Virus record (IMG/VR): IMGVR_UViG_3300020037_004263
Length of the DNA stretch: 64,000 bases
Direction: 5' to 3' (one strand)
DNA from: an uncultured virus (IMG/VR IMGVR_UViG_3300020037_004263)
Taxonomy: Duplodnaviria > Heunggongvirae > Uroviricota > Caudoviricetes
Part shown: positions 1 through 64,000 of the stretch, one piece after another
How positions within the stretch are numbered: position 1 is the first letter of the stretch
Layout: each line of letters starts with the position of its first letter
The notes under the pieces: generated by a model
What the model saw: only the letters and a program-made list of their open reading frames with translations
Told to the model about the DNA's origin: nothing
Databases searched by the model: none
Made by a program: the position numbers and the translations under genes

Positions 1-239
1 AACCGCCCGTCGAGAGCCTGTGTGTAGACGTAGACCAGCGTCGTCTGGTCCATATCCTCGTAAGCATTCTTGAGCAGTTTGCGCTGCGAATAGTTGGCGA
101 TCCGGGGCATGCCGATTTCTCGGTCTGCCGCGTCCATCGAAATCCGGGTAGCTTGTGCCTGCCTCTTTCCTGCGGGATTGGTTTCTACGCCACACCCTGC
201 AAGGGCGACGATGCTGGCGATCAATAGAATGCGCTTCAT
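1..239 (-). CDS. Phage lipoprotein, N-terminal part (runs off the window start)
   Basis: Manual translation MKRILLIASIVALAGCGVETNPAG...MPRIANYSQRKLLKNAYEDMDQ; signal peptide with LAGC lipobox; GGAGG upstream. Absent from the ORF track because it is truncated. Confidence 0.75.
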   Translation of the reverse strand, partial: MKRILLIASIVALAGCGVETNPAGKRQAQATRISMDAADREIGMPRIANYSQRKLLKNAYEDMDQTTLVYVYTQALDGR

Positions 240-240
240 G

Positions 241-609
241 TCAATTTCCTCCGATTTGAGCGGCGCACGCCTGATTGGTGGGCGTGAGTTCGCCTTCGTA
301 AGTGTCGAGAGTGCTGCGGATCAGGTCGGCAACGGCGGTGCGCGCCGGGCCTTCTGCGGCCTGCCAATCGCGGCAATAGCGGGCGATGTCGCGGTTCGTG
401 CCCTGTTGAAACTGGCGGCTGTTGTCGTAGACCTGGGCTACCGTCTCTGCGTCGAACTTCTCGGCCTCGCGCCCGACGAACTTGCCGCCGATGAACAGGG
501 GCAGGATCAGGAAATAGAACACCGCGAGCAGGGCGACGCCGAATGCGAGCCATTTTACGCTAAGCCAGAACATGCCCTTGTCGGGCGAGACTTCATCGTA
601 TTTCGACAT
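241..609 (-). CDS. Hypothetical membrane-anchored protein
   Basis: N-terminal hydrophobic helix; GGAGG RBS; directly upstream of the lipoprotein gene. Confidence 0.75.
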   Translation of the reverse strand: MSKYDEVSPDKGMFWLSVKWLAFGVALLAVFYFLILPLFIGGKFVGREAEKFDAETVAQVYDNSRQFQQGTNRDIARYCRDWQAAEGPARTAVADLIRSTLDTYEGELTPTNQACAAQIGGN

Positions 610-629
610 TGGATTTTCCTCCTGTTGAG

Positions 630-776
630 TTAGCTGTTGCTTACCCGCACGCGGCGGTAGTCGACGGCGTCGCAGCGCCGGCCTGCCTCAAAGGCTAGGA
701 CGATCGCCCGCTTGGCCACGGTATCAGCCCTAGCGGTTTGGAGAATCGACGTCTGGTGTCTAGCGCTGGGTGTCAT
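630..776 (-). CDS. Small hypothetical protein
   Basis: MTPSARHQ...; ATGA overlap with the upstream gene. Confidence 0.5.
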   Translation of the reverse strand: MTPSARHQTSILQTARADTVAKRAIVLAFEAGRRCDAVDYRRVRVSNS

Positions 777-928
777 ACCATCCGCTCCTGTTGCTTGCCG
801 CAGCGTGCGCAAGTCCGTTTCTGGAAGACCGGCCGGACATAGCCCGGCATCGAATAACGCTCGCCCCACCGGCTCCAGTCATGGCCTCGCCAGAAGCAGG
901 AGCCACTCGGACGCTGGTGCTCGGTCAT
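773..928 (-). CDS. Small Cys/His protein (DUF1660-like pattern)
   Basis: CFWRGHDW...CARCG pattern; ATGA coupling on both sides. Confidence 0.55.
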   Translation of the reverse strand: MTEHQRPSGSCFWRGHDWSRWGERYSMPGYVRPVFQKRTCARCGKQQERMV

Positions 929-1116
929 TGGGGTTCTTCCTCTATCGGACGCAACGAAAGTCCGCTGAGCGCGTGGGGGAGCTTTACCTGAAACGCCTTG
1001 CCGCACGGGATGCAGGCGAGTGCGTTCTGTATGCCCGGCGGGCAATACATGCGGACTTCGGCGGCCCTACAATCGGGCGACAGCTGCAGCTGGCAGCGCA
1101 TCGGGGACTTGGCCAT
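925..1116 (-). CDS. Small Cys-rich hypothetical protein
   Basis: AAGGAG RBS; CIPC motif; coupled to the next gene. Confidence 0.55.
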   Translation of the reverse strand: MAKSPMRCQLQLSPDCRAAEVRMYCPPGIQNALACIPCGKAFQVKLPHALSGLSLRPIEEEPQ

Positions 1117-1221
1117 CGCTTCTAATCTCCTTCAATTTGCCCGCCGGAGGCACCCTGCAGCCTCGAAAAGCGGTTCGGGGTAGTTCGGGGGCCGGTTTGC
1201 TCTAGGATCGCTCCTGAGGGG

Positions 1222-1440
1222 CTAATTCTCGATCGCGTTCAAGGCGAAGGGATAGACGCGCCAGTAGATCGGCAGCGACCAGTGCTTCCCGCTCTCGCCG
1301 TGCTGTGCGATCAGCGCGGCGCGCTGCGCGGCCATGCGCGCCTTGCAGAGCGCTTCAGCCGCAGCCCCGTCGTCCATGACGCCGGCCGGGAAGTCGTTGC
1401 CCATGATCACGAACAGGCGCTTGGGGGCGCTGTCGGTCAC
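1222..1440 (-). CDS. Hypothetical protein
   Basis: GTGA overlap with the 1437-2225 gene; phage-like codon usage. Confidence 0.6.
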   Translation of the reverse strand: MTDSAPKRLFVIMGNDFPAGVMDDGAAAEALCKARMAAQRAALIAQHGESGKHWSLPIYWRVYPFALNAIEN

Positions 1441-2225
1441 GACGCGGGCACCGGAGCGGCTTGCATCAGAGCGATGAGTTTGTCAGCGTACCGGATCCAA
1501 GCGGCTTCTTCCGACCCCGCCGACCACACCGCCGACTCCGCCGCCGCCTCCGCCGCCGCCGACCACGCCGACTCCGCCGACCACGCCGACTCCGCCGACC
1601 ACGCCGCCGACCGCGCCGCCGACCACGCCGACTCCGCCGACCGCGCCGCCGACCGCGCCGCCGACCACGCCGACTCCGCCGACCGCGCCGCCGACTCCGC
1701 CGCCGACTCCGCCGCCGACCACGCCGCCGACTCCGCCGCCGACCACGCCGCCGACTCCGCCGCCGACCACGCCGCCGACTCAGAAATGGGCTCGCCGCGG
1801 GCTGCGGAGCGCACGATATCGAGAGCCGGCTGGCATGCCTCACGAACGCTGTCGGCCTCAGGCCGCGCGAGTGCTTCTGAAACTACAAAGTCGAGGAACT
1901 GCCACTGCACGAGCGACAAATCGGCACCGACCGAGGCAGCTGACATGAACCGGATTGGCCAGCGCGCAGCATGCCCGTTCGGCAGGTTCTCGAAGATGGA
2001 ATCTTCAAGCCGCGCGAGAGCCCGCGGGATGCCGAACCGGGGCTCATACTCGGCGTGCTCGTCGGAGTGAATTGTGCACCCCACGGCGCAGCCCTTGCCG
2101 TTCTCCCAGTAGATGCCCTTGACGATGCGATCCGCGTCGGCGTGGTCCCGCAGCTCGGCGATGATCGCGAGCTTCTGGGCTTCGCCCCCGGGGTAGGCGC
2201 GCAGGGCGGTTAGTGTTGATGTCAT
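1437..2225 (-). CDS. Hypothetical protein with Ala/Trp-rich tandem repeats (AWSAAESA)
   Basis: GGAG RBS; globular N-terminus (YWENGKGCAVGC) followed by SAAW/SAAE/SAAR repeats. Confidence 0.8.
   Translation of the reverse strand: MTSTLTALRAYPGGEAQKLAIIAELRDHADADRIVKGIYWENGKGCAVGCTIHSDEHAEYEPRFGIPRALARLEDSIFENLPNGHAARWPIRFMSAASVGADLSLVQWQFLDFVVSEALARPEADSVREACQPALDIVRSAARGEPISESAAWSAAESAAWSAAESAAWSAAESAAESAARSAESAWSAARSAARSAESAWSAARSAAWSAESAWSAESAWSAAAEAAAESAVWSAGSEEAAWIRYADKLIALMQAAPVPAS
1516..1781. repeat. Coding tandem repeat of 9- and 12-bp units (gccgaccac / gccgactcc / gccgaccgc, with or without gcc)
   Basis: Directly visible; all unit lengths are multiples of 3. Confidence 0.9.
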
Positions 2226-2237
2226 AGCGGTGAACTC

Positions 2238-2393
2238 CTAGAAAGACGGCTCGGCCGGGAAGGCCAGGCACAGGAACATAAGCGCCGACTTGGCGCGGCG
2301 ACGGGCCTTGCGGGTGAGGGTGCGGGCCTTGGTCTCGGCGTCGCGGATGTCGGACCGGGGGCGGGGCTGGTAGCGCTGGGCGGAGAGGGACAT
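2238..2393 (-). CDS. Small basic hypothetical protein
   Basis: MSLSAQRYQPRPRSDIRDAETKAR...; GGAGG upstream. Confidence 0.5.
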   Translation of the reverse strand: MSLSAQRYQPRPRSDIRDAETKARTLTRKARRRAKSALMFLCLAFPAEPSF

Positions 2394-2398
2394 AGCAG

Positions 2399-2668
2399 TC
2401 ATGCCTCCTTCGCTTGCATCGCCGAGACCGTTTCGCGTTCGGCTTCGGTGTCGCCGGCGATCGCGTCCGACGACAGCCAGCAATACCGATATTTGGGGTC
2501 GTGCGTGTTGCCGGTAAGATCGATCAGGACCTTTGCTTGCGCGGCGGCGAACAGATCGCCGCGTAGACCGTCGGCGCCTTTGATGCGCAGCGCCTGCGTG
2601 CCAGCCGGAGGAGTGATCGAGCTTCCGCAATAGCGAAGGTCGAGGGGGCGGTTTGTGCGATAAGCCAT
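2399..2668 (-). CDS. Hypothetical protein
   Basis: Fits the tightly packed minus-strand operon. Confidence 0.6.
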   Translation of the reverse strand: MAYRTNRPLDLRYCGSSITPPAGTQALRIKGADGLRGDLFAAAQAKVLIDLTGNTHDPKYRYCWLSSDAIAGDTEAERETVSAMQAKEA

Positions 2669-2671
2669 GGC

Positions 2672-3256
2672 TCAGAACGCCCGCGCGGCATCGGCGAGCG
2701 CAGCGAGATTGTCCTTGCCGATGCCGTTGCGCAGCTGCAGGGCGATCGCCAAGCAAGCGCGATAAGTTTTCTCTGCGTTGCGACTGTCGACGTCGTAGCC
2801 GAAGTCGCCGGCCCAGTCCTCGAAGCTGCCGTGGTTCAGCACGTCCGCGTCGAGCACTAGCGAAGCGATCACGCTAGGAGCGTCGGGCAGGATAGACTTG
2901 TGGCCGTAAGGCGACTGGTGCTCGTTTGTGTGCGACTCCTTGCCGTTCTCGCATTCCCAGTCGATGAACCGCGAACGGAGCACGCTGTTCTGGTGACCGA
3001 GCCGCTTAACAGATGCCTTGTAAGACGGGCAATGCGCGATGCCGGCGCTGTAATCCGTTGTCAGAATGTCGCGGAAGCGAGCGTCGGCGTTCTCGTTCAT
3101 CGTGCGGCGAACGAGCGTCACACGCCAGTTAAGCGAGCGATGTTTTTCGTTCGCGTTGCGCGACTGGCTGAAAGGAACGAACTCGGCGCGAATCGAAAGG
3201 CCCAAGCGCTCGATGCAGTCGGCGAGGGTCTCTTGGGTGACAGTCTGGTCGGTCAT
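2672..3256 (-). CDS. Hypothetical early protein
   Basis: Start moved to MTDQTVT after AAAGGGA; first gene behind the promoter at 3268-3318; C-terminal FEDWAGDFGYDVDSRNAEKTY motif. Confidence 0.75.
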   Translation of the reverse strand: MTDQTVTQETLADCIERLGLSIRAEFVPFSQSRNANEKHRSLNWRVTLVRRTMNENADARFRDILTTDYSAGIAHCPSYKASVKRLGHQNSVLRSRFIDWECENGKESHTNEHQSPYGHKSILPDAPSVIASLVLDADVLNHGSFEDWAGDFGYDVDSRNAEKTYRACLAIALQLRNGIGKDNLAALADAARAF

Positions 3257-3267
3257 ATCGGTTAATC

Positions 3268-3318
3268 CCTTTGTGTTGCTGACAAGTGCTACTCTAAAGC
3301 GGGTGGTTGTAATGTCAA
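3268..3318 (-). promoter_or_regulatory. Early promoter cassette, copy 1
   Basis: TTGACA-tt-ACAA-N8-TTTAgagt...TGTCAGCAACACAAAGGG; matches the other copies. Confidence 0.75.
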
Positions 3319-3344
3319 GCGGGAAAATGCGCGGGGGCGACGTT

Positions 3345-3644
3345 TTATTCTGCGGCCCAACGCGTGCAGACATAGTCCGGTTTGACGATCTGGTAGCCGT
3401 AGAAGTCGCTCTCAATCGAGCAATGTTTACTGTTGTCAGTGCTCCGTGGAACCGGCTCCCAATGCCGACACGTCGCGCAGCTGGCTGATGGGTTGGCCGC
3501 GAGGAAAGCTTTCAGCTCCTCCGCGTAGCGCCAACGCTTCCGTAGGTTGTTCCGGCGTTTGGAAGCGCCGGGTTTAGCGCGGTTCGCGCGTGCCCATTCG
3601 AAAGGCCAGGCTTGCGCAATCGCCTTGTCTGTCGCGTCGCCCAT
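3345..3644 (-). CDS. Hypothetical Cys-containing protein
   Basis: MGDATDKAIAQ...CATCRHW...C...C; TAATG coupling. Confidence 0.55.
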   Translation of the reverse strand: MGDATDKAIAQAWPFEWARANRAKPGASKRRNNLRKRWRYAEELKAFLAANPSASCATCRHWEPVPRSTDNSKHCSIESDFYGYQIVKPDYVCTRWAAE

Positions 3645-3826
3645 TAGCCGCGAGCCTTCCGGACTGTGCTGCCCCTTCGGACGAATCCGCTGCAACGCAA
3701 CTTGTCGAGGCGATCAGTTGCGATCAGGCGCGCAACGCGCTTCTCGTGGAAGGCGAAGGCTTCGCGGTACGCCTTGCGGAGCATGACGCGCTTAGCGCGG
3801 CGGTTTGTGGTTCTAAGAGATGTCAT
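3644..3826 (-). CDS. Small basic hypothetical protein
   Basis: MTSLRTTNRRAK...; TGATG coupling. Confidence 0.5.
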   Translation of the reverse strand: MTSLRTTNRRAKRVMLRKAYREAFAFHEKRVARLIATDRLDKLRCSGFVRRGSTVRKARG

Positions 3827-4014
3827 CAGCCACGATCCTCTTGGTTCAGACGCGCCAGCACGGCGCCCCACGATCCGACCTTGTAGTGGCCCATCAGTGT
3901 GAGACGCGCGAGATGGATCATGCGGTCGCGATCGAACTCGGCCGTACCTTCGCGGATGAACCCGCCAGACGGGTAAGAGGCGATCGTGAACAGCGCGTTA
4001 ACGAGATCGTTCAC
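3826..4014 (-). CDS. Hypothetical protein
   Basis: GAGGAG RBS, GTG start, coupled stop. Confidence 0.55.
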   Translation of the reverse strand: MNDLVNALFTIASYPSGGFIREGTAEFDRDRMIHLARLTLMGHYKVGSWGAVLARLNQEDRG

Positions 4015-4126
4015 GGCTGTAGCTCCTCAGGGAAGGCGGGTACATAACGACCGAGCGCGGCGTCCCAGACATCGAGCGCCGCGGCGCAAGGGTCGGAGAC
4101 GGCGCAGGGGCGGTTGTGGGTGTCGG

Positions 4127-4354
4127 TCATAACGTGCCGTGCTCCGATGCGAGGGCGTACCAAGCGGCCGGGCTGATAGGCTCTAGCCCGTGGCCAGTGT
4201 GCAGCCAGCTGACTGTGCTGGGCGTGATCTCGATGCGATCGATCTCGGCGCCGCGCTCGTCATAGATAATATATTCCCAGCGAGCTTGTCCGTGCGACAT
4301 GTTGCCGGGCAGCTGGCGGTTCGCCATGATGTAGCGCTTGGGCTGGTCGGTCAT
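4127..4354 (-). CDS. Hypothetical protein
   Basis: AAGGA RBS; operon context. Confidence 0.6.
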   Translation of the reverse strand: MTDQPKRYIMANRQLPGNMSHGQARWEYIIYDERGAEIDRIEITPSTVSWLHTGHGLEPISPAAWYALASEHGTL

Positions 4355-4454
4355 CGTTCAAGTTCCTTCAGTAGCCAGCGCAGATCGCGCCAGAGGCTTA
4401 GCACGGCGAGCGCGAAGCCGATTGCGAAGGGGAGGAAGGCGAGCTGTTCGAGCA

Positions 4455-4661
4455 TCAGCACGTTCCACCCAGGAGCTTGCGGTTGATCTGGGCGAGGTTG
4501 CTGCCGAAGAGGTGCTGGCCGCCATCGCTTTGGGGAGCGGCAGCCCAGCCGGTGCGACCATAGCGGCGGATATGGTAGATCGTGCCGTCGATGCCGTACC
4601 CGACGTAGTAGTCGTGATGCGGTGCAAGCTTCCGGCTTTCAATCTGGCTGTGATAGTCCAT
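4455..4661 (-). CDS. Hypothetical early protein
   Basis: First gene behind promoter copy 2. Confidence 0.65.
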   Translation of the reverse strand: MDYHSQIESRKLAPHHDYYVGYGIDGTIYHIRRYGRTGWAAAPQSDGGQHLFGSNLAQINRKLLGGTC

Positions 4662-4676
4662 GGTCTCGATCCCGTT

Positions 4677-4728
4677 TCCTGTGCTGCTGACAAGAGATGC
4701 TATAAACCGACTGGTTGCGAGTTGTCAA
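4677..4728 (-). promoter_or_regulatory. Early promoter cassette, copy 2
   Basis: TTGACA-actc-GCAA-N8-TTTAtagc...TGTCAGCAGCACAGGA. Confidence 0.75.
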
Positions 4729-5018
4729 GTGCTAATCGTCGCTTCGGCGAGAACGCTTTCGGCGAATGCTAGGGGGATTGCGGGAAAGCCGCCCGGCGAT
4801 TGTTTGGCTGTCGCGACCATATGTTGCAGCGCGGCGAGCATGCGCGGGGCTGCTGCGATCAATCGCTGATCGGCCAGAAGCTGATCCGGGTCTGCCATAT
4901 CAGCGCCGTCGACTATCTCCGCGATCTGGATAGGTTCGCCACTCGCGTCGGCTATGCCGATGCTGCGACCGTCATCCCACGCAATCCAGGGTCCGGGCGT
5001 GTGTGATGTCTGTGTCAT
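4725..5018 (-). CDS. Hypothetical phage protein (HTPGPW...LIAAAP family)
   Basis: HTPGPW and RLIAAAPRML motifs, common in small phage proteins; AGGAG RBS. Confidence 0.75.
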   Translation of the reverse strand: MTQTSHTPGPWIAWDDGRSIGIADASGEPIQIAEIVDGADMADPDQLLADQRLIAAAPRMLAALQHMVATAKQSPGGFPAIPLAFAESVLAEATIST

Positions 5019-5092
5019 TGTCTTCTATCTCCTGACGGTTGCCAATGCTGCCTTGCAGTACCTCGGGCCACAAGGCAGGGAGGGCGATCGTT

Positions 5093-5347
5093 TCAGTTGC
5101 AATGCCAGCGCACGGCTTCCGGCGCGAGATCGTATTTGATGAGCCTGAACATCCCATTACGCTGCATGCCTTCGCGGATGACGATGCGGGCGCCATCGTT
5201 CGCGAGGATGGCGATCGCCTTGCCGTGCTGCACGGCGAAACGGTCCATCGCGCTTTTCCATGTCCGGACGCCAAAATACTTCGCAGCGCTGCGCCAGTAG
5301 GCAACTGTGCCGACGGTGTGTGCTGTTGCGTTGATCGGGATGGTCAT
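5093..5347 (-). CDS. Hypothetical early protein
   Basis: Start moved to MTIPINATAH, directly behind promoter copy 3 and AAAGGA. Confidence 0.65.
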   Translation of the reverse strand: MTIPINATAHTVGTVAYWRSAAKYFGVRTWKSAMDRFAVQHGKAIAILANDGARIVIREGMQRNGMFRLIKYDLAPEAVRWHCN

Positions 5348-5357
5348 TGTCTTGGTG

Positions 5358-5410
5358 TCCTTTGTGCTGCTGACAGGGACGGTATAAAGTAGGCGGTTGC
5401 GGGTTGTCAA
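5358..5410 (-). promoter_or_regulatory. Early promoter cassette, copy 3
   Basis: TTGACA-accc-GCAA-N8-TTTAtacc...TGTCAGCAGCACAAAGGA. Confidence 0.75.
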
Positions 5411-5477
5411 GAGGGAAAACGCACTTGGGAGTGGTGTTGGTGTGGTCTCTGGTGTGGTGGTGGTTTTACTGGTCCTG

Positions 5478-5529
5478 TTTTGGGTGTGGTCCTGTCCCCC
5501 TAACGGGAAGGACAGGACCACACCCAAAA
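5478..5529. repeat. Perfect 20-bp inverted repeat in the divergent intergenic region
   Basis: ttttgggtgtggtcctgtcc (5478-5497) pairs with ggacaggaccacacccaaaa (5510-5529). Confidence 0.9.
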
Positions 5530-5617
5530 AGAACCAGAGCGACAGGGCAGTTTTGATTGACGCAGGACCGTCTTTGTGGGAGTGGTTTAGCGCCAACAGG
5601 AAACAGGATCGTCGCTC

Positions 5618-6244
5618 GTGACAAATGATGAAATGATTGCGGCCAAGAGGAAAGAGGCTAAGCAGTTCAAGGGCGTTTCGTACGAGACAGATCGCAATCA
5701 GTTTCGAGCGGATATCTACATCAAAGGGGCGAAGACGCTCGTCGGGCGGTACGAGACGGCGGAAGCCGCTGGCCTGGCCTTCGCGAAGATGCGCGAAGCC
5801 AACCCCGTCGAGTCGAAGAAATCGAAGCGCAAGGCGAGCGGCCCGAAACCCTTGGCCAAGACTGACGATAGCATTCACCCTGCGATCATTGTGGCAGATG
5901 ATGTTGCTGAGCGCTTTGGTCTGGCCAGCGAGACGGCGCCGCTAGCTGAGTTCGCCGCGGCGGTGTGCGCGGAGATCGCGAAGCAGAACTTGCCGTGCCC
6001 GATGTCGCTCGATGCGATGCAGACGTGTTTGCATCGGTTCTGGCATCAAGCGCGGTGCTTCGCTTTTGATCCAGACGGCAGAGACGACATCGTTGTGTTC
6101 ACCGAACGGTCTGAGTTGCTGCCAGCTGGCGCGATACCTAGCGGACGGGCAGGCAAGGCAGCGCGGCAAGAGAATGTACGGGAACACGGCTCGGTCGTAA
6201 ATGTGGACATGCTCGAAGCTTGTGGCGCGGCGGCGTACGTTTAA
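5618..6244 (+). CDS. AP2-domain DNA-binding protein
   Basis: FKGVSY...FRADIYIKG...VGRYETAEAAGLAF resembles the AP2/ERF domain pattern; no HNH motif seen. Confidence 0.65.
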   Translation: MTNDEMIAAKRKEAKQFKGVSYETDRNQFRADIYIKGAKTLVGRYETAEAAGLAFAKMREANPVESKKSKRKASGPKPLAKTDDSIHPAIIVADDVAERFGLASETAPLAEFAAAVCAEIAKQNLPCPMSLDAMQTCLHRFWHQARCFAFDPDGRDDIVVFTERSELLPAGAIPSGRAGKAARQENVREHGSVVNVDMLEACGAAAYV

Positions 6245-6355
6245 AGCCATCGGCTGCGAGCATAGGGCAAAGAGCCGCGGTTCGGACAAACCGGTGCGCA
6301 CCGCTTCCCGCGCGCGACCTTGCGGCGAACAGCCAGTTCGTGTTAAGCGCCACGC

Positions 6356-7489
6356 ATGGCCACGCAGCTACGCGCACCGACCGCATACGACCGCAGCATC
6401 GCCGACGACATCATCACTCGCGTCGGCAACGGCGAGAACACTCGCGCCATCATGCGCACGATCGGTATTAATCATTCGACGCTGTACCGTTGGTTCGCCG
6501 CGGATCCCGAGCTATCTGCCCGCTATGAAGAGGCGCGGCTGCAGGGCGCCCACGCGATTGCCAACGAAGCGCTGGCCATCCTGGACGGTGACGACCTGGA
6601 TGAGATGGTTCCCAGCGAGATCGAAGGCGCCAAGGGCCTGGTGCCTCGCGCGGTCAAGCTGGCAGCGATCGGAGGGGATCCCGTCGCCCGAGCTCGCCTG
6701 CGCTTCGAGGGCAGGATGAAGCTCCTGGCCAAGTGGTTCCCCCAGCACTACGGCGACAAGCTCCTTCATGCCGGCCACGACGGTGGGGCGATCAAGAGCG
6801 AGACGGCACTGAGCGTCAAGGAACTGGCACAACAATTGCGTGCCCGTGCATCGGGGCTGACGATCGAGGGTGATGCAAAAGAGTTGTTGACAGATGCAAG
6901 CGACCGCTTTACTGCTGTGTCTGTCAGCAACGAAAGGGATGACCCATGCCTTACCAGTTCAACAGCGAAGCAGAGGCCAAGGCGGCAATCGCCCGCGCCA
7001 TCAGCACCGGGCGCTGCACTTCAGGGTACGCAGCGATCCGCTTCGGGGGCGCTACCTACTGGACAGCGCACGTCCGCAACGGTGGCACGGGCTGGTGCCT
7101 CTGAGCCAGGAGCGCCACGCTCCGAGCCCTGCGCTCCTGGCTCAGAGCGCAGCGGCGAAGGGCGCGGGACCGTAAGCGCTGGCGCGGCCGGCGGAAAGCG
7201 GCGATCGAGGGGGGCGGGGGACCGGGGTGGGGGCTCAGAACGGGGGGCCTCCGGCGAAACGGGTGGGACTCCGGCCCCACAAATTTTTGAGAACGATTCC
7301 AACGACTTACCCGCAACCAGCTACTTGCCCACAGCCCGTAACAATCCCCGCCGAAGCACCACCCTTTCCCGAAATTTTTCCGAGAAAAATCAGACAACTA
7401 AAAGCGGTAACGAACCCGGGGAGCCGCCGCAGAGCACCACCCCCGAGTTCCCGTCCGACGAGGACTGGGCTCCGGAGGACTACGTGTGA
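6356..7489 (+). CDS. terS: Terminase small subunit with a long low-complexity C-terminal extension
   Basis: HTH-like N-terminus (INHSTLYRW), YEEAR, RMKLLAKWFPQHYGDK as in Sf6 gp1-like TerS; lies upstream of terL. Confidence 0.8.
   Translation: MATQLRAPTAYDRSIADDIITRVGNGENTRAIMRTIGINHSTLYRWFAADPELSARYEEARLQGAHAIANEALAILDGDDLDEMVPSEIEGAKGLVPRAVKLAAIGGDPVARARLRFEGRMKLLAKWFPQHYGDKLLHAGHDGGAIKSETALSVKELAQQLRARASGLTIEGDAKELLTDASDRFTAVSVSNERDDPCLTSSTAKQRPRRQSPAPSAPGAALQGTQRSASGALPTGQRTSATVARAGASEPGAPRSEPCAPGSERSGEGRGTVSAGAAGGKRRSRGAGDRGGGSERGASGETGGTPAPQIFENDSNDLPATSYLPTARNNPRRSTTLSRNFSEKNQTTKSGNEPGEPPQSTTPEFPSDEDWAPEDYV
6887..6939 (+). promoter_or_regulatory. Early promoter cassette, copy 4, inside the terS ORF
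   Basis: TTGACA-gat-GCAA-N8-TTTActgc...TGTCAGCAACGAAAGGGA. Confidence 0.7.
6946..7104 (+). CDS. 52-aa protein nested out of frame in terS
   Basis: MPYQFNSEAEAKAAIARAISTGRCTSGYAAIRFGGATYWTAHVRNGGTGWCL; has its own promoter cassette and AAAGGGA RBS. Confidence 0.6.
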   Translation: MPYQFNSEAEAKAAIARAISTGRCTSGYAAIRFGGATYWTAHVRNGGTGWCL

Positions 7490-8004
7490 CGACCGTGCTT
7501 GACCCTTACGCCGGCCTGTCAGAAAAGGCGCGGGAACTGGCCGTCGTGCGCATGCGCAAGACGCTGTCGCGCGAGCCGGATCACCGGACCCACCACAAGG
7601 CTACCCGGCAGTATCTGAAGACGCTGGTCGGCAAGCCGGCTCTGCCACCCCTCGAACCACCCAAGCCTGTTCAGACCGAAACCGAGAGGGAGGTACACAG
7701 GGCTTGCCGGATGTACGACCGCAAGGCTCGTGTCAGCCCACAGGGGCAAGCGAAGCAGGAGGAAGGGCTCAAGTCCGTGCTGCGGCGCATCCAGGCGGGC
7801 ACCTGCCCGGTTTGCATGCATCCTATTCTCGGGCTGGGCACCTTTGACCACGTTGTTCCTCTTTCTCGGGGCGGGAAGGACGCCGGTAATCTCATCCTGA
7901 TGCATGGCGTGTGCAACCAGGAGAAGGCCGACAGGATGCCGACCGGCTGCGAACTGATCTGGCTGGCGATGGTGAACGCCCACCTGGGTGCTCGCTCGAC
8001 GTGA
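7486..8004 (+). CDS. HNH endonuclease
   Basis: CPVC...TFDHVVPLSRGG...NLILMHGVCNQEK; lies between terS and terL with GTGA overlaps. Confidence 0.85.
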   Translation: MTTVLDPYAGLSEKARELAVVRMRKTLSREPDHRTHHKATRQYLKTLVGKPALPPLEPPKPVQTETEREVHRACRMYDRKARVSPQGQAKQEEGLKSVLRRIQAGTCPVCMHPILGLGTFDHVVPLSRGGKDAGNLILMHGVCNQEKADRMPTGCELIWLAMVNAHLGARST

Positions 8005-9509
8005 CCCTCCCCGCGCTCTCCGAGGCCGAACTCGCCAGTCTTCCGCCCGAGGCGCTCAGCTTCCTGCGCTGGCAGCTCGAATGGACCTCTACGGCGCGGC
8101 CCAACCAGATACCCCCCAGCACCGACTGGACCGAGTGCGGCCTGCTCGCGGGGCGCGGGTTCGGCAAGACCAGGGTCGGGGCCGAGTGGCTCGCACGGGC
8201 GATCTACGAGGACCCGAGCACTTACCCGAGCGCGGTGATCTGCCCGACCTACTCGGACGTCAAGTTCACCGCCTACGAGGGCGAGAGCGGACTTCTGAGC
8301 GTCATCCCGCCCGACCTGGTCGTCAGCTACAACAAGAGCGATCTGACGATCGAGATGAAGAACCTCGCCGGCGGCGTGTCCATGATCCGTGGGTTCAGCG
8401 CCGAGAAGCCCGAACGGCTCAGGGGTCCGCAGCACGCCCGCGGCTGGCTCGACGAGATCGCGGCATGGCTGTACGACGAGGACACCTGGGACATGTACCA
8501 GATGGGCCTGCGCCTCGGCGAGGAGCCACAGACCCTGTGGACGACGACGCCCAAGCCCAAGGACCTGATCCGCAAGCTGACCGAGGCGAAGGATGATCGG
8601 GTCATCGTCCGTGGCTCGACCTACGACAACCGGGTCAACCTGCCGACCAAGTTCTTCAAGCAGCTCGAGAAGTACGAGGGCACGACCCTCGGGCGGCAGG
8701 AGCTGATGGGCGAGCTGATCGACCCGGAGGAGGGCGGCATCGTCAAGCGCTCCCAGTTCCGGCTGTGGCCGCATGACCGGCCGCTGCCCGCCTTCGAGTG
8801 GATCATCGTCAGTCTCGACACGGCCTTCACCGAGAAGACCGTCGACAGCAAAACCAAGGACCCCGATGCGACGGCCTGCACGGTCTGGGGGACCTTCCGG
8901 CACGAGAAGCGCATGAACGTCCTGCTTTTGGACTGCTGGGAGGACCACCTCGGCTTGCCCGAGCTGATCCGCCGGACCCGCAAGGAGATGGCCCAGCACT
9001 ACGGCGACGACGCCGACCGGCCTATGATCCAGCCGCTGATCGGCGCCAACCACTCGGCCAGCTTCGGCCGCAAACCCGATATCCTCCTGATCGAAGACAA
9101 GGGCAGCGGCATCTCGCTGAGGCAGATGCTCGAGCGCGAGGGCATCATCGCCTTCCCGTACAACCCCGGCCGGGCCGACAAGCTGACCCGCCTGCACGTC
9201 GTCTCGCCGGTGTTCGCGCGGAGGCTCGTCTGGCTGCCGGAGAGCGACAACGCCGAGCGCCGCGGCAAGCCGCGCAACTGGTGCGAGCCGATGCTCGCGC
9301 AGCTCTGCTCGTTCACGGGTAGTGGGTCTATCAAGCACGACGACTACGTCGACAGCGTGACCCAAACGATGATGTTCTTGATAAATAAGCAGTTTTTGGA
9401 CGTCTCTTTGCCCCAGCGCGAGCAGAAGGAAAGAGACATCGAGGACCGGGACAAGGGCTTCGAGCGCGAGGCCAAGCGTGGGGCCTATCTGAACCCGTAC
9501 AGTTGCTGA
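8001..9509 (+). CDS. terL: Terminase large subunit
   Basis: Walker A AGRGFGKT, LRGPQ, Walker B WLDE, nuclease acidic motifs SLDTA, IEDK and HDDYVDS. GTG start chosen from the overlap. Confidence 0.95.
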   Translation: MTLPALSEAELASLPPEALSFLRWQLEWTSTARPNQIPPSTDWTECGLLAGRGFGKTRVGAEWLARAIYEDPSTYPSAVICPTYSDVKFTAYEGESGLLSVIPPDLVVSYNKSDLTIEMKNLAGGVSMIRGFSAEKPERLRGPQHARGWLDEIAAWLYDEDTWDMYQMGLRLGEEPQTLWTTTPKPKDLIRKLTEAKDDRVIVRGSTYDNRVNLPTKFFKQLEKYEGTTLGRQELMGELIDPEEGGIVKRSQFRLWPHDRPLPAFEWIIVSLDTAFTEKTVDSKTKDPDATACTVWGTFRHEKRMNVLLLDCWEDHLGLPELIRRTRKEMAQHYGDDADRPMIQPLIGANHSASFGRKPDILLIEDKGSGISLRQMLEREGIIAFPYNPGRADKLTRLHVVSPVFARRLVWLPESDNAERRGKPRNWCEPMLAQLCSFTGSGSIKHDDYVDSVTQTMMFLINKQFLDVSLPQREQKERDIEDRDKGFEREAKRGAYLNPYSC

Positions 9510-9523
9510 GAAGGAGACGAACG

Positions 9524-9718
9524 ATGGCTGAGATCAAGACACCGCTGGCGAGGCTGGGGGCGGGCGAGACCTTCACCGCGGGGGAAGATGGCGCGTGGGT
9601 CATAACCGAGGCCAACACCCACGCGGACATCCTGCGTTTTGTGGTGGCCGACATAGGCACTGACGCGAGCGTCGTTCTGGCTGGAGTTTTGAGCGACTTG
9701 AACCTCGCCAGCGATTAG
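9524..9718 (+). CDS. Hypothetical protein
   Basis: AAGGAG RBS. Confidence 0.55.
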   Translation: MAEIKTPLARLGAGETFTAGEDGAWVITEANTHADILRFVVADIGTDASVVLAGVLSDLNLASD

Positions 9719-9748
9719 TTTAAGCACCACCCGACATCAACAGGGGTA

Positions 9749-9928
9749 ATGCCAATGACGCGCATCGGTCTGTTCCACGGCGGCAGCGGCCTGGAGGTCG
9801 AGTTCGATGAGACCGAGGCCGGAGAGCGCGTCACCCTTGAAGTCAACGACCAGACCGCCAGCGTCCCGCTCGGCATCCTGTTGGAAGTGCTCGACGCCGC
9901 TGGCATCGGCATGGAGGCATCGGCGTAG
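9749..9928 (+). CDS. Small acidic hypothetical protein
   Basis: Manual ORF MPMTRIGLFHGGSGLEVEFDE...; AGGGG RBS; TAGTG coupling. Confidence 0.55.
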   Translation: MPMTRIGLFHGGSGLEVEFDETEAGERVTLEVNDQTASVPLGILLEVLDAAGIGMEASA

Positions 9929-10197
9929 TGGCCGCCTACACCGACAAGACCGCCAACCGTCCCGTCGAGGCGTGGCTGTTCGACGGCTCGATCGCCTCGG
10001 TCCACGAGTTGATGGCCAGCCACCCCGACGTCTGGTGGGAGCGCGGCGCCATCCGGGTCGGCAGGCGGCAGGGGTCCAGCGCCTCGCTGGTCCCGCCTGG
10101 CCGCTGGATCGTGCGCGACCCCAAGGACAACTCGCTGTCGGCCTTCGAGGCCGGGCGCTTCGACGAGCGGTTCGAGATGTGGAGGGCCGACGTGTGA
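9928..10197 (+). CDS. Hypothetical protein
   Basis: VEAWLFDG...GRWIVRD...FDERFE; coupled on both sides. Confidence 0.65.
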   Translation: MAAYTDKTANRPVEAWLFDGSIASVHELMASHPDVWWERGAIRVGRRQGSSASLVPPGRWIVRDPKDNSLSAFEAGRFDERFEMWRADV

Positions 10198-10775
10198 TGG
10201 ACGAGACGGTCTTTCAGCTCTTGGTCAAACGAAAAGATGCCTTGGAACTCGGGCTGAAACGATATTTCACCGGGAAGCCGTGCAAGAGGGGCCATGTTGC
10301 GGAACGCATAACCAGCAGCAAAGAGTGCATGGGTTGCCTGCCGGAGAAAAACGCCGAGGCGAAGCGTCGACGCCCGAACTGGCACAAAGAGCATTACGCC
10401 AAGCTGATGGCGAAAAACCCTAACATTTGGAAAGAAAAATACGCGGCGGATCCGGATTCGCAAAAGGCACGCTGTGCCAAGTGGTACAAAAAGAACAAGC
10501 ACGTTGCTACCGCGCGGTTGGCGCGTAGACGGGCCGTGTTGCGCAACGCAGCGCCAGGGTGGCTGACGAAAGAAGATCACAAAGCTATCCGCCGCGTGTA
10601 CAAGCAGGCTGCAGAAATGACGAAGCTGACTGGCATTCCGCACGAGGTGGATCACATATACCCGCTGAAAGGCGAGACAATGTGCGGGCTGCACGTCCCG
10701 AGCAACTTGCGGGTTATCACGACCTTCGACAACCGATCCAAAGGCAATCGCCTTAGCCAAGGAGTAGCCGAATGA
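10197..10775 (+). CDS. HNH homing endonuclease
   Basis: YFTGKPCKRGHVAER N-terminus; HEVDHIYPLKG..CGLHVPSNL...N.SK; lower GC than neighbours. Confidence 0.9.
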   Translation: MDETVFQLLVKRKDALELGLKRYFTGKPCKRGHVAERITSSKECMGCLPEKNAEAKRRRPNWHKEHYAKLMAKNPNIWKEKYAADPDSQKARCAKWYKKNKHVATARLARRRAVLRNAAPGWLTKEDHKAIRRVYKQAAEMTKLTGIPHEVDHIYPLKGETMCGLHVPSNLRVITTFDNRSKGNRLSQGVAE

Positions 10776-13261
10776 TCGGCGAAGACGAACTCCCGCAAGG
10801 CGAAACAGTGACGATCGACGTTGACGATACCGGCGTCACGGATACTGACGATGGCGGGGCGTACGTAAAACTTGACGAACCCGAAGGCCGGCAGCGCTCG
10901 GAAGATTTCTACGCGAATTTGAGTCTTGAGATGCCGGAGAGCGAGCTCGACGAACTGAGCACCCGCTTCCTCGACCTGATCACCCAGGACAAGGAGGACC
11001 GCAAACAGCGCGATCTCGCCTACGAGATGGGCCTGCGCCGCACCGGCCTCGGCAACGATGCCCCCGGCGGCGCCCAGTTCGACGGCGCGAGCCGCGTCGT
11101 CCACCCGATGCTCGTCAGCGCGACGGTCGACTTCGCCGCCCGTCTGATGAAGGAGCTGTTCCCTCCAGGCGGACCGGTCAAGGACCTGATCCCCGGCGAT
11201 CTGACCCCCGAGAAGGTCAGGAAAGCGCGGCGCAAGGCCGCGATGATGAACTGGCAGCTCACGGTCCAGTCGACCGAGTTCCGCGCCGAGCTGGAGCAGA
11301 CCCTCACCCAGGTGCCGATGGGCGGCGCGCAGTACCTCAAGCTGGGGTGGGACGAGCCGCGCAACCGTCCGACCGGCCTGTTCGTCGCCATCGACGACAT
11401 GCTGCTGCCCTACGCCGCGACGAGCTTCTACTCGGCGCAGCGTCGCACCCACGTCCAGTACCTGACCGCCCTCGACTTCCGCCAGCGCATCCGCTCGGGC
11501 GACTTCCGCGACGTCGATCTGGCGCCTTCCAGCCTGACCCCCGAGCAGACCGCGGTGGCGCGGGCCAACGACAAGATCGAGGGCCGCGACCCCAGCACCA
11601 TGAACGTGGACGGCCTGCGCAAGGTCTTCGAGGTTTATGCGCTGTGCTCCTTGTCGGTCGATGTCGCCGGCGTCAGCAACTCGGACCGCGACGAGGACAT
11701 CGCCCCCTACATCATCACCATCGATGATACCTCGCGCAAGGTGCTCTCCATCTACCGCAACTGGGACGAGTTCGACGACAGCCGCGAGGAGCTGCACTGG
11801 TTCGCCGAGTTCCCGTTCGTCCCGTGGCGCGGGGCATACCCGCTCGGACTGCCGCACATGATCGGCACCCTCAGCGGCGCCGCCACCGGCGCCCTGCGCG
11901 CCCTGCTCGACTCCGCCCACATCCAGAACACCGCCAGCGGGGTCAAGCTCAAGGGCCTGACCAGAGGCGGCCAGAGCCTCCAGCCGCAGGTCGGCGAGGT
12001 CGTCGAGATCGAGGGCGGCATCAACACCGACGACATCCGCAAGCTGTTCATGCCGATGCCGTTCAACCCGCCGTCCCCGATGCTGATGCAACTGCTGACC
12101 TTCCTCGTCGACACCAGCAACAACGTCGTGCGCACGACCTTCGAGGACATGGCCGAGCAGCGCAGCGACGCACCGGTCGGCACGACGCTCGCCCGCCTCG
12201 AGCAGGCCATGGTCGTCTACCGCGCCATCCACGCCCGGCTGCACGACGGCATGGCGCGGGTTCTGCGCATCCTCCACCGTCTCAACGGCATGTATCTCGA
12301 CGACGAGAACACCCGTGACGAGGTCGGTGAGGAGCTGGCGACGCGCGCCGACTTCGAAGGGCCGATGGACGTCGTCCCGGTCAGCGACCCCAACATCTTC
12401 AGCGAGGCGCAGCGCGTCGCCCAGGCCCAGGCCGTCGCCCAGCGCGCCGATCTCAAGCCGCAGATCTACAACCAGCGCAACGTCGAGGTGCGGATCCTCG
12501 AGACGCTCAAGGTGCCGAACCCCGAGCAGCTGTTGATGCCGGCGATCGAGCCCAAGGAGCAGAACGCGGTCAACGAGAACGTCACCGCGACGCTCGGGCG
12601 GCCGGTCACGGCCTTCCCTGAGCAGGACCACATCGCCCATCTCCAGACGCACATGGCCTACATGATGAGCCCCGCGTTCGGGATGTCGCCGCTGATCGCG
12701 CCGGCCTACCTGCCGGTGATGCTCGGACACATCAAGGAGCACCTCGCCTGGTGGTACGCTTCACAGGTCTTCGAGACCGCCAACCTGGCGATCGACGGCG
12801 ATATCGGCGACGAGATGAGGAAGCTCAAGGGCGACATCCCGGCGCGCAAGGCGCTCGACCGCATGCTCGCCGAAGCCGGGCTGGTTGCCGTCGAGCAGGG
12901 CCAGCAGCAGTTCGGCCAGCTGCCCCAGATCGTCCAGCAGGCGCAGCAACTGCTCCAGCAGCTTGCGCCGCAGCCGCAGGACCCCAAGGCGCTCATCGAG
13001 CAGGGCAAGCTCGCGCTCAAGAGTCAGGAGCTGCAGCAGGACGGCAAGCAGAACACCGAGGACAACGAGATCAAGGTCAGGCTGGAAGAGATGCGGCAGG
13101 AGGGCGAGGACCGCCGCACCGCCGCCGAGCTGGAGACCAAGGTCGCCACGAACGATGCGGACAATGAAATGGCGGCTAACATCGCTGCCGCCGAGATATC
13201 GACTGGTGAGCGGATCGCACAGAGCACAGGGAAGGGATCGAATCCCAATCCGTCGCCGTGA
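10772..13261 (+). CDS. Portal protein
   Basis: 829 aa, follows terL; ASRVVHPML, APVGTTLA and Q-rich coiled-coil C-terminus typical of P22-like portals. Confidence 0.85.
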   Translation: MIGEDELPQGETVTIDVDDTGVTDTDDGGAYVKLDEPEGRQRSEDFYANLSLEMPESELDELSTRFLDLITQDKEDRKQRDLAYEMGLRRTGLGNDAPGGAQFDGASRVVHPMLVSATVDFAARLMKELFPPGGPVKDLIPGDLTPEKVRKARRKAAMMNWQLTVQSTEFRAELEQTLTQVPMGGAQYLKLGWDEPRNRPTGLFVAIDDMLLPYAATSFYSAQRRTHVQYLTALDFRQRIRSGDFRDVDLAPSSLTPEQTAVARANDKIEGRDPSTMNVDGLRKVFEVYALCSLSVDVAGVSNSDRDEDIAPYIITIDDTSRKVLSIYRNWDEFDDSREELHWFAEFPFVPWRGAYPLGLPHMIGTLSGAATGALRALLDSAHIQNTASGVKLKGLTRGGQSLQPQVGEVVEIEGGINTDDIRKLFMPMPFNPPSPMLMQLLTFLVDTSNNVVRTTFEDMAEQRSDAPVGTTLARLEQAMVVYRAIHARLHDGMARVLRILHRLNGMYLDDENTRDEVGEELATRADFEGPMDVVPVSDPNIFSEAQRVAQAQAVAQRADLKPQIYNQRNVEVRILETLKVPNPEQLLMPAIEPKEQNAVNENVTATLGRPVTAFPEQDHIAHLQTHMAYMMSPAFGMSPLIAPAYLPVMLGHIKEHLAWWYASQVFETANLAIDGDIGDEMRKLKGDIPARKALDRMLAEAGLVAVEQGQQQFGQLPQIVQQAQQLLQQLAPQPQDPKALIEQGKLALKSQELQQDGKQNTEDNEIKVRLEEMRQEGEDRRTAAELETKVATNDADNEMAANIAAAEISTGERIAQSTGKGSNPNPSP

Positions 13262-13944
13262 GGGCCGAGCCTGCCCTCCGCGAGGCCCGCGAAAAAGGAC
13301 TCGTGTTTTACTTCACTGGGCGTCCTTGCAGACGTGGCCATGTGGCAAAACGATGGGTCGCTGGGCGTGGTTGCGTTGCATGCGCGCCGGTTAATCAAAA
13401 GAGGCGCTATGATAGCGACCCAGAGTCTTACCTCGAACGCCAACGGCAGTGGCAGAGCGAAAACCGACACGTTACGCGAGGGGCGTCGAAGCGTTGGAAA
13501 GAACAAAACCCGCAGAGAAACAAAGAAGGCTGGGACCGCTGGGCCGCACAAAACCGAGATCATCTCGTCGCCACAGCCCGGCAGCGCTACTTGGAAAACA
13601 GAGACGAAGTCCTAGCTTACAACAAGGTTTGGAACCGGAAAAACCCAGGCGCGCGAAATGCGCTTACTCGAAAACGAGGCGCAGATAAGCTCCGGGCTGT
13701 TCCGCCTTGGTTGACAGAGCAGCACTACGAACAGATCAAGCTCGTCTACGTGGAGGCCCGACGGCTCACTGACGAGACAGGCGTGTCTCACCACGTAGAC
13801 CACATCTTTCCGTTGCGCGGGCGCAACTGCTCAGGGCTGCACGTTCCTTGGAATTTGCAGATACTGACAGCTTCTGAAAATTCACGTAAAAGGAACAAAG
13901 TGCCGGCCGATCGGTGGGCGCTCGCTTTCAAGGAGCATTTTTGA
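13258..13944 (+). CDS. HNH homing endonuclease (paralogue of 10197-10775)
   Basis: YFTGRPCRRGHVAKR; HHVDHIFPLRG..CSGLHVPWNL..N.RK. Confidence 0.9.
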   Translation: MRAEPALREAREKGLVFYFTGRPCRRGHVAKRWVAGRGCVACAPVNQKRRYDSDPESYLERQRQWQSENRHVTRGASKRWKEQNPQRNKEGWDRWAAQNRDHLVATARQRYLENRDEVLAYNKVWNRKNPGARNALTRKRGADKLRAVPPWLTEQHYEQIKLVYVEARRLTDETGVSHHVDHIFPLRGRNCSGLHVPWNLQILTASENSRKRNKVPADRWALAFKEHF

Positions 13945-14090
13945 TGGCCGAAAAGAACAACGCGACGAGCGGCAGCCCCAGCGGCACGACGCCGAAGCTG
14001 AGCGCCGACAACAGCAACCAGCACAAGCGCCTGGCGAGCGGCGACAATGTCGACGCCGGCCAGAGCAGCGCACCGAAGACGCGCTGGTGA
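13944..14090 (+). CDS. Small hypothetical protein
   Basis: Manual ORF MAEKNNATSGSPSG...; AAGGAG RBS; coupled on both sides. Confidence 0.6.
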   Translation: MAEKNNATSGSPSGTTPKLSADNSNQHKRLASGDNVDAGQSSAPKTRW

Positions 14091-14278
14091 ACGAGGGCCA
14101 GCTGATCGGCCGGCTCAAGGCGCTCAAGGCGAATATCGCCGAGAGCGCCATGACTGCGCCCTCGGGCGACGCCTTCATGTACGGCAAGGCCGTCGGCATG
14201 TACGCCGGGGTCGATGCGGCGCTCGGAGCGGTCGAGACGATGCTCGACGAAGAGAAGGAACGGGAGCGCGAGGTATGA
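14087..14278 (+). CDS. Hypothetical protein (YGKAVGMYAG helical type, commonly after portal)
   Basis: Operon coupling and position. Confidence 0.7.
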   Translation: MNEGQLIGRLKALKANIAESAMTAPSGDAFMYGKAVGMYAGVDAALGAVETMLDEEKEREREV

Positions 14279-14532
14279 GCGAACTGACTGCACGGCGCTG
14301 GGACAAAGATGGTGGCAGCCCCAACTCGCACAAAGCGATCGAGGCGCTTGACGTGGCGCGGCACCGTATCGAAACGGGCGAGTGGCTTGCCGATCACGTT
14401 ATCGTGATAGTGGGGAGCATCGACGGGGACGGTGGCGCGAACACTTCCTTCACACAGGCTGGCAAGCTTGACGCTTACGGCCAACTCGGGTTGCTCGACG
14501 TAGCGCGCGATCTTATGAACCAGAAGGCTTGA
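14275..14532 (+). CDS. Hypothetical protein
   Basis: MSELTARRW...; GAGG RBS; ATGA overlap. Confidence 0.6.
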   Translation: MSELTARRWDKDGGSPNSHKAIEALDVARHRIETGEWLADHVIVIVGSIDGDGGANTSFTQAGKLDAYGQLGLLDVARDLMNQKA

Positions 14533-14541
14533 GGAGCATTT

Positions 14542-14979
14542 ATGGACCTGTGGGTTCCGAACAAGGTTAACTTCCAGTACGACAGCATCGAGGACGCTTT
14601 CCCGGCGCTCGACTGCGGCGGTGACCCCTGCGGCGACAGCGCCATCTTCCAGCTGCGAGCACCCAAGACCAAGACCAAGGGCGGCATCATCCTCGCCGAG
14701 ACGACCAAGGACATCGAGGCGCAGAACACCCAGGTCGCCAAGGTCGTCGCGTTGGGGCCTCTGTGCTTCCGCGATCCCGATAGCCGCGAGATCTGGCCCG
14801 AGGGCATGTGGTACGATGTCGGCGAGTTCGTCCGGGTGCCCAAGTTCGGCGGCGACCGCTGGCACATCGAGCACGGCGAGGGCGACGACAAGGTCGAGAT
14901 CACCTTCGTCCTGTTCCGCGCACGGGATATCCGCCTGCGGATCACCGGTGACCCGCTGATGATGAAGACGTACATTTAA
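14542..14979 (+). CDS. GroES-like co-chaperonin
   Basis: KTKGGIIL mobile loop, AKVVALGP, VGEFVRVPKFGG. Confidence 0.85.
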   Translation: MDLWVPNKVNFQYDSIEDAFPALDCGGDPCGDSAIFQLRAPKTKTKGGIILAETTKDIEAQNTQVAKVVALGPLCFRDPDSREIWPEGMWYDVGEFVRVPKFGGDRWHIEHGEGDDKVEITFVLFRARDIRLRITGDPLMMKTYI

Positions 14980-15002
14980 CCAAGAGCACAGGAGCGCCAG
15001 AC

Positions 15003-15971
15003 ATGGCATCTAAGGCCGAAGAACCCATTGTCGAAGACACCGAGGAGCTGATCCCGGTCGACACGCCGCCGGCCGCCGAGTCCGCGGCCAACGACGCCGA
15101 TGACGACGAGTCCGAAGACGAGGACGACAAGCGCCTCGCGGGCAAGGACGATGCGGAAGAGGACAGCGAGGAAGACGACGGCTTCCGCCTCGCCAAAGAC
15201 CGCAAGCCCAAGAAAAAGCGTACGTGGGGCGAGAGGCGGGAGCGAGCGCGGCAGGACCGCCAGCGCGACGCACTCGAAAAACAGTTCCTGTTGCAGCAGG
15301 TCAACGAACTCAGGCAGCGCCTCGGCCACGTCGAGGGCATCGCGGTATCAAGCAACGAGGCCAATCTCGACCAGCGCATCGCCGAGGCCGACCGCGAGTT
15401 CCGCACCGCTACCGCGCTGATGGCCAAGGCGATGGAAGCCGGCAACAGCGAAGACTTCGCGACGGCGATGGACATCCGCGACAGCGCGCGCGACACCGTG
15501 CGCTCGCTCCAGTTCACCAAGCAGCAGACTGCGGCGGTTCGCCAGCAGCCGCAACAGCAGCCGGCCGACCCGCGCGTCGAGCATTACAAGAACCGCTGGG
15601 TCAGTGATAACTCCGACTGGTACGGCAAGCCGGGCTACGAGGACGACACGCAGATCGCCAACGCGATCGACCAGGCCGTCGCACGCGAGGGATATCAGCC
15701 GCACACCGAGGACTACTGGCTGGAGCTCAACCGGCGCCTCTCGTCCCGTCTCGGCGGTGCTGCTCAGTCCGAAGCAGCTCCTCGCCGGCAGCCCCCTCCG
15801 CAGGGCCGTACCAGAGAGCACGTACCCCCCGGCGCACGGCAGCGCGAAGTTTACGTGACACCGGAGCGCAAAGCCGCTATGATCGAGGCGGGCTATTGGG
15901 AAGACCCGGTAAAACGGGCCAAGATGCTCAAGACGTTCATCGAATACGACAAGAATCAACCGGCTCGCTGA
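15003..15971 (+). CDS. Putative capsid scaffolding protein
   Basis: Acidic N-terminus, coiled coil, located upstream of the capsid genes. Confidence 0.6.
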   Translation: MASKAEEPIVEDTEELIPVDTPPAAESAANDADDDESEDEDDKRLAGKDDAEEDSEEDDGFRLAKDRKPKKKRTWGERRERARQDRQRDALEKQFLLQQVNELRQRLGHVEGIAVSSNEANLDQRIAEADREFRTATALMAKAMEAGNSEDFATAMDIRDSARDTVRSLQFTKQQTAAVRQQPQQQPADPRVEHYKNRWVSDNSDWYGKPGYEDDTQIANAIDQAVAREGYQPHTEDYWLELNRRLSSRLGGAAQSEAAPRRQPPPQGRTREHVPPGARQREVYVTPERKAAMIEAGYWEDPVKRAKMLKTFIEYDKNQPAR

Positions 15972-15978
15972 AACAGGA

Positions 15979-16539
15979 GTGAGACCTTTGACTGAAGATA
16001 CTTCAGATGGACGGATAAAGCGTGACCTCGGAGTTGTCCGTCGCTCGCGCGCTGCCGTGGACGAGCGTCCTGAGCGCGGCGTGAGCGTTGCAGATCGACT
16101 GGAAGCGTTCCGCGAACAGCAGTACAACAACGCACTTCCAGACTTGCCACCAATTCCAGGCTACCACACGATCTGGCTGACCACGACCAACCCCCGCGAC
16201 TCGATCACGCACCGGCTTTCCCTCGGCTACGAACTCATCAACGCCGATGATTTTCCCGGTTTCTCGTCGGTCACTGTTCGCACGGGCGAGTACGAAGGTT
16301 GCATCGGGATCGAGGAGATGATCGCCGCGAAGCTCCCGGACGAACTGTACCAGGGCTACATGAAGATCGCTCACTACGACCGGCCGAAGGAACAGGAAGA
16401 CATTCTCAACCGAAATATCGAGGCTCTCCGCCACGACGCAGCACGCGACGGCGGAAAGATCATCGATGCCGAGGACGGAGAAGAGAACGGCATGGCGGAT
16501 CTGCGACGCAGCACCCCCGCCCCGAGGCACTTCAGCTGA
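15979..16539 (+). CDS. Head-module hypothetical protein
   Basis: LPPIPGYHTIW...GYELI; position in the head operon. Confidence 0.7.
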   Translation: MRPLTEDTSDGRIKRDLGVVRRSRAAVDERPERGVSVADRLEAFREQQYNNALPDLPPIPGYHTIWLTTTNPRDSITHRLSLGYELINADDFPGFSSVTVRTGEYEGCIGIEEMIAAKLPDELYQGYMKIAHYDRPKEQEDILNRNIEALRHDAARDGGKIIDAEDGEENGMADLRRSTPAPRHFS

Positions 16540-16581
16540 CGGAGAGGGGTTTTCCTTAACCCACCTTCAAGGTGAACGGCT

Positions 16582-17136
16582 ATGTCTTCGACTTCAGCAC
16601 CGTTCGGCCTGCGTCCCGCACTTCATCAGAGCGGAGTGGTTCGCCCCTCCGCCTATACGATCATCACGGGATACACGTCGGGCATTCTCCAGAACCAGCC
16701 GATCAAGGTCGGCACCAACGGCACCATCGAGGCCGCGGCCATCGGCAATCGGTTCATCGGCACCTTCCAGGGCGTCGAATACACCGATACGCTGGGCAAG
16801 CGCATCTACTCCAACCAGTGGATCGCCAACACCGCGGCAACCAACATCGTCGTCTACACGACCGAGGATCCGTACATCACGTATGAAATCCAGTCGAATG
16901 CGGCGATCACGGTTGCCATGATCGGCGAACAGTTCGACTTCACGACGATCACGGCCGGCAGCACCACCACGGGGCTGTCTGCACTGATGCTCGACGTCGC
17001 GTCGACTGCAGCCAACGCGAGCCTCCGGCTCCTCAATATTTCGCCGTACCCCGACAACGCTGCCGGGGATACTTACGTCATCTGCCAGGTCCAGATCAGC
17101 GAACACCAGTTCGTCGCTGATGTGGCTGCCATTTAA
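16582..17136 (+). CDS. Putative capsid decoration protein
   Basis: APFGLRP, GTFQGVEY, DPYITYEIQ; immediately upstream of the major capsid gene. Confidence 0.65.
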   Translation: MSSTSAPFGLRPALHQSGVVRPSAYTIITGYTSGILQNQPIKVGTNGTIEAAAIGNRFIGTFQGVEYTDTLGKRIYSNQWIANTAATNIVVYTTEDPYITYEIQSNAAITVAMIGEQFDFTTITAGSTTTGLSALMLDVASTAANASLRLLNISPYPDNAAGDTYVICQVQISEHQFVADVAAI

Positions 17137-17150
17137 GGGAGGACTGAGAA

Positions 17151-18065
17151 ATGGCTTCTCCTATGCGCAGCACGGATTTCCGTGACATCGTGGCCCCGAT
17201 CCTCAACGAGGAGTTCGACGGCCTCTACGACCAGCGTGACGACGAGTGGGCGATGGTCTTCAAGGAGTTCGAGGGCATCAAGCGCTCGTACCATGAAGAA
17301 CCGGTGCTCTACGGCATGGGCGCGGCGCCCGAGGTTCCCGACGGCACCGCCTTCACCTACCAGTCGGGCGGCGAGCTGTTCGTCCAGCGCTACGTCTACA
17401 AGGTCTACGGCCTTGCGTTCGCGCTCACCAAGGTCCTCGTCGAGGACGGTGATCACATTCGCATCGGCCAGATATACGCTCGCCATCTGGCGCAGTCGCA
17501 GATCGAGACCAAGGAACTGCTCGGGGCGAATATCCTCAACCGGGCGTTCACCTCCGGGTACAACGGCGGCGACGGCGTCTCGCTGATCAACACCGCGCAC
17601 CCGATCGCCACCGGCACGTTCAGCAACCAGCTGTCGACGCCGGCCAACCTGTCGCAGACCTCGCTCGAGCAGATGCTCATCCAGATTCGCAACGCGGTGA
17701 ACAACACCGGGCTGCGTATCCGCCTGACGCCGAAGAAGATCGTCACCGGTCCTTCCAACGTGTTCCAGGCCGAGGTTCTGCTCAAGTCGGTCCTCCGCAC
17801 CGGCACGGCCAACAACGACATCAACCCCGTCAAGTCGATGGGTCTGCTGTCCGAAGGGCAGGCCAACCTCTCGCGCATCACCTCGACCACATCGTGGTTC
17901 ATCGAGACCGACGCGCCCGAGGGCATGAAGCTGGCGATGCGTCGCAAGCTGGAGAAATCGATGGAAGGCGATTGGGAAACTGACAGTATGCGCTACAAAT
18001 CAAGCGAGCGCTTTAACTTCGGCTGGACGGACCCACGCGGTCTCTACGGAACCGCCGGCGTGTGA
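17151..18065 (+). CDS. Major capsid protein (Mu gpT-like, HK97 fold)
   Basis: GGAGG RBS; YGLAFALT, YNGGDGVSL...HP, ERFNFGWTDPRG; followed by a terminator. Confidence 0.9.
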   Translation: MASPMRSTDFRDIVAPILNEEFDGLYDQRDDEWAMVFKEFEGIKRSYHEEPVLYGMGAAPEVPDGTAFTYQSGGELFVQRYVYKVYGLAFALTKVLVEDGDHIRIGQIYARHLAQSQIETKELLGANILNRAFTSGYNGGDGVSLINTAHPIATGTFSNQLSTPANLSQTSLEQMLIQIRNAVNNTGLRIRLTPKKIVTGPSNVFQAEVLLKSVLRTGTANNDINPVKSMGLLSEGQANLSRITSTTSWFIETDAPEGMKLAMRRKLEKSMEGDWETDSMRYKSSERFNFGWTDPRGLYGTAGV

Positions 18066-18097
18066 GGTAACTGCTTGAAATATCCGCTTTTTCTTGG

Positions 18098-18130
18098 CGG
18101 CCCCCGGTTTTAGCCGGGGGCCGTACTTTT
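18098..18130 (+). terminator. Rho-independent terminator after the capsid gene
   Basis: cggcccccggt-ttta-gccgggggccg followed by tactttt. Confidence 0.8.
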
Positions 18131-18135
18131 GTGAT

Positions 18136-18170
18136 TGACGCATTCAACTCTTGTAATTACAAGAGTCAGT
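18136..18170 (+). promoter_or_regulatory. Putative leaderless promoter overlapped by a perfect 20-bp palindrome
   Basis: TTGACG-N17-TACAAG-N7-ATG; actcttgtaattacaagagt at 18147-18166. Confidence 0.55.
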
Positions 18171-19745
18171 ATGCCGTCACCCAAACCTTTGTCGCTTGAA
18201 GCTGTCACCGCCAAATTCCCGGCCGAGACGCTTGCCCGCTACGATTTCAGCGGTGCTGTCTACACCGGCGCGCTCAACCGGATCACAGGCATCCGATGCC
18301 CTGAGCACGGGGAGTTTTCGCAGTACCCTTCACAGCTGCGCAAAGGCGGCTCAGGCTGCCCCCGGTGCGGACACGATCTCCGGGGCCAGAACAAGCGCAT
18401 CACCCAGGACGAAGCCATCTCCAAGGCGGTGGCGCTGCACAACGGTTTCTACAGCTACGAGAAAACGGTCTACACGATCGGCCACGAGAAGATGACCGTG
18501 ACGTGCCCGCTGCATGGCGATTTCAGCGTGCTGGCGATTAACCACATCTACGGCGGCCGAGGCTGCCCGACGTGCGGCGCGGCCAAGCGTGGGCATCGGT
18601 TCACCGGCGCGAATACCGCAGTGAGGTCGGGTCCGGTGATGATCGCCAAGCATGCAGCTAAGTTCGAGGCGCAGGCTCGAGAGGTCCACGGCGACAAGTA
18701 CGATTATTCACAGGTCGACTACAAAGGCCGGAAGACGCACGTAGCTATTCTGTGCCCCAAGCACGGACCTTTCCAGCAGACCCCGGATCGCCATCTGTCG
18801 CGCGAACACGGCTGTCCCGAATGCTCGCACCACCTTTCCAAAGGCGAGGCGCAAATCAAGGCGTTCATGTCGATATTCGCGCAGATTGATTCCCGGCGCA
18901 GAGATATCGTCAAGCCGAAAGAGCTCGACATCTACGCGCCTGAGCACGCGCTCGCGGTAGAGTACTGCGGCGAGTACTGGCACGGCGCTGAGACGGCCGA
19001 AAAGGAAAAAGACGCAGAAACCCGGCATATCGACAAGATGCGCGCTTGCGAGGCGCGGGGCATTCGTTTGCTTACGGTGTTCGAGAGCGATTGGCTGCGC
19101 CGACCACACGCAATCCGGCGGCTCATTCGTAACGCCCTCGGCAAAGGTCGTGGCAAGGTCATGGCTCGTAAGTGCCAGCCGGAGAAGGTTGCGCACGCCG
19201 AGGCCGTGGCGTTCTTTGATCGTTACCACCCACAAGGTGGTTCGGGTCACGGCGTGTACTACGGGCTGCGGTACGGCGGAAAGCTGGTTGCGTGCATGCG
19301 CTTCACCTTTGGCGGCAACGACCGTGGTCCGAACAAGGAACGTCAGTGGACGCTCAGCCGCTACGCGACGCGCATCTCTGTCGTTGGTGGTGCCTCGCGG
19401 CTGTTGAGCGCCTTCGTTGAAGATTTTGATCCGTCACTGATCAAATCGTTCTCTGACAATCGCTACTTCACCGGCGCGATGTACGTACAGCTAGGTTTCG
19501 ATCTGGATGCCGAGCTACCACCGGAGTATCAAGTCTACCACATCAAAACAGGGCTTTTGCCCAAGGCCGCTTGGCAGCGACGGGAGATACCAGCGCGTAT
19601 CGCCCAGTTGGGGTCGAAGGAAACCTTCGATCCAGACCCTGAGAAAGACAGCCGGACAGAGACGACGATGACCTACCTGCTCGGGGCTCGGCGCGTCTAC
19701 GACTGCGGCAAAAAACGCTGGATCTGGCGCAAGAAACCCGCTTGA
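18171..19745 (+). CDS. Hef-like homing endonuclease (three Zn-ribbon repeats, nuclease domain, GNAT/Mom-like C-terminus)
   Basis: Three CPxHG.F...GCPxC repeats; ELDIY...AVEYCGEYWH; VVGGASRLL...SFSDNRYFTGAMY...GF; VYDCGKKRW. Confidence 0.75.
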   Translation: MPSPKPLSLEAVTAKFPAETLARYDFSGAVYTGALNRITGIRCPEHGEFSQYPSQLRKGGSGCPRCGHDLRGQNKRITQDEAISKAVALHNGFYSYEKTVYTIGHEKMTVTCPLHGDFSVLAINHIYGGRGCPTCGAAKRGHRFTGANTAVRSGPVMIAKHAAKFEAQAREVHGDKYDYSQVDYKGRKTHVAILCPKHGPFQQTPDRHLSREHGCPECSHHLSKGEAQIKAFMSIFAQIDSRRRDIVKPKELDIYAPEHALAVEYCGEYWHGAETAEKEKDAETRHIDKMRACEARGIRLLTVFESDWLRRPHAIRRLIRNALGKGRGKVMARKCQPEKVAHAEAVAFFDRYHPQGGSGHGVYYGLRYGGKLVACMRFTFGGNDRGPNKERQWTLSRYATRISVVGGASRLLSAFVEDFDPSLIKSFSDNRYFTGAMYVQLGFDLDAELPPEYQVYHIKTGLLPKAAWQRREIPARIAQLGSKETFDPDPEKDSRTETTMTYLLGARRVYDCGKKRWIWRKKPA

Positions 19746-19790
19746 CGTAGCAACCGAACACTTTACAGTCCTACCTGCCAAGAGGAGCCG
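19742..19790 (+). promoter_or_regulatory. Promoter carrying the same spacer motif (copy 5), driving an accessory island
   Basis: TTGACG-ta-GCAA-N8-TTTAcagt...AGAGGAG. Confidence 0.65.
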
Positions 19791-19796
19791 CACAGA

Positions 19797-20345
19797 ATGA
19801 CCGTCAGCAACCTTCCCTCCCGAATGAACCTTCAGACCATGGCCCCTGACCCGGACACCTGTCCGCCGACGACAGTCGAAGCGTCGACCGAGCAACACAT
19901 CGGTAATCTGCCGGGATCGCCCCTTGTTGATCGGTACGAATGCTCGTGCGGCTGGCGGAGCGGCACGTTCTACGACGGTGCGCAACGGGCAAAGATGGAG
20001 TGGCTGGAGCATTCTGGTCAACTTGCGCAGCAACAGGCCGTAGCCGATTCCAACTACTGGGCACGCGCGGCCAACCAGAGGGTGGGTCAGCGCTACTCGC
20101 AGCAGCAGGCCGCTCAACCAGACCTCAGCCAGCTTGCGTCGGCGCAGGCGTCGGATCAGTTCAACAACGTCCGCGTCTGGGACCTCCCCGATCCGACCCT
20201 CCACGGCGCCGAGAAGATGCGGGACGAGGCCGTCGCAGCACTTTGGAAACTGCTTGACAGGACGAGCATCGAGCAGATTCGTTGCGGCGTCGAACTCGCG
20301 ATCGAGCGTATCGAGGCACTCGACCCTGTGAAGGTCGTCGGATGA
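19797..20345 (+). CDS. Hypothetical protein
   Basis: Follows promoter and RBS; ECSCGW motif. Confidence 0.65.
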   Translation: MTVSNLPSRMNLQTMAPDPDTCPPTTVEASTEQHIGNLPGSPLVDRYECSCGWRSGTFYDGAQRAKMEWLEHSGQLAQQQAVADSNYWARAANQRVGQRYSQQQAAQPDLSQLASAQASDQFNNVRVWDLPDPTLHGAEKMRDEAVAALWKLLDRTSIEQIRCGVELAIERIEALDPVKVVG

Positions 20346-20482
20346 CCTGGCGTACCCACCTCCTGCCGCAGGAGCGTAAACGGGTCCTCTACATCGAGGC
20401 CACTCGCCCCGCGCTCACTCGCGAGTACAGGAAGATAGCAGACCGCTGCCGCAAACGGCTGGCCAAGGAGACGAAGGCATGA
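20342..20482 (+). CDS. Small basic hypothetical protein
   Basis: MTWRTHLL...; ATGA coupling. Confidence 0.55.
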   Translation: MTWRTHLLPQERKRVLYIEATRPALTREYRKIADRCRKRLAKETKA

Positions 20483-20724
20483 CCCAGGACCAATCCGTAC
20501 TCGCGGCCCAGCGCGCCGAGGATCAGGCTCTTTGCGACTGGCTCCGGTTTAGCGATCTGGAAGGTGCCGACGGCGTGGCCACTCGCATCGAGCAGCTCGG
20601 CCAAGAGCTCTGCGAGGCATGCCACGATCGCGACCGTTTCCAGGCCGACTGCGAGCGGTTGAGCGCGGAACTTGCCACCCGTCCGCGCATTGCGGTATCA
20701 GGCACGCTGCCAATCGAGGACTAG
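20479..20724 (+). CDS. Hypothetical coiled-coil protein
   Basis: AAGGAG RBS; ATGA overlap. Confidence 0.6.
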   Translation: MTQDQSVLAAQRAEDQALCDWLRFSDLEGADGVATRIEQLGQELCEACHDRDRFQADCERLSAELATRPRIAVSGTLPIED

Positions 20725-20734
20725 GAGAGACGAC

Positions 20735-20887
20735 ATGACCAAAACCCCAACAAAAACCAAAACAACCAAACCCACTCCCACAAAAACAAAAACCCCAACA
20801 AAAATCTCCAAACCCACGACGCCGAAGGAACCCGAAGGGGCCGAGCACGCCAAGCTGATCGCGTTCTCCGACGGCAAGGGGCGGTGA
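20735..20887 (+). CDS. Small Thr/Lys/Pro-rich protein
   Basis: AGGAG RBS; MTKTPTKTKTTKPTPTK, encoded by a G-free tract. Confidence 0.45.
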   Translation: MTKTPTKTKTTKPTPTKTKTPTKISKPTTPKEPEGAEHAKLIAFSDGKGR

Positions 20888-21054
20888 CGGAATACCTCCG
20901 CAAGACCTACGGCAACGCGTGGCGTCACTGCGACTGTGAACGCGACGCTGACGTCTGCCCCGAGGACTGCGGGCACTTCGCCTTCTGGAAGGCGCAAATG
21001 GATCGTCTTTTGGCGAAAAGCATGCGGCAGACAGGCGTGAGCGAGGGCGCGTAA
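20884..21054 (+). CDS. Small Cys-rich protein
   Basis: Manual ORF MTEYLRKTYGNAWRHCDCE...CPEDCGH; GTGA overlap. Confidence 0.5.
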   Translation: MTEYLRKTYGNAWRHCDCERDADVCPEDCGHFAFWKAQMDRLLAKSMRQTGVSEGA

Positions 21055-21153
21055 CTAACCCCTTCCCTTGGCCCCGATCCCCTGCTACACACTCGGCAGC
21101 GGATACCAAAGCAGCACCTCAGATGCCTCCTACATCTTTGAGGAGCTTTTCCT

Positions 21154-21861
21154 ATGCCGCTTCCTGACAATAGCGTTACGCGGTTCCCGAACGGTATCAA
21201 CACCAGCGCGGTATCGTCGCTGTTCGCAAACCTGCCGGTACCGACGGGCCTCGATCTCCACATCTACTGGAACGACTTCGACACCTATACGGCCGGCGAC
21301 TGGGTCGTCACCGAGACACAGGCGGGCGCAACCCAAGCTCTTGCTGCCGGCGACGGGGGCTGGCTGCTGCTGACCAACTCGGCGGCCGACGACGATCTCG
21401 TCGCGCTCCAGAAGACGCCCGCGGCTTTCACCCTGACGGCCGGCAAGCAGGCGTGGTTTACCTGCCGCTTCAAGGTCAGCGACGCCACGCAGTCGGACAT
21501 CGTGTTCGGCATGCAGGTCGTCGACACCACGCCCCTCGACGTCACCGACGGCATCTACTTCCTGAAAAGCGACGGTGCCGCGACGGTCGACTTCATCTGC
21601 CGCAAGAACGCGACGACGGGCTCGACGTCCTCGAGCGCGATCGGCACGCTGGCCAACGATACCTTCGCCCGCATGTCGTGGTACTATGACGGCATCAGCA
21701 AGGTCTACTGCTCCTTCAACGGAACCGTGGTCGCCTCGCTCGACGCCAGCAGCACCTATCTGCCGGACACCATCACGACGCTCAGCTTCGCGCTCCAGAA
21801 CGGCGAGGCCGTCGCGAAGACACTCACTTGTGACTACATTGGCGCCTGGTTTGAGAGATAG
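21154..21861 (+). CDS. Virion structural protein (beta-rich)
   Basis: TRFPNG...YWNDFDTY; GAGGAG RBS; structural region. Confidence 0.7.
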   Translation: MPLPDNSVTRFPNGINTSAVSSLFANLPVPTGLDLHIYWNDFDTYTAGDWVVTETQAGATQALAAGDGGWLLLTNSAADDDLVALQKTPAAFTLTAGKQAWFTCRFKVSDATQSDIVFGMQVVDTTPLDVTDGIYFLKSDGAATVDFICRKNATTGSTSSSAIGTLANDTFARMSWYYDGISKVYCSFNGTVVASLDASSTYLPDTITTLSFALQNGEAVAKTLTCDYIGAWFER

Positions 21862-21873
21862 AGGGTAAAGCTG

Positions 21874-22203
21874 ATGCGGCCAATCGTTACCACTCTGAGC
21901 GACGCCTCCGGAGGCGCCAAGAACGTCGTCATTCCGATCGACTATATGGCGCGTCCGCAGGTCTCTCTGCAGGTCGATGTCACCGGCACGGCCAACTGGA
22001 CCGTCCAGCAGACCCTCGACAACGTGTTCGATATCGCGGCGGGCTCGGTGACGTGGATCGACCACCCTGACACGAACATGGTCGCGCAGACCGTCGATCG
22101 TCAAGGCAACTACGCCTATACGCCGTTCGCCGTGAAGCTGATCCTGAACAGCGGCAGCGGCTCCGCCAAAATCACGGTGATCCAGCCGGGTACGATCCTC
22201 TGA
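21874..22203 (+). CDS. Putative virion protein
   Basis: Beta-rich; operon context. Confidence 0.7.
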   Translation: MRPIVTTLSDASGGAKNVVIPIDYMARPQVSLQVDVTGTANWTVQQTLDNVFDIAAGSVTWIDHPDTNMVAQTVDRQGNYAYTPFAVKLILNSGSGSAKITVIQPGTIL

Positions 22204-22394
22204 TGAGCGGGCTGAACAACGGCACCAGCGGCCTGTGGGACGCGCGAACCGGGCTCTGGGGCGGCAATTCCGGCCTGTGGAGCGGGGCCAGCGGTCTCGT
22301 CAACCCCACCGGTGGGAGTCCGTCGTCGCCCGCCGCCATGAAGTTCAACGTCGTCTCGAACAGCATGTACGTGCCTCTCCTGAGGAACTTCTGA
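22203..22394 (+). CDS. Small protein with SGLW repeats
   Basis: SGLWDARTGLWGGNSGLWSGASGL; TGATG coupling. Confidence 0.6.
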   Translation: MSGLNNGTSGLWDARTGLWGGNSGLWSGASGLVNPTGGSPSSPAAMKFNVVSNSMYVPLLRNF

Positions 22395-22395
22395 C

Positions 22396-22914
22396 ATGGG
22401 TACTTTCAACGTCCTCGACGCCACCGGCGGCACTCAGGCGGTCACCAACAACGCGAACGGGAGGCAGGCGGCAGCTTCCTCCGCCCCGGCGGCGCTGTGC
22501 ACGGAAGACAAGGCCGCGCTGGATCTCATCAACACCAACCTGACGACGGCCCTGACCGTTCTGGCCCCGCAGCCGATGATGGCAGCCGGTGCGCCGCTCA
22601 CCACGCTGGCCTTCACCGAAGTCATCATCGCCGAAAGCACGTCGGGCGACCGGACGATCGTCTCGGCCACCTCCGGGCAGACGACCAAGGTCTACCGGAT
22701 GGTGCTGCAGGCCGGCGCGACGGGCCTTACGGTGCTGGTCAAGGACGGCGCTTCGACAACGCTTCAGACGCTGGTTCTGGCGGCCAATCAGGGCTTCATC
22801 CTCGATTTCAGCCAGTACCCCTGGTACACCACGACGGCCAACACCGCGTTCATCCTGAACCTGAGCGCCTCGGTCGCGCTCAACGGACGCCTCTACTACA
22901 TCAAGAGCGCCTGA
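22396..22914 (+). CDS. Putative virion protein
   Basis: Thr/Ala-rich; operon context. Confidence 0.7.
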   Translation: MGTFNVLDATGGTQAVTNNANGRQAAASSAPAALCTEDKAALDLINTNLTTALTVLAPQPMMAAGAPLTTLAFTEVIIAESTSGDRTIVSATSGQTTKVYRMVLQAGATGLTVLVKDGASTTLQTLVLAANQGFILDFSQYPWYTTTANTAFILNLSASVALNGRLYYIKSA

Positions 22915-22915
22915 C

Positions 22916-23737
22916 GTGAGCGGGTTTTTCACCGCTCCGGGCGCTGCCTCGCAGCCGGGCAACCCGAACGCGACACTCGAATCCATTGGCTTCGCGGCGA
23001 ACGGTACTCCGACGCAGTTGACTGCCAGCGCCACCGCGAACGTCAAGGGCAGCTACGCCACGATCGGCACCACGACCAGCGCCTGGTGTGGGTTTTTCCT
23101 GCATATCGGAGTGGCCTCTGCTTCGACGGCGCGCTTTCTGCTCGATATCCGCATCGGCGGCGCGACCGTCATCCTGCCGGACTTCTTCGTCATGCCGGGG
23201 ACCAACATCGCTGGGCGCGTCTACGTCCCTCTGCAAATCCCGGCCAGTACGCTTGTCGAGGGGCGCGTCCAGTGTTCATCGACCGGTAGCCAGACGATCT
23301 CTTTCGCGATGACCGGTTCGGTTGCCAGCGCCTCTCTGGCCCCCGGCTTCACCCAGGCGACGGCGCTGAACGTCGATACGACCAACAGCCGGCCGAGCAC
23401 GATCGACATCGCCGAAACGACCAGCCTGACGCTGCCGTTGACCCAGCTCACCGCTTCCACCGCAGCGACCTACGGAGCCTTCATCGCGGTCGCCTCGGCC
23501 AGCACTGCGACGCCCGGTACGGCGCAGCACGTCACTCCCGTCTTCGCAACGGGCGCGTCCAGTTCCGAAGTCGAGTTCGGCCGCATGCTCGTCAACGCCC
23601 TGAACACTACGGCAGGGATCAACCACGGCTATCAGTATCTCTCCCATTCGGTTGCGTCGGGCACCCGGCTGAGCGCGGGTGCGCTGGCCGCGGCGACGGG
23701 GGATAACATCCGCGTCGGCCTTTACGGTTTTGCCTGA
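22916..23737 (+). CDS. Putative virion protein with two similar beta domains
   Basis: TTTSAWCGF...IPASTLV and STAATYGAF...VASGTRL suggest an internal duplication. Confidence 0.7.
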   Translation: MSGFFTAPGAASQPGNPNATLESIGFAANGTPTQLTASATANVKGSYATIGTTTSAWCGFFLHIGVASASTARFLLDIRIGGATVILPDFFVMPGTNIAGRVYVPLQIPASTLVEGRVQCSSTGSQTISFAMTGSVASASLAPGFTQATALNVDTTNSRPSTIDIAETTSLTLPLTQLTASTAATYGAFIAVASASTATPGTAQHVTPVFATGASSSEVEFGRMLVNALNTTAGINHGYQYLSHSVASGTRLSAGALAAATGDNIRVGLYGFA

Positions 23738-23979
23738 TGACTTTCACCCGCGCGAACCTCACCAGGATGACACGAGGCGGCGCACCGTCCCCCACTCCGC
23801 CCGAGGTGCTCGGCCTGCTGCCTGACGCCGCGCTCGGGGTCAGTTATCTGTCTTCAGGGGACGTCACCATCTTCGGCGGCACGGGGCCGTTCACCGCGTC
23901 CCTCAGCGGCCAGCCTTCGGGGCTCAACGTCACTGTCTCGGGCCGCGATCTCATCTTTGACTGGAGCAATCCGGCGTGA
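23737..23979 (+). CDS. N-terminal part of an Ig-like (He_PIG-type) domain
   Basis: LPDAALGVSY...IFGGTGPFTASLSGQPSGL pattern; stops before the final strands. Confidence 0.6.
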   Translation: MTFTRANLTRMTRGGAPSPTPPEVLGLLPDAALGVSYLSSGDVTIFGGTGPFTASLSGQPSGLNVTVSGRDLIFDWSNPA

Positions 23980-26900
23980 CGGACATGCTCGACCCGCTAC
24001 TCGCCTACCGCGACCGGTTCGCTGCCGTAGGCGAGGCTCCGATCGACTTGACGGACCTGGTCCCCGAGAGCTTTCTGACCCCTACCAGCTGGGCCATCAC
24101 CGCCGGCAATGCGGCGGGCGACTGGACCCTGTCGGGCAGCACGATCGACTTCAGCGTCGCGGGCGCGGCGGCGGACATGCCGAACAGCCCGTACACGCTG
24201 ACGATTCAGGCGACATGGGCGAGCCTTCCTGCGGCCTACCAGACGGCCTCGACCACCGTTACCGTCATCTGCCCCGCCGATACGCGCTACGTCGATCCTG
24301 CGGGCGGCTCCGATGCCGCGGCAGGCACCAGCAAGGCGGCGGCCTGGACCCACGCCACGGGCGACCCCAACGCTACGGGCAATGCGGCCTCCTTCTCGCC
24401 GTCGGTCCTCACGCTGATCAGCATCAAGGGCGGCACGACACAGATCCGCAGCAACTATGTCGCGCCGTCGAACAACAACATCGTCTATGCCTCCAGTATA
24501 GGCTGGGGAACGGGCCGGGCCATACTCTCGGGCCTCGATCTGCTTCCGGCCGGCACCGCAGCGTCCAGCGGGGAGGCGTTCGCCAACCCCTTCCTCGCCA
24601 GCATCAACAAGTACAGCCTCGGATATGCGTGGCAGTCCGGGCAATATCTCGTTGACAACGGGCAACTGATCTTCCCGGCGCAGTGGCCTGCGTCCGGCAC
24701 CGACCCGCTACTCGACAGCCAGGACCCGAACCGGCAGCTCACGGGCGGCATGTACCGCTACCCGGCGACGGAAGTGATAAACTTCGGTACGGCTTCCACC
24801 ACGATCACCGGCACGGCGGCAGCGGCTATCCTGGCGGCGTTCCCGACCGGGAAAAGCACGGTCGGCTATGTCGTCTGGCATTGGGTGGTGCCCAACGAGG
24901 TGCAGCCCTTCGTGATCACGGCGCACAACGTGGCGACGGGGCAGATCACCTTCGATACGTCCAGCGAGGCAACGACCAGCAACCTTCAGTTCGGGACATC
25001 GGCCACGCCGGCGCAACCCGCAAACGGCGACAGCGTGGTCGCGGCCGGCAAGACCTACACGTTCAAGACCGTACTCGACACCGGCGACGGCACCATCCTG
25101 ATCGGGGCTACCGTAGCCGACACGATCGGCAATTTCGTCGCCGCGGTGAACCTGGCCGCCGGCGCGGGCACGAAGTACGGCAGCGCCACCACGATCAACC
25201 CGTCGCTGAGCGCGAGCGTCAACGGCACCTACCGCGCGCTGATGCAGATCAAGGTCACCGGGACGTCGCTGAACAGCGTTGCTCTGTCGATCGGCGTCGG
25301 CACGATCCTGACGTGGTCCATCGCTACGATGGTCAGCGGGGTTCAGGAGGTCAACGGGACCACCGCGTTCCAGATCGTCGGACACCCGTGGTCGATCGGT
25401 GCGGCCAACCAGTTCGCCGGGAAACCGGGCGACACCTATGTCCTGGCCTGGCTATCGGACGGCGTCGCGCCCGAAATCCTCACGCGCAAGATCGGGATCA
25501 CCGCGAACAGTCCCTCCTCGCTCGGAGCCTACGGACTCCTGATCCAGGGGTACTACAACGATACCGCGAGCGCGGAGGGCGCCGGCATATCGGTCAGCCG
25601 CTCCAGCAATTTCACCTATAATTTCGCGAATAACGAGATCAAGTGGCTGGTCAACCACGCGACCAAGAGCGGGGGTATCCGAACGGTCGGCTCGGGCACG
25701 GCGACCTCCAACCGCCTTGATCGCAACTACATCCACGACAGTGTCCGGGCCAGCGGTATCCGGTATTCCTGCGCACAAACCGATGGCATCCAGGCGGTCA
25801 AGAACCGCGTCGAGCGCCTCACCCGCACCGGCATCTACATCGTCAACATGAAGAACAGCCTGGTTCAGGGCAACAAGCTGGTCTACATCATCAGCGCTCA
25901 TGGCAACGGCTTCACGTTCTACCGGACCGGAGTATATGTCCCCGACAACAACACGATCCAGTACAATTACACCGAGAACGTCATCCGCCCCCTTACCAAG
26001 GACGCCCACGCCAACTCTTTGTTCACAGGCAACATCTTCGAATCCGACGAACTGAACAACGACCCGGTTCGCGCTTACGGCAGCTATTCGACCGATGTCT
26101 GGTCCCGCAACATGTGCATGCGCTATCGAAATAGCGCGCTCACCGGCACCTACTCGATGAATTTCGGCCTGGGCGGCGGCGGGGCCTGTCCCTACTCGAA
26201 CAATGTCATCGACGGGGTCGTTCTCCAGTCCCCCTACGCCGCGGTGGGCACCGCCAATCTCATTACCAACGCCGTTGCAGGAACAGGAGCCGACGACGCT
26301 CTGGTCAACGGGATAAGCGACCAGATCGGCGGCCTGGGCTCGGACAACGTGTATTCTCCCTATCTGTGGGACGGCACGATCACCGCGCCGATGAAGAACC
26401 AGCTCGGTGTCGGCCGGATCGGCAACCAGCTCATCTACTCGATCGCGTCGGTATTTTTCCCGCCGCTCGCCAACCAGACGGTCTCGACCCTCGTCACGTC
26501 GGCCATGGCTCTGGTCGATACGCCCGATGCCACGAGGCCGATCAGCGTCAGCGGTGCGGGCAGTCCGCAATGGCGACAGGCCGACTACCCCGGCGGCGGC
26601 AATCCCACGGCTTGGACGTCGTCATCCGGAACGATCGACACCACGAAATATCTGCAGGTCCGCCAGACGACGTCGGCGAGCAACGAAACAGAGCAAACCG
26701 CGTCGATCGACCTTGGCGACGGCAACGTCTCGACCTGGACCGCGACGACCCTGAAAGCCAAGGACGTCCCGTGGGTCGCGATCAACACCAGCGATACATG
26801 GAACACGACATCGCAGGGCATCGCCGCCGACAGCCAGCTCCTGACGATAGCACTGAAGTTCAACTTCTCCGCCGCGCCAGGCTCGGCGGCTCTCATCTTC

Positions 26901-27863
26901 GGGCCGACTGCCGGCTCGCTGTATCTCCGGGTCCAGACCCTGGTAAGCGGGGGCGTTGGCGGCCTGAGATTCACGTTTCGCAATTCGTCCAACGTGACCA
27001 TCTGCCAATTCGACCTGGCGGCGCAATTCACGGTTGGTCAGGACTACGACGTTCAGGCGACGGCGGATCTCACTCAGCCCAACAGCACCGCCGGTCTGCG
27101 GGCCTTTATAGGCAGTTCGGCCGCCACGATTTCCGTTCTGACCTTCACGTCTGGCGCCACCATCGCCTTCAGCGGAGCCGCCGTCTACAAGTTCGGGAAC
27201 CTCAACCTCAACGCCGGTTTCGGGATGCTCTACCTGAGCAATCGTTGGGTCGATATCACCGATCCCGATATCCGCGAGCGGTTCACCAATGGACGCCGTC
27301 TCGGGCCGAACGGCGAGAACGTCGATGGCACGGCTCCGGCGATCCTGCTCCTTGGAACCGAGGCGCAATGGGAGGCCGGCGGCGGGATCAACCGCGGCAC
27401 ATCGGCCATGAAGTTCGTCCCGCAGGGCGGCACTGATGTGACGCCGGTTGCCGGTACGGTGACGACCTGGCCGTACTACACCTACGCAACAGCGCTAACC
27501 ATCACCTCGCCGGCCGATATCGAGCTCGGAAACTCGGCGGCCTTTACGGTCGCGACCGACGGGGCGACGGCCAACAACATCAGTGTCACCGTCAACGATG
27601 GAGCCCAAAGCGGGACATTCAACCCGGCGTCGCCGATCGTTCTGGTCAACGCCGACGCTCCTAGCCTGAGCTTCAGCTACACCCCTGCCCTGGGCGGCAA
27701 CAAGACGATCGCTGCCAGCGCGTCGGGATTGACCGGGGCTTCCGACGTCCTCGGGGTGACGCTGCCGCCGGTGGCCGTCACCTACACGTTCGACCTGACC
27801 GTAACGGATACCTATTCAGGACTTCCGACTGTCGTCCAGCGCAGTTTGACGGTGAACCCGTAA
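23976..27863 (+). CDS. Tailspike or polysaccharide depolymerase-like protein (parallel beta-helix plus lectin/Ig-like domains)
   Basis: RYVDPAGGSDAAAGTSKAAAW entry motif; Asn-ladder repeats (NNEIK, RNYIHD, NNTIQYN); 1295 aa. Confidence 0.75.
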   Translation: MTDMLDPLLAYRDRFAAVGEAPIDLTDLVPESFLTPTSWAITAGNAAGDWTLSGSTIDFSVAGAAADMPNSPYTLTIQATWASLPAAYQTASTTVTVICPADTRYVDPAGGSDAAAGTSKAAAWTHATGDPNATGNAASFSPSVLTLISIKGGTTQIRSNYVAPSNNNIVYASSIGWGTGRAILSGLDLLPAGTAASSGEAFANPFLASINKYSLGYAWQSGQYLVDNGQLIFPAQWPASGTDPLLDSQDPNRQLTGGMYRYPATEVINFGTASTTITGTAAAAILAAFPTGKSTVGYVVWHWVVPNEVQPFVITAHNVATGQITFDTSSEATTSNLQFGTSATPAQPANGDSVVAAGKTYTFKTVLDTGDGTILIGATVADTIGNFVAAVNLAAGAGTKYGSATTINPSLSASVNGTYRALMQIKVTGTSLNSVALSIGVGTILTWSIATMVSGVQEVNGTTAFQIVGHPWSIGAANQFAGKPGDTYVLAWLSDGVAPEILTRKIGITANSPSSLGAYGLLIQGYYNDTASAEGAGISVSRSSNFTYNFANNEIKWLVNHATKSGGIRTVGSGTATSNRLDRNYIHDSVRASGIRYSCAQTDGIQAVKNRVERLTRTGIYIVNMKNSLVQGNKLVYIISAHGNGFTFYRTGVYVPDNNTIQYNYTENVIRPLTKDAHANSLFTGNIFESDELNNDPVRAYGSYSTDVWSRNMCMRYRNSALTGTYSMNFGLGGGGACPYSNNVIDGVVLQSPYAAVGTANLITNAVAGTGADDALVNGISDQIGGLGSDNVYSPYLWDGTITAPMKNQLGVGRIGNQLIYSIASVFFPPLANQTVSTLVTSAMALVDTPDATRPISVSGAGSPQWRQADYPGGGNPTAWTSSSGTIDTTKYLQVRQTTSASNETEQTASIDLGDGNVSTWTATTLKAKDVPWVAINTSDTWNTTSQGIAADSQLLTIALKFNFSAAPGSAALIFGPTAGSLYLRVQTLVSGGVGGLRFTFRNSSNVTICQFDLAAQFTVGQDYDVQATADLTQPNSTAGLRAFIGSSAATISVLTFTSGATIAFSGAAVYKFGNLNLNAGFGMLYLSNRWVDITDPDIRERFTNGRRLGPNGENVDGTAPAILLLGTEAQWEAGGGINRGTSAMKFVPQGGTDVTPVAGTVTTWPYYTYATALTITSPADIELGNSAAFTVATDGATANNISVTVNDGAQSGTFNPASPIVLVNADAPSLSFSYTPALGGNKTIAASASGLTGASDVLGVTLPPVAVTYTFDLTVTDTYSGLPTVVQRSLTVNP

Positions 27864-27881
27864 ACGCCAGCGAGCCAAGGG

Positions 27882-27910
27882 TTGCCGCGCTCTTTCTATT
27901 TTGGTAAGGT
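27882..27910 (+). promoter_or_regulatory. Sigma70-like promoter
   Basis: TTGCCG-N17-TAAGGT in an intergenic gap. Confidence 0.5.
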
Positions 27911-27974
27911 TCCAGTGCCAGAGACGCGCGCCCAATGAGCGGCGCGCTGCTGCATCACCAGAGGCAGCATCCGC

Positions 27975-28958
27975 ATGGCGTTCAGCAACACCTTCGCGAC
28001 ATCGTTCAGTACGAGAAAGCTGGTTGACCGCGCGTTTGGTCGGTGCCGGATCAAGCCGGAAATGATCTCTGCCGAATACCTCGACATCGCCAGCGACAAC
28101 CTGTTCCTGATCTTCAACGATCTGTCGAATCAGGGTGTTTTGCTGTGGGCGCTCGACAAGGTCATCATGCCTTTGTACGACGGTGTCGGCGATGTGAGTC
28201 TGGCCGCCAACACCGTAGACGTCCTGAACGGCAATCTCCGGTGGCTGCAGGAGGTCAGCGGGTCGAGCACGGACAACAGCACCAGTCGGGTCATCGACTT
28301 CTCCAGCGACACGTTCGTCAGCTCGGTCGGCGTCTTGTGGAGCGCGGCCAGCGTGCCGATCAGCCTGAGTCGCAGCGACGACGGCGTGACATGGGAAGTC
28401 GTCCAGACCGAAAACCCCAGCGCTGCGGCAGGCGAGTGGACGTGGTTCGACCTGGCTTCCGACGTGGCCTCGCGCTACTTCCGGGTGCTCGCGACATCGG
28501 GCACGCTTGGTTTCTCGCAGATATACACGGGCAACACGCCGACCGAGATACCGCTGTCGCGGCTCAACCGCGACGACTACACGAACCTGCCGAACAAGGT
28601 GTTCCAGTCGAATCGGCCGTTGCAATACTGGTTCGACCGGCAGATTCCCCAACCGATCATGCACCTTTGGCCGATCCCCAACGATGCCGCGACGGTGATG
28701 CAGCTGGTGCTGTGGACGTCACGCCGGATGATGGACGTCGGGTCGATGACACAGGAGATCGAGGCGCCGCAGCGTTGGCTGCAGGCCATGACGTCGATGC
28801 TCGCTTCCCGCCTCGCGCTGGAGATCGCCGAAGTCGATCCCGGCCTGTACCCGTTGCTTAAAGGCGTCGCCGACGAGGACCTGTACAAGGCCCAGATCGA
28901 GGAGCGCGATAACAGTCCCTTCAACCTGACGCCCGGCGTATCGGTCTACACACGATGA
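27975..28958 (+). CDS. Head-tail adaptor or tail tubular protein with an inserted discoidin-like domain
   Basis: AFGRCRI...LSNQGVLLW, LNRDDYTNLPNK...RPLQYWFDR...LWPIP; central SDDGVTW...SRYFRV segment. Confidence 0.65.
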   Translation: MAFSNTFATSFSTRKLVDRAFGRCRIKPEMISAEYLDIASDNLFLIFNDLSNQGVLLWALDKVIMPLYDGVGDVSLAANTVDVLNGNLRWLQEVSGSSTDNSTSRVIDFSSDTFVSSVGVLWSAASVPISLSRSDDGVTWEVVQTENPSAAAGEWTWFDLASDVASRYFRVLATSGTLGFSQIYTGNTPTEIPLSRLNRDDYTNLPNKVFQSNRPLQYWFDRQIPQPIMHLWPIPNDAATVMQLVLWTSRRMMDVGSMTQEIEAPQRWLQAMTSMLASRLALEIAEVDPGLYPLLKGVADEDLYKAQIEERDNSPFNLTPGVSVYTR

Positions 28959-29257
28959 GCATCTATCTCGACACGCGCGGCCTAGGGTCCTTGGCCATAG
29001 CAATTTGCGACCGGTGCAACATCAAGTACCCGATCGAGGAACTTCGTCCGGATCCTAATTCGCCGGGGTTGCGTTGCTGCCCGGCCGACGTGGATCTCTA
29101 CGACCCCCACCGGCTCCCGGCGCGACAGACGGAGAACATCACCTTGCGGCACCCTCGTCCCGACGTTCCGCTCGTGACCCGGCCTTACGGCCTGATCACC
29201 GAGGATGGAAACAGCTTTATCATCACCGAGGACGGTGACGAGTTTCTGGTGCCGTGA
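28955..29257 (+). CDS. Conserved phage protein with an AICDRC motif
   Basis: AICDRC...LRHPRPD; ATGA coupling. Confidence 0.7.
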
Positions 29258-30687
29258 GCGTACCCTCGAACCTCATCCAGGCGCGGGTCACCGACCTTCC
29301 GATGTATATCGGATCCGACACGTCGGGCTCGATCTTCTACGTCCTTGGCGGGCGATCCTACCAAACGCAGCTTTCCACGCTGTTCGCGGGCTCCACCGGA
29401 ACAGTAACGAGTGTCGACGCCTCGGGCGGGACGACGGGCCTCAACTTCTCCGGCGGCCCGATCACGACCAACGGCTCCTTGGTCCTCGGCGGCACGCTGG
29501 CCTTGACGGCAGGCGGCACGGGGGGCACGTCGGCCTTCGCGGCGCGGGTCAACATCCTGCCGAGCCTGACCGGCAACGCGGGCAAGGTTCTGGCGGTCAA
29601 TGCCGGCGCGACTGACGTCGAGTACATCACCGTCGCCGGCACCGGCACCGTGACCAGCATCGACGCCTCGGGCGGGACCACCGGTCTTTCGTTCTCGGGT
29701 GGCCCGGTCACGGCTGCGGGCACCTTGACCCTTTCCGGCACGCTGGCCGTCGCGCACGGCGGCACCGGCCTGACTGCGCTCGGCACCGGCATCACGACAT
29801 GGCTCGGCACCCCCTCAAGCGCCAACCTTGCGGCCGCGGTCACCGACGAGACCGGCACCGGGTCACTGGTTTTCGCAACATCCCCGACGCTGGTGACGCC
29901 GGTCCTCGGCACACCGTCCTCGGTCACCCTGACGAATGCGACCGATCTGCCCATCACGACCGGCGTCTCAGGGCTTGGCACCGGCGTCGCCACGTTCCTC
30001 GCGACGCCGTCGAGCGCCAATCTGGCGAGCATGGTGACAGGGGAAACCGGGAGCGGCGCGCTCGTGTTCGCGACATCCCCGACGCTGGTAACGCCGGCAC
30101 TGGGGACGCCTTCCGCCGTTGTCCTGTCCAACGGCACGGGTCTACCCTTGACGACGGGCGTCACGGGCAACCTGCCGGTAGCCAACCTCAACTCCGGGGC
30201 CGGAGCATCTTCGAGCTCCTTCTGGAGAGGTGACGGAACGTGGGCTCCTCCAGCTTTGGCGCTGACGCTCATCGACACGAAGGCCACCACGTCCGGCACG
30301 TCGTGGACGTTCAGTTCCATCCCGACGACGTACACCAATCTGCTACTGGTGTTCGAGGGCGTCAGCCACAACGACGGATCGTCGCAGAACATCCTTTACG
30401 AGCTATCGGATAACAACGGCACGAACTGGACCACGGCGGCGAATCTGCTGAACGCCGCGCCAACCGACACCGTCTACGGCGCGGTCAGCATCCCCGGCTA
30501 CCTGCTGGCTGCGGGGCAACTGGTGTCGAGCATACGCAATCTGGCGGCGAACCGCACGACGGTAACCACGACAACGACAGGTCTGGTCACTGCGTCGTGG
30601 CGCATCGCGGCCGGGATCAATGCCATCAGGATCAGCCTCGCCGCGGGCTCGGGAGATGCCGGCGCGTTGAAGCTCTACGGGGTGTAG
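29254..30687 (+). CDS. Tail fibre protein with internal repeats
   Basis: Two [19 protein letters not shown] units and two [37 protein letters not shown] units. Confidence 0.75.
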
Positions 30688-30721
30688 CCGTGTCGATCGC
30701 CGCGCCCGTCAACCGGAGGGT

Positions 30722-30859
30722 ATGTCCGTGAAAAAGAACTGCAAGCCTCCCGCCAAACCGAAACCGTTCAAGGCCGGCGGCCCGATCAAGAAGCCGGCGC
30801 AGGGCGGCGGCAACGGCAACGGTCCGCCGCCTGCGCCGCCGAAGATGACGAGGTGGTGA
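30722..30859 (+). CDS. Small Lys/Pro-rich protein
   Basis: Manual ORF MSVKKNCKPPAKPKPFKAGGPIKK...; GGAGG RBS. Confidence 0.55.
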   Translation: MSVKKNCKPPAKPKPFKAGGPIKKPAQGGGNGNGPPPAPPKMTRW

Positions 30860-31257
30860 TGCACTGGACCTTGCTCGTGATGTGCGGCCTCGTCGTCTGG
30901 GCGATGAGCGGAGCGCTATGGCGTCCGGGGTCTCTGGCACTGGCAGCGTCCTGGTTCGTTGGACAGCTGTGGTTCGCCTACACCGGCAACAGCACGCCGA
31001 TCGGTCTGTATCTTCTGCTCGACCCGATGGTCCTTCTGGCTGTCTGGTTTTATCGGGCATCGATATTGGACTGGGTCATTATCGGTATATTTCCGTTGGA
31101 GTGGGCGATCTACGCAACGACGGAAGGAATAGAACAATGGTTTTGGCTCTGGTACTTAGCAGGTGCGCAGATGTTATGCGCCGGGCCTTGGGTGCAGATC
31201 CAGCGCGCAAGCACGTCCGTCAGTCATGGCCCGCTTCGGGCCGGGGGCACACGATGA
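30859..31257 (+). CDS. Multi-pass membrane protein
   Basis: Several hydrophobic helices; upstream of the lysis genes. Confidence 0.7.
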   Translation: MHWTLLVMCGLVVWAMSGALWRPGSLALAASWFVGQLWFAYTGNSTPIGLYLLLDPMVLLAVWFYRASILDWVIIGIFPLEWAIYATTEGIEQWFWLWYLAGAQMLCAGPWVQIQRASTSVSHGPLRAGGTR

Positions 31258-31266
31258 GGGCAGACG

Positions 31267-31467
31267 ATGTTACCATCACTCGATCTGGGCGCTTTGACGA
31301 TCCCGATTTTCGCCGGGATTTTCACGGCAGGCTGGGCAACATGTGTTCGTGTTCTCGTGCTCCCAATGAGAGAGCGGATGAAGGACATGGAGGCGAAACT
31401 CGACCAGATCGAGCAGGACAGGGCGATTCGTTTGGCGGTGCTCGAAGGGCGGAGGCCCGATCGATGA
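31267..31467 (+). CDS. Single-TM coiled-coil protein (lysis cassette)
   Basis: One TM helix followed by a charged helix. Confidence 0.6.
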   Translation: MLPSLDLGALTIPIFAGIFTAGWATCVRVLVLPMRERMKDMEAKLDQIEQDRAIRLAVLEGRRPDR

Positions 31468-31599
31468 GGCGGCTGATCGAGAAGTTTACTGGCTTCGGCC
31501 TGTGTTCGCGGGCGGACCAGCTGGAGACGCGCATGGAACGGCTCGCGGTGAAACTCACGCACTGGCCGTTCTAGGCAAGAGAGGAGGTAGCAGGGGGCA

Positions 31600-31908
31600 A
31601 TGCGACTGATCGACAACTGGCGAATCTACGCCTTTCACTCACTGGTCGCCTGGGCCTCCGGCGCGATCGGTGCTGTGCTGGCGTTGGTGTTCGCCAACTA
31701 CGGCATATTCTTCGCCGTGATCCCGTTCCTACCCACGACGATTCAACTCCCGGCCGCAGCGCTGTGCGGTGGTGTCGCTTTGTGGGGCGCGATCACGGGT
31801 TCACGTCTGATCGAACAGCCGAAACTGGCGGCCAAGGTCGCTGAGAAGGTCGCTGAGAAGGTCGAAGAGAAACAGCAGGAGGCGGCTGATGCCAATCTCG
31901 CCGCTTGA
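31600..31908 (+). CDS. Putative holin
   Basis: MRLIDNWR N-terminus, two TM helices, charged C-terminus, overlaps the endolysin gene. Confidence 0.65.
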   Translation: MRLIDNWRIYAFHSLVAWASGAIGAVLALVFANYGIFFAVIPFLPTTIQLPAAALCGGVALWGAITGSRLIEQPKLAAKVAEKVAEKVEEKQQEAADANLAA

Positions 31909-32422
31909 AGCCATGCGCCAGCGCAACGCGGCTAACGGACTGCCCGCCAAGCTCACGGCAGGGCAGAAGGGCGGGCTGGTTGCTACCGTCGGCGCTACTG
32001 CCGCAGCGGCGCTCATCGCACTCGTCGGGCGGTGGGAGGGCGAGCGAAACGATCCATACCAAGACATCGTCGGCGTCTGGACTGTGTGTTACGGTGAGAC
32101 GCGCGTGGAAATGCGCCGCTATTCCGACGCCGAGTGCAAGGCGATGCTGGCCGACGGGACCAACGACTTCGCTAAGCCGGTGCTGGTGCGCAATCCCGAA
32201 CTCAAGGATCGCCCCAACCAGCTCGTCGCGGCGGTCTCGTTGGCGTACAATATCGGCGCGCGCAACTACATTCGATCGACTGTAGCGAAGCGGTTCGCTG
32301 CGGGGGATTACAAAGGCGCGTGCGACGCCTTTTTGCTGTGGAACCGAGCCGGGGGGCGCGTCGTCAAAGGTCTCGACAATCGTCGGCGCCAGGAGCGACA
32401 GATTTGCCTGAAAGGACTGTGA
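31889..32422 (+). CDS. Endolysin, GH24 lysozyme, probably SAR type
   Basis: WEG...YQDIVGVWTVCYGET (E-8x-D-5x-T), AYNIG, GLDNRR; Gly/Ala-rich N-terminal anchor. Confidence 0.92.
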   Translation: MPISPLEAMRQRNAANGLPAKLTAGQKGGLVATVGATAAAALIALVGRWEGERNDPYQDIVGVWTVCYGETRVEMRRYSDAECKAMLADGTNDFAKPVLVRNPELKDRPNQLVAAVSLAYNIGARNYIRSTVAKRFAAGDYKGACDAFLLWNRAGGRVVKGLDNRRRQERQICLKGL

Positions 32423-32423
32423 C

Positions 32424-32585
32424 ATGATCGAATTGATCATTGCTCTGCTCGTACTGGGCCTCGTGCTCTATCTGGTGAGCCTCGTGCCGATCGACGCGCG
32501 GATCAAGATGGCGATCTACGCCATCGCGCTCATCTTCGCCGTGATTTACATTCTTCGCCGTTTGCCAGCGCTTGGCATCCTCTGA
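32424..32585 (+). CDS. Small two-TM membrane protein
   Basis: Manual ORF MIELIIALLVLGLVLYLVSLVPIDARIKMAIYAIALIFAVIYILRR...; AAAGGA RBS. Confidence 0.7.
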   Translation: MIELIIALLVLGLVLYLVSLVPIDARIKMAIYAIALIFAVIYILRRLPALGIL

Positions 32586-33145
32586 TGGCGTATGAGGCTC
32601 TGAAGTGGCCGGGCTGGCGCGGAGGGGTGGCGGTAGCCATCGCTCTGGCGCTGGCCCTCGCCCTCTGGAGCCGTGCCAGTTGGAGAGAGGAAGCGGGCAA
32701 GTGGAAGAAAACCGCAGGTGTCTGGGAAATGGCCTTCGACACGCAGAAGTCGGCCTATCAGGCGGCACAGGCTGCTGCTCGCGCGAAGGCCGAAGCTCAG
32801 AAAGCCAAGGATGAAGTGCGCTATCGTGAACTTGCCGAGAGGGCAGACCATGTCGACCAGCAGATTGCCGACCTTCGCGCTGCTTCTCAGCGCTATGCTC
32901 AGTCTCACAGCCTGCGCAACATCAAAGCCCGTACCGCTGATGGTGCTGCCGGACGAGCCGGTAGCTCCGGCTCAAGTGGTGCTGCCTCGGGCGGTGACCG
33001 ACCCGGTGCCGATACCGACGTGGTTGTCCCAAGGGCTGACTTCGACAAGCTCGTCGACAACACGATCCGTCTCAAACAGGTGAACGAGTGGGGCCAGTCG
33101 TTGATCGCTGACGGCAAGGCCGTCGCGCTGGAAGGAGACCGCTAG
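32585..33145 (+). CDS. Rz: Inner-membrane spanin (Rz-like)
   Basis: N-terminal TM helix, Ala-rich coiled coil, follows the endolysin, contains a nested lipoprotein ORF. Confidence 0.75.
   Translation: MAYEALKWPGWRGGVAVAIALALALALWSRASWREEAGKWKKTAGVWEMAFDTQKSAYQAAQAAARAKAEAQKAKDEVRYRELAERADHVDQQIADLRAASQRYAQSHSLRNIKARTADGAAGRAGSSGSSGAASGGDRPGADTDVVVPRADFDKLVDNTIRLKQVNEWGQSLIADGKAVALEGDR
32850..33083 (+). CDS. Rz1: Outer-membrane spanin lipoprotein (Rz1-like), nested in the +1 frame
   Basis: MSTSRLPTFALLLSAMLSLTAC lipobox, Pro-rich mature part, GAGAGGG upstream. Confidence 0.75.
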   Translation: MSTSRLPTFALLLSAMLSLTACATSKPVPLMVLPDEPVAPAQVVLPRAVTDPVPIPTWLSQGLTSTSSSTTRSVSNR

Positions 33146-33792
33146 TGCCTCAGGCGATGACATTCGACACGCTCCAAGAAGACGTGCGCCGCTATCTCGA
33201 ACGCGGCAACGTGGCCGACACGACGGTCTTCGAGCAGATCCCGCGTCTCATCAACCTTGCGGAACGCCGCATCGCCCTCGAACTCAAGATCGAGGGGTTC
33301 ATCGTCCCGGTCTCGGCCACCCTGCAAGCCGGCGTAGCGGTCTACGACAAGCCCGACCGCTGGCGCGAGACGATCTCGTTCTCGATCGGCGCCGGGGTCT
33401 CCGGGGAACAGCGCACGGTCATCTTCCCGCGCGGTTACGAGTATTGCCGGACGTTCTGGCCCGATGCCACGCAGACCGATCAGCCGCAGTTCTACGCCGA
33501 TTACGACTACAGCCACTGGCTGATCGTGCCGACGCCTGACGCCGATTACGAGGCGGAAATCCTCTACTACCAGTTGCCGCAGCTGCTGGACGACGGGGTC
33601 CAGACCAACTGGATTACCGAGTACATTCCGCAGTTGCTGCTCTACGCGACACTGCACGAAGCGGCGCCCTTCCTCAAGGAGGATACGCGCATTCCGACGT
33701 GGCAAACGCTCTACGACCGCTCGGCCGGCATGGTGAACGGCGAGGACCTGGCGCGGATGCTCGACCGCTCAGCCGTGCGCAAGACGGCATAG
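33145..33792 (+). CDS. Putative head-tail adaptor or tail protein
   Basis: IPRLINLAERRI...PTPDADY...LLLYATLHEA, typical of podoviral adaptor proteins. Confidence 0.7.
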   Translation: MPQAMTFDTLQEDVRRYLERGNVADTTVFEQIPRLINLAERRIALELKIEGFIVPVSATLQAGVAVYDKPDRWRETISFSIGAGVSGEQRTVIFPRGYEYCRTFWPDATQTDQPQFYADYDYSHWLIVPTPDADYEAEILYYQLPQLLDDGVQTNWITEYIPQLLLYATLHEAAPFLKEDTRIPTWQTLYDRSAGMVNGEDLARMLDRSAVRKTA

Positions 33793-33801
33793 GAGACGAC
33801 A

Positions 33802-35898
33802 GTGACGACATTCCAGACTGTGTTCGGCGGCACGACGATCTTTCCGTCCGACGTTACGCTGCTCGAACTCGCGCTCGACGATGACGTCACGCTCGAATGG
33901 CCGCTCGAAGCCGCCACGGGCGCGAACATCATCGCGCGGATTAACGAGATCACGCCGTCGGGCAGCTTCACCATCACGATGCCCGACGCGACGCAGACCG
34001 GCGTCGGCCAGACCATCCTGTTCAACAACCTTGGCCCCGACGATGTCACCATCGTCAAGGCCGGTGGCGGCGCGCTGCTCAGCCTCTCGGCCGGCGAAGT
34101 ATGGCAGCTCTACCTGACCGACAACACGACGACGGCGGGGTCGTGGAGCATCTTCCAGTACGGCGCTACCACGGCGCAGGCTCAGGCCGCGGCGCTCGAA
34201 GGACCGGGCATCGTCGCGATCGGCTCGGTGCTGGCGCAGGAGATGGCCGTCTCCACCATCAACACGACGCCTTATACCGCCTTGACGACCGATCGTTCGG
34301 CGGCCTTCGTGTGGATCGGATCGAGCGGGACACTGAACCTGCCGGCCGCCCAGACGGCGGGGCAAGGCTGGTTCCTCAACGTGCGCAACGGCGGCACCGG
34401 AGACTGGACGATCGACCCGTCGAGCTCGGAGACGATCAACGACAACACGACGCTCGTCCTGCAGCCTGGCGACAGCGCCGTCATCGCGACGGACGGCCTT
34501 GAATGGTGGACCATCGGCCTCGGCAAGCAGGCGGTCTTCGCTTTCGACTACACCTCGATCGATCTGACCGGCGTGACCGGCAACTACGTGCTGACCGGCG
34601 CGGAACTCAACCGCATCGCCTACAAGTTCACCGGCGCGCTGGCGGGTAACACGACCATCGTCGCGCCGCCAACCTTGCAGCAGTATTGGGTGACGAACGC
34701 GGCAACCGGGTTCACGTTGTCGCTGTCGGTCTCTGGCTCGGCCAGCCCGGTGAACATCGCGGGCGGCGGCAAAGGCATCTACTATTCCAACGGCGTGGAC
34801 ATGGTGCTGGCCAACACTGTCGCCGGCATCGCCACGCCGATCTCGGTTGCCGATGGGGGCACCGGGGCGACATCGGCGGCCAATGCGCGGACCAATCTGA
34901 GCGCGGCGGCTCAGGGTGCGAACGCCGACATAACCCGGTTGAGCGCGCTTGCGGACGGTAGCGTCAGTGCTACTGCAGCCGGTTTCAGCGGCGACGCCGG
35001 CGCCGGGCTCTACCGCCCTGCCGCGTCGCAGATCGCCCTCGCGGCAAATGCCATTCGCGCCGTGTTCGTCTCCACCGCCGCTTCGGGCAATATCGCCATC
35101 GGCCCCAGCGCCCTGGCGTCGGTGTCCTCGGCGACGGCCAAGTGTGTCGCGATCGGCGACCGTGCGGGCACGCTCTCGGTAGGCGGTACGGAGAACACCG
35201 CCATAGGGTATCTGGCCTTCAGCAAGAACGTCTCAGGCATCCGCAACACCTGCATGGGCAGTCTCGCCGGACTTGAAATGACCGGCTCGAACAACGTCTG
35301 CGTCGGCTACAACACGATCGGCACGAACCCGGCCAGCGGTAGCCAGAACACTGTCGTCGGTGCTTCGGCGAACATCACCGGCAGCGGCTCGAACAACACG
35401 CTGATCGGCTTCTCTGCGGGAGGCGTCGCGACCGGCTCAAACAACACGCTGCTCGGCAACGGTGCAACGGCGTCCGCGACATCGGTGTCAAACGAAATCA
35501 CCCTCGGCAACGGGTCCGTCAGTGTCCTGCGCTGCCAGGTCACATCGATCACGGCGCTGTCCGACGCGCGCGACAAGGACGACATCCAGACGCTGCCCGC
35601 CGGCATGGATCTGGAGTTCATCGACACCATTACCCCGCGCAGATGGAACTGGAACGCGCGCGACGGCTCCAAGGTCGGTGTGGCCGACATCGGCTTCGTC
35701 GCGCAGGAACTCAAAGAGGCGATGGCGCAGTGCGGCATCGAGGTTCCGGGCCTGATCTACGAGAGCAATCCAGATCGTCTCGAAGTCGCAGCGGGTCTGC
35801 TGCTGCCGATTGCCGTGCGGGCGATCCAGCAACTCTCGGACGCGCTCAACAACACGAACGGCCGGCTCCGGGCGCTGGAGGAATCCTTTGGCGGATGA
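33802..35898 (+). CDS. Tail fibre with a C-terminal intramolecular chaperone (peptidase S74-like)
   Basis: N..IG..A repeats; LSDARDKDDI...IGFVAQEL...AIQQL motifs. Confidence 0.8.
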   Translation: MTTFQTVFGGTTIFPSDVTLLELALDDDVTLEWPLEAATGANIIARINEITPSGSFTITMPDATQTGVGQTILFNNLGPDDVTIVKAGGGALLSLSAGEVWQLYLTDNTTTAGSWSIFQYGATTAQAQAAALEGPGIVAIGSVLAQEMAVSTINTTPYTALTTDRSAAFVWIGSSGTLNLPAAQTAGQGWFLNVRNGGTGDWTIDPSSSETINDNTTLVLQPGDSAVIATDGLEWWTIGLGKQAVFAFDYTSIDLTGVTGNYVLTGAELNRIAYKFTGALAGNTTIVAPPTLQQYWVTNAATGFTLSLSVSGSASPVNIAGGGKGIYYSNGVDMVLANTVAGIATPISVADGGTGATSAANARTNLSAAAQGANADITRLSALADGSVSATAAGFSGDAGAGLYRPAASQIALAANAIRAVFVSTAASGNIAIGPSALASVSSATAKCVAIGDRAGTLSVGGTENTAIGYLAFSKNVSGIRNTCMGSLAGLEMTGSNNVCVGYNTIGTNPASGSQNTVVGASANITGSGSNNTLIGFSAGGVATGSNNTLLGNGATASATSVSNEITLGNGSVSVLRCQVTSITALSDARDKDDIQTLPAGMDLEFIDTITPRRWNWNARDGSKVGVADIGFVAQELKEAMAQCGIEVPGLIYESNPDRLEVAAGLLLPIAVRAIQQLSDALNNTNGRLRALEESFGG

Positions 35899-37684
35899 AG
35901 CCATCATCCAGGTGGCGTCGGCTCCCGGCGTCAAGCGCGACGGCACCGTCTTCGAAGGGCAGAACTACGTCTCCGCGCAGTGGTGCCGGTTTCAGCGCGG
36001 TCTGCCGCGCAAGATGCCCGGCTACCGCGCGATCAACAAATACCTGCATGGCATCGGCCGCACGCTGCTCGGCTACACGCAGGACACTTTGACCTATGTC
36101 CACGTCGGCTCGGCCGACCATGTCGAGCGCTTTACGGTCGATGGCAACGGCAACACGTCGATCATCGCCGACCGGACGCCGGCGGCTCTGGTCGCCGACG
36201 ATCTCAACATGTGGCAGTTCGACACACTGACCGACGCATCCAGCGAAACCAACCAGATCGTCGCGCAGGTGGCGAGCAACCTTGATTGTATCTGCAGCTC
36301 CTCGGCAGGCCAGTTGTTCACCGGCGATCTGCTCGGCACCGGCGCACTTACCGAAGTCACGACGGTTCCCGGCAACTGGAACCCCAACGGCGGTACGGTC
36401 ACGCTCCACCCCTACAGCTTCGTCTACGGCAGCAACGGCTATGTTGCGTGGTCGATCCCCGGCGATCCGACCGATTTCACCGGCAGCGGAGCAGGGAATG
36501 CCTACATCACCGGGCAGAAGATCGTGCGCGGGCTGCCGTTCCGCGGCGGCCCCGGCAACAGCCCTTCGGGCCTGTTCTGGAGCGCCGACAGCCTGATCCG
36601 CGCCAGCTACATCGGCGGCACTCCGGTCTTCCAGTTCGACACGATCTCGGGCAAGACGTCGATCCTCGGCGCGCAGGCGGTGATCGAGTACGACGGCATC
36701 TTCTACTGGGCCGGCACCGACCGCTTCCAGATGTTCAACGGGGTAGTGCGCGAAGTCGAGAACAACATGAACCTGAACTGGTTCTATGACAATCTCAACG
36801 CGCCGCTGCGCCAGAAGGTGTTCGCATTCAGCGTGCCGCGCTACGGCGAGATATGGTGGTGCTTCCCCTTCGGCAACGCGACCGAATGCACGCATGCGGT
36901 GATCTACAACGTCCGCGAGAATACCTGGTACGACACGGAACTGCCCAACGAAGGGCGGGCGGCAGGACTGTCTCCAGCCGTGTTCCGCCGGCCGATGCTC
37001 ACCGGGGTCGAGCCGCAGGACTATATCGCCGTCGAGGCGACAGTCGTTGCCGGGGGCGCGAGCTACGCTGTCGGTGACGTGCTCTACGTCGTCGGAGGGA
37101 TCAGCGACATTACCGTCGAGCTGACTGTCGCGACCGAGACGGCCGGCGCTGTCACGGCGGTGACGGTGACCAACGCGGGCTCCTACACGTCGCTGCCGAC
37201 CAATCCCGTCGCGACGACATCGACCATGGGCGGCAGCGGCGCGACGTTCACGATGGAGTTCGTCGCGCCATACCGCTTCTGGATCCACGAGATCGGCACC
37301 AACGAGGTTGTCGAGCAGATGGAGCAGCCGATCCTGAGCTACTTCGAGACCGGAGACATCATGCTGCCGCTGATGGAGGGTATGAGCGGGGAGGACAAGA
37401 ACCTCAGCATCAGCATCGTCGAGCCCGATTTCGTCCAGTCGGGCGACATGTCGGTGCAGCTCGTCAGCCGATCGAACGCGCGTGCTCCCGAGATCCGCAG
37501 CGATCTCGTGCCTTTCTCCGAGCAGACGACGACCGGCGTCGGCGCGGACGGCCAGATCGCCCGGTTCAAGTTCGAAGGGCGTCAGTTGCGCTTCTACTTC
37601 GAGAGCAACACGGTCAACGGCACCTATCAGTTCGGACAGACCCTCGCCCACATCAAGCCGACAGACGGGAGGATCACGACATGA
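35888..37684 (+). CDS. Tail hub or DNA-stabilisation protein (P22 gp10-like)
   Basis: PGVKRDGT...WCRFQRGLPRKM; YGEIWWCFP...VIYNVRENTWY; TTG start after GGAGG. Confidence 0.7.
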   Translation: MADEAIIQVASAPGVKRDGTVFEGQNYVSAQWCRFQRGLPRKMPGYRAINKYLHGIGRTLLGYTQDTLTYVHVGSADHVERFTVDGNGNTSIIADRTPAALVADDLNMWQFDTLTDASSETNQIVAQVASNLDCICSSSAGQLFTGDLLGTGALTEVTTVPGNWNPNGGTVTLHPYSFVYGSNGYVAWSIPGDPTDFTGSGAGNAYITGQKIVRGLPFRGGPGNSPSGLFWSADSLIRASYIGGTPVFQFDTISGKTSILGAQAVIEYDGIFYWAGTDRFQMFNGVVREVENNMNLNWFYDNLNAPLRQKVFAFSVPRYGEIWWCFPFGNATECTHAVIYNVRENTWYDTELPNEGRAAGLSPAVFRRPMLTGVEPQDYIAVEATVVAGGASYAVGDVLYVVGGISDITVELTVATETAGAVTAVTVTNAGSYTSLPTNPVATTSTMGGSGATFTMEFVAPYRFWIHEIGTNEVVEQMEQPILSYFETGDIMLPLMEGMSGEDKNLSISIVEPDFVQSGDMSVQLVSRSNARAPEIRSDLVPFSEQTTTGVGADGQIARFKFEGRQLRFYFESNTVNGTYQFGQTLAHIKPTDGRITT

Positions 37685-37914
37685 TCGACCCGACCGGCCT
37701 TACGTTGCTTGACTGGACGGATTCTGTCATACTCGATAACGGTGACGCTTTCGGCTTTCCCAGGCTGATCGACGAGAACGCATGGCAGGACTGGGCCTCG
37801 AACTACGTAAGAGCACAGCCCTTCGCGCAGCGCGCTGTTCCTGATCCCTATCGGTTCGACGACTGGCGAGAGTGGGCCATGCGCAGCTATACCATGCTTG
37901 AAGGACAAGGCTGA
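37681..37914 (+). CDS. Small Trp-rich phage protein
   Basis: WQDWA...PDPYRFDDWREWA; coupled on both sides. Confidence 0.75.
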   Translation: MIDPTGLTLLDWTDSVILDNGDAFGFPRLIDENAWQDWASNYVRAQPFAQRAVPDPYRFDDWREWAMRSYTMLEGQG

Positions 37915-39590
37915 TGGCGTACTCGCCGGAGACCCAGGCTTACATCGACCGGATCAATGCCTACGCCGACGAGATGAGCGGCAAAGGTTACACGGTCAAC
38001 AAGCACGCCGTCGCCGGGCCGGAAGGCGAGGACCCCTACGCCAATCTGATCCGCACCGGCGTCGATCCCAAGAGCCTTGTCGATGTCGGCCACACCTTCC
38101 TGACGAACAAGGGCAACCGCGCCGACTACAAGAGCCAGAGCGGCGTTCTCTGGGCCAACCCCGACGCGCAGTACCACATCACCAACGAGCACGGGAAGGA
38201 CAAACTGCTCTACAGCGGGTCCGGGATCGAAGGTCTCGATCAGGTCTACGCCATTGCGCAGGAGCTTTCGAAGTCCGGCGGCAAGAAAGCCAACTGGGGC
38301 GTTGAGATGTACGACCCGGCGAGCGGACAGTGGGTGCGCTCGGCCGAGGACAATCCTTCGAAGAACCTGCTCGGCAAGATCGCCGACTTCGCGCTGCCGC
38401 TGGCTGGCGCGCTGCTCATGCCGGTTACGGGCGGATTGTCCGGGGCGTTGGCCGCAGGGCTCGGCGCGGCGGGCGGCTCGGCCCTGTCTGGGGTCGCGCA
38501 GGGCAAGAGCATCGGCAACATCCTCAAGGGCGCGGCGCTATCGGGCGGCTTGTCATACCTTGGCGGTTCGGCGCTGGGCGGCCTCGGCGGAGGTTCGGGC
38601 GGAGCCGCTTCTGGAGCCGGGGCAGGCGCGGCGGGAGGCGTCGGAAGCGCCGCGGGCTCGGCGCTAGGCGCGCTTCCCGGCGATATCGTCGTACAGGGCC
38701 TCAAGGGCGGTCTCGGCAGCGCGGTGGGAGGTGCCTTGGGCGGAGCGGCTGGCGGCGCTGCTGCAGGGGCCTTGGGTGGCTCCGGGGCGCTCCCGAACGA
38801 TATCGTCGTGCAGGGCGCGCGCGGCCTCGGGCAGTCGCTGCCCAACGCTCTGGGCAGCATCAGCGGCGCTGCGCTGACCGGGGCAGCCAACCAGCTTGGT
38901 GGCAGCGCGGCCAACAACGAGATCGTCGTCGAAGGGCAGAAGCCCCTCGTGCCCGAGAACTTCACGCTCACCCCCGAGATGCTCGCGTCGCTCGGCATCA
39001 CGACCGAGTTCGCGGCGACGCCGCAGGGCAAGTCGACCGTCGACAAGATCATCAGCGGTCTTAAAGCGGCGGGGCTGCTCACCGGCCTCGTCGGTAACGC
39101 GATCGGCGGAGGCGGCAAGAGCGGCACCGGGACGGTGCCCGGCGCGCTCGGCAACCTCAACCCGATCTTCTCGAAGACGCTGCCGACCACGAACATTCCG
39201 GGGGGCGTCGGCACCGCGGCGAACTTCGCGCCGCGCCAGATGCCCGAGCAGGACTGGAATCGCTACGCGATGCATCCCGAGCAGTCGTTCTTCAACTACG
39301 TGCCGCAGCGCTACACGCCGCCGGTACAGGCGTTCGCCAAAGGCGGCATGGCCGTCAAAGGCAAGGGCACCGGCCGCAGCGACGAGATCGACGCCAAGCT
39401 GTCCGACGGCGAGTACGTCGTCGATGCGGAGACGGTCTCGCTGCTCGGCGACGGGTCGAGCAACGCCGGGGCCAAAGCTCTCGACAACCTGCGCGTCGCC
39501 GTAAGGAAGCACAAGGGCCGCAGTCTGGCCAAAGGCAAGTTCAGCGCCAAGGCGAAGCAGCCCGAGCGCTATCTGGGGGTACGCAAGTAA
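37914..39590 (+). CDS. Putative DNA ejection (internal virion) protein, Gly-rich
   Basis: Gly/Ala hydrophobic segments; C-terminal FAKGG..GTGRSDEIDAKLSDGEYV motif; follows the tail hub. Confidence 0.7.
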   Translation: MAYSPETQAYIDRINAYADEMSGKGYTVNKHAVAGPEGEDPYANLIRTGVDPKSLVDVGHTFLTNKGNRADYKSQSGVLWANPDAQYHITNEHGKDKLLYSGSGIEGLDQVYAIAQELSKSGGKKANWGVEMYDPASGQWVRSAEDNPSKNLLGKIADFALPLAGALLMPVTGGLSGALAAGLGAAGGSALSGVAQGKSIGNILKGAALSGGLSYLGGSALGGLGGGSGGAASGAGAGAAGGVGSAAGSALGALPGDIVVQGLKGGLGSAVGGALGGAAGGAAAGALGGSGALPNDIVVQGARGLGQSLPNALGSISGAALTGAANQLGGSAANNEIVVEGQKPLVPENFTLTPEMLASLGITTEFAATPQGKSTVDKIISGLKAAGLLTGLVGNAIGGGGKSGTGTVPGALGNLNPIFSKTLPTTNIPGGVGTAANFAPRQMPEQDWNRYAMHPEQSFFNYVPQRYTPPVQAFAKGGMAVKGKGTGRSDEIDAKLSDGEYVVDAETVSLLGDGSSNAGAKALDNLRVAVRKHKGRSLAKGKFSAKAKQPERYLGVRK

Positions 39591-41341
39591 TGGCGCTCAC
39601 CGATTTCCTGACCGAAGGCGCGCAGATCCCCGCAGGCTCGGCGGTCAAGTCGATCACCTCCCAGACGGTGCTGCCCGACTGGTACACCAACTATGCGATG
39701 GACATCCTGTCGGGGCAGCAGGCTATCGCGGGCAACCCCTACGCGACGTACCAGGGGCCGCGTGTCGCCGACTTCACGCCGATGCAGCAGCAAAGCTTCC
39801 AGCAGGCCCAGCAGGCGGCGGGAGCCTACCAGCCCGGTCTCGACAAGGCGACGGCGGCAACACAGAGCGCCTTGGGCCAGAACGGCGCGTCCGCCGCGCA
39901 GCCCTACTTCAACCAAGCCGTCGGGCTCAGCCCGCTGGACGCCGGTCAGGCCGACTACAACGGCGCGCGAGGCAGCATTGGGGCGGCGACGGCGATCAAC
40001 CCCGGCACGATGGCACAGCCCTATTACGGCGCTGCGCTGTCGATGAACCCGTCGGTCTCGGCGGCGGGCGACTACGGCGCCGCGCGCGGCACGATCGGCT
40101 CGGCGCTGAGCTACAACGCACCGGGCGCGGCGCAGCCTTACTACGGTCAGGCCGGCAGCATGAACGCGCTCGGTGCGGCACAGCCGTACCTGAGCGGCGC
40201 TGGCGGCTACGCCATGCAGAGCACGACCGGCGACGGCCTCTCCGCCGCGATGCCGTGGCTCAACGCCGCTTCGGGCAGTGTCGCCAACGTCGGCGAGTAC
40301 ATGAACCCCTACGAGCAGGACGTGGTCGATTACATCGGCCAGCAGGGGACGCGCAACCTGCGCGACACGATCATGCCCGCGCTCGAAGGCCGCTACATCA
40401 CCTCGGGCCAGTTCCGCGGCAGCGGGCAGCTCACCGACACGATGCGCGCCGTGCGCGACACCTCGCAGGACATCCTCGGTCAGCAGGCGCAGTTGCGGCA
40501 GTCGGGCTACATCAACGCGCAGAACCAGAAGGGCAACGACCTGAGCCGGTACGGTCAGCTCGGCTCGACAGCGGGCAATCTCGCGGTGCAGCAGCAGCAG
40601 GCCGTCGCCAACGCGGGCAACATGCTCGCCAACATCGGCGCGACAGCAGGCAATCTTACCGCCGGTCAGCAGCAGCTGCTCGCCTCGATGGGCACCAATC
40701 TGGGCCAGCTTACGCAGGGCCAGCAGCAGGGCGCGCTGTCCGCCGCGAACCAGATGGCGGGACTGGGTGCGTCCGAGGCGGGCATGACACAGGCCCAGCA
40801 GAACCTGCTGCAGGGCATCGGCACCCAGACGGGTCAGTTCGGTGCCGGCCAGCAGCGGACTGCGCTTGATGCCGCCAGCCAGCAGGCTGCCCTCGGTTCG
40901 ACGATGTCGGGTCTCTCGCAGGCCCAGCAGAACCTGCTGCGCGGCATCGGCGGCGATGTCGGCGCGCTCACCGGCAGCGACGCCTCGCGCTCGCTCGCCG
41001 GCGGTGCGCAGCTCGGCAACCTCGCCGGCCTCGCCCAGCAGTACGGCATCACCGGGGCCAACGTGCTCAACCAGGCGGGCTCGCAGCAGCAGCAGCTCAA
41101 CCAGCAGAGCCTCAACACCGCCTACGAGGACTTCCTGCGGCAGCAGGGCTACCCGCAGCAGCAGATCGACGCGATGCTGGGCTCGTTCAAGGGCGTGGCG
41201 ACAGGCGTGCCGTCGGCGACGCAGGAGTACGGCGTCGTGCCGTCGGGCGTCCCGGCCGAGTACAAGCCGTCGACCGCATCCAACATCGCCTCCGGGCTCA
41301 CCGGCGCTGCGGGCATCATCGACCTGCTCAAGGGTCTGTAG
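39590..41341 (+). CDS. Putative DNA ejection protein (Gln/Ala-rich helical repeats)
   Basis: YQGPRVADF, YMNPYEQDVV, AYEDFLRQQGYPQQQ motifs. Confidence 0.7.
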   Translation: MALTDFLTEGAQIPAGSAVKSITSQTVLPDWYTNYAMDILSGQQAIAGNPYATYQGPRVADFTPMQQQSFQQAQQAAGAYQPGLDKATAATQSALGQNGASAAQPYFNQAVGLSPLDAGQADYNGARGSIGAATAINPGTMAQPYYGAALSMNPSVSAAGDYGAARGTIGSALSYNAPGAAQPYYGQAGSMNALGAAQPYLSGAGGYAMQSTTGDGLSAAMPWLNAASGSVANVGEYMNPYEQDVVDYIGQQGTRNLRDTIMPALEGRYITSGQFRGSGQLTDTMRAVRDTSQDILGQQAQLRQSGYINAQNQKGNDLSRYGQLGSTAGNLAVQQQQAVANAGNMLANIGATAGNLTAGQQQLLASMGTNLGQLTQGQQQGALSAANQMAGLGASEAGMTQAQQNLLQGIGTQTGQFGAGQQRTALDAASQQAALGSTMSGLSQAQQNLLRGIGGDVGALTGSDASRSLAGGAQLGNLAGLAQQYGITGANVLNQAGSQQQQLNQQSLNTAYEDFLRQQGYPQQQIDAMLGSFKGVATGVPSATQEYGVVPSGVPAEYKPSTASNIASGLTGAAGIIDLLKGL

Positions 41342-41350
41342 GAGGGGCTG

Positions 41351-42151
41351 GTGGCAACGATCTCACAGGATGGCTGGCAGCGGATGCTCGAAGCGCTCGG
41401 ACCGGATAAGGCCGAGCAGTGGCGCGTCCAGCAGGGCATCGAGGTAGAGACGCCGCAAGCGTTGCCCGACGCCGGTGCCGAGACGCCGATGGGCGCGTTG
41501 TCGCAGCCGACGACGGCGCAGAACCCGGACTCCAAAGCAGGCTTGTTCGCCCTGCAACGGGAACTGGCGCAGACCAATACCGAAGATCGCGACTACCAGC
41601 GCCGCCGATTCGAGGAAGGGCGCGCTCGCCTCGAACGAGAGCGCACAGGGCCGTCGACGGCTGAGCAACTATTCCGTCTTTCTGCCGCTTTCGCTCAACC
41701 GCAGCGCTACAAGGGCTTCGGCGGGATGATGGCCAACGTCGCTCCGGTGCTGGGTGATATGGCAGCAATCCGGGAGCGTGCTGGTACTGATCGCGCGGCG
41801 GCGTTGGAGAAGCTGCAGGAGCAGTACATGACCGGCGACTTCGCGGCGCGGCGGCAGGATATAACAGGCCGACTCGGTATCCAGAAGACGATAGCGGAGA
41901 TGGAGAAGCCTAAGGCGCGGCGCACCGGGATCAGTCCGGTGGATGGTTTGCTCTATGATCTCGACACCGGCGAAGTCATTCCGTTCAAACAGGCTGGTGC
42001 CAACGGCGGGGCCAACCTACCGGTCATCTCGTCGCCCGAGGAGGCGCGCAAGCTGGCTCCCGGCACCACGTTCCGCACTCCAGACGGCAGAATCAAACGG
42101 GTTCCCGGAGGTCCGACGCAGTCTGCGTCGGGCGGCTTTCCCGGCGGTTAG
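41351..42151 (+). CDS. Putative ejection protein, probably extended by frameshift
   Basis: GGAGG RBS; helical; ends with LAPGTTFRTPDG...GGPTQSASGGFPGG. Confidence 0.75.
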   Translation: MATISQDGWQRMLEALGPDKAEQWRVQQGIEVETPQALPDAGAETPMGALSQPTTAQNPDSKAGLFALQRELAQTNTEDRDYQRRRFEEGRARLERERTGPSTAEQLFRLSAAFAQPQRYKGFGGMMANVAPVLGDMAAIRERAGTDRAAALEKLQEQYMTGDFAARRQDITGRLGIQKTIAEMEKPKARRTGISPVDGLLYDLDTGEVIPFKQAGANGGANLPVISSPEEARKLAPGTTFRTPDGRIKRVPGGPTQSASGGFPGG

Positions 42152-42512
42152 CGGCAACGATCTCGACCACATCACGATGATGTCCGAGAGCGCGGGCAAC
42201 CCGAACGCGGTCAGTCCCAAGGGCGCTCGCGGACTGATGCAGGTCATGCCCGAGACGGCGCGCGATCCCGGCTTCGGTATCCGCCCCTCAAACGGCACGC
42301 CGCAGGACGATGTGCGCGTCGGGCGCGAGTACCGTGCTGCGATGCGGCGGAGGTACAACGGCAATCTGCCGCAGATGTGGTCGGCCTATAATGCCGGGCC
42401 GGGGCGTACCGACGCGTTGATCGAGAATTACGGCGACGACTGGCTGCGCTACGCGCCGGCAGAGACACAGGCTTACGTTGCGCGCAACATGCGCGCCGTC
42501 AGGAGGAAGTGA
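42138..42512 (+). CDS. Lytic transglycosylase (SLT) domain with no evident start of its own
   Basis: SESAGNPNAVSPKGARGLMQVMP, AYNAGPG, ETQAYV. The start coordinate given is the proposed frameshift site. Confidence 0.85.
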   Translation, partial: FPAVSGNDLDHITMMSESAGNPNAVSPKGARGLMQVMPETARDPGFGIRPSNGTPQDDVRVGREYRAAMRRRYNGNLPQMWSAYNAGPGRTDALIENYGDDWLRYAPAETQAYVARNMRAVRRK

Positions 42513-44998
42513 TGGCCGTAGATCCTTGGGCTGAGTTTGAAGACGTGCAGCCGTCTGCGCCGCGCCCGACGCTCAAGGAGCGCGACATCATGGCTGGCAT
42601 CGACCAGAGCGGTGCGAGCGCGGCGTCGTCTGCTGCCAGTGCTCGGCGCTCGGACACGCTGCTGCCTGCCGACGCTGAGAAGGCTGCCGCGGAGGCTCGC
42701 AAGCTCCAACTCGAAACGGAGAAGCTGGAGCGCGAGGCCGCCCAAGGCCCTGCGCTGACCGGCGACAAGCGCGCCGAGCTCAAGGACACCTTGACGTCGC
42801 TCAAGCAGTTCGAGAACGATCTCGGGCTGTTGGAAACCTCGTTCGACAAGAACTTCGAGGACCAGGGCCTTGCAACGCCCCGCGAGTATCTGCCGGGGAT
42901 GCTCAGTCCGACCAACCAAGCGTACAACGCGGCCTCGAACCGACTGCTCCCGCTCGTGGCCCGCGCCCTCGGGTTTACGTCCAAACAGATGGACACGCCG
43001 TCGGAGATCGAACGGCTCAAGTCCTATGTGCCGACGAACACCGACTCGGACCAGACTGCTCGCGAGAAGCTCACGGCACTGCGCGGCATGCTTGATCGCC
43101 AGCGCGAGAATGCAGCGACGCAGCTCGGGCAAGTAGCGCCGGGAGACGGTGAACAGCCGCCTGCCGTGGCCGGAGCGGTAGATATCGGCGCCGGTCCTAC
43201 GCTCCCCGGCGCGGACGGCGGAGGTAACATAGTACCTCCGGCAGGACCGACCCCTCCGCAGTTCTCTCCGGGAGATCCGCAGATGCAGGCGGCGACCGGC
43301 GACACGCGCCGCGTCGCGGACCCGCAGCTTCAAGGTCAGATGGACGCCATGCTGCGGCAGGGCGCGTCGTTCAGCGACATCAACGCTTTCGCGATGAGCA
43401 AGGGCGCGGAACCGATCAACCGGCAGCAGTACCTCGCGGTGCGCAACTTCCTGCGCAAGAACCCCAACTACGAGGGCAGTCTTGTCGACGTCAACCGGTA
43501 CGAGCCGGTTTCGCTTTTCGAGAAGAATGTCACTGCGGTCGGCAACAACTCGGGCGGGTCCTACCTGCTCGGCGCGGGTCAGATGCTGTCGGCCAACACA
43601 CTCGACGATCTCGCCGCTGATCCGCAGCGAGCCAACCTTGCGCTGGCGATGGCCCAGGCACAGAGTCCGACGGCTACCGGCCTTGGGCAGATGAGCGGCG
43701 CGACCTTGGCAGCGCTCTCAGGGGAGGCGGGCCTTGCCCGCCTCGGTATGGCTCCGGGCCTTGTGCGCGGAGCGCTGGCCGACGTCGGCATGGGCGCGGC
43801 TTCAGGTGCTGGTGCAGCCGGGGACGGCGACCGGGCGATGGGCGCGCTGCAAGGTGCTGGTTACGCAGGTCTCGGCAGCGCCGGCGGCAGCGCGCTCGGC
43901 GCGGGACTACGGCGCGTCGGGACAGGTGTCGCTGATCCTTCGGTACACGCCATGGCCGCCGAGGGCGTTCCGCTGACCATCGGGCAGGTCTATGGCCAGT
44001 CCGGTCTCCCCGGTCGCATCGTCAAGGGCATCGAGGACCGCATTGAGGGCTTCCCGTTCATCGGTGCCGCGGTCAACGCGCGTCGTCGCGGCGGCTACGA
44101 CGTCTTCAACACCAAGACGTTCGAGCGTGCGCTCAAGCCGATCGACGGCAGTGTCGGCGGCAAGGTCGGTGAGGATGCCGTGCTGGCCGCGCAGGGCCTT
44201 GTGGACGCCGCTTACACCAAGGCGCTGGCGGGTAAGGTGGTTCAGATCGACAATCAGTTTGCGAGAGACCTGTCGCAAGCTGTCACCAAGGTCGCTGGAC
44301 TGAGCCGGGTCGGGCCGGAAGTGTTGGAGGACGTCAAAGCTGTCTTCGATCCGTTCAAGACCGGTTCGACGTTCACCGGTCCAGAGATGCAAATAATCAA
44401 ACGCGATCTTGAAAAGATCAAACGCAACTACCGTAACGACCCAAGGGGGGAAGCCGTCAGGAAAGCAGTCGACGAAGTGAAAGACGCTGTATTCGGCATA
44501 TTCCGCCGACAGACGCCGGAGGTGGTCCCTGACTACCAAAAGGCCGACATGGCCTATCGCAGGCTCTCAACGGTCGAGGACGCCGTGCTCGCAGGCAAGA
44601 ACACCAAAGGCAAATTCACCCCTGCGCAGCTCGGGACGGCCGACAGGGCGTCAACTGTCAAGTTCGAGGGCAAGCGCGCAGCGGCGCGTGGCGACAGTCC
44701 GTTCCATGACTTCCAGCGCGACGCGCAGAACGTCCTGCCGAACGAGGTGCCCGACAGCGGCACTGCGGGACGTCTGGCGGCGGGCATGCCTGCCACGGCA
44801 GCTGGGCTGACGCTGGCGGGCATTCTCGGCGCGGCTTACACCAAGGCCGGGCAACGGCTCCTGACCAAGCCCGGTCGCGGCGTCGAGAACGAGATGCTGA
44901 AGAAGGCGCTTACCGACGAAAGAACCCGCCTACTGCTCGGTAAAGCGGGAGCAGGAACCGGGGCGGCTCTCGGGCTGGGAACATATCCCGGCCCGTGA
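42512..44998 (+). CDS. Large putative ejection (internal virion) protein
   Basis: DPWAEF N-terminus; GVPLTIGQ; VPDSGTAGR; last gene of the virion operon. Confidence 0.7.
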   Translation: MAVDPWAEFEDVQPSAPRPTLKERDIMAGIDQSGASAASSAASARRSDTLLPADAEKAAAEARKLQLETEKLEREAAQGPALTGDKRAELKDTLTSLKQFENDLGLLETSFDKNFEDQGLATPREYLPGMLSPTNQAYNAASNRLLPLVARALGFTSKQMDTPSEIERLKSYVPTNTDSDQTAREKLTALRGMLDRQRENAATQLGQVAPGDGEQPPAVAGAVDIGAGPTLPGADGGGNIVPPAGPTPPQFSPGDPQMQAATGDTRRVADPQLQGQMDAMLRQGASFSDINAFAMSKGAEPINRQQYLAVRNFLRKNPNYEGSLVDVNRYEPVSLFEKNVTAVGNNSGGSYLLGAGQMLSANTLDDLAADPQRANLALAMAQAQSPTATGLGQMSGATLAALSGEAGLARLGMAPGLVRGALADVGMGAASGAGAAGDGDRAMGALQGAGYAGLGSAGGSALGAGLRRVGTGVADPSVHAMAAEGVPLTIGQVYGQSGLPGRIVKGIEDRIEGFPFIGAAVNARRRGGYDVFNTKTFERALKPIDGSVGGKVGEDAVLAAQGLVDAAYTKALAGKVVQIDNQFARDLSQAVTKVAGLSRVGPEVLEDVKAVFDPFKTGSTFTGPEMQIIKRDLEKIKRNYRNDPRGEAVRKAVDEVKDAVFGIFRRQTPEVVPDYQKADMAYRRLSTVEDAVLAGKNTKGKFTPAQLGTADRASTVKFEGKRAAARGDSPFHDFQRDAQNVLPNEVPDSGTAGRLAAGMPATAAGLTLAGILGAAYTKAGQRLLTKPGRGVENEMLKKALTDERTRLLLGKAGAGTGAALGLGTYPGP

Positions 44999-45068
44999 GG
45001 CTCTTGAAGCCGATGACGATCAACGTGTGCAGGAACGCGCCTGCGGCGATAGCCAAGCCGGTGCTCAT
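44910..45068 (-). CDS. Small membrane protein overlapping the 3' end of the ejection gene
   Basis: Manual ORF MSTGLAIAAGAFLHTLIVIGFKSLTGRDMFP...; CTGACA-N17-TACGTG lies 6 nt upstream. Confidence 0.4.
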   Translation of the reverse strand: MSTGLAIAAGAFLHTLIVIGFKSLTGRDMFPAREPPRFLLPLYRAVGGFFRR

Positions 45069-45099
45069 CCACGTCACGTAGCACACGCTGCTTACTGTG

Positions 45100-45306
45100 T
45101 CAGCTCCGCGTTTTATGGACTCCGGTGGTCGTCGGTGCTCCTTCGCTGACGTGGTCCGGGCAGAGGTGCGTCCCGCCGCTGCAGTACCAGCCCATGTTCA
45201 TCAGGCCGTGGCCCTCCTGGATGGTCTCGGCCGGCGGCGCCACGATCTCGCAGGCATTGCACTTGATGCCGACGTACTCGCTGGTGATTTCGTCTCGTAT
45301 GATCAT
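45100..45306 (-). CDS. Small Zn-finger-like protein
   Basis: CNAC...GW...HLCPDH; GGAGG RBS. Confidence 0.65.
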   Translation of the reverse strand: MIIRDEITSEYVGIKCNACEIVAPPAETIQEGHGLMNMGWYCSGGTHLCPDHVSEGAPTTTGVHKTRS

Positions 45307-45317
45307 CGCACCCTCCG

Positions 45318-45788
45318 TTAGTCGCCGCAACCGCGGCCAATTTTTCCAGTGTCGCGAGCGTCAACGAACTGCTGCCACGGCACCCAGCCTTGCGGACAGG
45401 CAAACCCCCATTCACGCACGACAGGGCCGGTCATAAACAGCGAAACAACCCGCGCACCAGGCACTACGACAAGGCGATGCAGGCTCTCAGGCTGTCGTTC
45501 GACGATGTCGCCCGGTCTGCGCGCAAACTGACCCTCCGGCGTACACTCGACATAGCTGCCGGCGATGATGACGCTGCGGTTGGCCCACGGATGGTCGTGC
45601 ATCGCCCGGTCGTCGTCGCTGTGCAGGATTTCGTGCAGGTAGACGTTGCAGAACGGGTTGCGCGGCACGACCCACCAGCGCCGCAGATAGTTGTCGCCGA
45701 TGATAAAGTCCGGCTCGCGCGCCATCACGCCCGAAGCCCAGTCCTGCATACCTTCCAGTGTCGCGCTTGGCATTGTACTACCGCTCAT
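45318..45788 (-). CDS. Cupin-like hypothetical protein
   Basis: YLRRW...YLHEILHSDDDRAMHDHPW...H...WGF. Confidence 0.75.
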   Translation of the reverse strand: MSGSTMPSATLEGMQDWASGVMAREPDFIIGDNYLRRWWVVPRNPFCNVYLHEILHSDDDRAMHDHPWANRSVIIAGSYVECTPEGQFARRPGDIVERQPESLHRLVVVPGARVVSLFMTGPVVREWGFACPQGWVPWQQFVDARDTGKIGRGCGD

Positions 45789-47146
45789 CCCCGTCTCTCC
45801 ATCGCCGCCAATAAGATGCTCTGTACGCTCCGCTTCGTCGTCAGCCGCTCGAGCACGTCCTCGTCGATGGTGCCCCGCGCGACGATCCGGTGGACGAATA
45901 CCGGCCGGTCATACCCGCTCTGTTTCTGCCGCATCGGCCCGATGCGTTCAATGATTTGTTCGTGCTCTTCGAGGTTCCACGACACCCCGAAGAAGACGAT
46001 AATATTACCGCCATCCTGCAAATTGATTCCATGCCCGGCGCTAGCGGGATGGGCGACGAGCATCTGGATATTGCCCTTGTTCCAGTCCTTGATCGTCTGC
46101 GGATTGGCGTCGAGGTGGCGGGCACCGGGGAAGCGCTTCAAAATACGCGCGAGGTCGTGCTTGAAGGTGTAAGCGACGAGGACCGGCATGCCCGCAGCTT
46201 CCTCGACGACGCTCTCCAGCGCTTCCAGCTTGGCGTCGTGCAGATGCTCCCAGTCGCCGCCCTCATTTTTATAGATCGCTCCGTTGCAGATTTGGAGCAA
46301 TTTTCCGGACTTTACTGCGGCGTTGGCCGCCTCGACGCCCTCCTCGCCAATCTCGGCGAAGAACTCCTTCTCCATGTCGTCGTAGTGACGGAGTACCTTA
46401 CCCTTGAGATCGACATAGATCGTGTTGAATACGGGCTTGTCGACCGGCTCGCCCTTTGTCGTGAGGCAGATGTCCTTGAGCGCGGTCTGGATCTCGTCCT
46501 GCGCGTGGGCCATCGGCTCCAGTGTAAAGCCGTCGTAGCCGCGTCGGAACCAACGCTGCTCGAAGGCGCTGAATGAGTGGCCGAGGCGCTGGCCCTTGTC
46601 GAGGAACCAGCTCTGCCCCCAAAGGTCCTTGAGGCCGTTGCCCGCCGGCGTGCCGGTCAGGCCGATGAACCGCTCAACCTTGTCATGGGCGACCTTGCCG
46701 AGCGCAGCCGCGTTCTTGCCGCCCTGCCGCAGCCGGAACGACTTGAGGCGGCTGAGCTCGTCGGCGACGACCGTCCTGAACGGCCAGTCCTTGCCGAGCG
46801 TATCGACCAGCCAGACGAGGTTGTCGTAGGAGCAGCAGTAGATGTCGGCCGGGACGTGCAGCGCGGCTGCGCGCTCCGCAGCGCTGCCGGTGGCCACCGA
46901 GACGCGCAGGTGCTGGCTGAAGGCCCACTTCTCGACCTCAGCTGTCCATGTCGACTGGATGACCCGCTTCGGCCCGAGGATGAGCGCGGGGAAGACTTCT
47001 TCGAACGTGTCGAGATCGCAGAGCGCCTTGAGCGTCGAGACCGACTTGCCGCCGCCCAGACGCATCCACAGCGCTGCGCGCGGGGTCGCGTGCAGGAAGC
47101 GGATCGCCTCGCGCTGGTCGTCGTGGGGGACGAAGGGGCGGCTCAT
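45785..47146 (-). CDS. SNF2-like helicase
   Basis: RLGGGKS, VADELS, LTGTP, HPASAGHGINLQ, QIIERIG. Confidence 0.92.
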   Translation of the reverse strand: MSRPFVPHDDQREAIRFLHATPRAALWMRLGGGKSVSTLKALCDLDTFEEVFPALILGPKRVIQSTWTAEVEKWAFSQHLRVSVATGSAAERAAALHVPADIYCCSYDNLVWLVDTLGKDWPFRTVVADELSRLKSFRLRQGGKNAAALGKVAHDKVERFIGLTGTPAGNGLKDLWGQSWFLDKGQRLGHSFSAFEQRWFRRGYDGFTLEPMAHAQDEIQTALKDICLTTKGEPVDKPVFNTIYVDLKGKVLRHYDDMEKEFFAEIGEEGVEAANAAVKSGKLLQICNGAIYKNEGGDWEHLHDAKLEALESVVEEAAGMPVLVAYTFKHDLARILKRFPGARHLDANPQTIKDWNKGNIQMLVAHPASAGHGINLQDGGNIIVFFGVSWNLEEHEQIIERIGPMRQKQSGYDRPVFVHRIVARGTIDEDVLERLTTKRSVQSILLAAMERRG

Positions 47147-47769
47147 ACGTAGTCGGCGCCCCAGTAGTCGCTGGCGCGCTCCAAGCGCTTGCGACAGGGC
47201 GGAATCCAACCGAACCGGGTGCCGTCGCCGAAGTTGTCCCAGATCACCCAGCAGTAGGCCGTGGCAGTCGAGCCGGTCTGTGTCAGGACGCCCTTGTGCA
47301 TCACGACGCGCTCGGTGAACTGCAGGATCCACGACGGCGGCTCGTACAGGAACAGCTTCTCGTAGCGCCCGACGCTCTCCAGAAAGGCCGTGCGGACCAG
47401 CACGGCGGCGTTACGGCTGTCCCACCGGGCGCGCTGGATGAATGCCTCGGCCAGCTTGAACGGCGGGTTGGTGATCGTCCAATCGACCGTGTCGCCTTGG
47501 CAGGCGAGATAGTCCATTACCGGGAACCCGGCGCCGTAGTCGTGGATATCGAACGCATCGACGCTCTTGAAATACTCGCGCAGCGGCCGGACCATGTGGC
47601 CTCGATTCGCCGACGGCTCGCGGCAGGTCTGATCCTTGAGCGAGCCGCGCTGGTCGACGATCCACTCGCACAGCGCCCGCGTCGCCCAAGGCGGCGTTGG
47701 GAAGTCGTCGGGACTATCTTTCGGCTCCGTGCGCTGCTGCATGACCGCTGAGGACGTATTCTGGACCAC
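47143..47769 (-). CDS. SAM-dependent amino-DNA methyltransferase (N6-A or N4-C)
   Basis: DDFPTPPWAT, EPSANRG (motif I), ITNPPF (motif IV). Confidence 0.85.
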   Translation of the reverse strand: MVQNTSSAVMQQRTEPKDSPDDFPTPPWATRALCEWIVDQRGSLKDQTCREPSANRGHMVRPLREYFKSVDAFDIHDYGAGFPVMDYLACQGDTVDWTITNPPFKLAEAFIQRARWDSRNAAVLVRTAFLESVGRYEKLFLYEPPSWILQFTERVVMHKGVLTQTGSTATAYCWVIWDNFGDGTRFGWIPPCRKRLERASDYWGADYV

Positions 47770-48299
47770 TACAACTTGATCCCCTGCCTGAGCGCCGCCG
47801 ACACAGCCACGGCCTGCGCGATGGCGTCGTCGAGCGCGTTGTGGTGCGTGCCCTTGCTCCTGAGCGGCTTGCGGTTGTTCAACGCCAGCACGGTCCGGCA
47901 ACAGCGCACGTTCCAGAAATCCCATGGCGCTTCGAGCATCACCGCAGCGATGGCCGACTTGAGCAGCACCTCGTCGAAGTTGGCCCCGTGCGACCAGATC
48001 GTCTCACCGCCGACCGCGTCCCACCACTTGAAGAAGTCGAGCAGCACCGTCGTCAGCGGCTGCTGGTCGGGCTCAAGGGCCGCTCGCGCCTCGGGAGACT
48101 GGTCGTCCCACCACTTGGTTGTCTCGGGGTCCACGACCAGCCCTACGGCCTCGCAGGACCCCCTCGTGATGTTCCTGTAGAAGGTCTGCGGTGTCTCGCC
48201 CGTCTGCAGGACGAACGTGCAGGCACCGATCGAACGGAGCGCGGAGCCGGGGGCGGTACCCCACGTCTCGAGGTCGAGCATGATATTTTTACCGGCCAT
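47769..48299 (-). CDS. 3'-5' exonuclease (DEDDh, DUF5051-like)
   Basis: MLDLET, HGANFD, HHNALDDA. Confidence 0.88.
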   Translation of the reverse strand: MAGKNIMLDLETWGTAPGSALRSIGACTFVLQTGETPQTFYRNITRGSCEAVGLVVDPETTKWWDDQSPEARAALEPDQQPLTTVLLDFFKWWDAVGGETIWSHGANFDEVLLKSAIAAVMLEAPWDFWNVRCCRTVLALNNRKPLRSKGTHHNALDDAIAQAVAVSAALRQGIKL

Positions 48300-48576
48300 T
48301 CTTCATCTCCTCTACTACCGCATCGGCATCTGCCCGATTGCGGACCACAAACACCTTCCAGCCCCGTCCTCGCAGCCTGGCAATCTCGCGCTTCTGCAAG
48401 TAGCTCAGAACGTCGTCCCCGGCCTTCACCTCTACCAGCGCGACGTTCGGGAAGCCGAAGTCGATCAGGCAGTCGGGGGCGCCCCGGCGGTTGACCCATT
48501 GCAGCTTACGATACTCGCCTCGGGCGAGGCGCACCTTGCTTTTAATGTACTGCTGGAGCTTGGCGGCAGGGGTCAT
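48289..48576 (-). CDS. VRR-NUC nuclease
   Basis: GAPDCL...VEVKA...LQKREI...G..VFVV. Confidence 0.85.
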   Translation of the reverse strand: MTPAAKLQQYIKSKVRLARGEYRKLQWVNRRGAPDCLIDFGFPNVALVEVKAGDDVLSYLQKREIARLRGRGWKVFVVRNRADADAVVEEMKNGR

Positions 48577-48776
48577 CTGGCGAGGTGCCTCCGTGTTAGA
48601 GTCAGTTCCCTGAAGCCTTTGGCTCTGACCCCTTCAACAGCGCCCGGAAGGTAGCACACGACCTCGGGCTCCAGTTCGCTCACCCACCTGCCCAGCAGCG
48701 CGAGGCGATCGGAATCGAACGAGGCACATCGACTTACCCACAGATCCATGAAAATTTCCCTTGAAACCAAAACCAT
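48573..48776 (-). CDS. Hypothetical protein
   Basis: Fills the gap between the polymerase and VRR-NUC genes; ATGA overlap. Confidence 0.45.
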   Translation of the reverse strand: MVLVSREIFMDLWVSRCASFDSDRLALLGRWVSELEPEVVCYLPGAVEGVRAKGFRELTLTRRHLAR

Positions 48777-48780
48777 TGTT

Positions 48781-50826
48781 TCAATCCTGTTTCGCGTACC
48801 TGAGCATCTCGTGACCCGCCGCAGCGAGCGGCAGGCCCAGCGACCACGGCGGATTCGTCGCCATGATGGCGCTCAGGCCCTCGGCGGTGTAGTTGTCGTT
48901 GTCGGGGGTCTCGGTGATGTTTTCATCATGCACGGGCAGCAGGATGGCGTATCCGGCCGCCTCAGCGTGCTTGGCGCCGAACTTGAAGACATCGCGAGCC
49001 GTGCCCTGAGTGGATTGCTCCCCAAACTTGCCTCCATATGTCTCGATCGTTTCCCATTGCCGGGTGTACTGGTTCAGGCCGTCGTAGCGTATCTGGCTGT
49101 CGCTCTTGCCGGTGCCGTCGCACCCGGGGCACATCACTTCGGTATCCGCCGCAACGAACGTCTTGCCGGTGCCCTCGCAACGGATGCACTTCGCACCGAT
49201 CCGGGCGTTCGGGTAGCTGAGGTATCGGCCCGACGGCAGCCGCAGGCGGAGCCAGGCGCCGCGCATGTCGAACCGTAGCCCGCGCACCTCGAAGGCTTCC
49301 TTGGGGAAGCGAATCGCGGCCTTGGCAGCGTCCTCCAGAGCGTACCACAGACGCACGATGTTCGGGTGAGTCTTGCGCCACGCCTTGACGATGGTGACGG
49401 CCTCTTCCTCGGCCATCACGACGCCGTAGTTAGCGCCCATTTTGGCGAAGGCTCCCGGCCCTCCCTGAAAACCTAGGGCGAGCTCAGGCACCTTACCGTA
49501 TGCCTGCCGCTCGTCCTTGGTGATGTCCTCCGGCCGCTTCCGAAGGATGTTCCCGGCGGTCAGTTTATAGATGTCGTGACCCGTTCCTCGATCGAACGAG
49601 CGGAAGGCGTCGAGCTTCCAGTCCTCGCCGGCGAGCCATGCCAGCACGCGGCCCTCGATGTTGGACAGGTCGGCGACGACCAGCTTCTTGCCTTCGTCGG
49701 CGATGAGGCAGCCGCGCACGGCGTTCGAGCACAGCTCGCTGACATTCTCGTAGAGCAGATCCTCGCAGTCCGCCTTCATGGCACGGATGGCGCGCTCGAT
49801 CTCCCACGGCCTGAGCGTCGGTCTCGGCAGGTTCTGCGGCTGGAACAGACGGCCGGCGTCCCGACCCGTGCGGGAGGCCCCGCAGAACTGGATAGTGCCG
49901 CGCAGCCGGGCGTCAGACGAGGCGGCCTTGAGCAGCACTTTGTACTTGGCCGGTGACGTCGCGGCGGCCTGCTGCCTGATCTCCAGCAGCTCGCGCACCT
50001 CGTCGGTGATGTCGTCGCGCTTGAGCGCCGCAGTGACGGTGCCCTTGGTTAAATCCGCTGTCTCGAAGTCGTGGGCGTCGGACAGGTGGTCGAGCAGCTT
50101 CTGCCGCTGCGTCATGCTGCCGACGGCCCCACCAGTCAGGTCGGTGGACCGCTTCGCGAGTTCCTTAGACGTGCGCTCGAAAGCGCGCAGGGCAGAGCGC
50201 GCAAGGTCCAGGTCGACCTTGACGCCGCGGTCGTTGATCTTCTGGTCAAGCAGCCACAGCTCGCGCTCCGACGGCGTGTCGTTCCAGCGGGGGATGCGCT
50301 TCAACACCTCGCGCATGGCCTCGATGTCCGAGGCGCCGTAGCTTTTGAACGCCTCCCACTCGGCCGGGTGTGTCTCGCGCGTCGCCCGGTCCAGCTTTCG
50401 ATTTTTCCCGAGAGGTTTGCAGAAAAGCTGGATCAGCTTCTTGCCAGCCTTGTCCTTGGCCTTATCGACCGGGACGCCCAGAACCTCGCATAGCTTGTCC
50501 AGCCCGGCCGGCAGGCTGTGCATCAGCGCGAGCACCATGGTGTCGGTGATCTTCTCGGTGGGGATGGTGACGCCGCAGTGGCGCAGAACGGTGCGGTCGA
50601 ACGACGAGTTCTGGATAATGATCTCGTCGGCCTCGTCGATCATCCACTGCAGCTGCGGGGCGTAGCGCTCCCACTCGTGGGGGCCAGAGACGTCCTCGAC
50701 ATGCACCGGGCCGTCGTCCCAAGCGTGCTGCACGAGCAGCAGCTCGGCATGCTCAGCATAGGCGTGAACCCCACTTGTGATGGGCACGGTGCTGAACGCC
50801 TCAGTATCAAGGTAGAGAGCGGTCAC
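48781..50826 (-). CDS. polA: DNA polymerase, family A (APSE/Bcep-like)
   Basis: LDTEA exonuclease motif, RTGR..GRLFQPQNLPR, ADLSNIEGR, ERQAYGK, VHDE. Confidence 0.95.
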   Translation of the reverse strand: MTALYLDTEAFSTVPITSGVHAYAEHAELLLVQHAWDDGPVHVEDVSGPHEWERYAPQLQWMIDEADEIIIQNSSFDRTVLRHCGVTIPTEKITDTMVLALMHSLPAGLDKLCEVLGVPVDKAKDKAGKKLIQLFCKPLGKNRKLDRATRETHPAEWEAFKSYGASDIEAMREVLKRIPRWNDTPSERELWLLDQKINDRGVKVDLDLARSALRAFERTSKELAKRSTDLTGGAVGSMTQRQKLLDHLSDAHDFETADLTKGTVTAALKRDDITDEVRELLEIRQQAAATSPAKYKVLLKAASSDARLRGTIQFCGASRTGRDAGRLFQPQNLPRPTLRPWEIERAIRAMKADCEDLLYENVSELCSNAVRGCLIADEGKKLVVADLSNIEGRVLAWLAGEDWKLDAFRSFDRGTGHDIYKLTAGNILRKRPEDITKDERQAYGKVPELALGFQGGPGAFAKMGANYGVVMAEEEAVTIVKAWRKTHPNIVRLWYALEDAAKAAIRFPKEAFEVRGLRFDMRGAWLRLRLPSGRYLSYPNARIGAKCIRCEGTGKTFVAADTEVMCPGCDGTGKSDSQIRYDGLNQYTRQWETIETYGGKFGEQSTQGTARDVFKFGAKHAEAAGYAILLPVHDENITETPDNDNYTAEGLSAIMATNPPWSLGLPLAAAGHEMLRYAKQD

Positions 50827-51341
50827 ACGTACTCCCACCCGGCAACCGGCGGTGCGTAGAGATGCAGCTTGTCGCGCTTGAGCGGCCCTTTCTCCCAGCC
50901 CGCCATGACGTAGCAGTAGCCAGTGCGCCTGCGCGCGGAGACATCGACCTCGGTACGCAGGCGCTCGTCAGGCAGCTCGCCATAGCGCTCGGCCCATTTG
51001 GCGTAGGTCATCTCTGTCGCGGCGCGGATGAGATCGCTGGAGAGACCAGCGCCGAGATTCCGGAACAGCATGTTGCGCCAGACGTAGGTCGCCCTAACGT
51101 CGGTCTGAGCCGTGCGCCCGCGCGAGGCACCAGAGCCTCGGGCCATCGGCGTCTTCTGCCTGACGACTGCCCAGACGGCTTTCCCGCACGGGGTTACGAG
51201 CACGATCTCCTGCCCGACGCCCGTGAAGGTCTTCGATCCCGGTGTGCGCCGCGAGTAGTGGGGTCCGTGCCCTTCACAGACACCGCAGCCGTCGACCACG
51301 TCAAGAGCCCGCCGATCGCTGGATGAACTGAGCAGCCACAC
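50823..51341 (-). CDS. Putative Mom-like GNAT DNA-modification protein
   Basis: HYSRRTPGS...FRNLGAGLSSDLI...TEVD...GYCYVMAGW resembles the Mom-family motif order. Assignment is from memory. Confidence 0.55.
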   Translation of the reverse strand: MWLLSSSSDRRALDVVDGCGVCEGHGPHYSRRTPGSKTFTGVGQEIVLVTPCGKAVWAVVRQKTPMARGSGASRGRTAQTDVRATYVWRNMLFRNLGAGLSSDLIRAATEMTYAKWAERYGELPDERLRTEVDVSARRRTGYCYVMAGWEKGPLKRDKLHLYAPPVAGWEYV

Positions 51342-51343
51342 GG

Positions 51344-51583
51344 CTACAGCACGAAGTTCGGCTGGCCGTCCTTGGCTTTCCACTTGAGGTGAATCCAGCC
51401 CGGCGGAACGTAGTGCGAGATGCCATCAGCGTCGAACAGCCGGTGACTGCCTCGTTCGCTGACGTGCAGCTGCAAAGGCGTCTTGATCCAGACGTGCCGT
51501 CCGTTTTCGAACTCGTACTCTCGCCACGCTTCGCTGGAGATATCCACGAAAACGAGATCGGTAACGTTGTTGAAGTTTGTCAT
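51344..51583 (-). CDS. Conserved phage hypothetical protein
   Basis: DISSEAWREY...HRLFDADGISHYVPPGW. Confidence 0.75.
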   Translation of the reverse strand: MTNFNNVTDLVFVDISSEAWREYEFENGRHVWIKTPLQLHVSERGSHRLFDADGISHYVPPGWIHLKWKAKDGQPNFVL

Positions 51584-51590
51584 GGTTTTT

Positions 51591-51795
51591 CGCCCTATTC
51601 TTGAAGAGAACATGCCGCGAAAGCGTCAGCAACCTGGCTGCCATTTGGCGGGGATCAACCAGACCGCAGCATGCCCTCTTCAAAAATAGGGCGTTCCGAC
51701 CGGCTCACATGTCAGGGGAGACAATCGCGGAGTTCAGGGAGAACCACCGGTCGGAACGCCTTCAGTCTACGCTTGAAAGTGGTCTATTTCAAGCG
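51591..51795 (-). ncRNA. Candidate structured RNA (three consecutive stems)
   Basis: Inverted repeats at 51591-51693, 51690-51760 and 51770-51795 fill a non-coding gap. Confidence 0.45.
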
Positions 51796-51804
51796 CTTTC
51801 GTCG

Positions 51805-52062
51805 TCACACGTACTGCAAGCCGATGGCCCGCTCGTACGTTTCGATCAACTCGTCGAGCGTGGTCCGCTCGTCCTTGTCCATCTTCATCCGCGCGTAGAC
51901 CTTGCGCATGATCTTGGTGTCGTAGCCGAGCGCCTTGGCCTCCGCGTAGATATCCTTGATGTCGTCCGCCGCGGCCTGCTTCTCCTCGTCGCGGTTGCCG
52001 ATGCGCTCGAAGAACTGCTTGAGGCGTTTATCCTCGTCGCCGTTGTGACCGATGCCCGCCAT
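51805..52062 (-). CDS. gapR: GapR-like nucleoid protein (DUF2312)
   Basis: GHN...RLKQFFERI...EEK...DDIKDIYAEAKALGYDTKIMR. Confidence 0.9.
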   Translation of the reverse strand: MAGIGHNGDEDKRLKQFFERIGNRDEEKQAAADDIKDIYAEAKALGYDTKIMRKVYARMKMDKDERTTLDELIETYERAIGLQYV

Positions 52063-52655
52063 CAGACGTAGTCCTCGCTGTCACTACCCAGCGCTTCCTC
52101 GGGCTTCTTCGCGTACTCGGCGAAGTCGTCGGCCGTGGCGGGAGCCGAGCCGCCGCCGAAGCTGTCGCCGTCGCCGGCGAACATCACCCCGAGCAGCGAG
52201 CAGTTGACCCGGCGCCCGAAGCTGTTGTCCTGCGCCCAGATCTCGACCTGCGCGTGGACCTTGCAGCCGGCGTAGAGGATGCGTTCGATCTGGGAGAGAT
52301 CGGTGATCTCGGTGCCGTAGGCGTCGACCGCCGTAGGCCGGGTCTTCGGGTTGCGCGTGCCGAGCGAATACTTGCCTTCGAAGCCGTCGTAGACCTTGCC
52401 GGTCTTGGTGCTCTTGTAAGGCAGCTTCGAGAAGGCGACCTTCTTGTCCTCCACCAGCATGGCGAGGATGTCGGCGCCTTTGTCCTTCCACTGCTTCTTG
52501 GCGACGTCGAGCATCGCCGCGTCGAGCACCTTCACGTCCTTGTCGTCGGGGTCGATGATCAGCCGGGCGCCGTAGGCCGGCTCACCGTCGCCGATCGCCT
52601 GCGGCTTGGCCAGAGCGGGGAACGCCAGGCGCTTGTTCTTCAACATCAGTTTCAT
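52062..52655 (-). CDS. ssDNA-binding protein (DUF2815, T7 gp2.5-like)
   Basis: RLAFPAL, YAGC.V, N..G.RVNC.L.GVMF..DGDSFGG; acidic tail. Confidence 0.88.
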   Translation of the reverse strand: MKLMLKNKRLAFPALAKPQAIGDGEPAYGARLIIDPDDKDVKVLDAAMLDVAKKQWKDKGADILAMLVEDKKVAFSKLPYKSTKTGKVYDGFEGKYSLGTRNPKTRPTAVDAYGTEITDLSQIERILYAGCKVHAQVEIWAQDNSFGRRVNCSLLGVMFAGDGDSFGGGSAPATADDFAEYAKKPEEALGSDSEDYV

Positions 52656-52659
52656 ATCG

Positions 52660-53916
52660 CTATTCCTCTACGTCATCAGTGGCGAGCGCACGGAACTTCT
52701 CCGCGACGTCGGTGGCCAGCGAAGGCCGGGGGTCGGTGGCCGGAGCCACGGACGGCTTGCCGTCGGCGCGGGTGACGAAGGCGTTGACCTTCTCCCAGCG
52801 CTTCGGGGTCGGCTTGAGCAGCTTCTCGGCCTTGGTCGGACTGATCAGCTTCATGTCGTACATGTCGTCGACCTTCAGCCGGAACGACTTCTTGAGCATG
52901 TCCTCGACCTGTGCCTCGTCGGTCCATGCCCGGTTCCCGGCGCGGCCGGCGACGAGCTTGAAGCCCTCGACCGGCTTGCCGTCGGCCAGCAGTCGGAAGA
53001 CCTCGGCGCGGACCGCCTTGCACCATTGCTCGACCAGCTCCACCTTCGACATGGCGATGGCGAGGTAGTTGTCGCCGGTGGTCTCATCGACTTCCATCGG
53101 GGCGAAGGCTGCGAACTCCTCGACGGTCGCGGGCGAGAACACCTCGCCGGACGTGGCGAGCATCATCTCCTCGCGCAGCGCGGGACAGACCGCCTTGGCG
53201 CGACAAAATCTGCAACCCTTCGCAGAAGGCTGCAAATAGGCCAACAGCGCTTCGTCATCGGGCGCAAACTGTCGTGCTTCATGTGTTTTAGCAGCGCAGA
53301 TTTTGACCTTTTCGCCAAACTCGCGTAGCTGTGTGACCGGGATAGTCCATTCGCTAAAGTTTCCTTTTCGCGGCTGGTCGATCGCCAGAGTGATCGTCTC
53401 GAAGTCCGCAAACACACCGTAGTGGTCGACAGCGCACAGCCCGTAAATCTGGGTCTGTTCATCCTCCTCGGCGTCGACCTCGACGCCTTGACCGTATTTC
53501 AAATCCTTGATCTTGAGCCAGCCATCGCCGATAACCACGACATCCGATATCGCAACTCCGTTATCTTCGCCTGTGAGATGCCCCCGCGGCATCTTCTGCT
53601 CTACAAGCAGCGTGCCGCCCTTGGCAAAAGCCCTGACGCGCTCGCAGTAGCCTTTGACGTACTCAACCATCTCTCCCGAGACAGTGAAAGTCGAACCATC
53701 CTCGAAAGTCCAACGCTCCCCGACGTATTCGTCGAGATGCCAGCCGTCGCGGAGGTGCCCCGCAGCTAACTCGTGGGCTAGATTACCTTCGTTCGCGTAG
53801 ATAGAACTTGTGTTTGGGAACTGACTCTCCAAGACGACGCTGCCTGGGCACGTCATCCAGCGCGCCGCGCTGGATGGCGAAAGGCGCACTGGGTGTTTAC
53901 CGTTCGGTGCTGACAC
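52660..53916 (-). CDS. DUF2800 PD-(D/E)XK exonuclease
   Basis: LSPSSAARWMTCPGS, EG..AH, DLKYGQG, CRFCRAK..CP, GFKLVAGR; GTG start after AGGGAG. Confidence 0.88.
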   Translation of the reverse strand: MSAPNGKHPVRLSPSSAARWMTCPGSVVLESQFPNTSSIYANEGNLAHELAAGHLRDGWHLDEYVGERWTFEDGSTFTVSGEMVEYVKGYCERVRAFAKGGTLLVEQKMPRGHLTGEDNGVAISDVVVIGDGWLKIKDLKYGQGVEVDAEEDEQTQIYGLCAVDHYGVFADFETITLAIDQPRKGNFSEWTIPVTQLREFGEKVKICAAKTHEARQFAPDDEALLAYLQPSAKGCRFCRAKAVCPALREEMMLATSGEVFSPATVEEFAAFAPMEVDETTGDNYLAIAMSKVELVEQWCKAVRAEVFRLLADGKPVEGFKLVAGRAGNRAWTDEAQVEDMLKKSFRLKVDDMYDMKLISPTKAEKLLKPTPKRWEKVNAFVTRADGKPSVAPATDPRPSLATDVAEKFRALATDDVEE

Positions 53917-54037
53917 GTTCAAACTCCCTGTACGCAGCCTCTCGCGCTGCGGCTGCTGATTCGGCGGTCGGAAAGCTGCCGGCGCAGGCCATCCATCTCG
54001 CTGCGCCGGAGGGTGATAGACGGGCGTGGACGCTCAT
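53897..54037 (-). pseudogene. Duplicated DUF2800 N-terminus fused to an AP2-like C-terminal remnant
   Basis: MSVHARLSPSGAARWMACAGS followed by FPTAESAAAAREAAYREF. Confidence 0.6.
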
Positions 54038-54477
54038 TGTTCGGGCTCCTCTTCGGTTTGCAGGCGCTCCCGGAGGGCCATAAGCAACCGACCGAGGTGA
54101 TTGTCGCCTTTGCCGTTGCAAACACCCCAGAAGGTATCGCCCCACTTGTTGCCTTCGACCAGATCGGCGGTGCCGGTTGCGATGAGTTTGTTTTTGAGTC
54201 CCGGATTGGTGAATTTCTGCGCCAGTAGGTTTTCCATCACCGTCAGTTTCACGTCGTCCCAGTCGGGGCGGAGAACCGCGCGCCGCCCAAGGCGTTTGGC
54301 GTCGCCGGGCTTGGCGCAGTCGCTAACTTTCCAGCGAAAATCCGGGTCCAAACTCTTAGCGGCTACGTAGGCGTGCTCCACCGAAGGATAGCAAATTCCG
54401 TCGAGCATAACGGTCGCAGGCCAGAAGTTGGAAAGCCAACGGTACTCGCCTTGGAACTGTGCGATCGGCTCGGGCAT
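54034..54477 (-). CDS. NADAR family protein
   Basis: WLSNF, SVEHAY.A.K, LRPDWDDVK..VM...KF, LVEGN.WGD.FWG, N.LG..LM..R. Confidence 0.92.
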   Translation of the reverse strand: MPEPIAQFQGEYRWLSNFWPATVMLDGICYPSVEHAYVAAKSLDPDFRWKVSDCAKPGDAKRLGRRAVLRPDWDDVKLTVMENLLAQKFTNPGLKNKLIATGTADLVEGNKWGDTFWGVCNGKGDNHLGRLLMALRERLQTEEEPEQ

Positions 54478-55016
54478 CACGCAACGACCGCTGCGTCGAG
54501 AGCATCCTGCAGCGCATCGCGCAGCTCGGGCCGACGCTCCTCGGGCACCTGGGTCGCGCGAGCGACACCGAACTGCTCGAGAACGGCCTCGATGCCGGGC
54601 TTGCCGCACTTGTCGACGACCTTGAGGGTCAGTTCGCGGATGTCCTCGATCGTGACCTCGTCAGAAGGGGATACATCCGTCTCGGCAGTCTGGCCACTGT
54701 CGGAGGTCTGCGACGTATCGTCCTGTGCAGTAGCCGGGTCCGACGATGCTGCTGTGCCCTCGTTCACAGAGGCGTTTCCCTCCGGCTCCTTCTCGGCCTT
54801 CGGCTTGCGCGGCGTGCGCGTTGGGGCGGGTTTGTCGGCCGCAGCCGCGGCATCGGCGTCGCGCACTTCTTGCATGACGGGATCGCGTTCGGTTAGCAGC
54901 ATGGAGCCTTTGAGAACATCGTGGACGAACGATGTGTTGGCAGTCGTGCCGAGCAGCGCCTGAAGCTGCTTGCGCAGGTCGGCACCGTCGGTTGCTTCGA
55001 TCTTCAGTTTGATCAC
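54477..55016 (-). CDS. Conserved replication-module protein
   Basis: Low-complexity linker and C-terminal VTIEDIR...VLEQFGV; usual neighbour of DUF2800 genes. Confidence 0.7.
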   Translation of the reverse strand: MIKLKIEATDGADLRKQLQALLGTTANTSFVHDVLKGSMLLTERDPVMQEVRDADAAAAADKPAPTRTPRKPKAEKEPEGNASVNEGTAASSDPATAQDDTSQTSDSGQTAETDVSPSDEVTIEDIRELTLKVVDKCGKPGIEAVLEQFGVARATQVPEERRPELRDALQDALDAAVVA

Positions 55017-55035
55017 GTAGTTTTCTCCTCAGTTG

Positions 55036-55188
55036 TTAGATTAGGTTGGCGTAGTGAAGCGCCGCGAACAGCAGCGTGAAACTGAGGGCGGCGAGACCGA
55101 CTGCGGAACCAGTATCGCGATCCCTGACGAAAGCTAACGCGAGCATGAAGGTGAAACCCGACGCCCATGCGGTGCCGAGCACGCTCAT
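55036..55188 (-). CDS. Small membrane protein
   Basis: MSVLGTAWASGFTFMLAL...; two hydrophobic stretches. Confidence 0.55.
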   Translation of the reverse strand: MSVLGTAWASGFTFMLALAFVRDRDTGSAVGLAALSFTLLFAALHYANLI

Positions 55189-55433
55189 CGCACCATGCCC
55201 TTGTAAGCCGCAGCCAGTTGCTCCTCCAGATCGACGATCCGCAGAGCCTGCTCGTTGAGATGCTGGAGCATCAGCTCCTCGGCGCGGTCGTACTCGTCGT
55301 ACAGCGCCTCGTGCGCGGCGATGGCTTCCTCGCTGTCCCACGGGATCGTGCCGTCGAACGCTTTGTCGTAGGCCGCGCGCTCGAAGCGGCGCAGACGGCG
55401 GATGCCGAGACGGTCGGGGACGACAGTGGTCAT
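55185..55433 (-). CDS. Hypothetical protein
   Basis: ATGA coupling on both sides. Confidence 0.65.
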   Translation of the reverse strand: MTTVVPDRLGIRRLRRFERAAYDKAFDGTIPWDSEEAIAAHEALYDEYDRAEELMLQHLNEQALRIVDLEEQLAAAYKGMVR

Positions 55434-55774
55434 TCGCCGACGCCTTCGCTGAGCGCCAGCGCGGCGCGTGCTGCTTTCACTCGGCTGTCGGTTTGGAAGA
55501 AAGTGTCGGGCATCGCCAGCTCAGCGACTTCCAGAAGACCCAACAGCGCGCTGCGCAGTTCCGGTGCCGAAGCGGCGAGGAAGATGTCGCTCTCTTCACC
55601 GGTGAGATGCCAGCCGGTCCAGTGGTTGTGATCGGTGGAGATGGGACCGAAGCCGTCGGAGGTGCGCCACAGCGCGTCGCCGACCTTAATCTTGCGACCT
55701 TCCGTTTTGGCGAAGGCAACGTCATCGGCGTTAGCCAGACACTCGCGCCAGTCGATCGGCCAAACCCTATCCAT
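55430..55774 (-). CDS. Hypothetical protein (LAASAPEL family)
   Basis: GGAGG RBS; first gene behind the promoter at 55810-55843. Confidence 0.7.
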   Translation of the reverse strand: MDRVWPIDWRECLANADDVAFAKTEGRKIKVGDALWRTSDGFGPISTDHNHWTGWHLTGEESDIFLAASAPELRSALLGLLEVAELAMPDTFFQTDSRVKAARAALALSEGVGE

Positions 55775-55809
55775 ATCCGATACCTCCTATCCGCAAATCT
55801 CTATCTTGA

Positions 55810-55843
55810 AACAGAGCTTAAACCAACCGCTTTAGGGCGTCAA
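55810..55843 (-). promoter_or_regulatory. Replication-operon promoter with the symmetric spacer motif (copy 6)
   Basis: TTGACG-ccc-TAAA-gcggttgg-TTTAagct. Confidence 0.7.
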
Positions 55844-55848
55844 CCCTC

Positions 55849-57912
55849 TTACGAACAAAAAATCACTTTTCCACGATCGATCATCAGCACGGCGTCGCGC
55901 CGCTTGGCAAGCGATTGAATAGCCCGGTTAATCTCGAACCGGCGGACATCGCGCTTGCCCTCTTCGGGTGAAGGAGCAGCCGCGATGCAGGCTTCCAGGA
56001 ACTTGTAGTAGTCACAATCCGCATCGCTCGCGTAGACGCTCTCCATCACTTCGAGCACATGCCGCTCGTGCTTGCCGTAGCGCACCACGGACCGCGCAGC
56101 AGGACCGTCGTCAGTCTCCTGCGCAGCAAGCTCCGCGGGCACGACCACGAGGCTCTCGAGCGGATCGCCGTCAGGATCGAACCCGAGGCTGATGGTCTCC
56201 AGCTTAAAGCCGAAGCGCTCCCCGTCCTTGCCGTCCTTCATCTTCTCGACGTGGATCTCGCGCTGGCCGTCGTCGTGCTTGATAATCTCGATCTGGGCAG
56301 CGGCAGCGCCCTTGATCCCCGACCAGCCGCGCGAGCCTTTGGAGGCATCCTTGCCGGTGTGGTGGATCAGGACGACGGTGGCGCCCGTCACCTCGGAGAC
56401 GACCTGCGCGTTACGCAGCGCCGGTCCCATGTCCTCACCCGCATTCTCGTTGGCGCCCGGCGTGACCTGCGCGAAGGTGTCGATGATTACGAGGACGACA
56501 TTGCCGATGGCTGCGATCGTCTTGATGATCTCGCCGATATCCCCTTTGTCGAGGAAGTTGGGCGCCGCGGTAACGAACGCGATGTCGATGCTCGCCGGAT
56601 CAAGGTCATACTTACGGGCGTAGGCCCGGACGCGCTGCGGCGCACCGCCCGAGCCTTCGGCCATGACGATCAGGACGCGGCCCTGCTTGACCTTACGTCC
56701 GTACCAGTCGGCGCCGCGCGCCACTGAGGCGGCGATGTCGGTCGCCACAAAGCTCTTGCCGCTGCCCGAGGGGCCGAACACGATGATCGGATCAGTACCC
56801 TTCGGCACGATCCCCTTGACCAGCCAGTCGATCGGCGGGCGCGTGGCGATCTCGGCGGCGCTGTAGGCCCTGAACTTGCCGTCGAAGCCGTCAGGTGTGC
56901 GCGGGCCGCTGTCGGCCTCCGTGGTGGCTGTGACGGCCAGAGCGCGCAGATCGTCGAGGTTAAGGTCGCTCGCCTCCTGCGCCATCTTGATGACGCTGGC
57001 CATCGTGACCTGGCGCTGGCCGGGACCGGCCCTGCGGGTCATCGACTCCCACTGGCCGCGCAGCGCTTCCTCGCCGGGGTACTTGGCCCCCTGCTGCGAC
57101 CATTCGTCCCAGATCGCGAAGCCGGTGTCGTCGCCCTCGGTTTCGTGGTGAACGGCCATGCCGACCCGGATCCAGTCGTCGCGGCCGAGATCGGGGTCTA
57201 GAGTGCTTAGAAGCTCCTCCATGCGCTCGACGGTCAGACCAAGGCGCGGCTCGCGCCCAGCCATGAAATCTTGGGGGTCTATCTCCTTGGGAGCGGCACT
57301 GCCGAAGCGCTTCTCGCACAGCGCCTTGACCGCCGGCGTCACCGGTGCGACCACGTCCTCCAGTTCCAGCAGCTCGACATGCGGCAGCCGGTTGCCGGTG
57401 ACGGTGCAGAAGCCAGACGAAGAGAAGGTCTCGAACCCCCAGCCGAAGTCCTTGGCGTGCGTCTTACGGTTGCCGAGATCGCCGCGCATGAAAGCGCGGA
57501 TGCCTTGGCCCGACGGGCTGTACTCGCAGAAGGTATCCTTGACGACGGCCATGACCTCGGCAGGCATGTGGCCGTCGGCATCCAGACAGAAATCGAAGTC
57601 GAGCGCGACGATGCCGAACTCGGCGAGCGGCGCGAAGCCGACACCGTCGAAGCCGAGGCGCTGCGCCGCGGCGACAGCGGCCGGGAACGTCACCAGCTTC
57701 GCTGCGTCCTCTGGACCGCCCTGCTTGCCGTGGCGGCGACCGCCCGAGGCGTACATCGGCACCTTGCGCGGCTTGGACTCGCCCTCAATCTGCTCGCTAC
57801 GCCAGCACAACCACGCCGGCAGCACGCGGAGCTCGGCTGGTGCCGTGATGAACTTGTGCTCGGGTACGATCTTGGCCACGTTGTTCACAACCGGGGCCTG
57901 CTCGTCCGGCAT
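55849..57912 (-). CDS. Primase-helicase (prim-pol, PriCT-2, AAA_25/RepA-like helicase)
   Basis: LDFD, EYSPSGQG, WIRVGMA..WDEWS..KY, GPSGSGKS, IIDT, IHHTGKD..RGWS. Confidence 0.9.
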   Translation of the reverse strand: MPDEQAPVVNNVAKIVPEHKFITAPAELRVLPAWLCWRSEQIEGESKPRKVPMYASGGRRHGKQGGPEDAAKLVTFPAAVAAAQRLGFDGVGFAPLAEFGIVALDFDFCLDADGHMPAEVMAVVKDTFCEYSPSGQGIRAFMRGDLGNRKTHAKDFGWGFETFSSSGFCTVTGNRLPHVELLELEDVVAPVTPAVKALCEKRFGSAAPKEIDPQDFMAGREPRLGLTVERMEELLSTLDPDLGRDDWIRVGMAVHHETEGDDTGFAIWDEWSQQGAKYPGEEALRGQWESMTRRAGPGQRQVTMASVIKMAQEASDLNLDDLRALAVTATTEADSGPRTPDGFDGKFRAYSAAEIATRPPIDWLVKGIVPKGTDPIIVFGPSGSGKSFVATDIAASVARGADWYGRKVKQGRVLIVMAEGSGGAPQRVRAYARKYDLDPASIDIAFVTAAPNFLDKGDIGEIIKTIAAIGNVVLVIIDTFAQVTPGANENAGEDMGPALRNAQVVSEVTGATVVLIHHTGKDASKGSRGWSGIKGAAAAQIEIIKHDDGQREIHVEKMKDGKDGERFGFKLETISLGFDPDGDPLESLVVVPAELAAQETDDGPAARSVVRYGKHERHVLEVMESVYASDADCDYYKFLEACIAAAPSPEEGKRDVRRFEINRAIQSLAKRRDAVLMIDRGKVIFCS

Positions 57913-57913
57913 G

Positions 57914-59182
57914 TCATACGACTTCCAGCGCGTCGATCGAGACCATCACGCTTTCGACGAAGCCTTTCGTGACTTCCGCGTTGACCGCATTACCGTAGCC
58001 CCGCAGAAGCCCCATTCGATTGGCAATCCCATTAGCCAGCGGGAATGAGCCGGATTCAACGGCGCGCCACGCTGGCTCTCCGTCAGGATTTCGGCACAGC
58101 AGCCAGTCTGCATCTCGCCAGAAGCCGTTAACCGGCCCCGGATCGCGAACTGCAAGTCTTTCACTGCTGCTACCGACGACACGAACCGGTTGTTCCCGGC
58201 TTGGTGCCCGTTCGCGTTCACCGGACACGTTGGTGTTTGCCACGCTACCAGCTGCACCGCCAGCGAGCAGTGCGTCACCGCCCCCGCGCCCATCTGGATG
58301 CCCCGCGCGACGCACGCTTTCTTGCGTGCCAAGTGCTGCTCCGGCGTCCCTCCCGGCTCTGCTGCTGGCGTCGGCCAAGCGCTCAGCCACGCCTGACGGC
58401 CCAGCAGGCAGTTGATCGGTACGTTCGGGCACTCCGTCCCGTCCTTGTAGTCGCGGGTGGTGGGCCACGCCGCTAGCTTCGCTACCGGGTTGAGCGCCAC
58501 TGTCGCCTTGCTCCCGTCGGGCCGCTTGCCCGTCGCGCTGGCGTCCTTCGCCATCTGCGAGCCCGATGCGTTCCCGACAGTCGGAGACGGCCAGAAGGCC
58601 AGTGCTGCTGCTGCTGGCAGCCGGTCCGCGCCCTGCGACGGACCTCCGTGCGGGCCGTCCTGCTGGCACGGTGTCGGCCAGCCATGCAAAATAGAGACGT
58701 TGACGGATGTGCGGCGCCCCGAAGCCCGCAGAGCAGAGATCGAGCGCCCCTCCGGCGTAACCCGCGCCTTCCATGTCAGCTTGTACAAGGTCGAGCCAAG
58801 CAAGTCCGTCCTTGCTCGCAACCTGCTCTCCAAGAACGACAGGAAATCGGCGCTCCGAGATGAGATGGTAGAACGCCGGCCAAAGGTGCCGCTCGTCGTC
58901 GAACCCGCCTCGGCCGCCTGCCGCGCTGAAAGGTTGGCACGGGCAGGACCCGGTCGTGACGGGTCTGTCGTCGGGCCATCCGGCCCGGCGCAAGGCGTAG
59001 GACCAGACTCCGATTCCGGCGAAGAAATGGTGCTGAGCGTAGCCGTCGATGTCGCTTGGTCGAACGTCACGAATGTCCCTTTCGTCGACATCGCCCGGTG
59101 CGATGTGGCCTGCGTCTATCAGATTGCGTAGCCAGGCCGCGGCGAACGGATCATGCTCGTTGTAGTAGGCGCACTTCTCCAC
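57914..59182 (-). CDS. C5 cytosine methyltransferase, alpha polypeptide (motifs I-VIII and X)
   Basis: [34 protein letters not shown]. Confidence 0.85.
57946..59091 (-). CDS. C5 methyltransferase beta polypeptide (WPTP repeats and motif IX), nested in another frame
   Basis: WPTP/WPSP/WPTT/WPTP/WQTP repeats and [16 protein letters not shown]. Confidence 0.7.
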
Positions 59183-59206
59183 AACCTCATCCCCCGCCGT
59201 TAAAAC

Positions 59207-59446
59207 CTAGTTGTCGATCGGCTCGCCGACCAGCGCCCTGAGCGACGGCTTGACCAGCAAAGCGCGGTCTACTCCGTAAAGTTCTTCAACCTCGAGCGCG
59301 CGCTGCGGAGGCAGCCACCCCCTCCGGACCCACTCGCCGACGGCCTGGACCGAGACGCCGAGATGCCGGGCGAAAGCGGAGCGTGCGCGCAGCGGGTTGC
59401 CGCAGGCTTCGCCCGCCTTCAGGATCGCTTGCTCGATGCCGGTCAT
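59207..59446 (-). CDS. Cro/YdaS-like HTH regulator
   Basis: SAFARHLGVSVQAVGEWVRRG..P..RA..VE...GV...L.P. Confidence 0.85.
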   Translation of the reverse strand: MTGIEQAILKAGEACGNPLRARSAFARHLGVSVQAVGEWVRRGWLPPQRALEVEELYGVDRALLVKPSLRALVGEPIDN

Positions 59447-59477
59447 GTCTGAGTGGTCTCCGTAAATTGCGTCATGG

Positions 59478-59510
59478 CTTGCAAGTATCAGGTTTAAGGT
59501 CGGGGTTCAA
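59478..59510 (-). promoter_or_regulatory. Promoter of the Cro-like gene carrying the motif in inverted orientation (copy 7)
   Basis: Minus strand reads TTGAAC...TAAA-cctgatac-TTGC, i.e. GCAA-N8-TTTA on + at 59481-59496. Confidence 0.55.
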
Positions 59511-60034
59511 GCCAGGTTCCACCGCCCTACCCACCTCATTCGCCGCGAACATGTTCCCGTAGTCTGGCTCCGGCACTCGTCACAAACGAAATTGTTGTTT
59601 TCGATCACGTCCACGCACACAAAAGACATCCGGGTTTGAGTGGCATCCTTCCCGCACGCGGAGCAAACCGCCATGGGGTTGAAGTGCTCACCAACATACC
59701 GGTACTCTCGCTTCACTGCGCCTAGAGCGCGGATGGCTGCTGCGATGCGATCGGCATCTAGAGCACGCATGGCGTCTTGCTGGTTCCACTCTTCGTTCAG
59801 GACGCTTGGATTGCGCCGCCAGCCTTCCGCAACTTCGGTGGCCACCTTCGCGCTCGCCTCCACGCCTTGCTGGAAGCCTAGCTCGCGGTGGGCGGCGAAG
59901 GCGTGAGTTACAGGATAGACGTCAGCAGCTCCAGCAAGCCATTTGGATTTCGCTTCCAGTTTAGGCTTGTTGTGAAACTCCACCGGAGCAAACGCCCACG
60001 CCGCCAAACGATCCGCAAGCGTAACCTCAACCAT
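59507..60034 (-). CDS. Hypothetical protein with C-terminal CxxC pairs
   Basis: GGAGG RBS before MVEVTLAD; CSAC...CDEC. Confidence 0.6.
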   Translation of the reverse strand: MVEVTLADRLAAWAFAPVEFHNKPKLEAKSKWLAGAADVYPVTHAFAAHRELGFQQGVEASAKVATEVAEGWRRNPSVLNEEWNQQDAMRALDADRIAAAIRALGAVKREYRYVGEHFNPMAVCSACGKDATQTRMSFVCVDVIENNNFVCDECRSQTTGTCSRRMRWVGRWNLA

Positions 60035-60851
60035 TATCGCCTCCAAGATGATCGCCGCGTTCGAGGGCGTTGGCGATTGCTTCCGGCCAACTGCCATATT
60101 CGAACCATTCGGCCAGTCCTCGCAGCCACGCCACGACCACCTCCCGCTCCTTCGCCGCATCGGTGCCGAGGGCGGACAGGGCGGCGCGCCCCTTATCGAG
60201 CAGGACAACCACGAAGTTGTTATCGCCGGCCTGCATCTGATCGAGATATCCAGCATCAAAGCAACGGTTAATAGTGTCTTCGATGCCGTGGCCATCATCA
60301 CAGAAAAGCGCGACCCGTTCGTCCTCGGCAGACATTCGGCCGTTCTCTGACGCGACGAGCTTGATCAGCTCTGCCATCTTCGCAGCCTGCGGACCAAACA
60401 TCTCCATTGCGATGCGATGCTCGACAGTCTCCACCCCCGGCGCGGGGGAAGGCTTGAGCGCCTCGGCTGCGATAAGCGCCGCGTCCCAGCCACAATCGAA
60501 TATGTACTCCGGGCTGCAATCTCCGCCGTCGAAATCATGTTCACGGTTGGCTGTGCCAAAAGCTGCGTGACGCGCTGCCTCGAATGATTGAGGCGCGGGG
60601 GAAGGGGAAAGGCGCGCAGCAATACGAAGAGCCATAAACACCGGGTCAGGGCAATGGCGCTCGCTGGGGATGGCGCAGTAGCGATATTCGCCGTCTCCGC
60701 CAGTCAGAAGGTCGATAAACTGGACAGCCTCGGAGAAACCATCGCGCTCGGCAATGGCGATCATAGCTTCGTGTTCGCTTAGGTCGGCAAAGTTTGCTGT
60801 GCTGTCGAGAACGCTCCAACGATCCCGCAGCCTCTCGGCGAGTGTGGTCAT
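60027..60851 (-). CDS. Hypothetical mosaic protein
   Basis: MTTLAERLRD after GGAGG; PSPAP linkers. Confidence 0.6.
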   Translation of the reverse strand: MTTLAERLRDRWSVLDSTANFADLSEHEAMIAIAERDGFSEAVQFIDLLTGGDGEYRYCAIPSERHCPDPVFMALRIAARLSPSPAPQSFEAARHAAFGTANREHDFDGGDCSPEYIFDCGWDAALIAAEALKPSPAPGVETVEHRIAMEMFGPQAAKMAELIKLVASENGRMSAEDERVALFCDDGHGIEDTINRCFDAGYLDQMQAGDNNFVVVLLDKGRAALSALGTDAAKEREVVVAWLRGLAEWFEYGSWPEAIANALERGDHLGGDNG

Positions 60852-61042
60852 TGGCCCGCCTCCCATAAAATGGCGTCCGCTCTGCCTGTGAAGACAAGCC
60901 ATGCCGCGCGTATGCGGTTCCAAAAGCCTGGATAGCCGCTAGGTCGCGCCGGCACCCACGCCACCCCCGGCGGCACCTTCTGCTGCATTGCGTTTGCTTG
61001 CTCGACCAAGTTTCGGACTCTTAGAATGTTAGGCTGTTTCAT
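60848..61042 (-). CDS. Hypothetical protein
   Basis: WVPARP...RIRAAWLVFTGRADA. Confidence 0.7.
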   Translation of the reverse strand: MKQPNILRVRNLVEQANAMQQKVPPGVAWVPARPSGYPGFWNRIRAAWLVFTGRADAILWEAGQ

Positions 61043-61232
61043 CGCTGGGCTCCTTGGCGCGGAGGATGGCGGTCAAACGCTCGTTGATTGCCGCGACGAG
61101 ATATTGTGACGTGAGAACGTCGCTGGCTCCCAGGCGCGGCCATTGCATAATGACCTGCGCGACATGCTCCCACTCGGCAAAGGTGAGACCGCCGAAGACT
61201 TCCGCCCGCTGCTGGTCCTCAGTCTGCATCAC
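61029..61232 (-). CDS. Hypothetical protein
   Basis: GGAGG RBS; operon packing. Confidence 0.6.
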   Translation of the reverse strand: MMQTEDQQRAEVFGGLTFAEWEHVAQVIMQWPRLGASDVLTSQYLVAAINERLTAILRAKEPSDETA

Positions 61233-61638
61233 CAGCCTCCTTCGCCTTCAAGATCGCGGCGAGAAGGGCTAAGGCAAGTGTGGAGTACAGGGGCTCTAGA
61301 TCGGGCAGTCTGGCCTCCCCCGGCCAAAGAACTCTTGCAGCTCCGCGTCCGTCTTCCATTTCAATGAACTCGATACGAGAGCCGTCAGGTTTGAGCATCA
61401 TCGCCGCCGACTCCCACGCCGAGGCGTCGAGCATGGCGAGGAAATTATTCCGTGTGTTGCGCCACGCAACGATGGCGGTCGACAGGGCTTTCAATTCTTC
61501 GTCTGTCGCATCGGGCTCCTGCACTCTCATCATGAGCGAGTGTGGCCTCGGAAAGATCAGCTCGAACGCCTCTTCCAGCAACGCCCGCTGGTCCTCTGCC
61601 CCGGCTTCCTCGACGCGGTGGGGGAGGTTGTTAGGCAT
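61219..61638 (-). CDS. Hypothetical protein
   Basis: AWESAAMMLKP...LALALLAAILKA. Confidence 0.65.
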   Translation of the reverse strand: MPNNLPHRVEEAGAEDQRALLEEAFELIFPRPHSLMMRVQEPDATDEELKALSTAIVAWRNTRNNFLAMLDASAWESAAMMLKPDGSRIEFIEMEDGRGAARVLWPGEARLPDLEPLYSTLALALLAAILKAKEAGDAD

Positions 61639-61903
61639 TGACCACCACGTCGTCAGCGTTAAGCGGCTGCGTCCATTTCCAGCCTTCGGTGCTGGTCCAG
61701 ATGCGATCCCAGCCATTGCACTCGCCGTTCATCGGGCAGAGTGGGCCGGTCACCATAGCCATCTCACTGCTCCTCCGCGTTGATGTGGTGGATCAGCGGC
61801 GGGGTCATGCAGAGACCGGATGCAGCGATCATCACCAGAGCCGCAATGAAAGCCGTGAGCCCAAACAGGGCAAAGAACGCCGTCAGCACATTGAGCCACA
61901 CCC

Positions 61904-62809
61904 TCATGTCGCGCACCCTCCTGTGCATTCGTCATCGGGCAGCAGGGTTACCGGCACCGACAAATCGACCTCGCGCAACGGGATGCGATCGGCGTGTAGA
62001 TAGGGCATACTCTTGAAGCCCCGTGGCGGTGTGTCGTTACTGCGAATGAAGTCGTCCACTTGGCAGGCGTGCTCAAAGTCGGACGGCGAAAGCGATCGCC
62101 AGCTCTCATTCGATCGAAATGGGCAGACGCGGCAACGCGATCTCGGCGGCTTGCGGTACTGCCGTTCTTCAAGCCAGCGCACGCAACCGTTGAACGACAT
62201 ATCGGCGTTGAGCAGCGGATAGGTGATTGTCTGCCAATAGGTGGCCGGGAAGCCGCCCGCGCGCAGATATTCGTCGGTGCTGATGCCTATGCAGACTTCG
62301 ACTTGCGTACCTGGCTTTACACGGCAGCCCTTGGCGATGCCGAGAATGCGCCGGATTTCCTGCGTCACCGGATCAATCTTGAGCGTCTTCGTGCAGGTCC
62401 GCCACATGCGCCCGCCGTCCGCAAGGAAGTATGGCAGCGTCACTAAAAGCTTGCCATCGGGCGGCCCCTTGGAACGCTTGATATGTTCCAGAATGCTCCC
62501 AGTTTTGCTCATAGTGCGAATAACGGGAACGCCGGTCTGCTCGATAGCGTATTCGAGGTAGTCCCAAACTTCCTCTGGTTCGTCCCCGGTGTCGCTGATA
62601 ATCACGGCGTCGAACGGCGCGATCTCGCCGCGAGCAGCCTTGAACAGCAGGGTCGAAGTTTGGATTCCCCCACCGTGAGATAACACACGCAAAGTCGGGC
62701 TCTCTGGCGACGGGAATGTGGCAGCCCACATCTCGCCGGGGGATCGGCCCGCCGCTCGGTGCTGGCTCGTTTCCATCCAGTGCGCGGGAATGGCAGCAAC
62801 GGCACTCAC
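61904..62809 (-). CDS. PAPS-reductase-like (adenine nucleotide alpha-hydrolase) protein
   Basis: PP-loop-like SHGGGIQTS, SDTGDE, CTKTLKI.P, IGISTDE..R, YPL, SRCRVCPF, terminal ECTGGC. Confidence 0.8.
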   Translation of the reverse strand: MSAVAAIPAHWMETSQHRAAGRSPGEMWAATFPSPESPTLRVLSHGGGIQTSTLLFKAARGEIAPFDAVIISDTGDEPEEVWDYLEYAIEQTGVPVIRTMSKTGSILEHIKRSKGPPDGKLLVTLPYFLADGGRMWRTCTKTLKIDPVTQEIRRILGIAKGCRVKPGTQVEVCIGISTDEYLRAGGFPATYWQTITYPLLNADMSFNGCVRWLEERQYRKPPRSRCRVCPFRSNESWRSLSPSDFEHACQVDDFIRSNDTPPRGFKSMPYLHADRIPLREVDLSVPVTLLPDDECTGGCAT

Positions 62810-62906
62810 CGCCCGGCCCCAACTCTGGTGCGCCCGCCCGAAAAGCTGATCAGCGCAGGCCCGGTGATCAGGAAGGGGTCTTCCATCAATGAGCGATCGG
62901 GGGTCA

Positions 62907-63074
62907 TCAGTACGGGCTCCCATCTTCGTAATAGCCGCTGATGCCGAGGTCGATCTCGTCATCGCTAAGTTCGTCGTCAAGCTCTTCCCAGGGGCAGAAC
63001 CCGCCGGTTACTTCCTCAAGCTCGCAGGAGCGCGGGCTGTAAGCGCCGCAGAAGGGGCAGAGAGGCGTGTCCAT
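62907..63074 (-). CDS. Small acidic Cys-rich protein
   Basis: MDTPLCPFCG...; GGAGG RBS. Confidence 0.55.
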   Translation of the reverse strand: MDTPLCPFCGAYSPRSCELEEVTGGFCPWEELDDELSDDEIDLGISGYYEDGSPY

Positions 63075-63114
63075 CAACGCCCTCCCGCATGAGTGTGGCT
63101 GGTGCAGGGCGAAA

Positions 63115-63300
63115 CCCGTTTCCCGCAACACCCCCATCCCATTGATTCATATCGAATCCCGTTTCCCGGCAAATTGCCAGAAAAGCCCGGATTTCTGCGG
63201 TTTCTGCCTAATTTAGGAATAAGTTGTCCGGCTTCCACGGCGTTGATTCCTTTACGTTTTATTAATCCGTTTCCCGAGCCGTTTCCTGTTCCCGGTTTGG
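63115..63300. other. attP-like region (AT-rich core with repeated CCGTTTCC sites)
   Basis: Four ccgtttcc copies and two ttgattc copies directly downstream of the integrase remnant. Confidence 0.45.
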
Positions 63301-63315
63301 ACGAGGCGGTTGCGT

Positions 63316-63530
63316 TCACTTCGCGTTCCTCCTGCTGTCCATCTTGAGTATCGCCGCCTCGCCGAGCTTCCGGTTGTTCACCCGCGCGGCGTAGTGCTCG
63401 ATAACCTGCATCGACTGGCCCGTGATCGAACCGACTTCGGCGATCGTGCAGCCCGCCAGCAGCAAGGCGTTGACCGCGTTCTTGCGCAGGCCGTGCGGCA
63501 CGGTCTCAAAGCCGAGCCCGGCCGTGAAGG
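63316..63530 (-). pseudogene. Tyrosine integrase C-terminal remnant
   Basis: PHGLRKNA...GCTIAEVGSITGQ....IEHY (HxLR and catalytic Tyr); the upstream part of an integrase is missing. Confidence 0.8.
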
Positions 63531-63579
63531 TGCTGGCGCCGGGCCTCTGTTTGAGGGTTCTTTGTTGTATACTGATGAC

Positions 63580-63861
63580 TCACAGATCGCTCCTCTCGGT
63601 CTTGACGAACCGGCCGCGGGTGTCGCGGTCGGTGAGCCGCTTCAGCTCCTGCCGGGTCGCTGCAAGGTTTCCTTGGACCGCCTCCAGACACGCGCCTAGT
63701 TCGTCCCGCTGGCTCCTGAGCTCGTCGATCTCGGCAAGCATGCTCTCGGCACTGGATCCGGCGAACAGGGCGCAGGTGAGGAAGCCGAGGCCGGCGCCGA
63801 TGAACAGTGAGACGGCGATGGTGATGATGAGGATGATTGGTGCATGTTCCACGTGGATCAA
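63580..63861 (-). CDS. Single-TM coiled-coil protein
   Basis: TM helix, heptads, terminal RDTRGRFVK; AAGGA RBS. Confidence 0.65.
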   Translation of the reverse strand: MIHVEHAPIILIITIAVSLFIGAGLGFLTCALFAGSSAESMLAEIDELRSQRDELGACLEAVQGNLAATRQELKRLTDRDTRGRFVKTERSDL

Positions 63862-63867
63862 TTCCTT

Positions 63868-64000
63868 TTATTGCCGCTGCACCACAGCACTGGTTTCCTT
63901 GGCGTCGGTCACCTTGGCGGGGTCGATGTCGCCGGGGCATTCGACCGCGACGGCCGACGCGGGGAGCCTGCCGGGTGTCGTGACCACGTCGGGCTCTATC
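63868..64000 (-). CDS. C-terminal fragment, probably of the lipoprotein that starts at 239
   Basis: ...IEPDVVTTPGRLPASAVAVECPGDIDPAKVTDAKETSAVVQRQ*; open to the window edge. Confidence 0.6.
   Translation of the reverse strand, partial: IEPDVVTTPGRLPASAVAVECPGDIDPAKVTDAKETSAVVQRQ

Follow-up and report, generated by a model that had tools for sequence, protein, structure and literature searches.

TonB boxes, as they are known, are N-terminal. According to the available portions of the sources cited here and below, TonB pulls on the box and unfolds what follows it (PMC12905483, PMC9022066, PMC10994204, PMC11658791). Pyocin S2, KlebC and colicins 5 and 10 carry a TonB box of their own and are imported by such pulling (PMC10994204, PMC11658791, PMC9022066), with KlebC and the two colicins entering via TolC (PMC12905483, PMC9022066, PMC10994204, PMC11658791). 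In Sphingobium DdvT, the box IIVT is required for uptake, which the substitution T43A reduces (PMC6874591). Energised TonB or its relative TolA can also be hijacked by phages (PMC12905483), and infection by T1 and phi80 requires energised TonB (PMC11658791). The question here is what force carries the ejection proteins of podoviruses across the envelope. In the literature searched, with subscription journals mostly outside its scope, we found no account of a TonB box on a protein of the phage virion, and the papers listed for a TonB box together with phage DNA ejection all concerned T5 and FhuA. The word TonB occurs zero times in the accessible text of a review of ejection proteins (PMC8954989) and of the Pa223 paper. 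We describe a locus from what appears to be an RW-like podophage of Alphaproteobacteria, in which an internal virion protein would bear TonB-box mimics and the Ton motor may be used in ejection, a reading to which we give even odds.

The window, by which we mean the whole stretch of 64,000 nucleotides analysed (uncultured virus IMGVR_UViG_3300020037_004263), also encodes a terminase, a capsid protein, a family A polymerase and a helicase in addition to the features in Table 1. The tail hub matches PDB entries 9nwi_Y (E = 8e-15) and 8zkk_O, "nozzle gp16" (E = 4e-8). The motif gene stands behind it in a structural block of overlapping codons, between the hub and the lytic transglycosylase, as an ejection gene would. 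Because tubeB followed by a block of ejection genes is a mark of an ejectosome podovirus (PMC10386132), we infer that the motif protein is packaged and ejected. It has no significant match to characterised ejection proteins of the gp14/gp7/gp56, gp15 or gp16 classes; podoviral ejection proteins diverge down to 7–19% identity (PMC8954989). Comparison with the ejection and needle proteins of Bruynoghevirus gave no significant assignment (E = 0.24; probability 0.3%), with composition-like weak matches at E of about 0.009. Here the lytic transglycosylase has a short ORF to itself; in RW, an SLT-like sequence is seen by eye at the C terminus of gp63. Elsewhere in the window, a 1,295-aa ORF (23976–27863) without a PHROGs match is probably a large tail spike or receptor-binding protein, positions 33802–35898 encode a tail fibre or spike whose C terminus is a peptidase S74 chaperone, and a 186-aa ORF on the minus strand (50823–51383), without a Pfam match, may resemble Mom-like DNA-modifying acetyltransferases.

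Table 1. Features of the locus, with positions in the window
Feature	Position	Strand	Basis or remark
Podoviral tail hub / nozzle (tubeB), start uncertain	35897..37684	+	PDB and Bruynoghevirus matches
77-aa ORF between hub and motif gene	37681..37914	+	Similar-sized gene at the same place in RW
Motif gene: putative internal virion (ejected) protein, 558 aa	37914..39590	+	RW gp66 orthologue
Folded N-terminal domain, residues 1–150; hallmark of box-bearing subfamily	37914..38363	+	AlphaFold2
Gly-rich, mildly hydrophobic helices, residues 151–216	38364..38561	+	Model; hydropathy peaks 1.55, 1.27
Motif 1, DIVVQG, residues 257–262	38682..38699	+	Host-box matrix rank 2 of 101,887; score 14.1
Motif 2, DIVVQG, residues 296–301	38799..38816	+	Host-box matrix rank 3; score 12.6
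Motif 3, EIVVEG, residues 336–341	38919..38936	+	Rank 1 with both host matrices; score 16.3
Second hydrophobic helix, residues 375–398, C-terminal to boxes	39036..39107	+	Model and hydropathy
Conserved C-terminal region	39162..39587	+	Invariant columns; partly ordered in model
583-aa Gln-rich putative ejection protein, without boxes	39590..41341	+	Bruynoghevirus orf15 likeness non-significant
266-aa putative ejection protein	41351..42151	+	Gene order matches RW
SLT lytic transglycosylase ORF, 189 aa, start uncertain	41943..42512	+	PF01464, E = 4e-17
829-aa putative large ejection protein	42509..44998	+	Closes the structural operon
GapR-like protein	51805..52062	-	PF10073, E = 2e-22

Four of 50,697 phage records matched the motif protein, namely the Caulobacter phages GB2A, RW, RLK and KcrB, which have the same gene order; RW-like phages are thus its nearest relatives in culture. 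These phages of the Riverwalk cluster infect C. vibrioides, and the accessible text of the paper describing them mentions TonB or a receptor zero times (PMC11053796). The orthologue in RW is gp66 (56% over residues 413–554), with five box-like motifs by a wide pattern, and the orthologues in the cluster are annotated solely as hypothetical or tape measure proteins. The latter annotation is accounted for by residues 471–531, which resemble a tape-measure segment of siphophages (PHROGs, E = 1e-6; PDB 8zdo gp16, E = 1.3e-6). We nevertheless reject the tape measure assignment, as the likeness covers only about 60 C-terminal residues, the middle of the protein is disordered and the tail gene is podoviral. 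This C-terminal segment (39324–39506) is common to the podoviral motif-protein family and the tape-measure proteins of long-tailed phages, including actinophages. The GapR-like gene points to an alphaproteobacterial host; among 14 control genomes, GapR occurs in C. vibrioides only.

The original prediction of three TonB-box-like motifs in this ORF proved accurate, as did their intervals of 39 and 40 aa within a Gly/Ala/Ser linker. When the 558-aa protein was shuffled 20,000 times, the pattern [DE]IVV[TQENS][GA], devised post hoc from the motifs already seen, turned up a single time in 6 shuffles and twice in none. Motifs 1 and 2 are nearly identical in their codons, and motif 2 is probably a duplicate of motif 1. 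In a 63-row alignment (A1), two residues of motif 3, I337 and V339, are 84% and 87% conserved, respectively. An AlphaFold2 monomer model of the protein, likewise with 63 alignment rows, gives pLDDT below 50 at residues 216–336 and 338–344, without strands; the boxes are thus in an unfolded, accessible segment in this monomer prediction. An intramolecular fold of the motifs, which the original prediction had set against itself, is not predicted in the monomer, where all three lie within the disordered residues 216–344. The N-terminal domain (mean pLDDT 93.7 for residues 1–156 modelled alone) co-occurs with the boxes throughout the family, and no signal peptide is visible in the sequence. As for the membrane helices of the outer-membrane-channel class of ejection proteins, the motif protein shows mild hydropathy peaks of 1.3–1.55 and Gly-rich helices; the model has helices at 152–216 and 375–396, and residues 151–216 are the candidate membrane-inserting part.

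Searches with the protein and its model returned no named relative. There was no Pfam match, and no bacteriocin family at E ≤ 0.1; Foldseek with the whole model gave no match at E ≤ 0.001, and the best VIA Z score was 6.6. For the N-terminal domain, the top fold was the RuBisCO small subunit (Z 6.2, rmsd 3.7, 79 aligned), a match no better than background; a viral structure library held only four uncharacterised relatives, and the ESM Atlas returned only viral clusters without names. A model of a TonB C-terminal domain with residues 322–356 scored 0.28 and 0.18 against a mark of 0.32; built with Caulobacter TonB as a stand-in for that of the host, with 18 rows in alignment A2 and with controls not folded, it bears neither way.

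The likeness to host TonB boxes can be best illustrated by comparison with receptors, for which we used 86 of 137 plug-bearing receptors from three sphingomonad replicons, with 80 boxes called, and 27 of the 28 plug-bearing receptors of a Caulobacter genome (G002), the truncated one being left out. With a matrix of the 80 sphingomonad boxes, the three phage motifs were the three best of all 101,887 six-frame windows. Control matrices from 80 random non-box sites of the same pattern gave them median ranks of 65, 34.5 and 28.5 and never placed all three in the top 10 in 200 draws, whereas matrices from 30 true boxes did so in 199 of 200. The likeness also holds in the opposite direction, as a bare-IVV matrix from the phage put its best site at the box position in 80 of 86 sphingomonad receptors, and the phage matrix (whose seed pattern was author-written) put its best site directly before the plug in 24 of 27 Caulobacter receptors. 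Furthermore, flanks alone picked the box among hydrophobic cores in 78 of 80 sphingomonad (27.8 expected) and 25 of 27 Caulobacter cases (10.7 expected). The phage motifs score low, at 16.3, 14.1 and 12.6, because sphingomonad boxes have Thr in 92%; the true sphingomonad boxes, scored by leave-one-out, have a median of 26.1, with their 10th percentile at 13.8. With the Caulobacter matrix, motif 3 ranked first and motifs 1 and 2 fell outside the top 25; the Thr place is taken by Asn, Glu, Val, Leu or Ile in 5 of 27 Caulobacter box calls. By eye, the motifs of RW and of the loci L001 (8660–10402), L012, L013, L085 and L088 often have Val three residues before the core, as do 21 of the 27 Caulobacter box calls. 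Also by eye, the motifs of the present phage look sphingomonad-like; Asp precedes the core in 60% of sphingomonad boxes.

The family of the motif protein comprises 4,332 uncharacterised representatives at E ≤ 1e-3, many matched over the C-terminal part only. Conservation was examined in 274 homologues of at least 450 aa, out of 286, near-copies included. In their middle part, with no motif assumed, EIVV was the most enriched 4-mer and DIVV the third. The strict motif occurred 207 times in 141 of the 274 proteins, against 0.06 in shuffles. When only the motif-free residues 405–558 served as query, the motif was present in 92 of the best 120 of 1,858 matches. After the IVV core, 278 unique family windows have Thr in 40%, Asn in 15%, Glu in 15%, Ser in 12% and Gln in 5%; before it stands Glu (44%) or Asp (40%), and Gly (54%) or Ala (34%) and, two further on, Arg (26%) or Lys (23%) follow. 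It had been cautioned that Gln or Glu replaces the usual Thr, which is true of the three motifs here. The absence of Thr is, however, specific to the sub-branch of this phage, since at least one Thr-form motif occurs in 149 of 274 family proteins. Copies per protein range from 0 to 7, with 1–7 in carriers. The median of 217 spacings is 50 aa (quartiles 40–73), and only 3.2% are shorter than 25 aa, compared with 42.5% under random placement; in part, this spacing could stem from duplicated linker units. The motif is largely restricted to one gene, with 54 sites in 44,439 aa of motif protein versus 2 in 242,602 aa of neighbouring ORFs. In two other loci (L045, 11847–15194; L100, 11607–13811), a later and larger protein of the ejection block has one strong box-like site, with scores of 16.7 and 16.3. 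Judged by these sequence patterns, the motif is a real, selected and host-like linear motif. Taking the match to host boxes together with conservation, disorder, single-gene restriction and spacing, we consider it likely that the phage motifs are TonB-box mimics.

Among 96 full-length homologues out of 114 in our locus set, the motif was present in 50 of the 61 that share the N-terminal domain (5.5 expected; the pattern was loosened after the data had been seen), in none of 30 members of a sister subfamily with the same C-terminal domain, and in one of five others. The 11 members of the 61 that fail the pattern include five without any look-alike. A stricter host matrix found 73 sites in 32 of the 96 homologues, against 0.4 in shuffles, and a de novo 4-mer search of the 64 proteins without a host-matrix match revealed no replacement box motif. 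As a tree built from the C-terminal 95 aa had little resolution, with one starred branch, trees of 86 tail-hub proteins were used instead. All 45 motif-positive rows fell into one group of 58 (SH-aLRT 98), delimited after the first tree, and none of the 28 rows outside it has the motif. In a survey of 47 chosen records, many of whose GapR-negatives are short fragments, 22 of 29 from the box subfamily carry GapR, as do 2 of 18 others, both within the tail-hub group. Since all carriers belong to one group, the host link is a single event and not repeated co-variation. The distribution fits a single origin of the boxes in phages of receptor-rich Alphaproteobacteria. Three loci of the 58-row group (L065, L070 and L105) have another N-terminal type and no boxes, two of them with GapR, which could reflect a change of host or the exchange of a module. 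The Caulobacter podophages Cd1, Percy and JessA lack a box in the proteins of their ejection block, as does a Bruynoghevirus (best score 8.2), although a 152-aa protein of JessA has one loose match to the pattern; given the three Caulobacter phages, entry into Caulobacter needs no box in general. Host labels of 21 loci from genome contigs were left unused, as they scatter over many unrelated phyla, which suggests mis-binning of phage contigs. Outside the main group, a distant homologue in the spring phage of L004 (5306–7225) has a Cys-rich linker and one box-like site. Phage MinM2 (L005, 6500–7384), whose listed host is cyanobacterial, has a boxless homologue of 294 aa annotated as a calcium-binding protein.

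The occurrence of TonB handles on a putatively injected protein and most of its relatives hints that these phages may borrow the TonB motor for DNA delivery. We speculate that the motif protein would be packaged and exit early through the tail hub, that helices 151–216 would insert in a membrane while the unfolded linker reaches the periplasm, and that the TonB C-terminal domain would bind a box in beta-strand pairing, in the manner known for receptors and bacteriocins. Retraction driven by ExbBD could then draw the chain inward, with the boxes giving successive or parallel grips; by our arithmetic, an interval of about 40 residues corresponds to about 14 nm of extended chain (0.35 nm per residue). 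The C-terminal part and its cargo would thereby be drawn across the periplasm, helping to assemble the DNA conduit. To the reading that the phage uses the host Ton motor mechanically in ejection we assign a probability of about 0.5. A stronger version, in which the motor grips successive boxes some 40–50 residues apart as on a ratchet track and hauls the ejectosome without any TonB-dependent receptor, throughout a widespread clade of alphaproteobacterial podophages that includes cultured RW and has the motif protein as an additional ejected protein, is tentative and somewhat doubtful. The original prediction had joined box mimicry to a stepwise pull by TonB–ExbBD; the likeness stood in both directions, but the pull, plausible by analogy with the import of bacteriocins, is not separable from tethering or jamming.

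In the latter case, the boxes would bind TonB without using its work, either tethering the ejection apparatus to an inner-membrane anchor or jamming TonB; jamming could block TonB-dependent competitors or uptake, after injection or through a membrane-anchored copy made late in infection. The sequence evidence for mimicry fits this explanation equally well, carriers have from one to seven copies and a single copy cannot ratchet, and weak, Thr-less boxes behind hydrophobic helices would suit an anchored binder that relies on avidity. Nevertheless, the gene sits in the overlapping-codon structural block running from tail hub to SLT, and short spacings are avoided, although the sterics of TonB binding could equally cause this avoidance; we regard tethering or jamming as unlikely. 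The partner could also be another strand-binding periplasmic protein, such as a non-energised TonB_C paralogue, TolA or ExbD. Caulobacter G002 has seven TonB_C matches, one of them seen in an exbBD operon in the two loci inspected, and TolA and TonB are related and both hijacked (PMC12905483). However, motif and flanks match the TonB box of receptors itself, and such a partner seems to us distinctly improbable.

The same flanks, acidic before the core and Thr, Gly/Ala and Arg/Lys after it, also speak against the idea that the motifs serve as beta-strands by which the ejected oligomer assembles or another phage protein is bound, their resemblance to TonB boxes being convergent. This idea draws on the refolding of ejection proteins upon release (PMC8954989), on the invisibility of inter-chain sheets to a monomer model and on how common short IVV strands are; against it, variable copy number and spacing are typical of a linear motif, and the sister subfamily has the same C-terminal domain with the motif in 0 of 30. 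We think it about as improbable as the other partner. Finally, neutral tandem duplication within a low-complexity linker would explain why motifs 1 and 2 share almost all codons, but it is contradicted by conservation, with the motif retained in homologues about 40% identical despite divergence of the linker, and is scarcely credible.

Thus, we suggest that the case for TonB-box mimicry is strong and that for motor-assisted ejection even, and the proposal is testable with phage RW. If mechanical use of the Ton motor is true, it would put a name to the host motor and offer a handle open to mutation, with RW on C. vibrioides CB15 as a pair that can be cultured for tests. Phages would then engage TonB directly, as bacteriocins do, and TonB dependence need not imply a TonB-dependent receptor. 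Boxes arrayed by nature could likewise be used to gauge the stroke length of TonB and whether the motor re-grips.

The resemblance to known systems is partial in each case. Like T7 gp14–16, P22 gp7/20/16 and Pa223 gp56/54/53, the genes here form a block that follows the tail hub and includes an SLT domain and Gly-rich, mildly hydrophobic candidate membrane helices; however, there are four large ORFs instead of three, significant homology is lacking, and the first putative ejection protein has 558 aa rather than about 200–313. The box consensus of alphaproteobacterial receptors, acidic-I-(V/I)-V-T-(A/G)-x-(R/K), matches that of the phage family, both being short and unstructured. Receptors (Plug, PF07715; for example Sphingobium DdvT) have a single box right before the plug, whereas the phage proteins have neither plug nor barrel, one to seven internal boxes (here at residues 257–341, preceded by a folded domain and by hydrophobic helices) and Thr in 40% instead of 92%. 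For T1 and phi80, the box is on the receptor FhuA and, in the available text of the literature examined, on no phage protein. Group B bacteriocins, like the phage protein, are foreign and bring their own box in a disordered stretch, but they are toxins with an N-terminal box and receptor-binding and cytotoxic domains that thread host pores, while the phage protein is encoded in a virion structural operon, has a tandem internal array and presumably enters via its own tail. The motif region therefore resembles the import signal of TonB-dependent bacteriocins, in a protein that is outside the bacteriocin family and not a receptor either.

Follow-up and report, generated by a model that had tools for sequence, protein, structure and literature searches.

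A Conserved Shine-Dalgarno-Hairpin-UUUY Cassette in Phage Sequences Is Very Probably a Programmed +1 Frameshift Signal Leading into Cell Wall Hydrolases

The window, which is the whole 64,000-nt stretch analyzed here (uncultured virus, IMG/VR record IMGVR_UViG_3300020037_004263), derives from a tailed phage. It has terminase, portal, and capsid genes at 6.4 to 18 kb, lysis and virion-structural genes at 32 to 38 kb, and a replication module on the opposite strand from 45 kb. Related elements occur in Sphingobium faniae and a Sphingopyxis MAG, which makes a sphingomonad the probable host. The portal gene has Endonuclease VII-like ORFs on both sides, and the 304-aa capsid ORF is followed by one of the HNH type (9807 to 10775, 13258 to 13944, and 18135 to 19745); these are possible mobile endonucleases or introns. 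The ORF at 23976 to 27863 encodes a Thr/Ala/Gly-rich protein of 1,295 aa with no PHROG match, which is probably a tail fiber or spike. A second, weak match to the Shine-Dalgarno (SD)-hairpin-TTTC detector, at 25610, falls inside this ORF and was dismissed as chance. The cassette described below lies at the end of the structural module, between genes of 266 and 828 aa (Table 1).

Table 1. Features at the cassette locus (positions in the window)
Feature	Position	Strand	Remarks
Preceding gene, 583 aa, Gln/Gly/Ala rich	39590..41341	+	Context only; no family match
Upstream gene, 0 frame, 266 aa	41351..42151	+	GTG start; AGGAGG at 41340-41345
Internal SD-like GGAGGU	42107..42112	+	In-frame Gly-Gly; read from the sequence
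Hairpin abutting the SD	42113..42131	+	Arms 42113-42120 and 42124-42131, 3-nt loop; extendable to 42111-42133
Spacer, 5 nt	42132..42136	+	First two bases G-Y; last three are the E-site codon
Proposed +1 shift site UUU_C	42137..42140	+	Phe in both frames
0-frame stop TAG	42149..42151	+	Three sense codons past Phe
+1-frame SLT (soluble lytic transglycosylase) domain, 124 aa	42138..42512	+	Pfam PF01464; Glu codon 42186-42188
Next gene, 828 aa	42512..44998	+	ATG overlaps SLT stop (TGATG); AGGAGG at 42501-42506

The clustering of the 583-, 266-, and 828-aa genes after the virion-structural genes and before the replication module is the layout of podophage ejection genes of the P22 gp20/T7 gp15 type. 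Judged by its position, the 583-aa product is probably the first ejection protein. The 828-aa product is probably the largest one; its atlas lead, P22 gp16 (PF26808), scores 0.82, below the bar. The 266-aa protein matches no Pfam or PHROG family, its atlas lead (PF16928) is likewise below the bar at 0.79, and its relatives match only PHROGs of unknown function. Gene position, these sub-bar leads, and the analogy to T7 gp16 suggest that it is a probable ejection (internal virion) protein, of which the 266-aa chain would be the short product. The +1 frame, open from 41895 to 42512, by its family match encodes a full SLT domain (E = 5e-17, 62 bits against a cut-off of 21.3), with a predicted lytic transglycosylase activity. 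The catalytic Glu is invariant in 21 aligned members, and the family profile matches Slt70 and T7 gp16 in the PDB (E = 8.5e-6 for T7 gp16).

The sequence-only reading of this locus had described an SD, a hairpin, a spacer, a UUU_C, and a TAG at the junction of the two frames, and every element was found base for base where it had been placed. Its claim that a slip at 42137 enters the SLT frame also stood: reading TTTC as one step joins the two frames without a stop, giving 386 aa instead of 266 aa. The whole RNA signal is 34 bases. The SD lies 24 nt from the UUU in linear distance and 5 nt once the hairpin is looped out, and the stem can extend into the SD by two further pairs (42111-42112 with 42132-42133), so that 3 nt remain ahead of the UUU. 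Taken alone, the local fold of the window lies within the range of chance (96 nt; z = -1.2; as good a fold in 29 of 200 shuffles), and Rfam covariance models run on 41800 to 42600 gave no matches at E values up to 10. The case rests on conservation.

The cassette, GGAGGU followed by a hairpin, 5 nt, and UUU-pyrimidine, was found in 138 distinct phage-like sequences (distinct 52-nt contexts, pooled), most of them retrieved with patterns that required the SD, the stem letters, and TTTY, and with relatives that are not independent. Loss of the signal in homologues had been named as grounds for abandoning the reading, and close homologues retrieved by their proteins keep it. First, a search with the SLT protein gave 37 loci, of which 27 were examined; all seven of the closest (64 to 100% identity) combine a purine-rich SD with a hairpin, 5 nt, TTTY, and the same frame switch, and the remaining 20, mostly internal domains, have no cassette. 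Second, alignment-based searches gave 106 further loci, and a script whose sole criterion was TTTY at the frame switch picked 35 candidates. All 35 have a GGAGG and a stem of varied sequence, and the GGAGG is 27, 30, or 33 nt before the UUU in every one, although no SD criterion was used. In 39 protein-retrieved loci, the enzyme frame closes no more than 145 codons upstream. The cassette is present in 34 of them; four of the other five have their own ATG and one has a -1-type site. The remaining 67 of the 106 are mostly ordinary fusions (about 62 of the 106 are ordinary internal domains). Third, all 32 homologues of the upstream protein (a set that includes the one in the window) carry the cassette peptide GG-x7-9-F at their C terminus, in 31 cases no more than 3 residues from the last one; four of the 32 were matched mainly through the C terminus. 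In locus L144 (1153 to 1165), a 385-codon ORF ends in G_GGA_AAG plus a stop, followed by a predicted stem and a start-less SLT in the -1 frame, apparently a -1 route to the same kind of fusion.

An assembly error or a recently broken gene might also produce such a junction. In-frame versions exist, namely the ordinary internal domains above and eight inverted loci described below, but the same break at the same motif occurs in more than 100 distinct sequences. The indel that the sequence-only reading had wanted checked did not appear either: the junction is identical in two other IMG/VR contigs, and a contig from run X1, which may be the sample that the window came from, covers 41994 to 42212 with 0 differences and 0 gaps. 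The chance of such an artifact is therefore negligible, and recurrence refutes it. Another contig in this run (record 4) matches only the 39-nt cassette (42104 to 42142) and then diverges, and is thus another carrier. One further run, presumed to be RNA, has no coverage of the site.

The DNA pattern sets required the motif and so show its range, not its conservation. The class-1 pattern matched 58 viral loci, with a gap of exactly 5 nt in all 58 although 3 to 9 nt were allowed. All 58 matches end a long 0-frame ORF, and the enzyme is in the +1 frame in 52 and in frame 0 in six. The class-2 pattern matched 18 loci. A metagenome scan gave 67 cassettes, 49 of them new (43 standard, six cut by contig ends, and none inverted). 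The upstream ORF ended by the signal is 180 to 400 codons long, and a stop follows within 5 codons of the Phe in 75 of 83 standard cassettes. As a control, 401 genomes of the Sphingobium host's family gave 19 loose-pattern matches, and only two of these, the ones with a -12 kcal/mol stem, show the layout of a long ORF, a near stop, and an SLT in +1. Among cultured phages, the best of the SLT matches examined (Caulobacter JessA) is a domain inside a 758-aa gene that is not split, and two further matches lie in annotated unsplit genes; no cultured carrier was found in the three records examined, out of 217 and 7 matches, and blastn of the cassette against cultured phages gave two chance matches only. 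No in-frame fusion was found for the window's own upstream subfamily, nor, as weak evidence, any longer fused form of the upstream protein among 8,000 candidates.

The SLT frame of the window is open from 41895 and offers ATG or GTG codons at 41943, 41955, and 41997, a CTG at 42123, and ATGs at 42177 and 42180. The sequence-only reading had claimed that the frame lacks a start linked to a ribosome-binding site and that its nearest ATGs are only 2 to 3 codons before the catalytic Glu, and both claims held. The three upstream codons have no GGAG, GAGG, or AGGA 4 to 16 nt before them; the ATGs at 42177 and 42180 precede the Glu codon (at 42186) by 3 and 2 codons, and a start there would remove the helix leading to the Glu. 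No canonical enzyme start is conserved across loci: an SD-led ATG, GTG, or TTG occurs somewhere upstream in the enzyme frame in 23 of the 83 standard loci and is missing in 60, eight of the 83 have no ATG, GTG, or TTG at all ahead of the first conserved enzyme motif, and the open upstream length of the enzyme frame ranges from 10 to 187 codons. In several loci with an NNPG-type enzyme, the conserved motif begins 1 to 3 codons past the TTY, which leaves no room for a downstream start. Two loci (L005 and L006) do have an ATG 11 to 12 nt past the SD, but this type of ATG lies within the stem, where it alternates with ACG as a compensatory pair. Initiation of the SLT at a start of its own (41943, 41955, 42123, or 42177/42180) is thus highly improbable.

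Further analysis of the RNA showed constraints on the spacer, the stem, and the distances between them. Across the 138 cassettes, position -5 is G in 134 and position -4 is a pyrimidine in 134. T, which at -1 would create a -1-prone run, is absent there from all 138. The fourth base of UUUY is T in 14 cassettes, and in 11 of these the next codon is a stop. The A-site codon is mostly a sense codon starting with C (CCC in the window) and is a stop in six of 90 cassettes. GGA makes up 290 of 2,200 Gly codons in the upstream ORFs. Two classes of stem were distinguished. In class 1, a 7-bp stem represented by 22 protein-retrieved rows (21 of them distinct), 98.6% of positions are paired and six of seven pairs show compensatory changes; in class 2 (8 bp, mostly with a GNRA loop; 18 rows counted), 100% are paired and all eight pairs are compensatory. 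The class-2 alignment used 19 of 22 rows, three having been dropped as repeats of a 34-mer, and 13 were protein retrieved. In both classes the covariation score was reached by none of 500 shuffles, statistics that are inflated by relatedness of the rows, and slid controls were 20 to 70% paired. A synonymous-shuffle test gave a median z of -3.2, a value of little weight, since a stem was already a condition of detection and this biases the test. Hairpin length varies from 16 to 23 nt, with the SD always abutting the 5' arm and the 3' arm constantly 5 nt from the UUU. The last G-U of the SD can pair with the spacer G-Y in 21 of 21 and 20 of 21 rows, a pairing that is compatible but cannot covary. 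For the window, the zipped form was computed at -17.9 kcal/mol and the SD-free form at -13.8 kcal/mol; pairing of the SD with the anti-SD was computed at -8.7 kcal/mol for six bases and -3.7 kcal/mol for four. This means that the two states are close in energy. A nascent-peptide signal was also considered and is unlikely because the encoded peptide varies except for Gly-Gly and Phe.

The enzymes behind the signal vary as well. The 58 class-1 cargoes comprise 27 SLT, 22 M15_3 (one of them weak), and nine with no Pfam family, eight of which match PHROG 873 (internal-virion endolysin); the M15 cassettes come from DNA patterns only. The SLT, peptidase M15, and NNPG-type families are unrelated and all begin at the TTY. 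Judged from these family assignments, the wall hydrolases behind the signal are interchangeable. The next gene begins on the enzyme stop or within 6 nt of it in 78 of 88 loci, with TRATG in 51 of 88, which suggests that the enzyme frame is translated to its end. As extra cargo of the cassette, a domain of about 90 aa with no Pfam or PHROG match accompanies the SLT or M15 in L239, L278, L081, and L071; it follows either the shift site directly or the SLT. Short motifs (for instance, TATNP...W.P) precede the cassette in some phages and stand at the N terminus of the next gene in others (e.g., L197 and L202), and are possibly a sorting tag. A within-genome match between the pre-cassette motif and the phage's own next-gene N terminus failed (20.0 for own versus 21.2 for others, n = 85).

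We consider it highly likely that the cassette directs a programmed +1 frameshift in which tRNA-Phe slips from UUU to UUY, giving the 266-aa and 386-aa forms. The two ORFs overlap at a UUU codon whose tRNA can re-pair in the +1 frame, and the site and its stimulators are conserved at the RNA level. We infer the slip, the roles of the SD and the hairpin, the ratio of the forms, their location in the virion, and the enzyme activity. Ribosomes would translate the 266-aa gene as far as the UUU at 42137, and with peptidyl-tRNA-Phe in the P site, the freshly unwound hairpin would refold behind the ribosome. Looping out of the hairpin would place GGAGGU 5 nt from the P codon, and zipping two pairs into the SD would bring its end to 3 nt, adjoining the E-site codon. 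The resulting strain may allow tRNA-Phe to let go of UUU and pair anew with the overlapping UUC. Ribosomes that shift would append the 123-residue transglycosylase (386 aa in total) and finish where the next gene starts, those that do not would terminate 3 codons on, at 266 aa, and the phage would package a mixed population of one virion protein in which only a fraction carries the wall-cutting domain. UUU_Ynn is +1 prone in bacteria, and +1-stimulating SDs are known to sit 3 nt from the shift site (PMC5009743). Upstream hairpins adjacent to the E site stimulate +1 shifting in 70S extracts and yeast (PMC6321510, PMC3639245), an effect that in PMC6321510 needed an empty A site (no RF2), whereas the A site of the cassette mostly holds a sense codon. 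Bypassing of the hairpin would likewise land in the +1 frame, since skipping 19 nt does so, and the class-1 hairpins of 16, 19, and 22 nt are all 3n+1. But this length already follows from keeping the 0 frame open, class-2 hairpins span 20 nt, there is no matched landing codon, and conservation of UUUY would be unneeded. We regard bypassing as a very slight possibility.

The eight distinct inverted loci (L044, L047, L067, L074, L076, L081, L186, and L109, the last found by eye) keep the signal but have the enzyme in frame 0, and all three enzyme families are represented. In all eight, a +1 stop lies 1 to 4 codons past the Phe. In the matched-frame control of standard loci, a stop within 4 codons was seen in four of 83, and the background is 0.13 per position. 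These stops are not relics, since a one-base deletion would put the old stop in the -1 frame, which has no stop within 19 codons in six of the eight. Trees need three polarity changes in M15 and one or two in NNPG, although counting strongly supported branches alone, one origin per family remains compatible. With three to five origins and this background, it is unlikely that the +1 stops arose by chance. Comparison of these sequences favors a +1 event and suggests that both products are under selection.

The inverted loci also bear on two other explanations. UUY is a very poor start codon. It could nevertheless serve in a split ribosome-binding site, with the hairpin looped out and the enzyme initiated separately at the UUC/UUU, de novo or by re-initiation after the nearby 0-frame stop; an SD, a hairpin, and 5 nt are the geometry of T4 gene 38, where 22 nt are reduced to 5 (PMC3014915). 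We consider this very unlikely. The codon is UUY preceded by U in all protein-retrieved cases, no AUG, GUG, or UUG was seen at the site even though UUG is one change away, and neither the inverted loci nor their +1 stops would be explained. Alternatively, the hairpin could stimulate RNA polymerase to slip and drop one mRNA base, as in Roseiflexus IS630, which has a stem-loop 5' of its slip site and loses one base (PMC5009743). Together, the spacer and UUUC measure 9 nt, close to the length of one RNA:DNA hybrid. Against this, there is no homopolymer run, just 3 to 4 T after a mixed 5-nt spacer; an SD would not be needed; the pyrimidine at the fourth base fits re-pairing of tRNA-Phe instead; and, like the split site, polymerase slippage fails to explain the inverted loci and the SD together. 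Its probability is accordingly very low.

The cassette is thus real and conserved, and is very probably, as far as comparative sequence evidence goes, a programmed +1 frameshift site with an undescribed compound stimulator. A literature search, with most subscription journals outside its scope, found no description of the signal, and a 5' hairpin with an SD appears as a class of +1 stimulator only with a "perhaps" in a 2016 review (PMC5009743). Several known systems share parts of it. Like prfB (RF2), it places an SD within the gene, ahead of a +1 slip in the P site (PMC5009743, PMC3711429), and prfB had been offered as the precedent for the SD. The geometry differs, as the prfB SD is 3 nt from CUU_UGA and its A site holds a stop, whereas the cassette has 24 nt of linear spacing with an intervening hairpin, UUU_Y, a mostly sense A-site codon, and no evident autoregulation. 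A UUU shift site also joins two ORFs in Yersinia YopN-TyeA and in msi172-msi171 (FseA) of rhizobial ICEs; in the passages of PMC5009743 on these, an SD-hairpin cassette is not described, and a nascent-peptide signal is proposed for msi172, whereas the cassette's peptide varies. The SARS-CoV attenuator and engineered 70S constructs show stimulation of +1 shifting by an E-site-adjacent hairpin (PMC3639245, PMC6321510), but in engineered +1 contexts, with a hungry codon or no RF2 and with the hairpin replacing the SD; the cassette is natural, selected, and combines the two. As in the split site of T4 gene 38, a hairpin brings the SD to 5 nt from the P codon (PMC3014915), but the split sites of T4 genes 38 and 25 serve initiation at AUG and the cassette has UUU/UUC and no start codon. 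Listeria PSA, A118, and A500 and T3/T7 gene 10 likewise obtain two virion proteins from a single gene, with an accessory domain on the longer one (PMC5009743); there, CCC or -1 sites add Ig-like domains to capsid or tail proteins, whereas the cassette would add wall hydrolases to a probable ejection protein, with reversible polarity. Finally, T7 gp16 carries an SLT on an ejection protein (PMC8954989), and the SLT of the window is likewise encoded between the second and third probable ejection genes. In T7 it is permanently fused at the N terminus; in the window it would be C-terminal on the preceding protein and optional.

More tentatively, and with considerable doubt, the cassette might be a portable high-efficiency +1 switch working at an efficiency of about one half. 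Hairpin extrusion in the ribosome exit path would let SD pairing be kept, or regained eight codons late, and zipping of the hairpin into the SD would push tRNA-Phe forward without a hungry codon. Because both polarities are used, the slip adding the enzyme in some loci and removing it in others, the efficiency should be near one half. If so, this value would fix how many subunits of the DNA-ejection tunnel bear a wall hydrolase. If the frameshift itself is correct, the cassette would be a natural, selected case in which an SD and a 5' hairpin jointly drive +1 frameshifting, and its 34-nt signal is directly testable in reporters, with natural compensatory variants as controls. The findings also suggest that the annotation of these start-less enzyme ORFs is systematically wrong, and that phages may tune the copy number of wall hydrolases on their ejection machinery.
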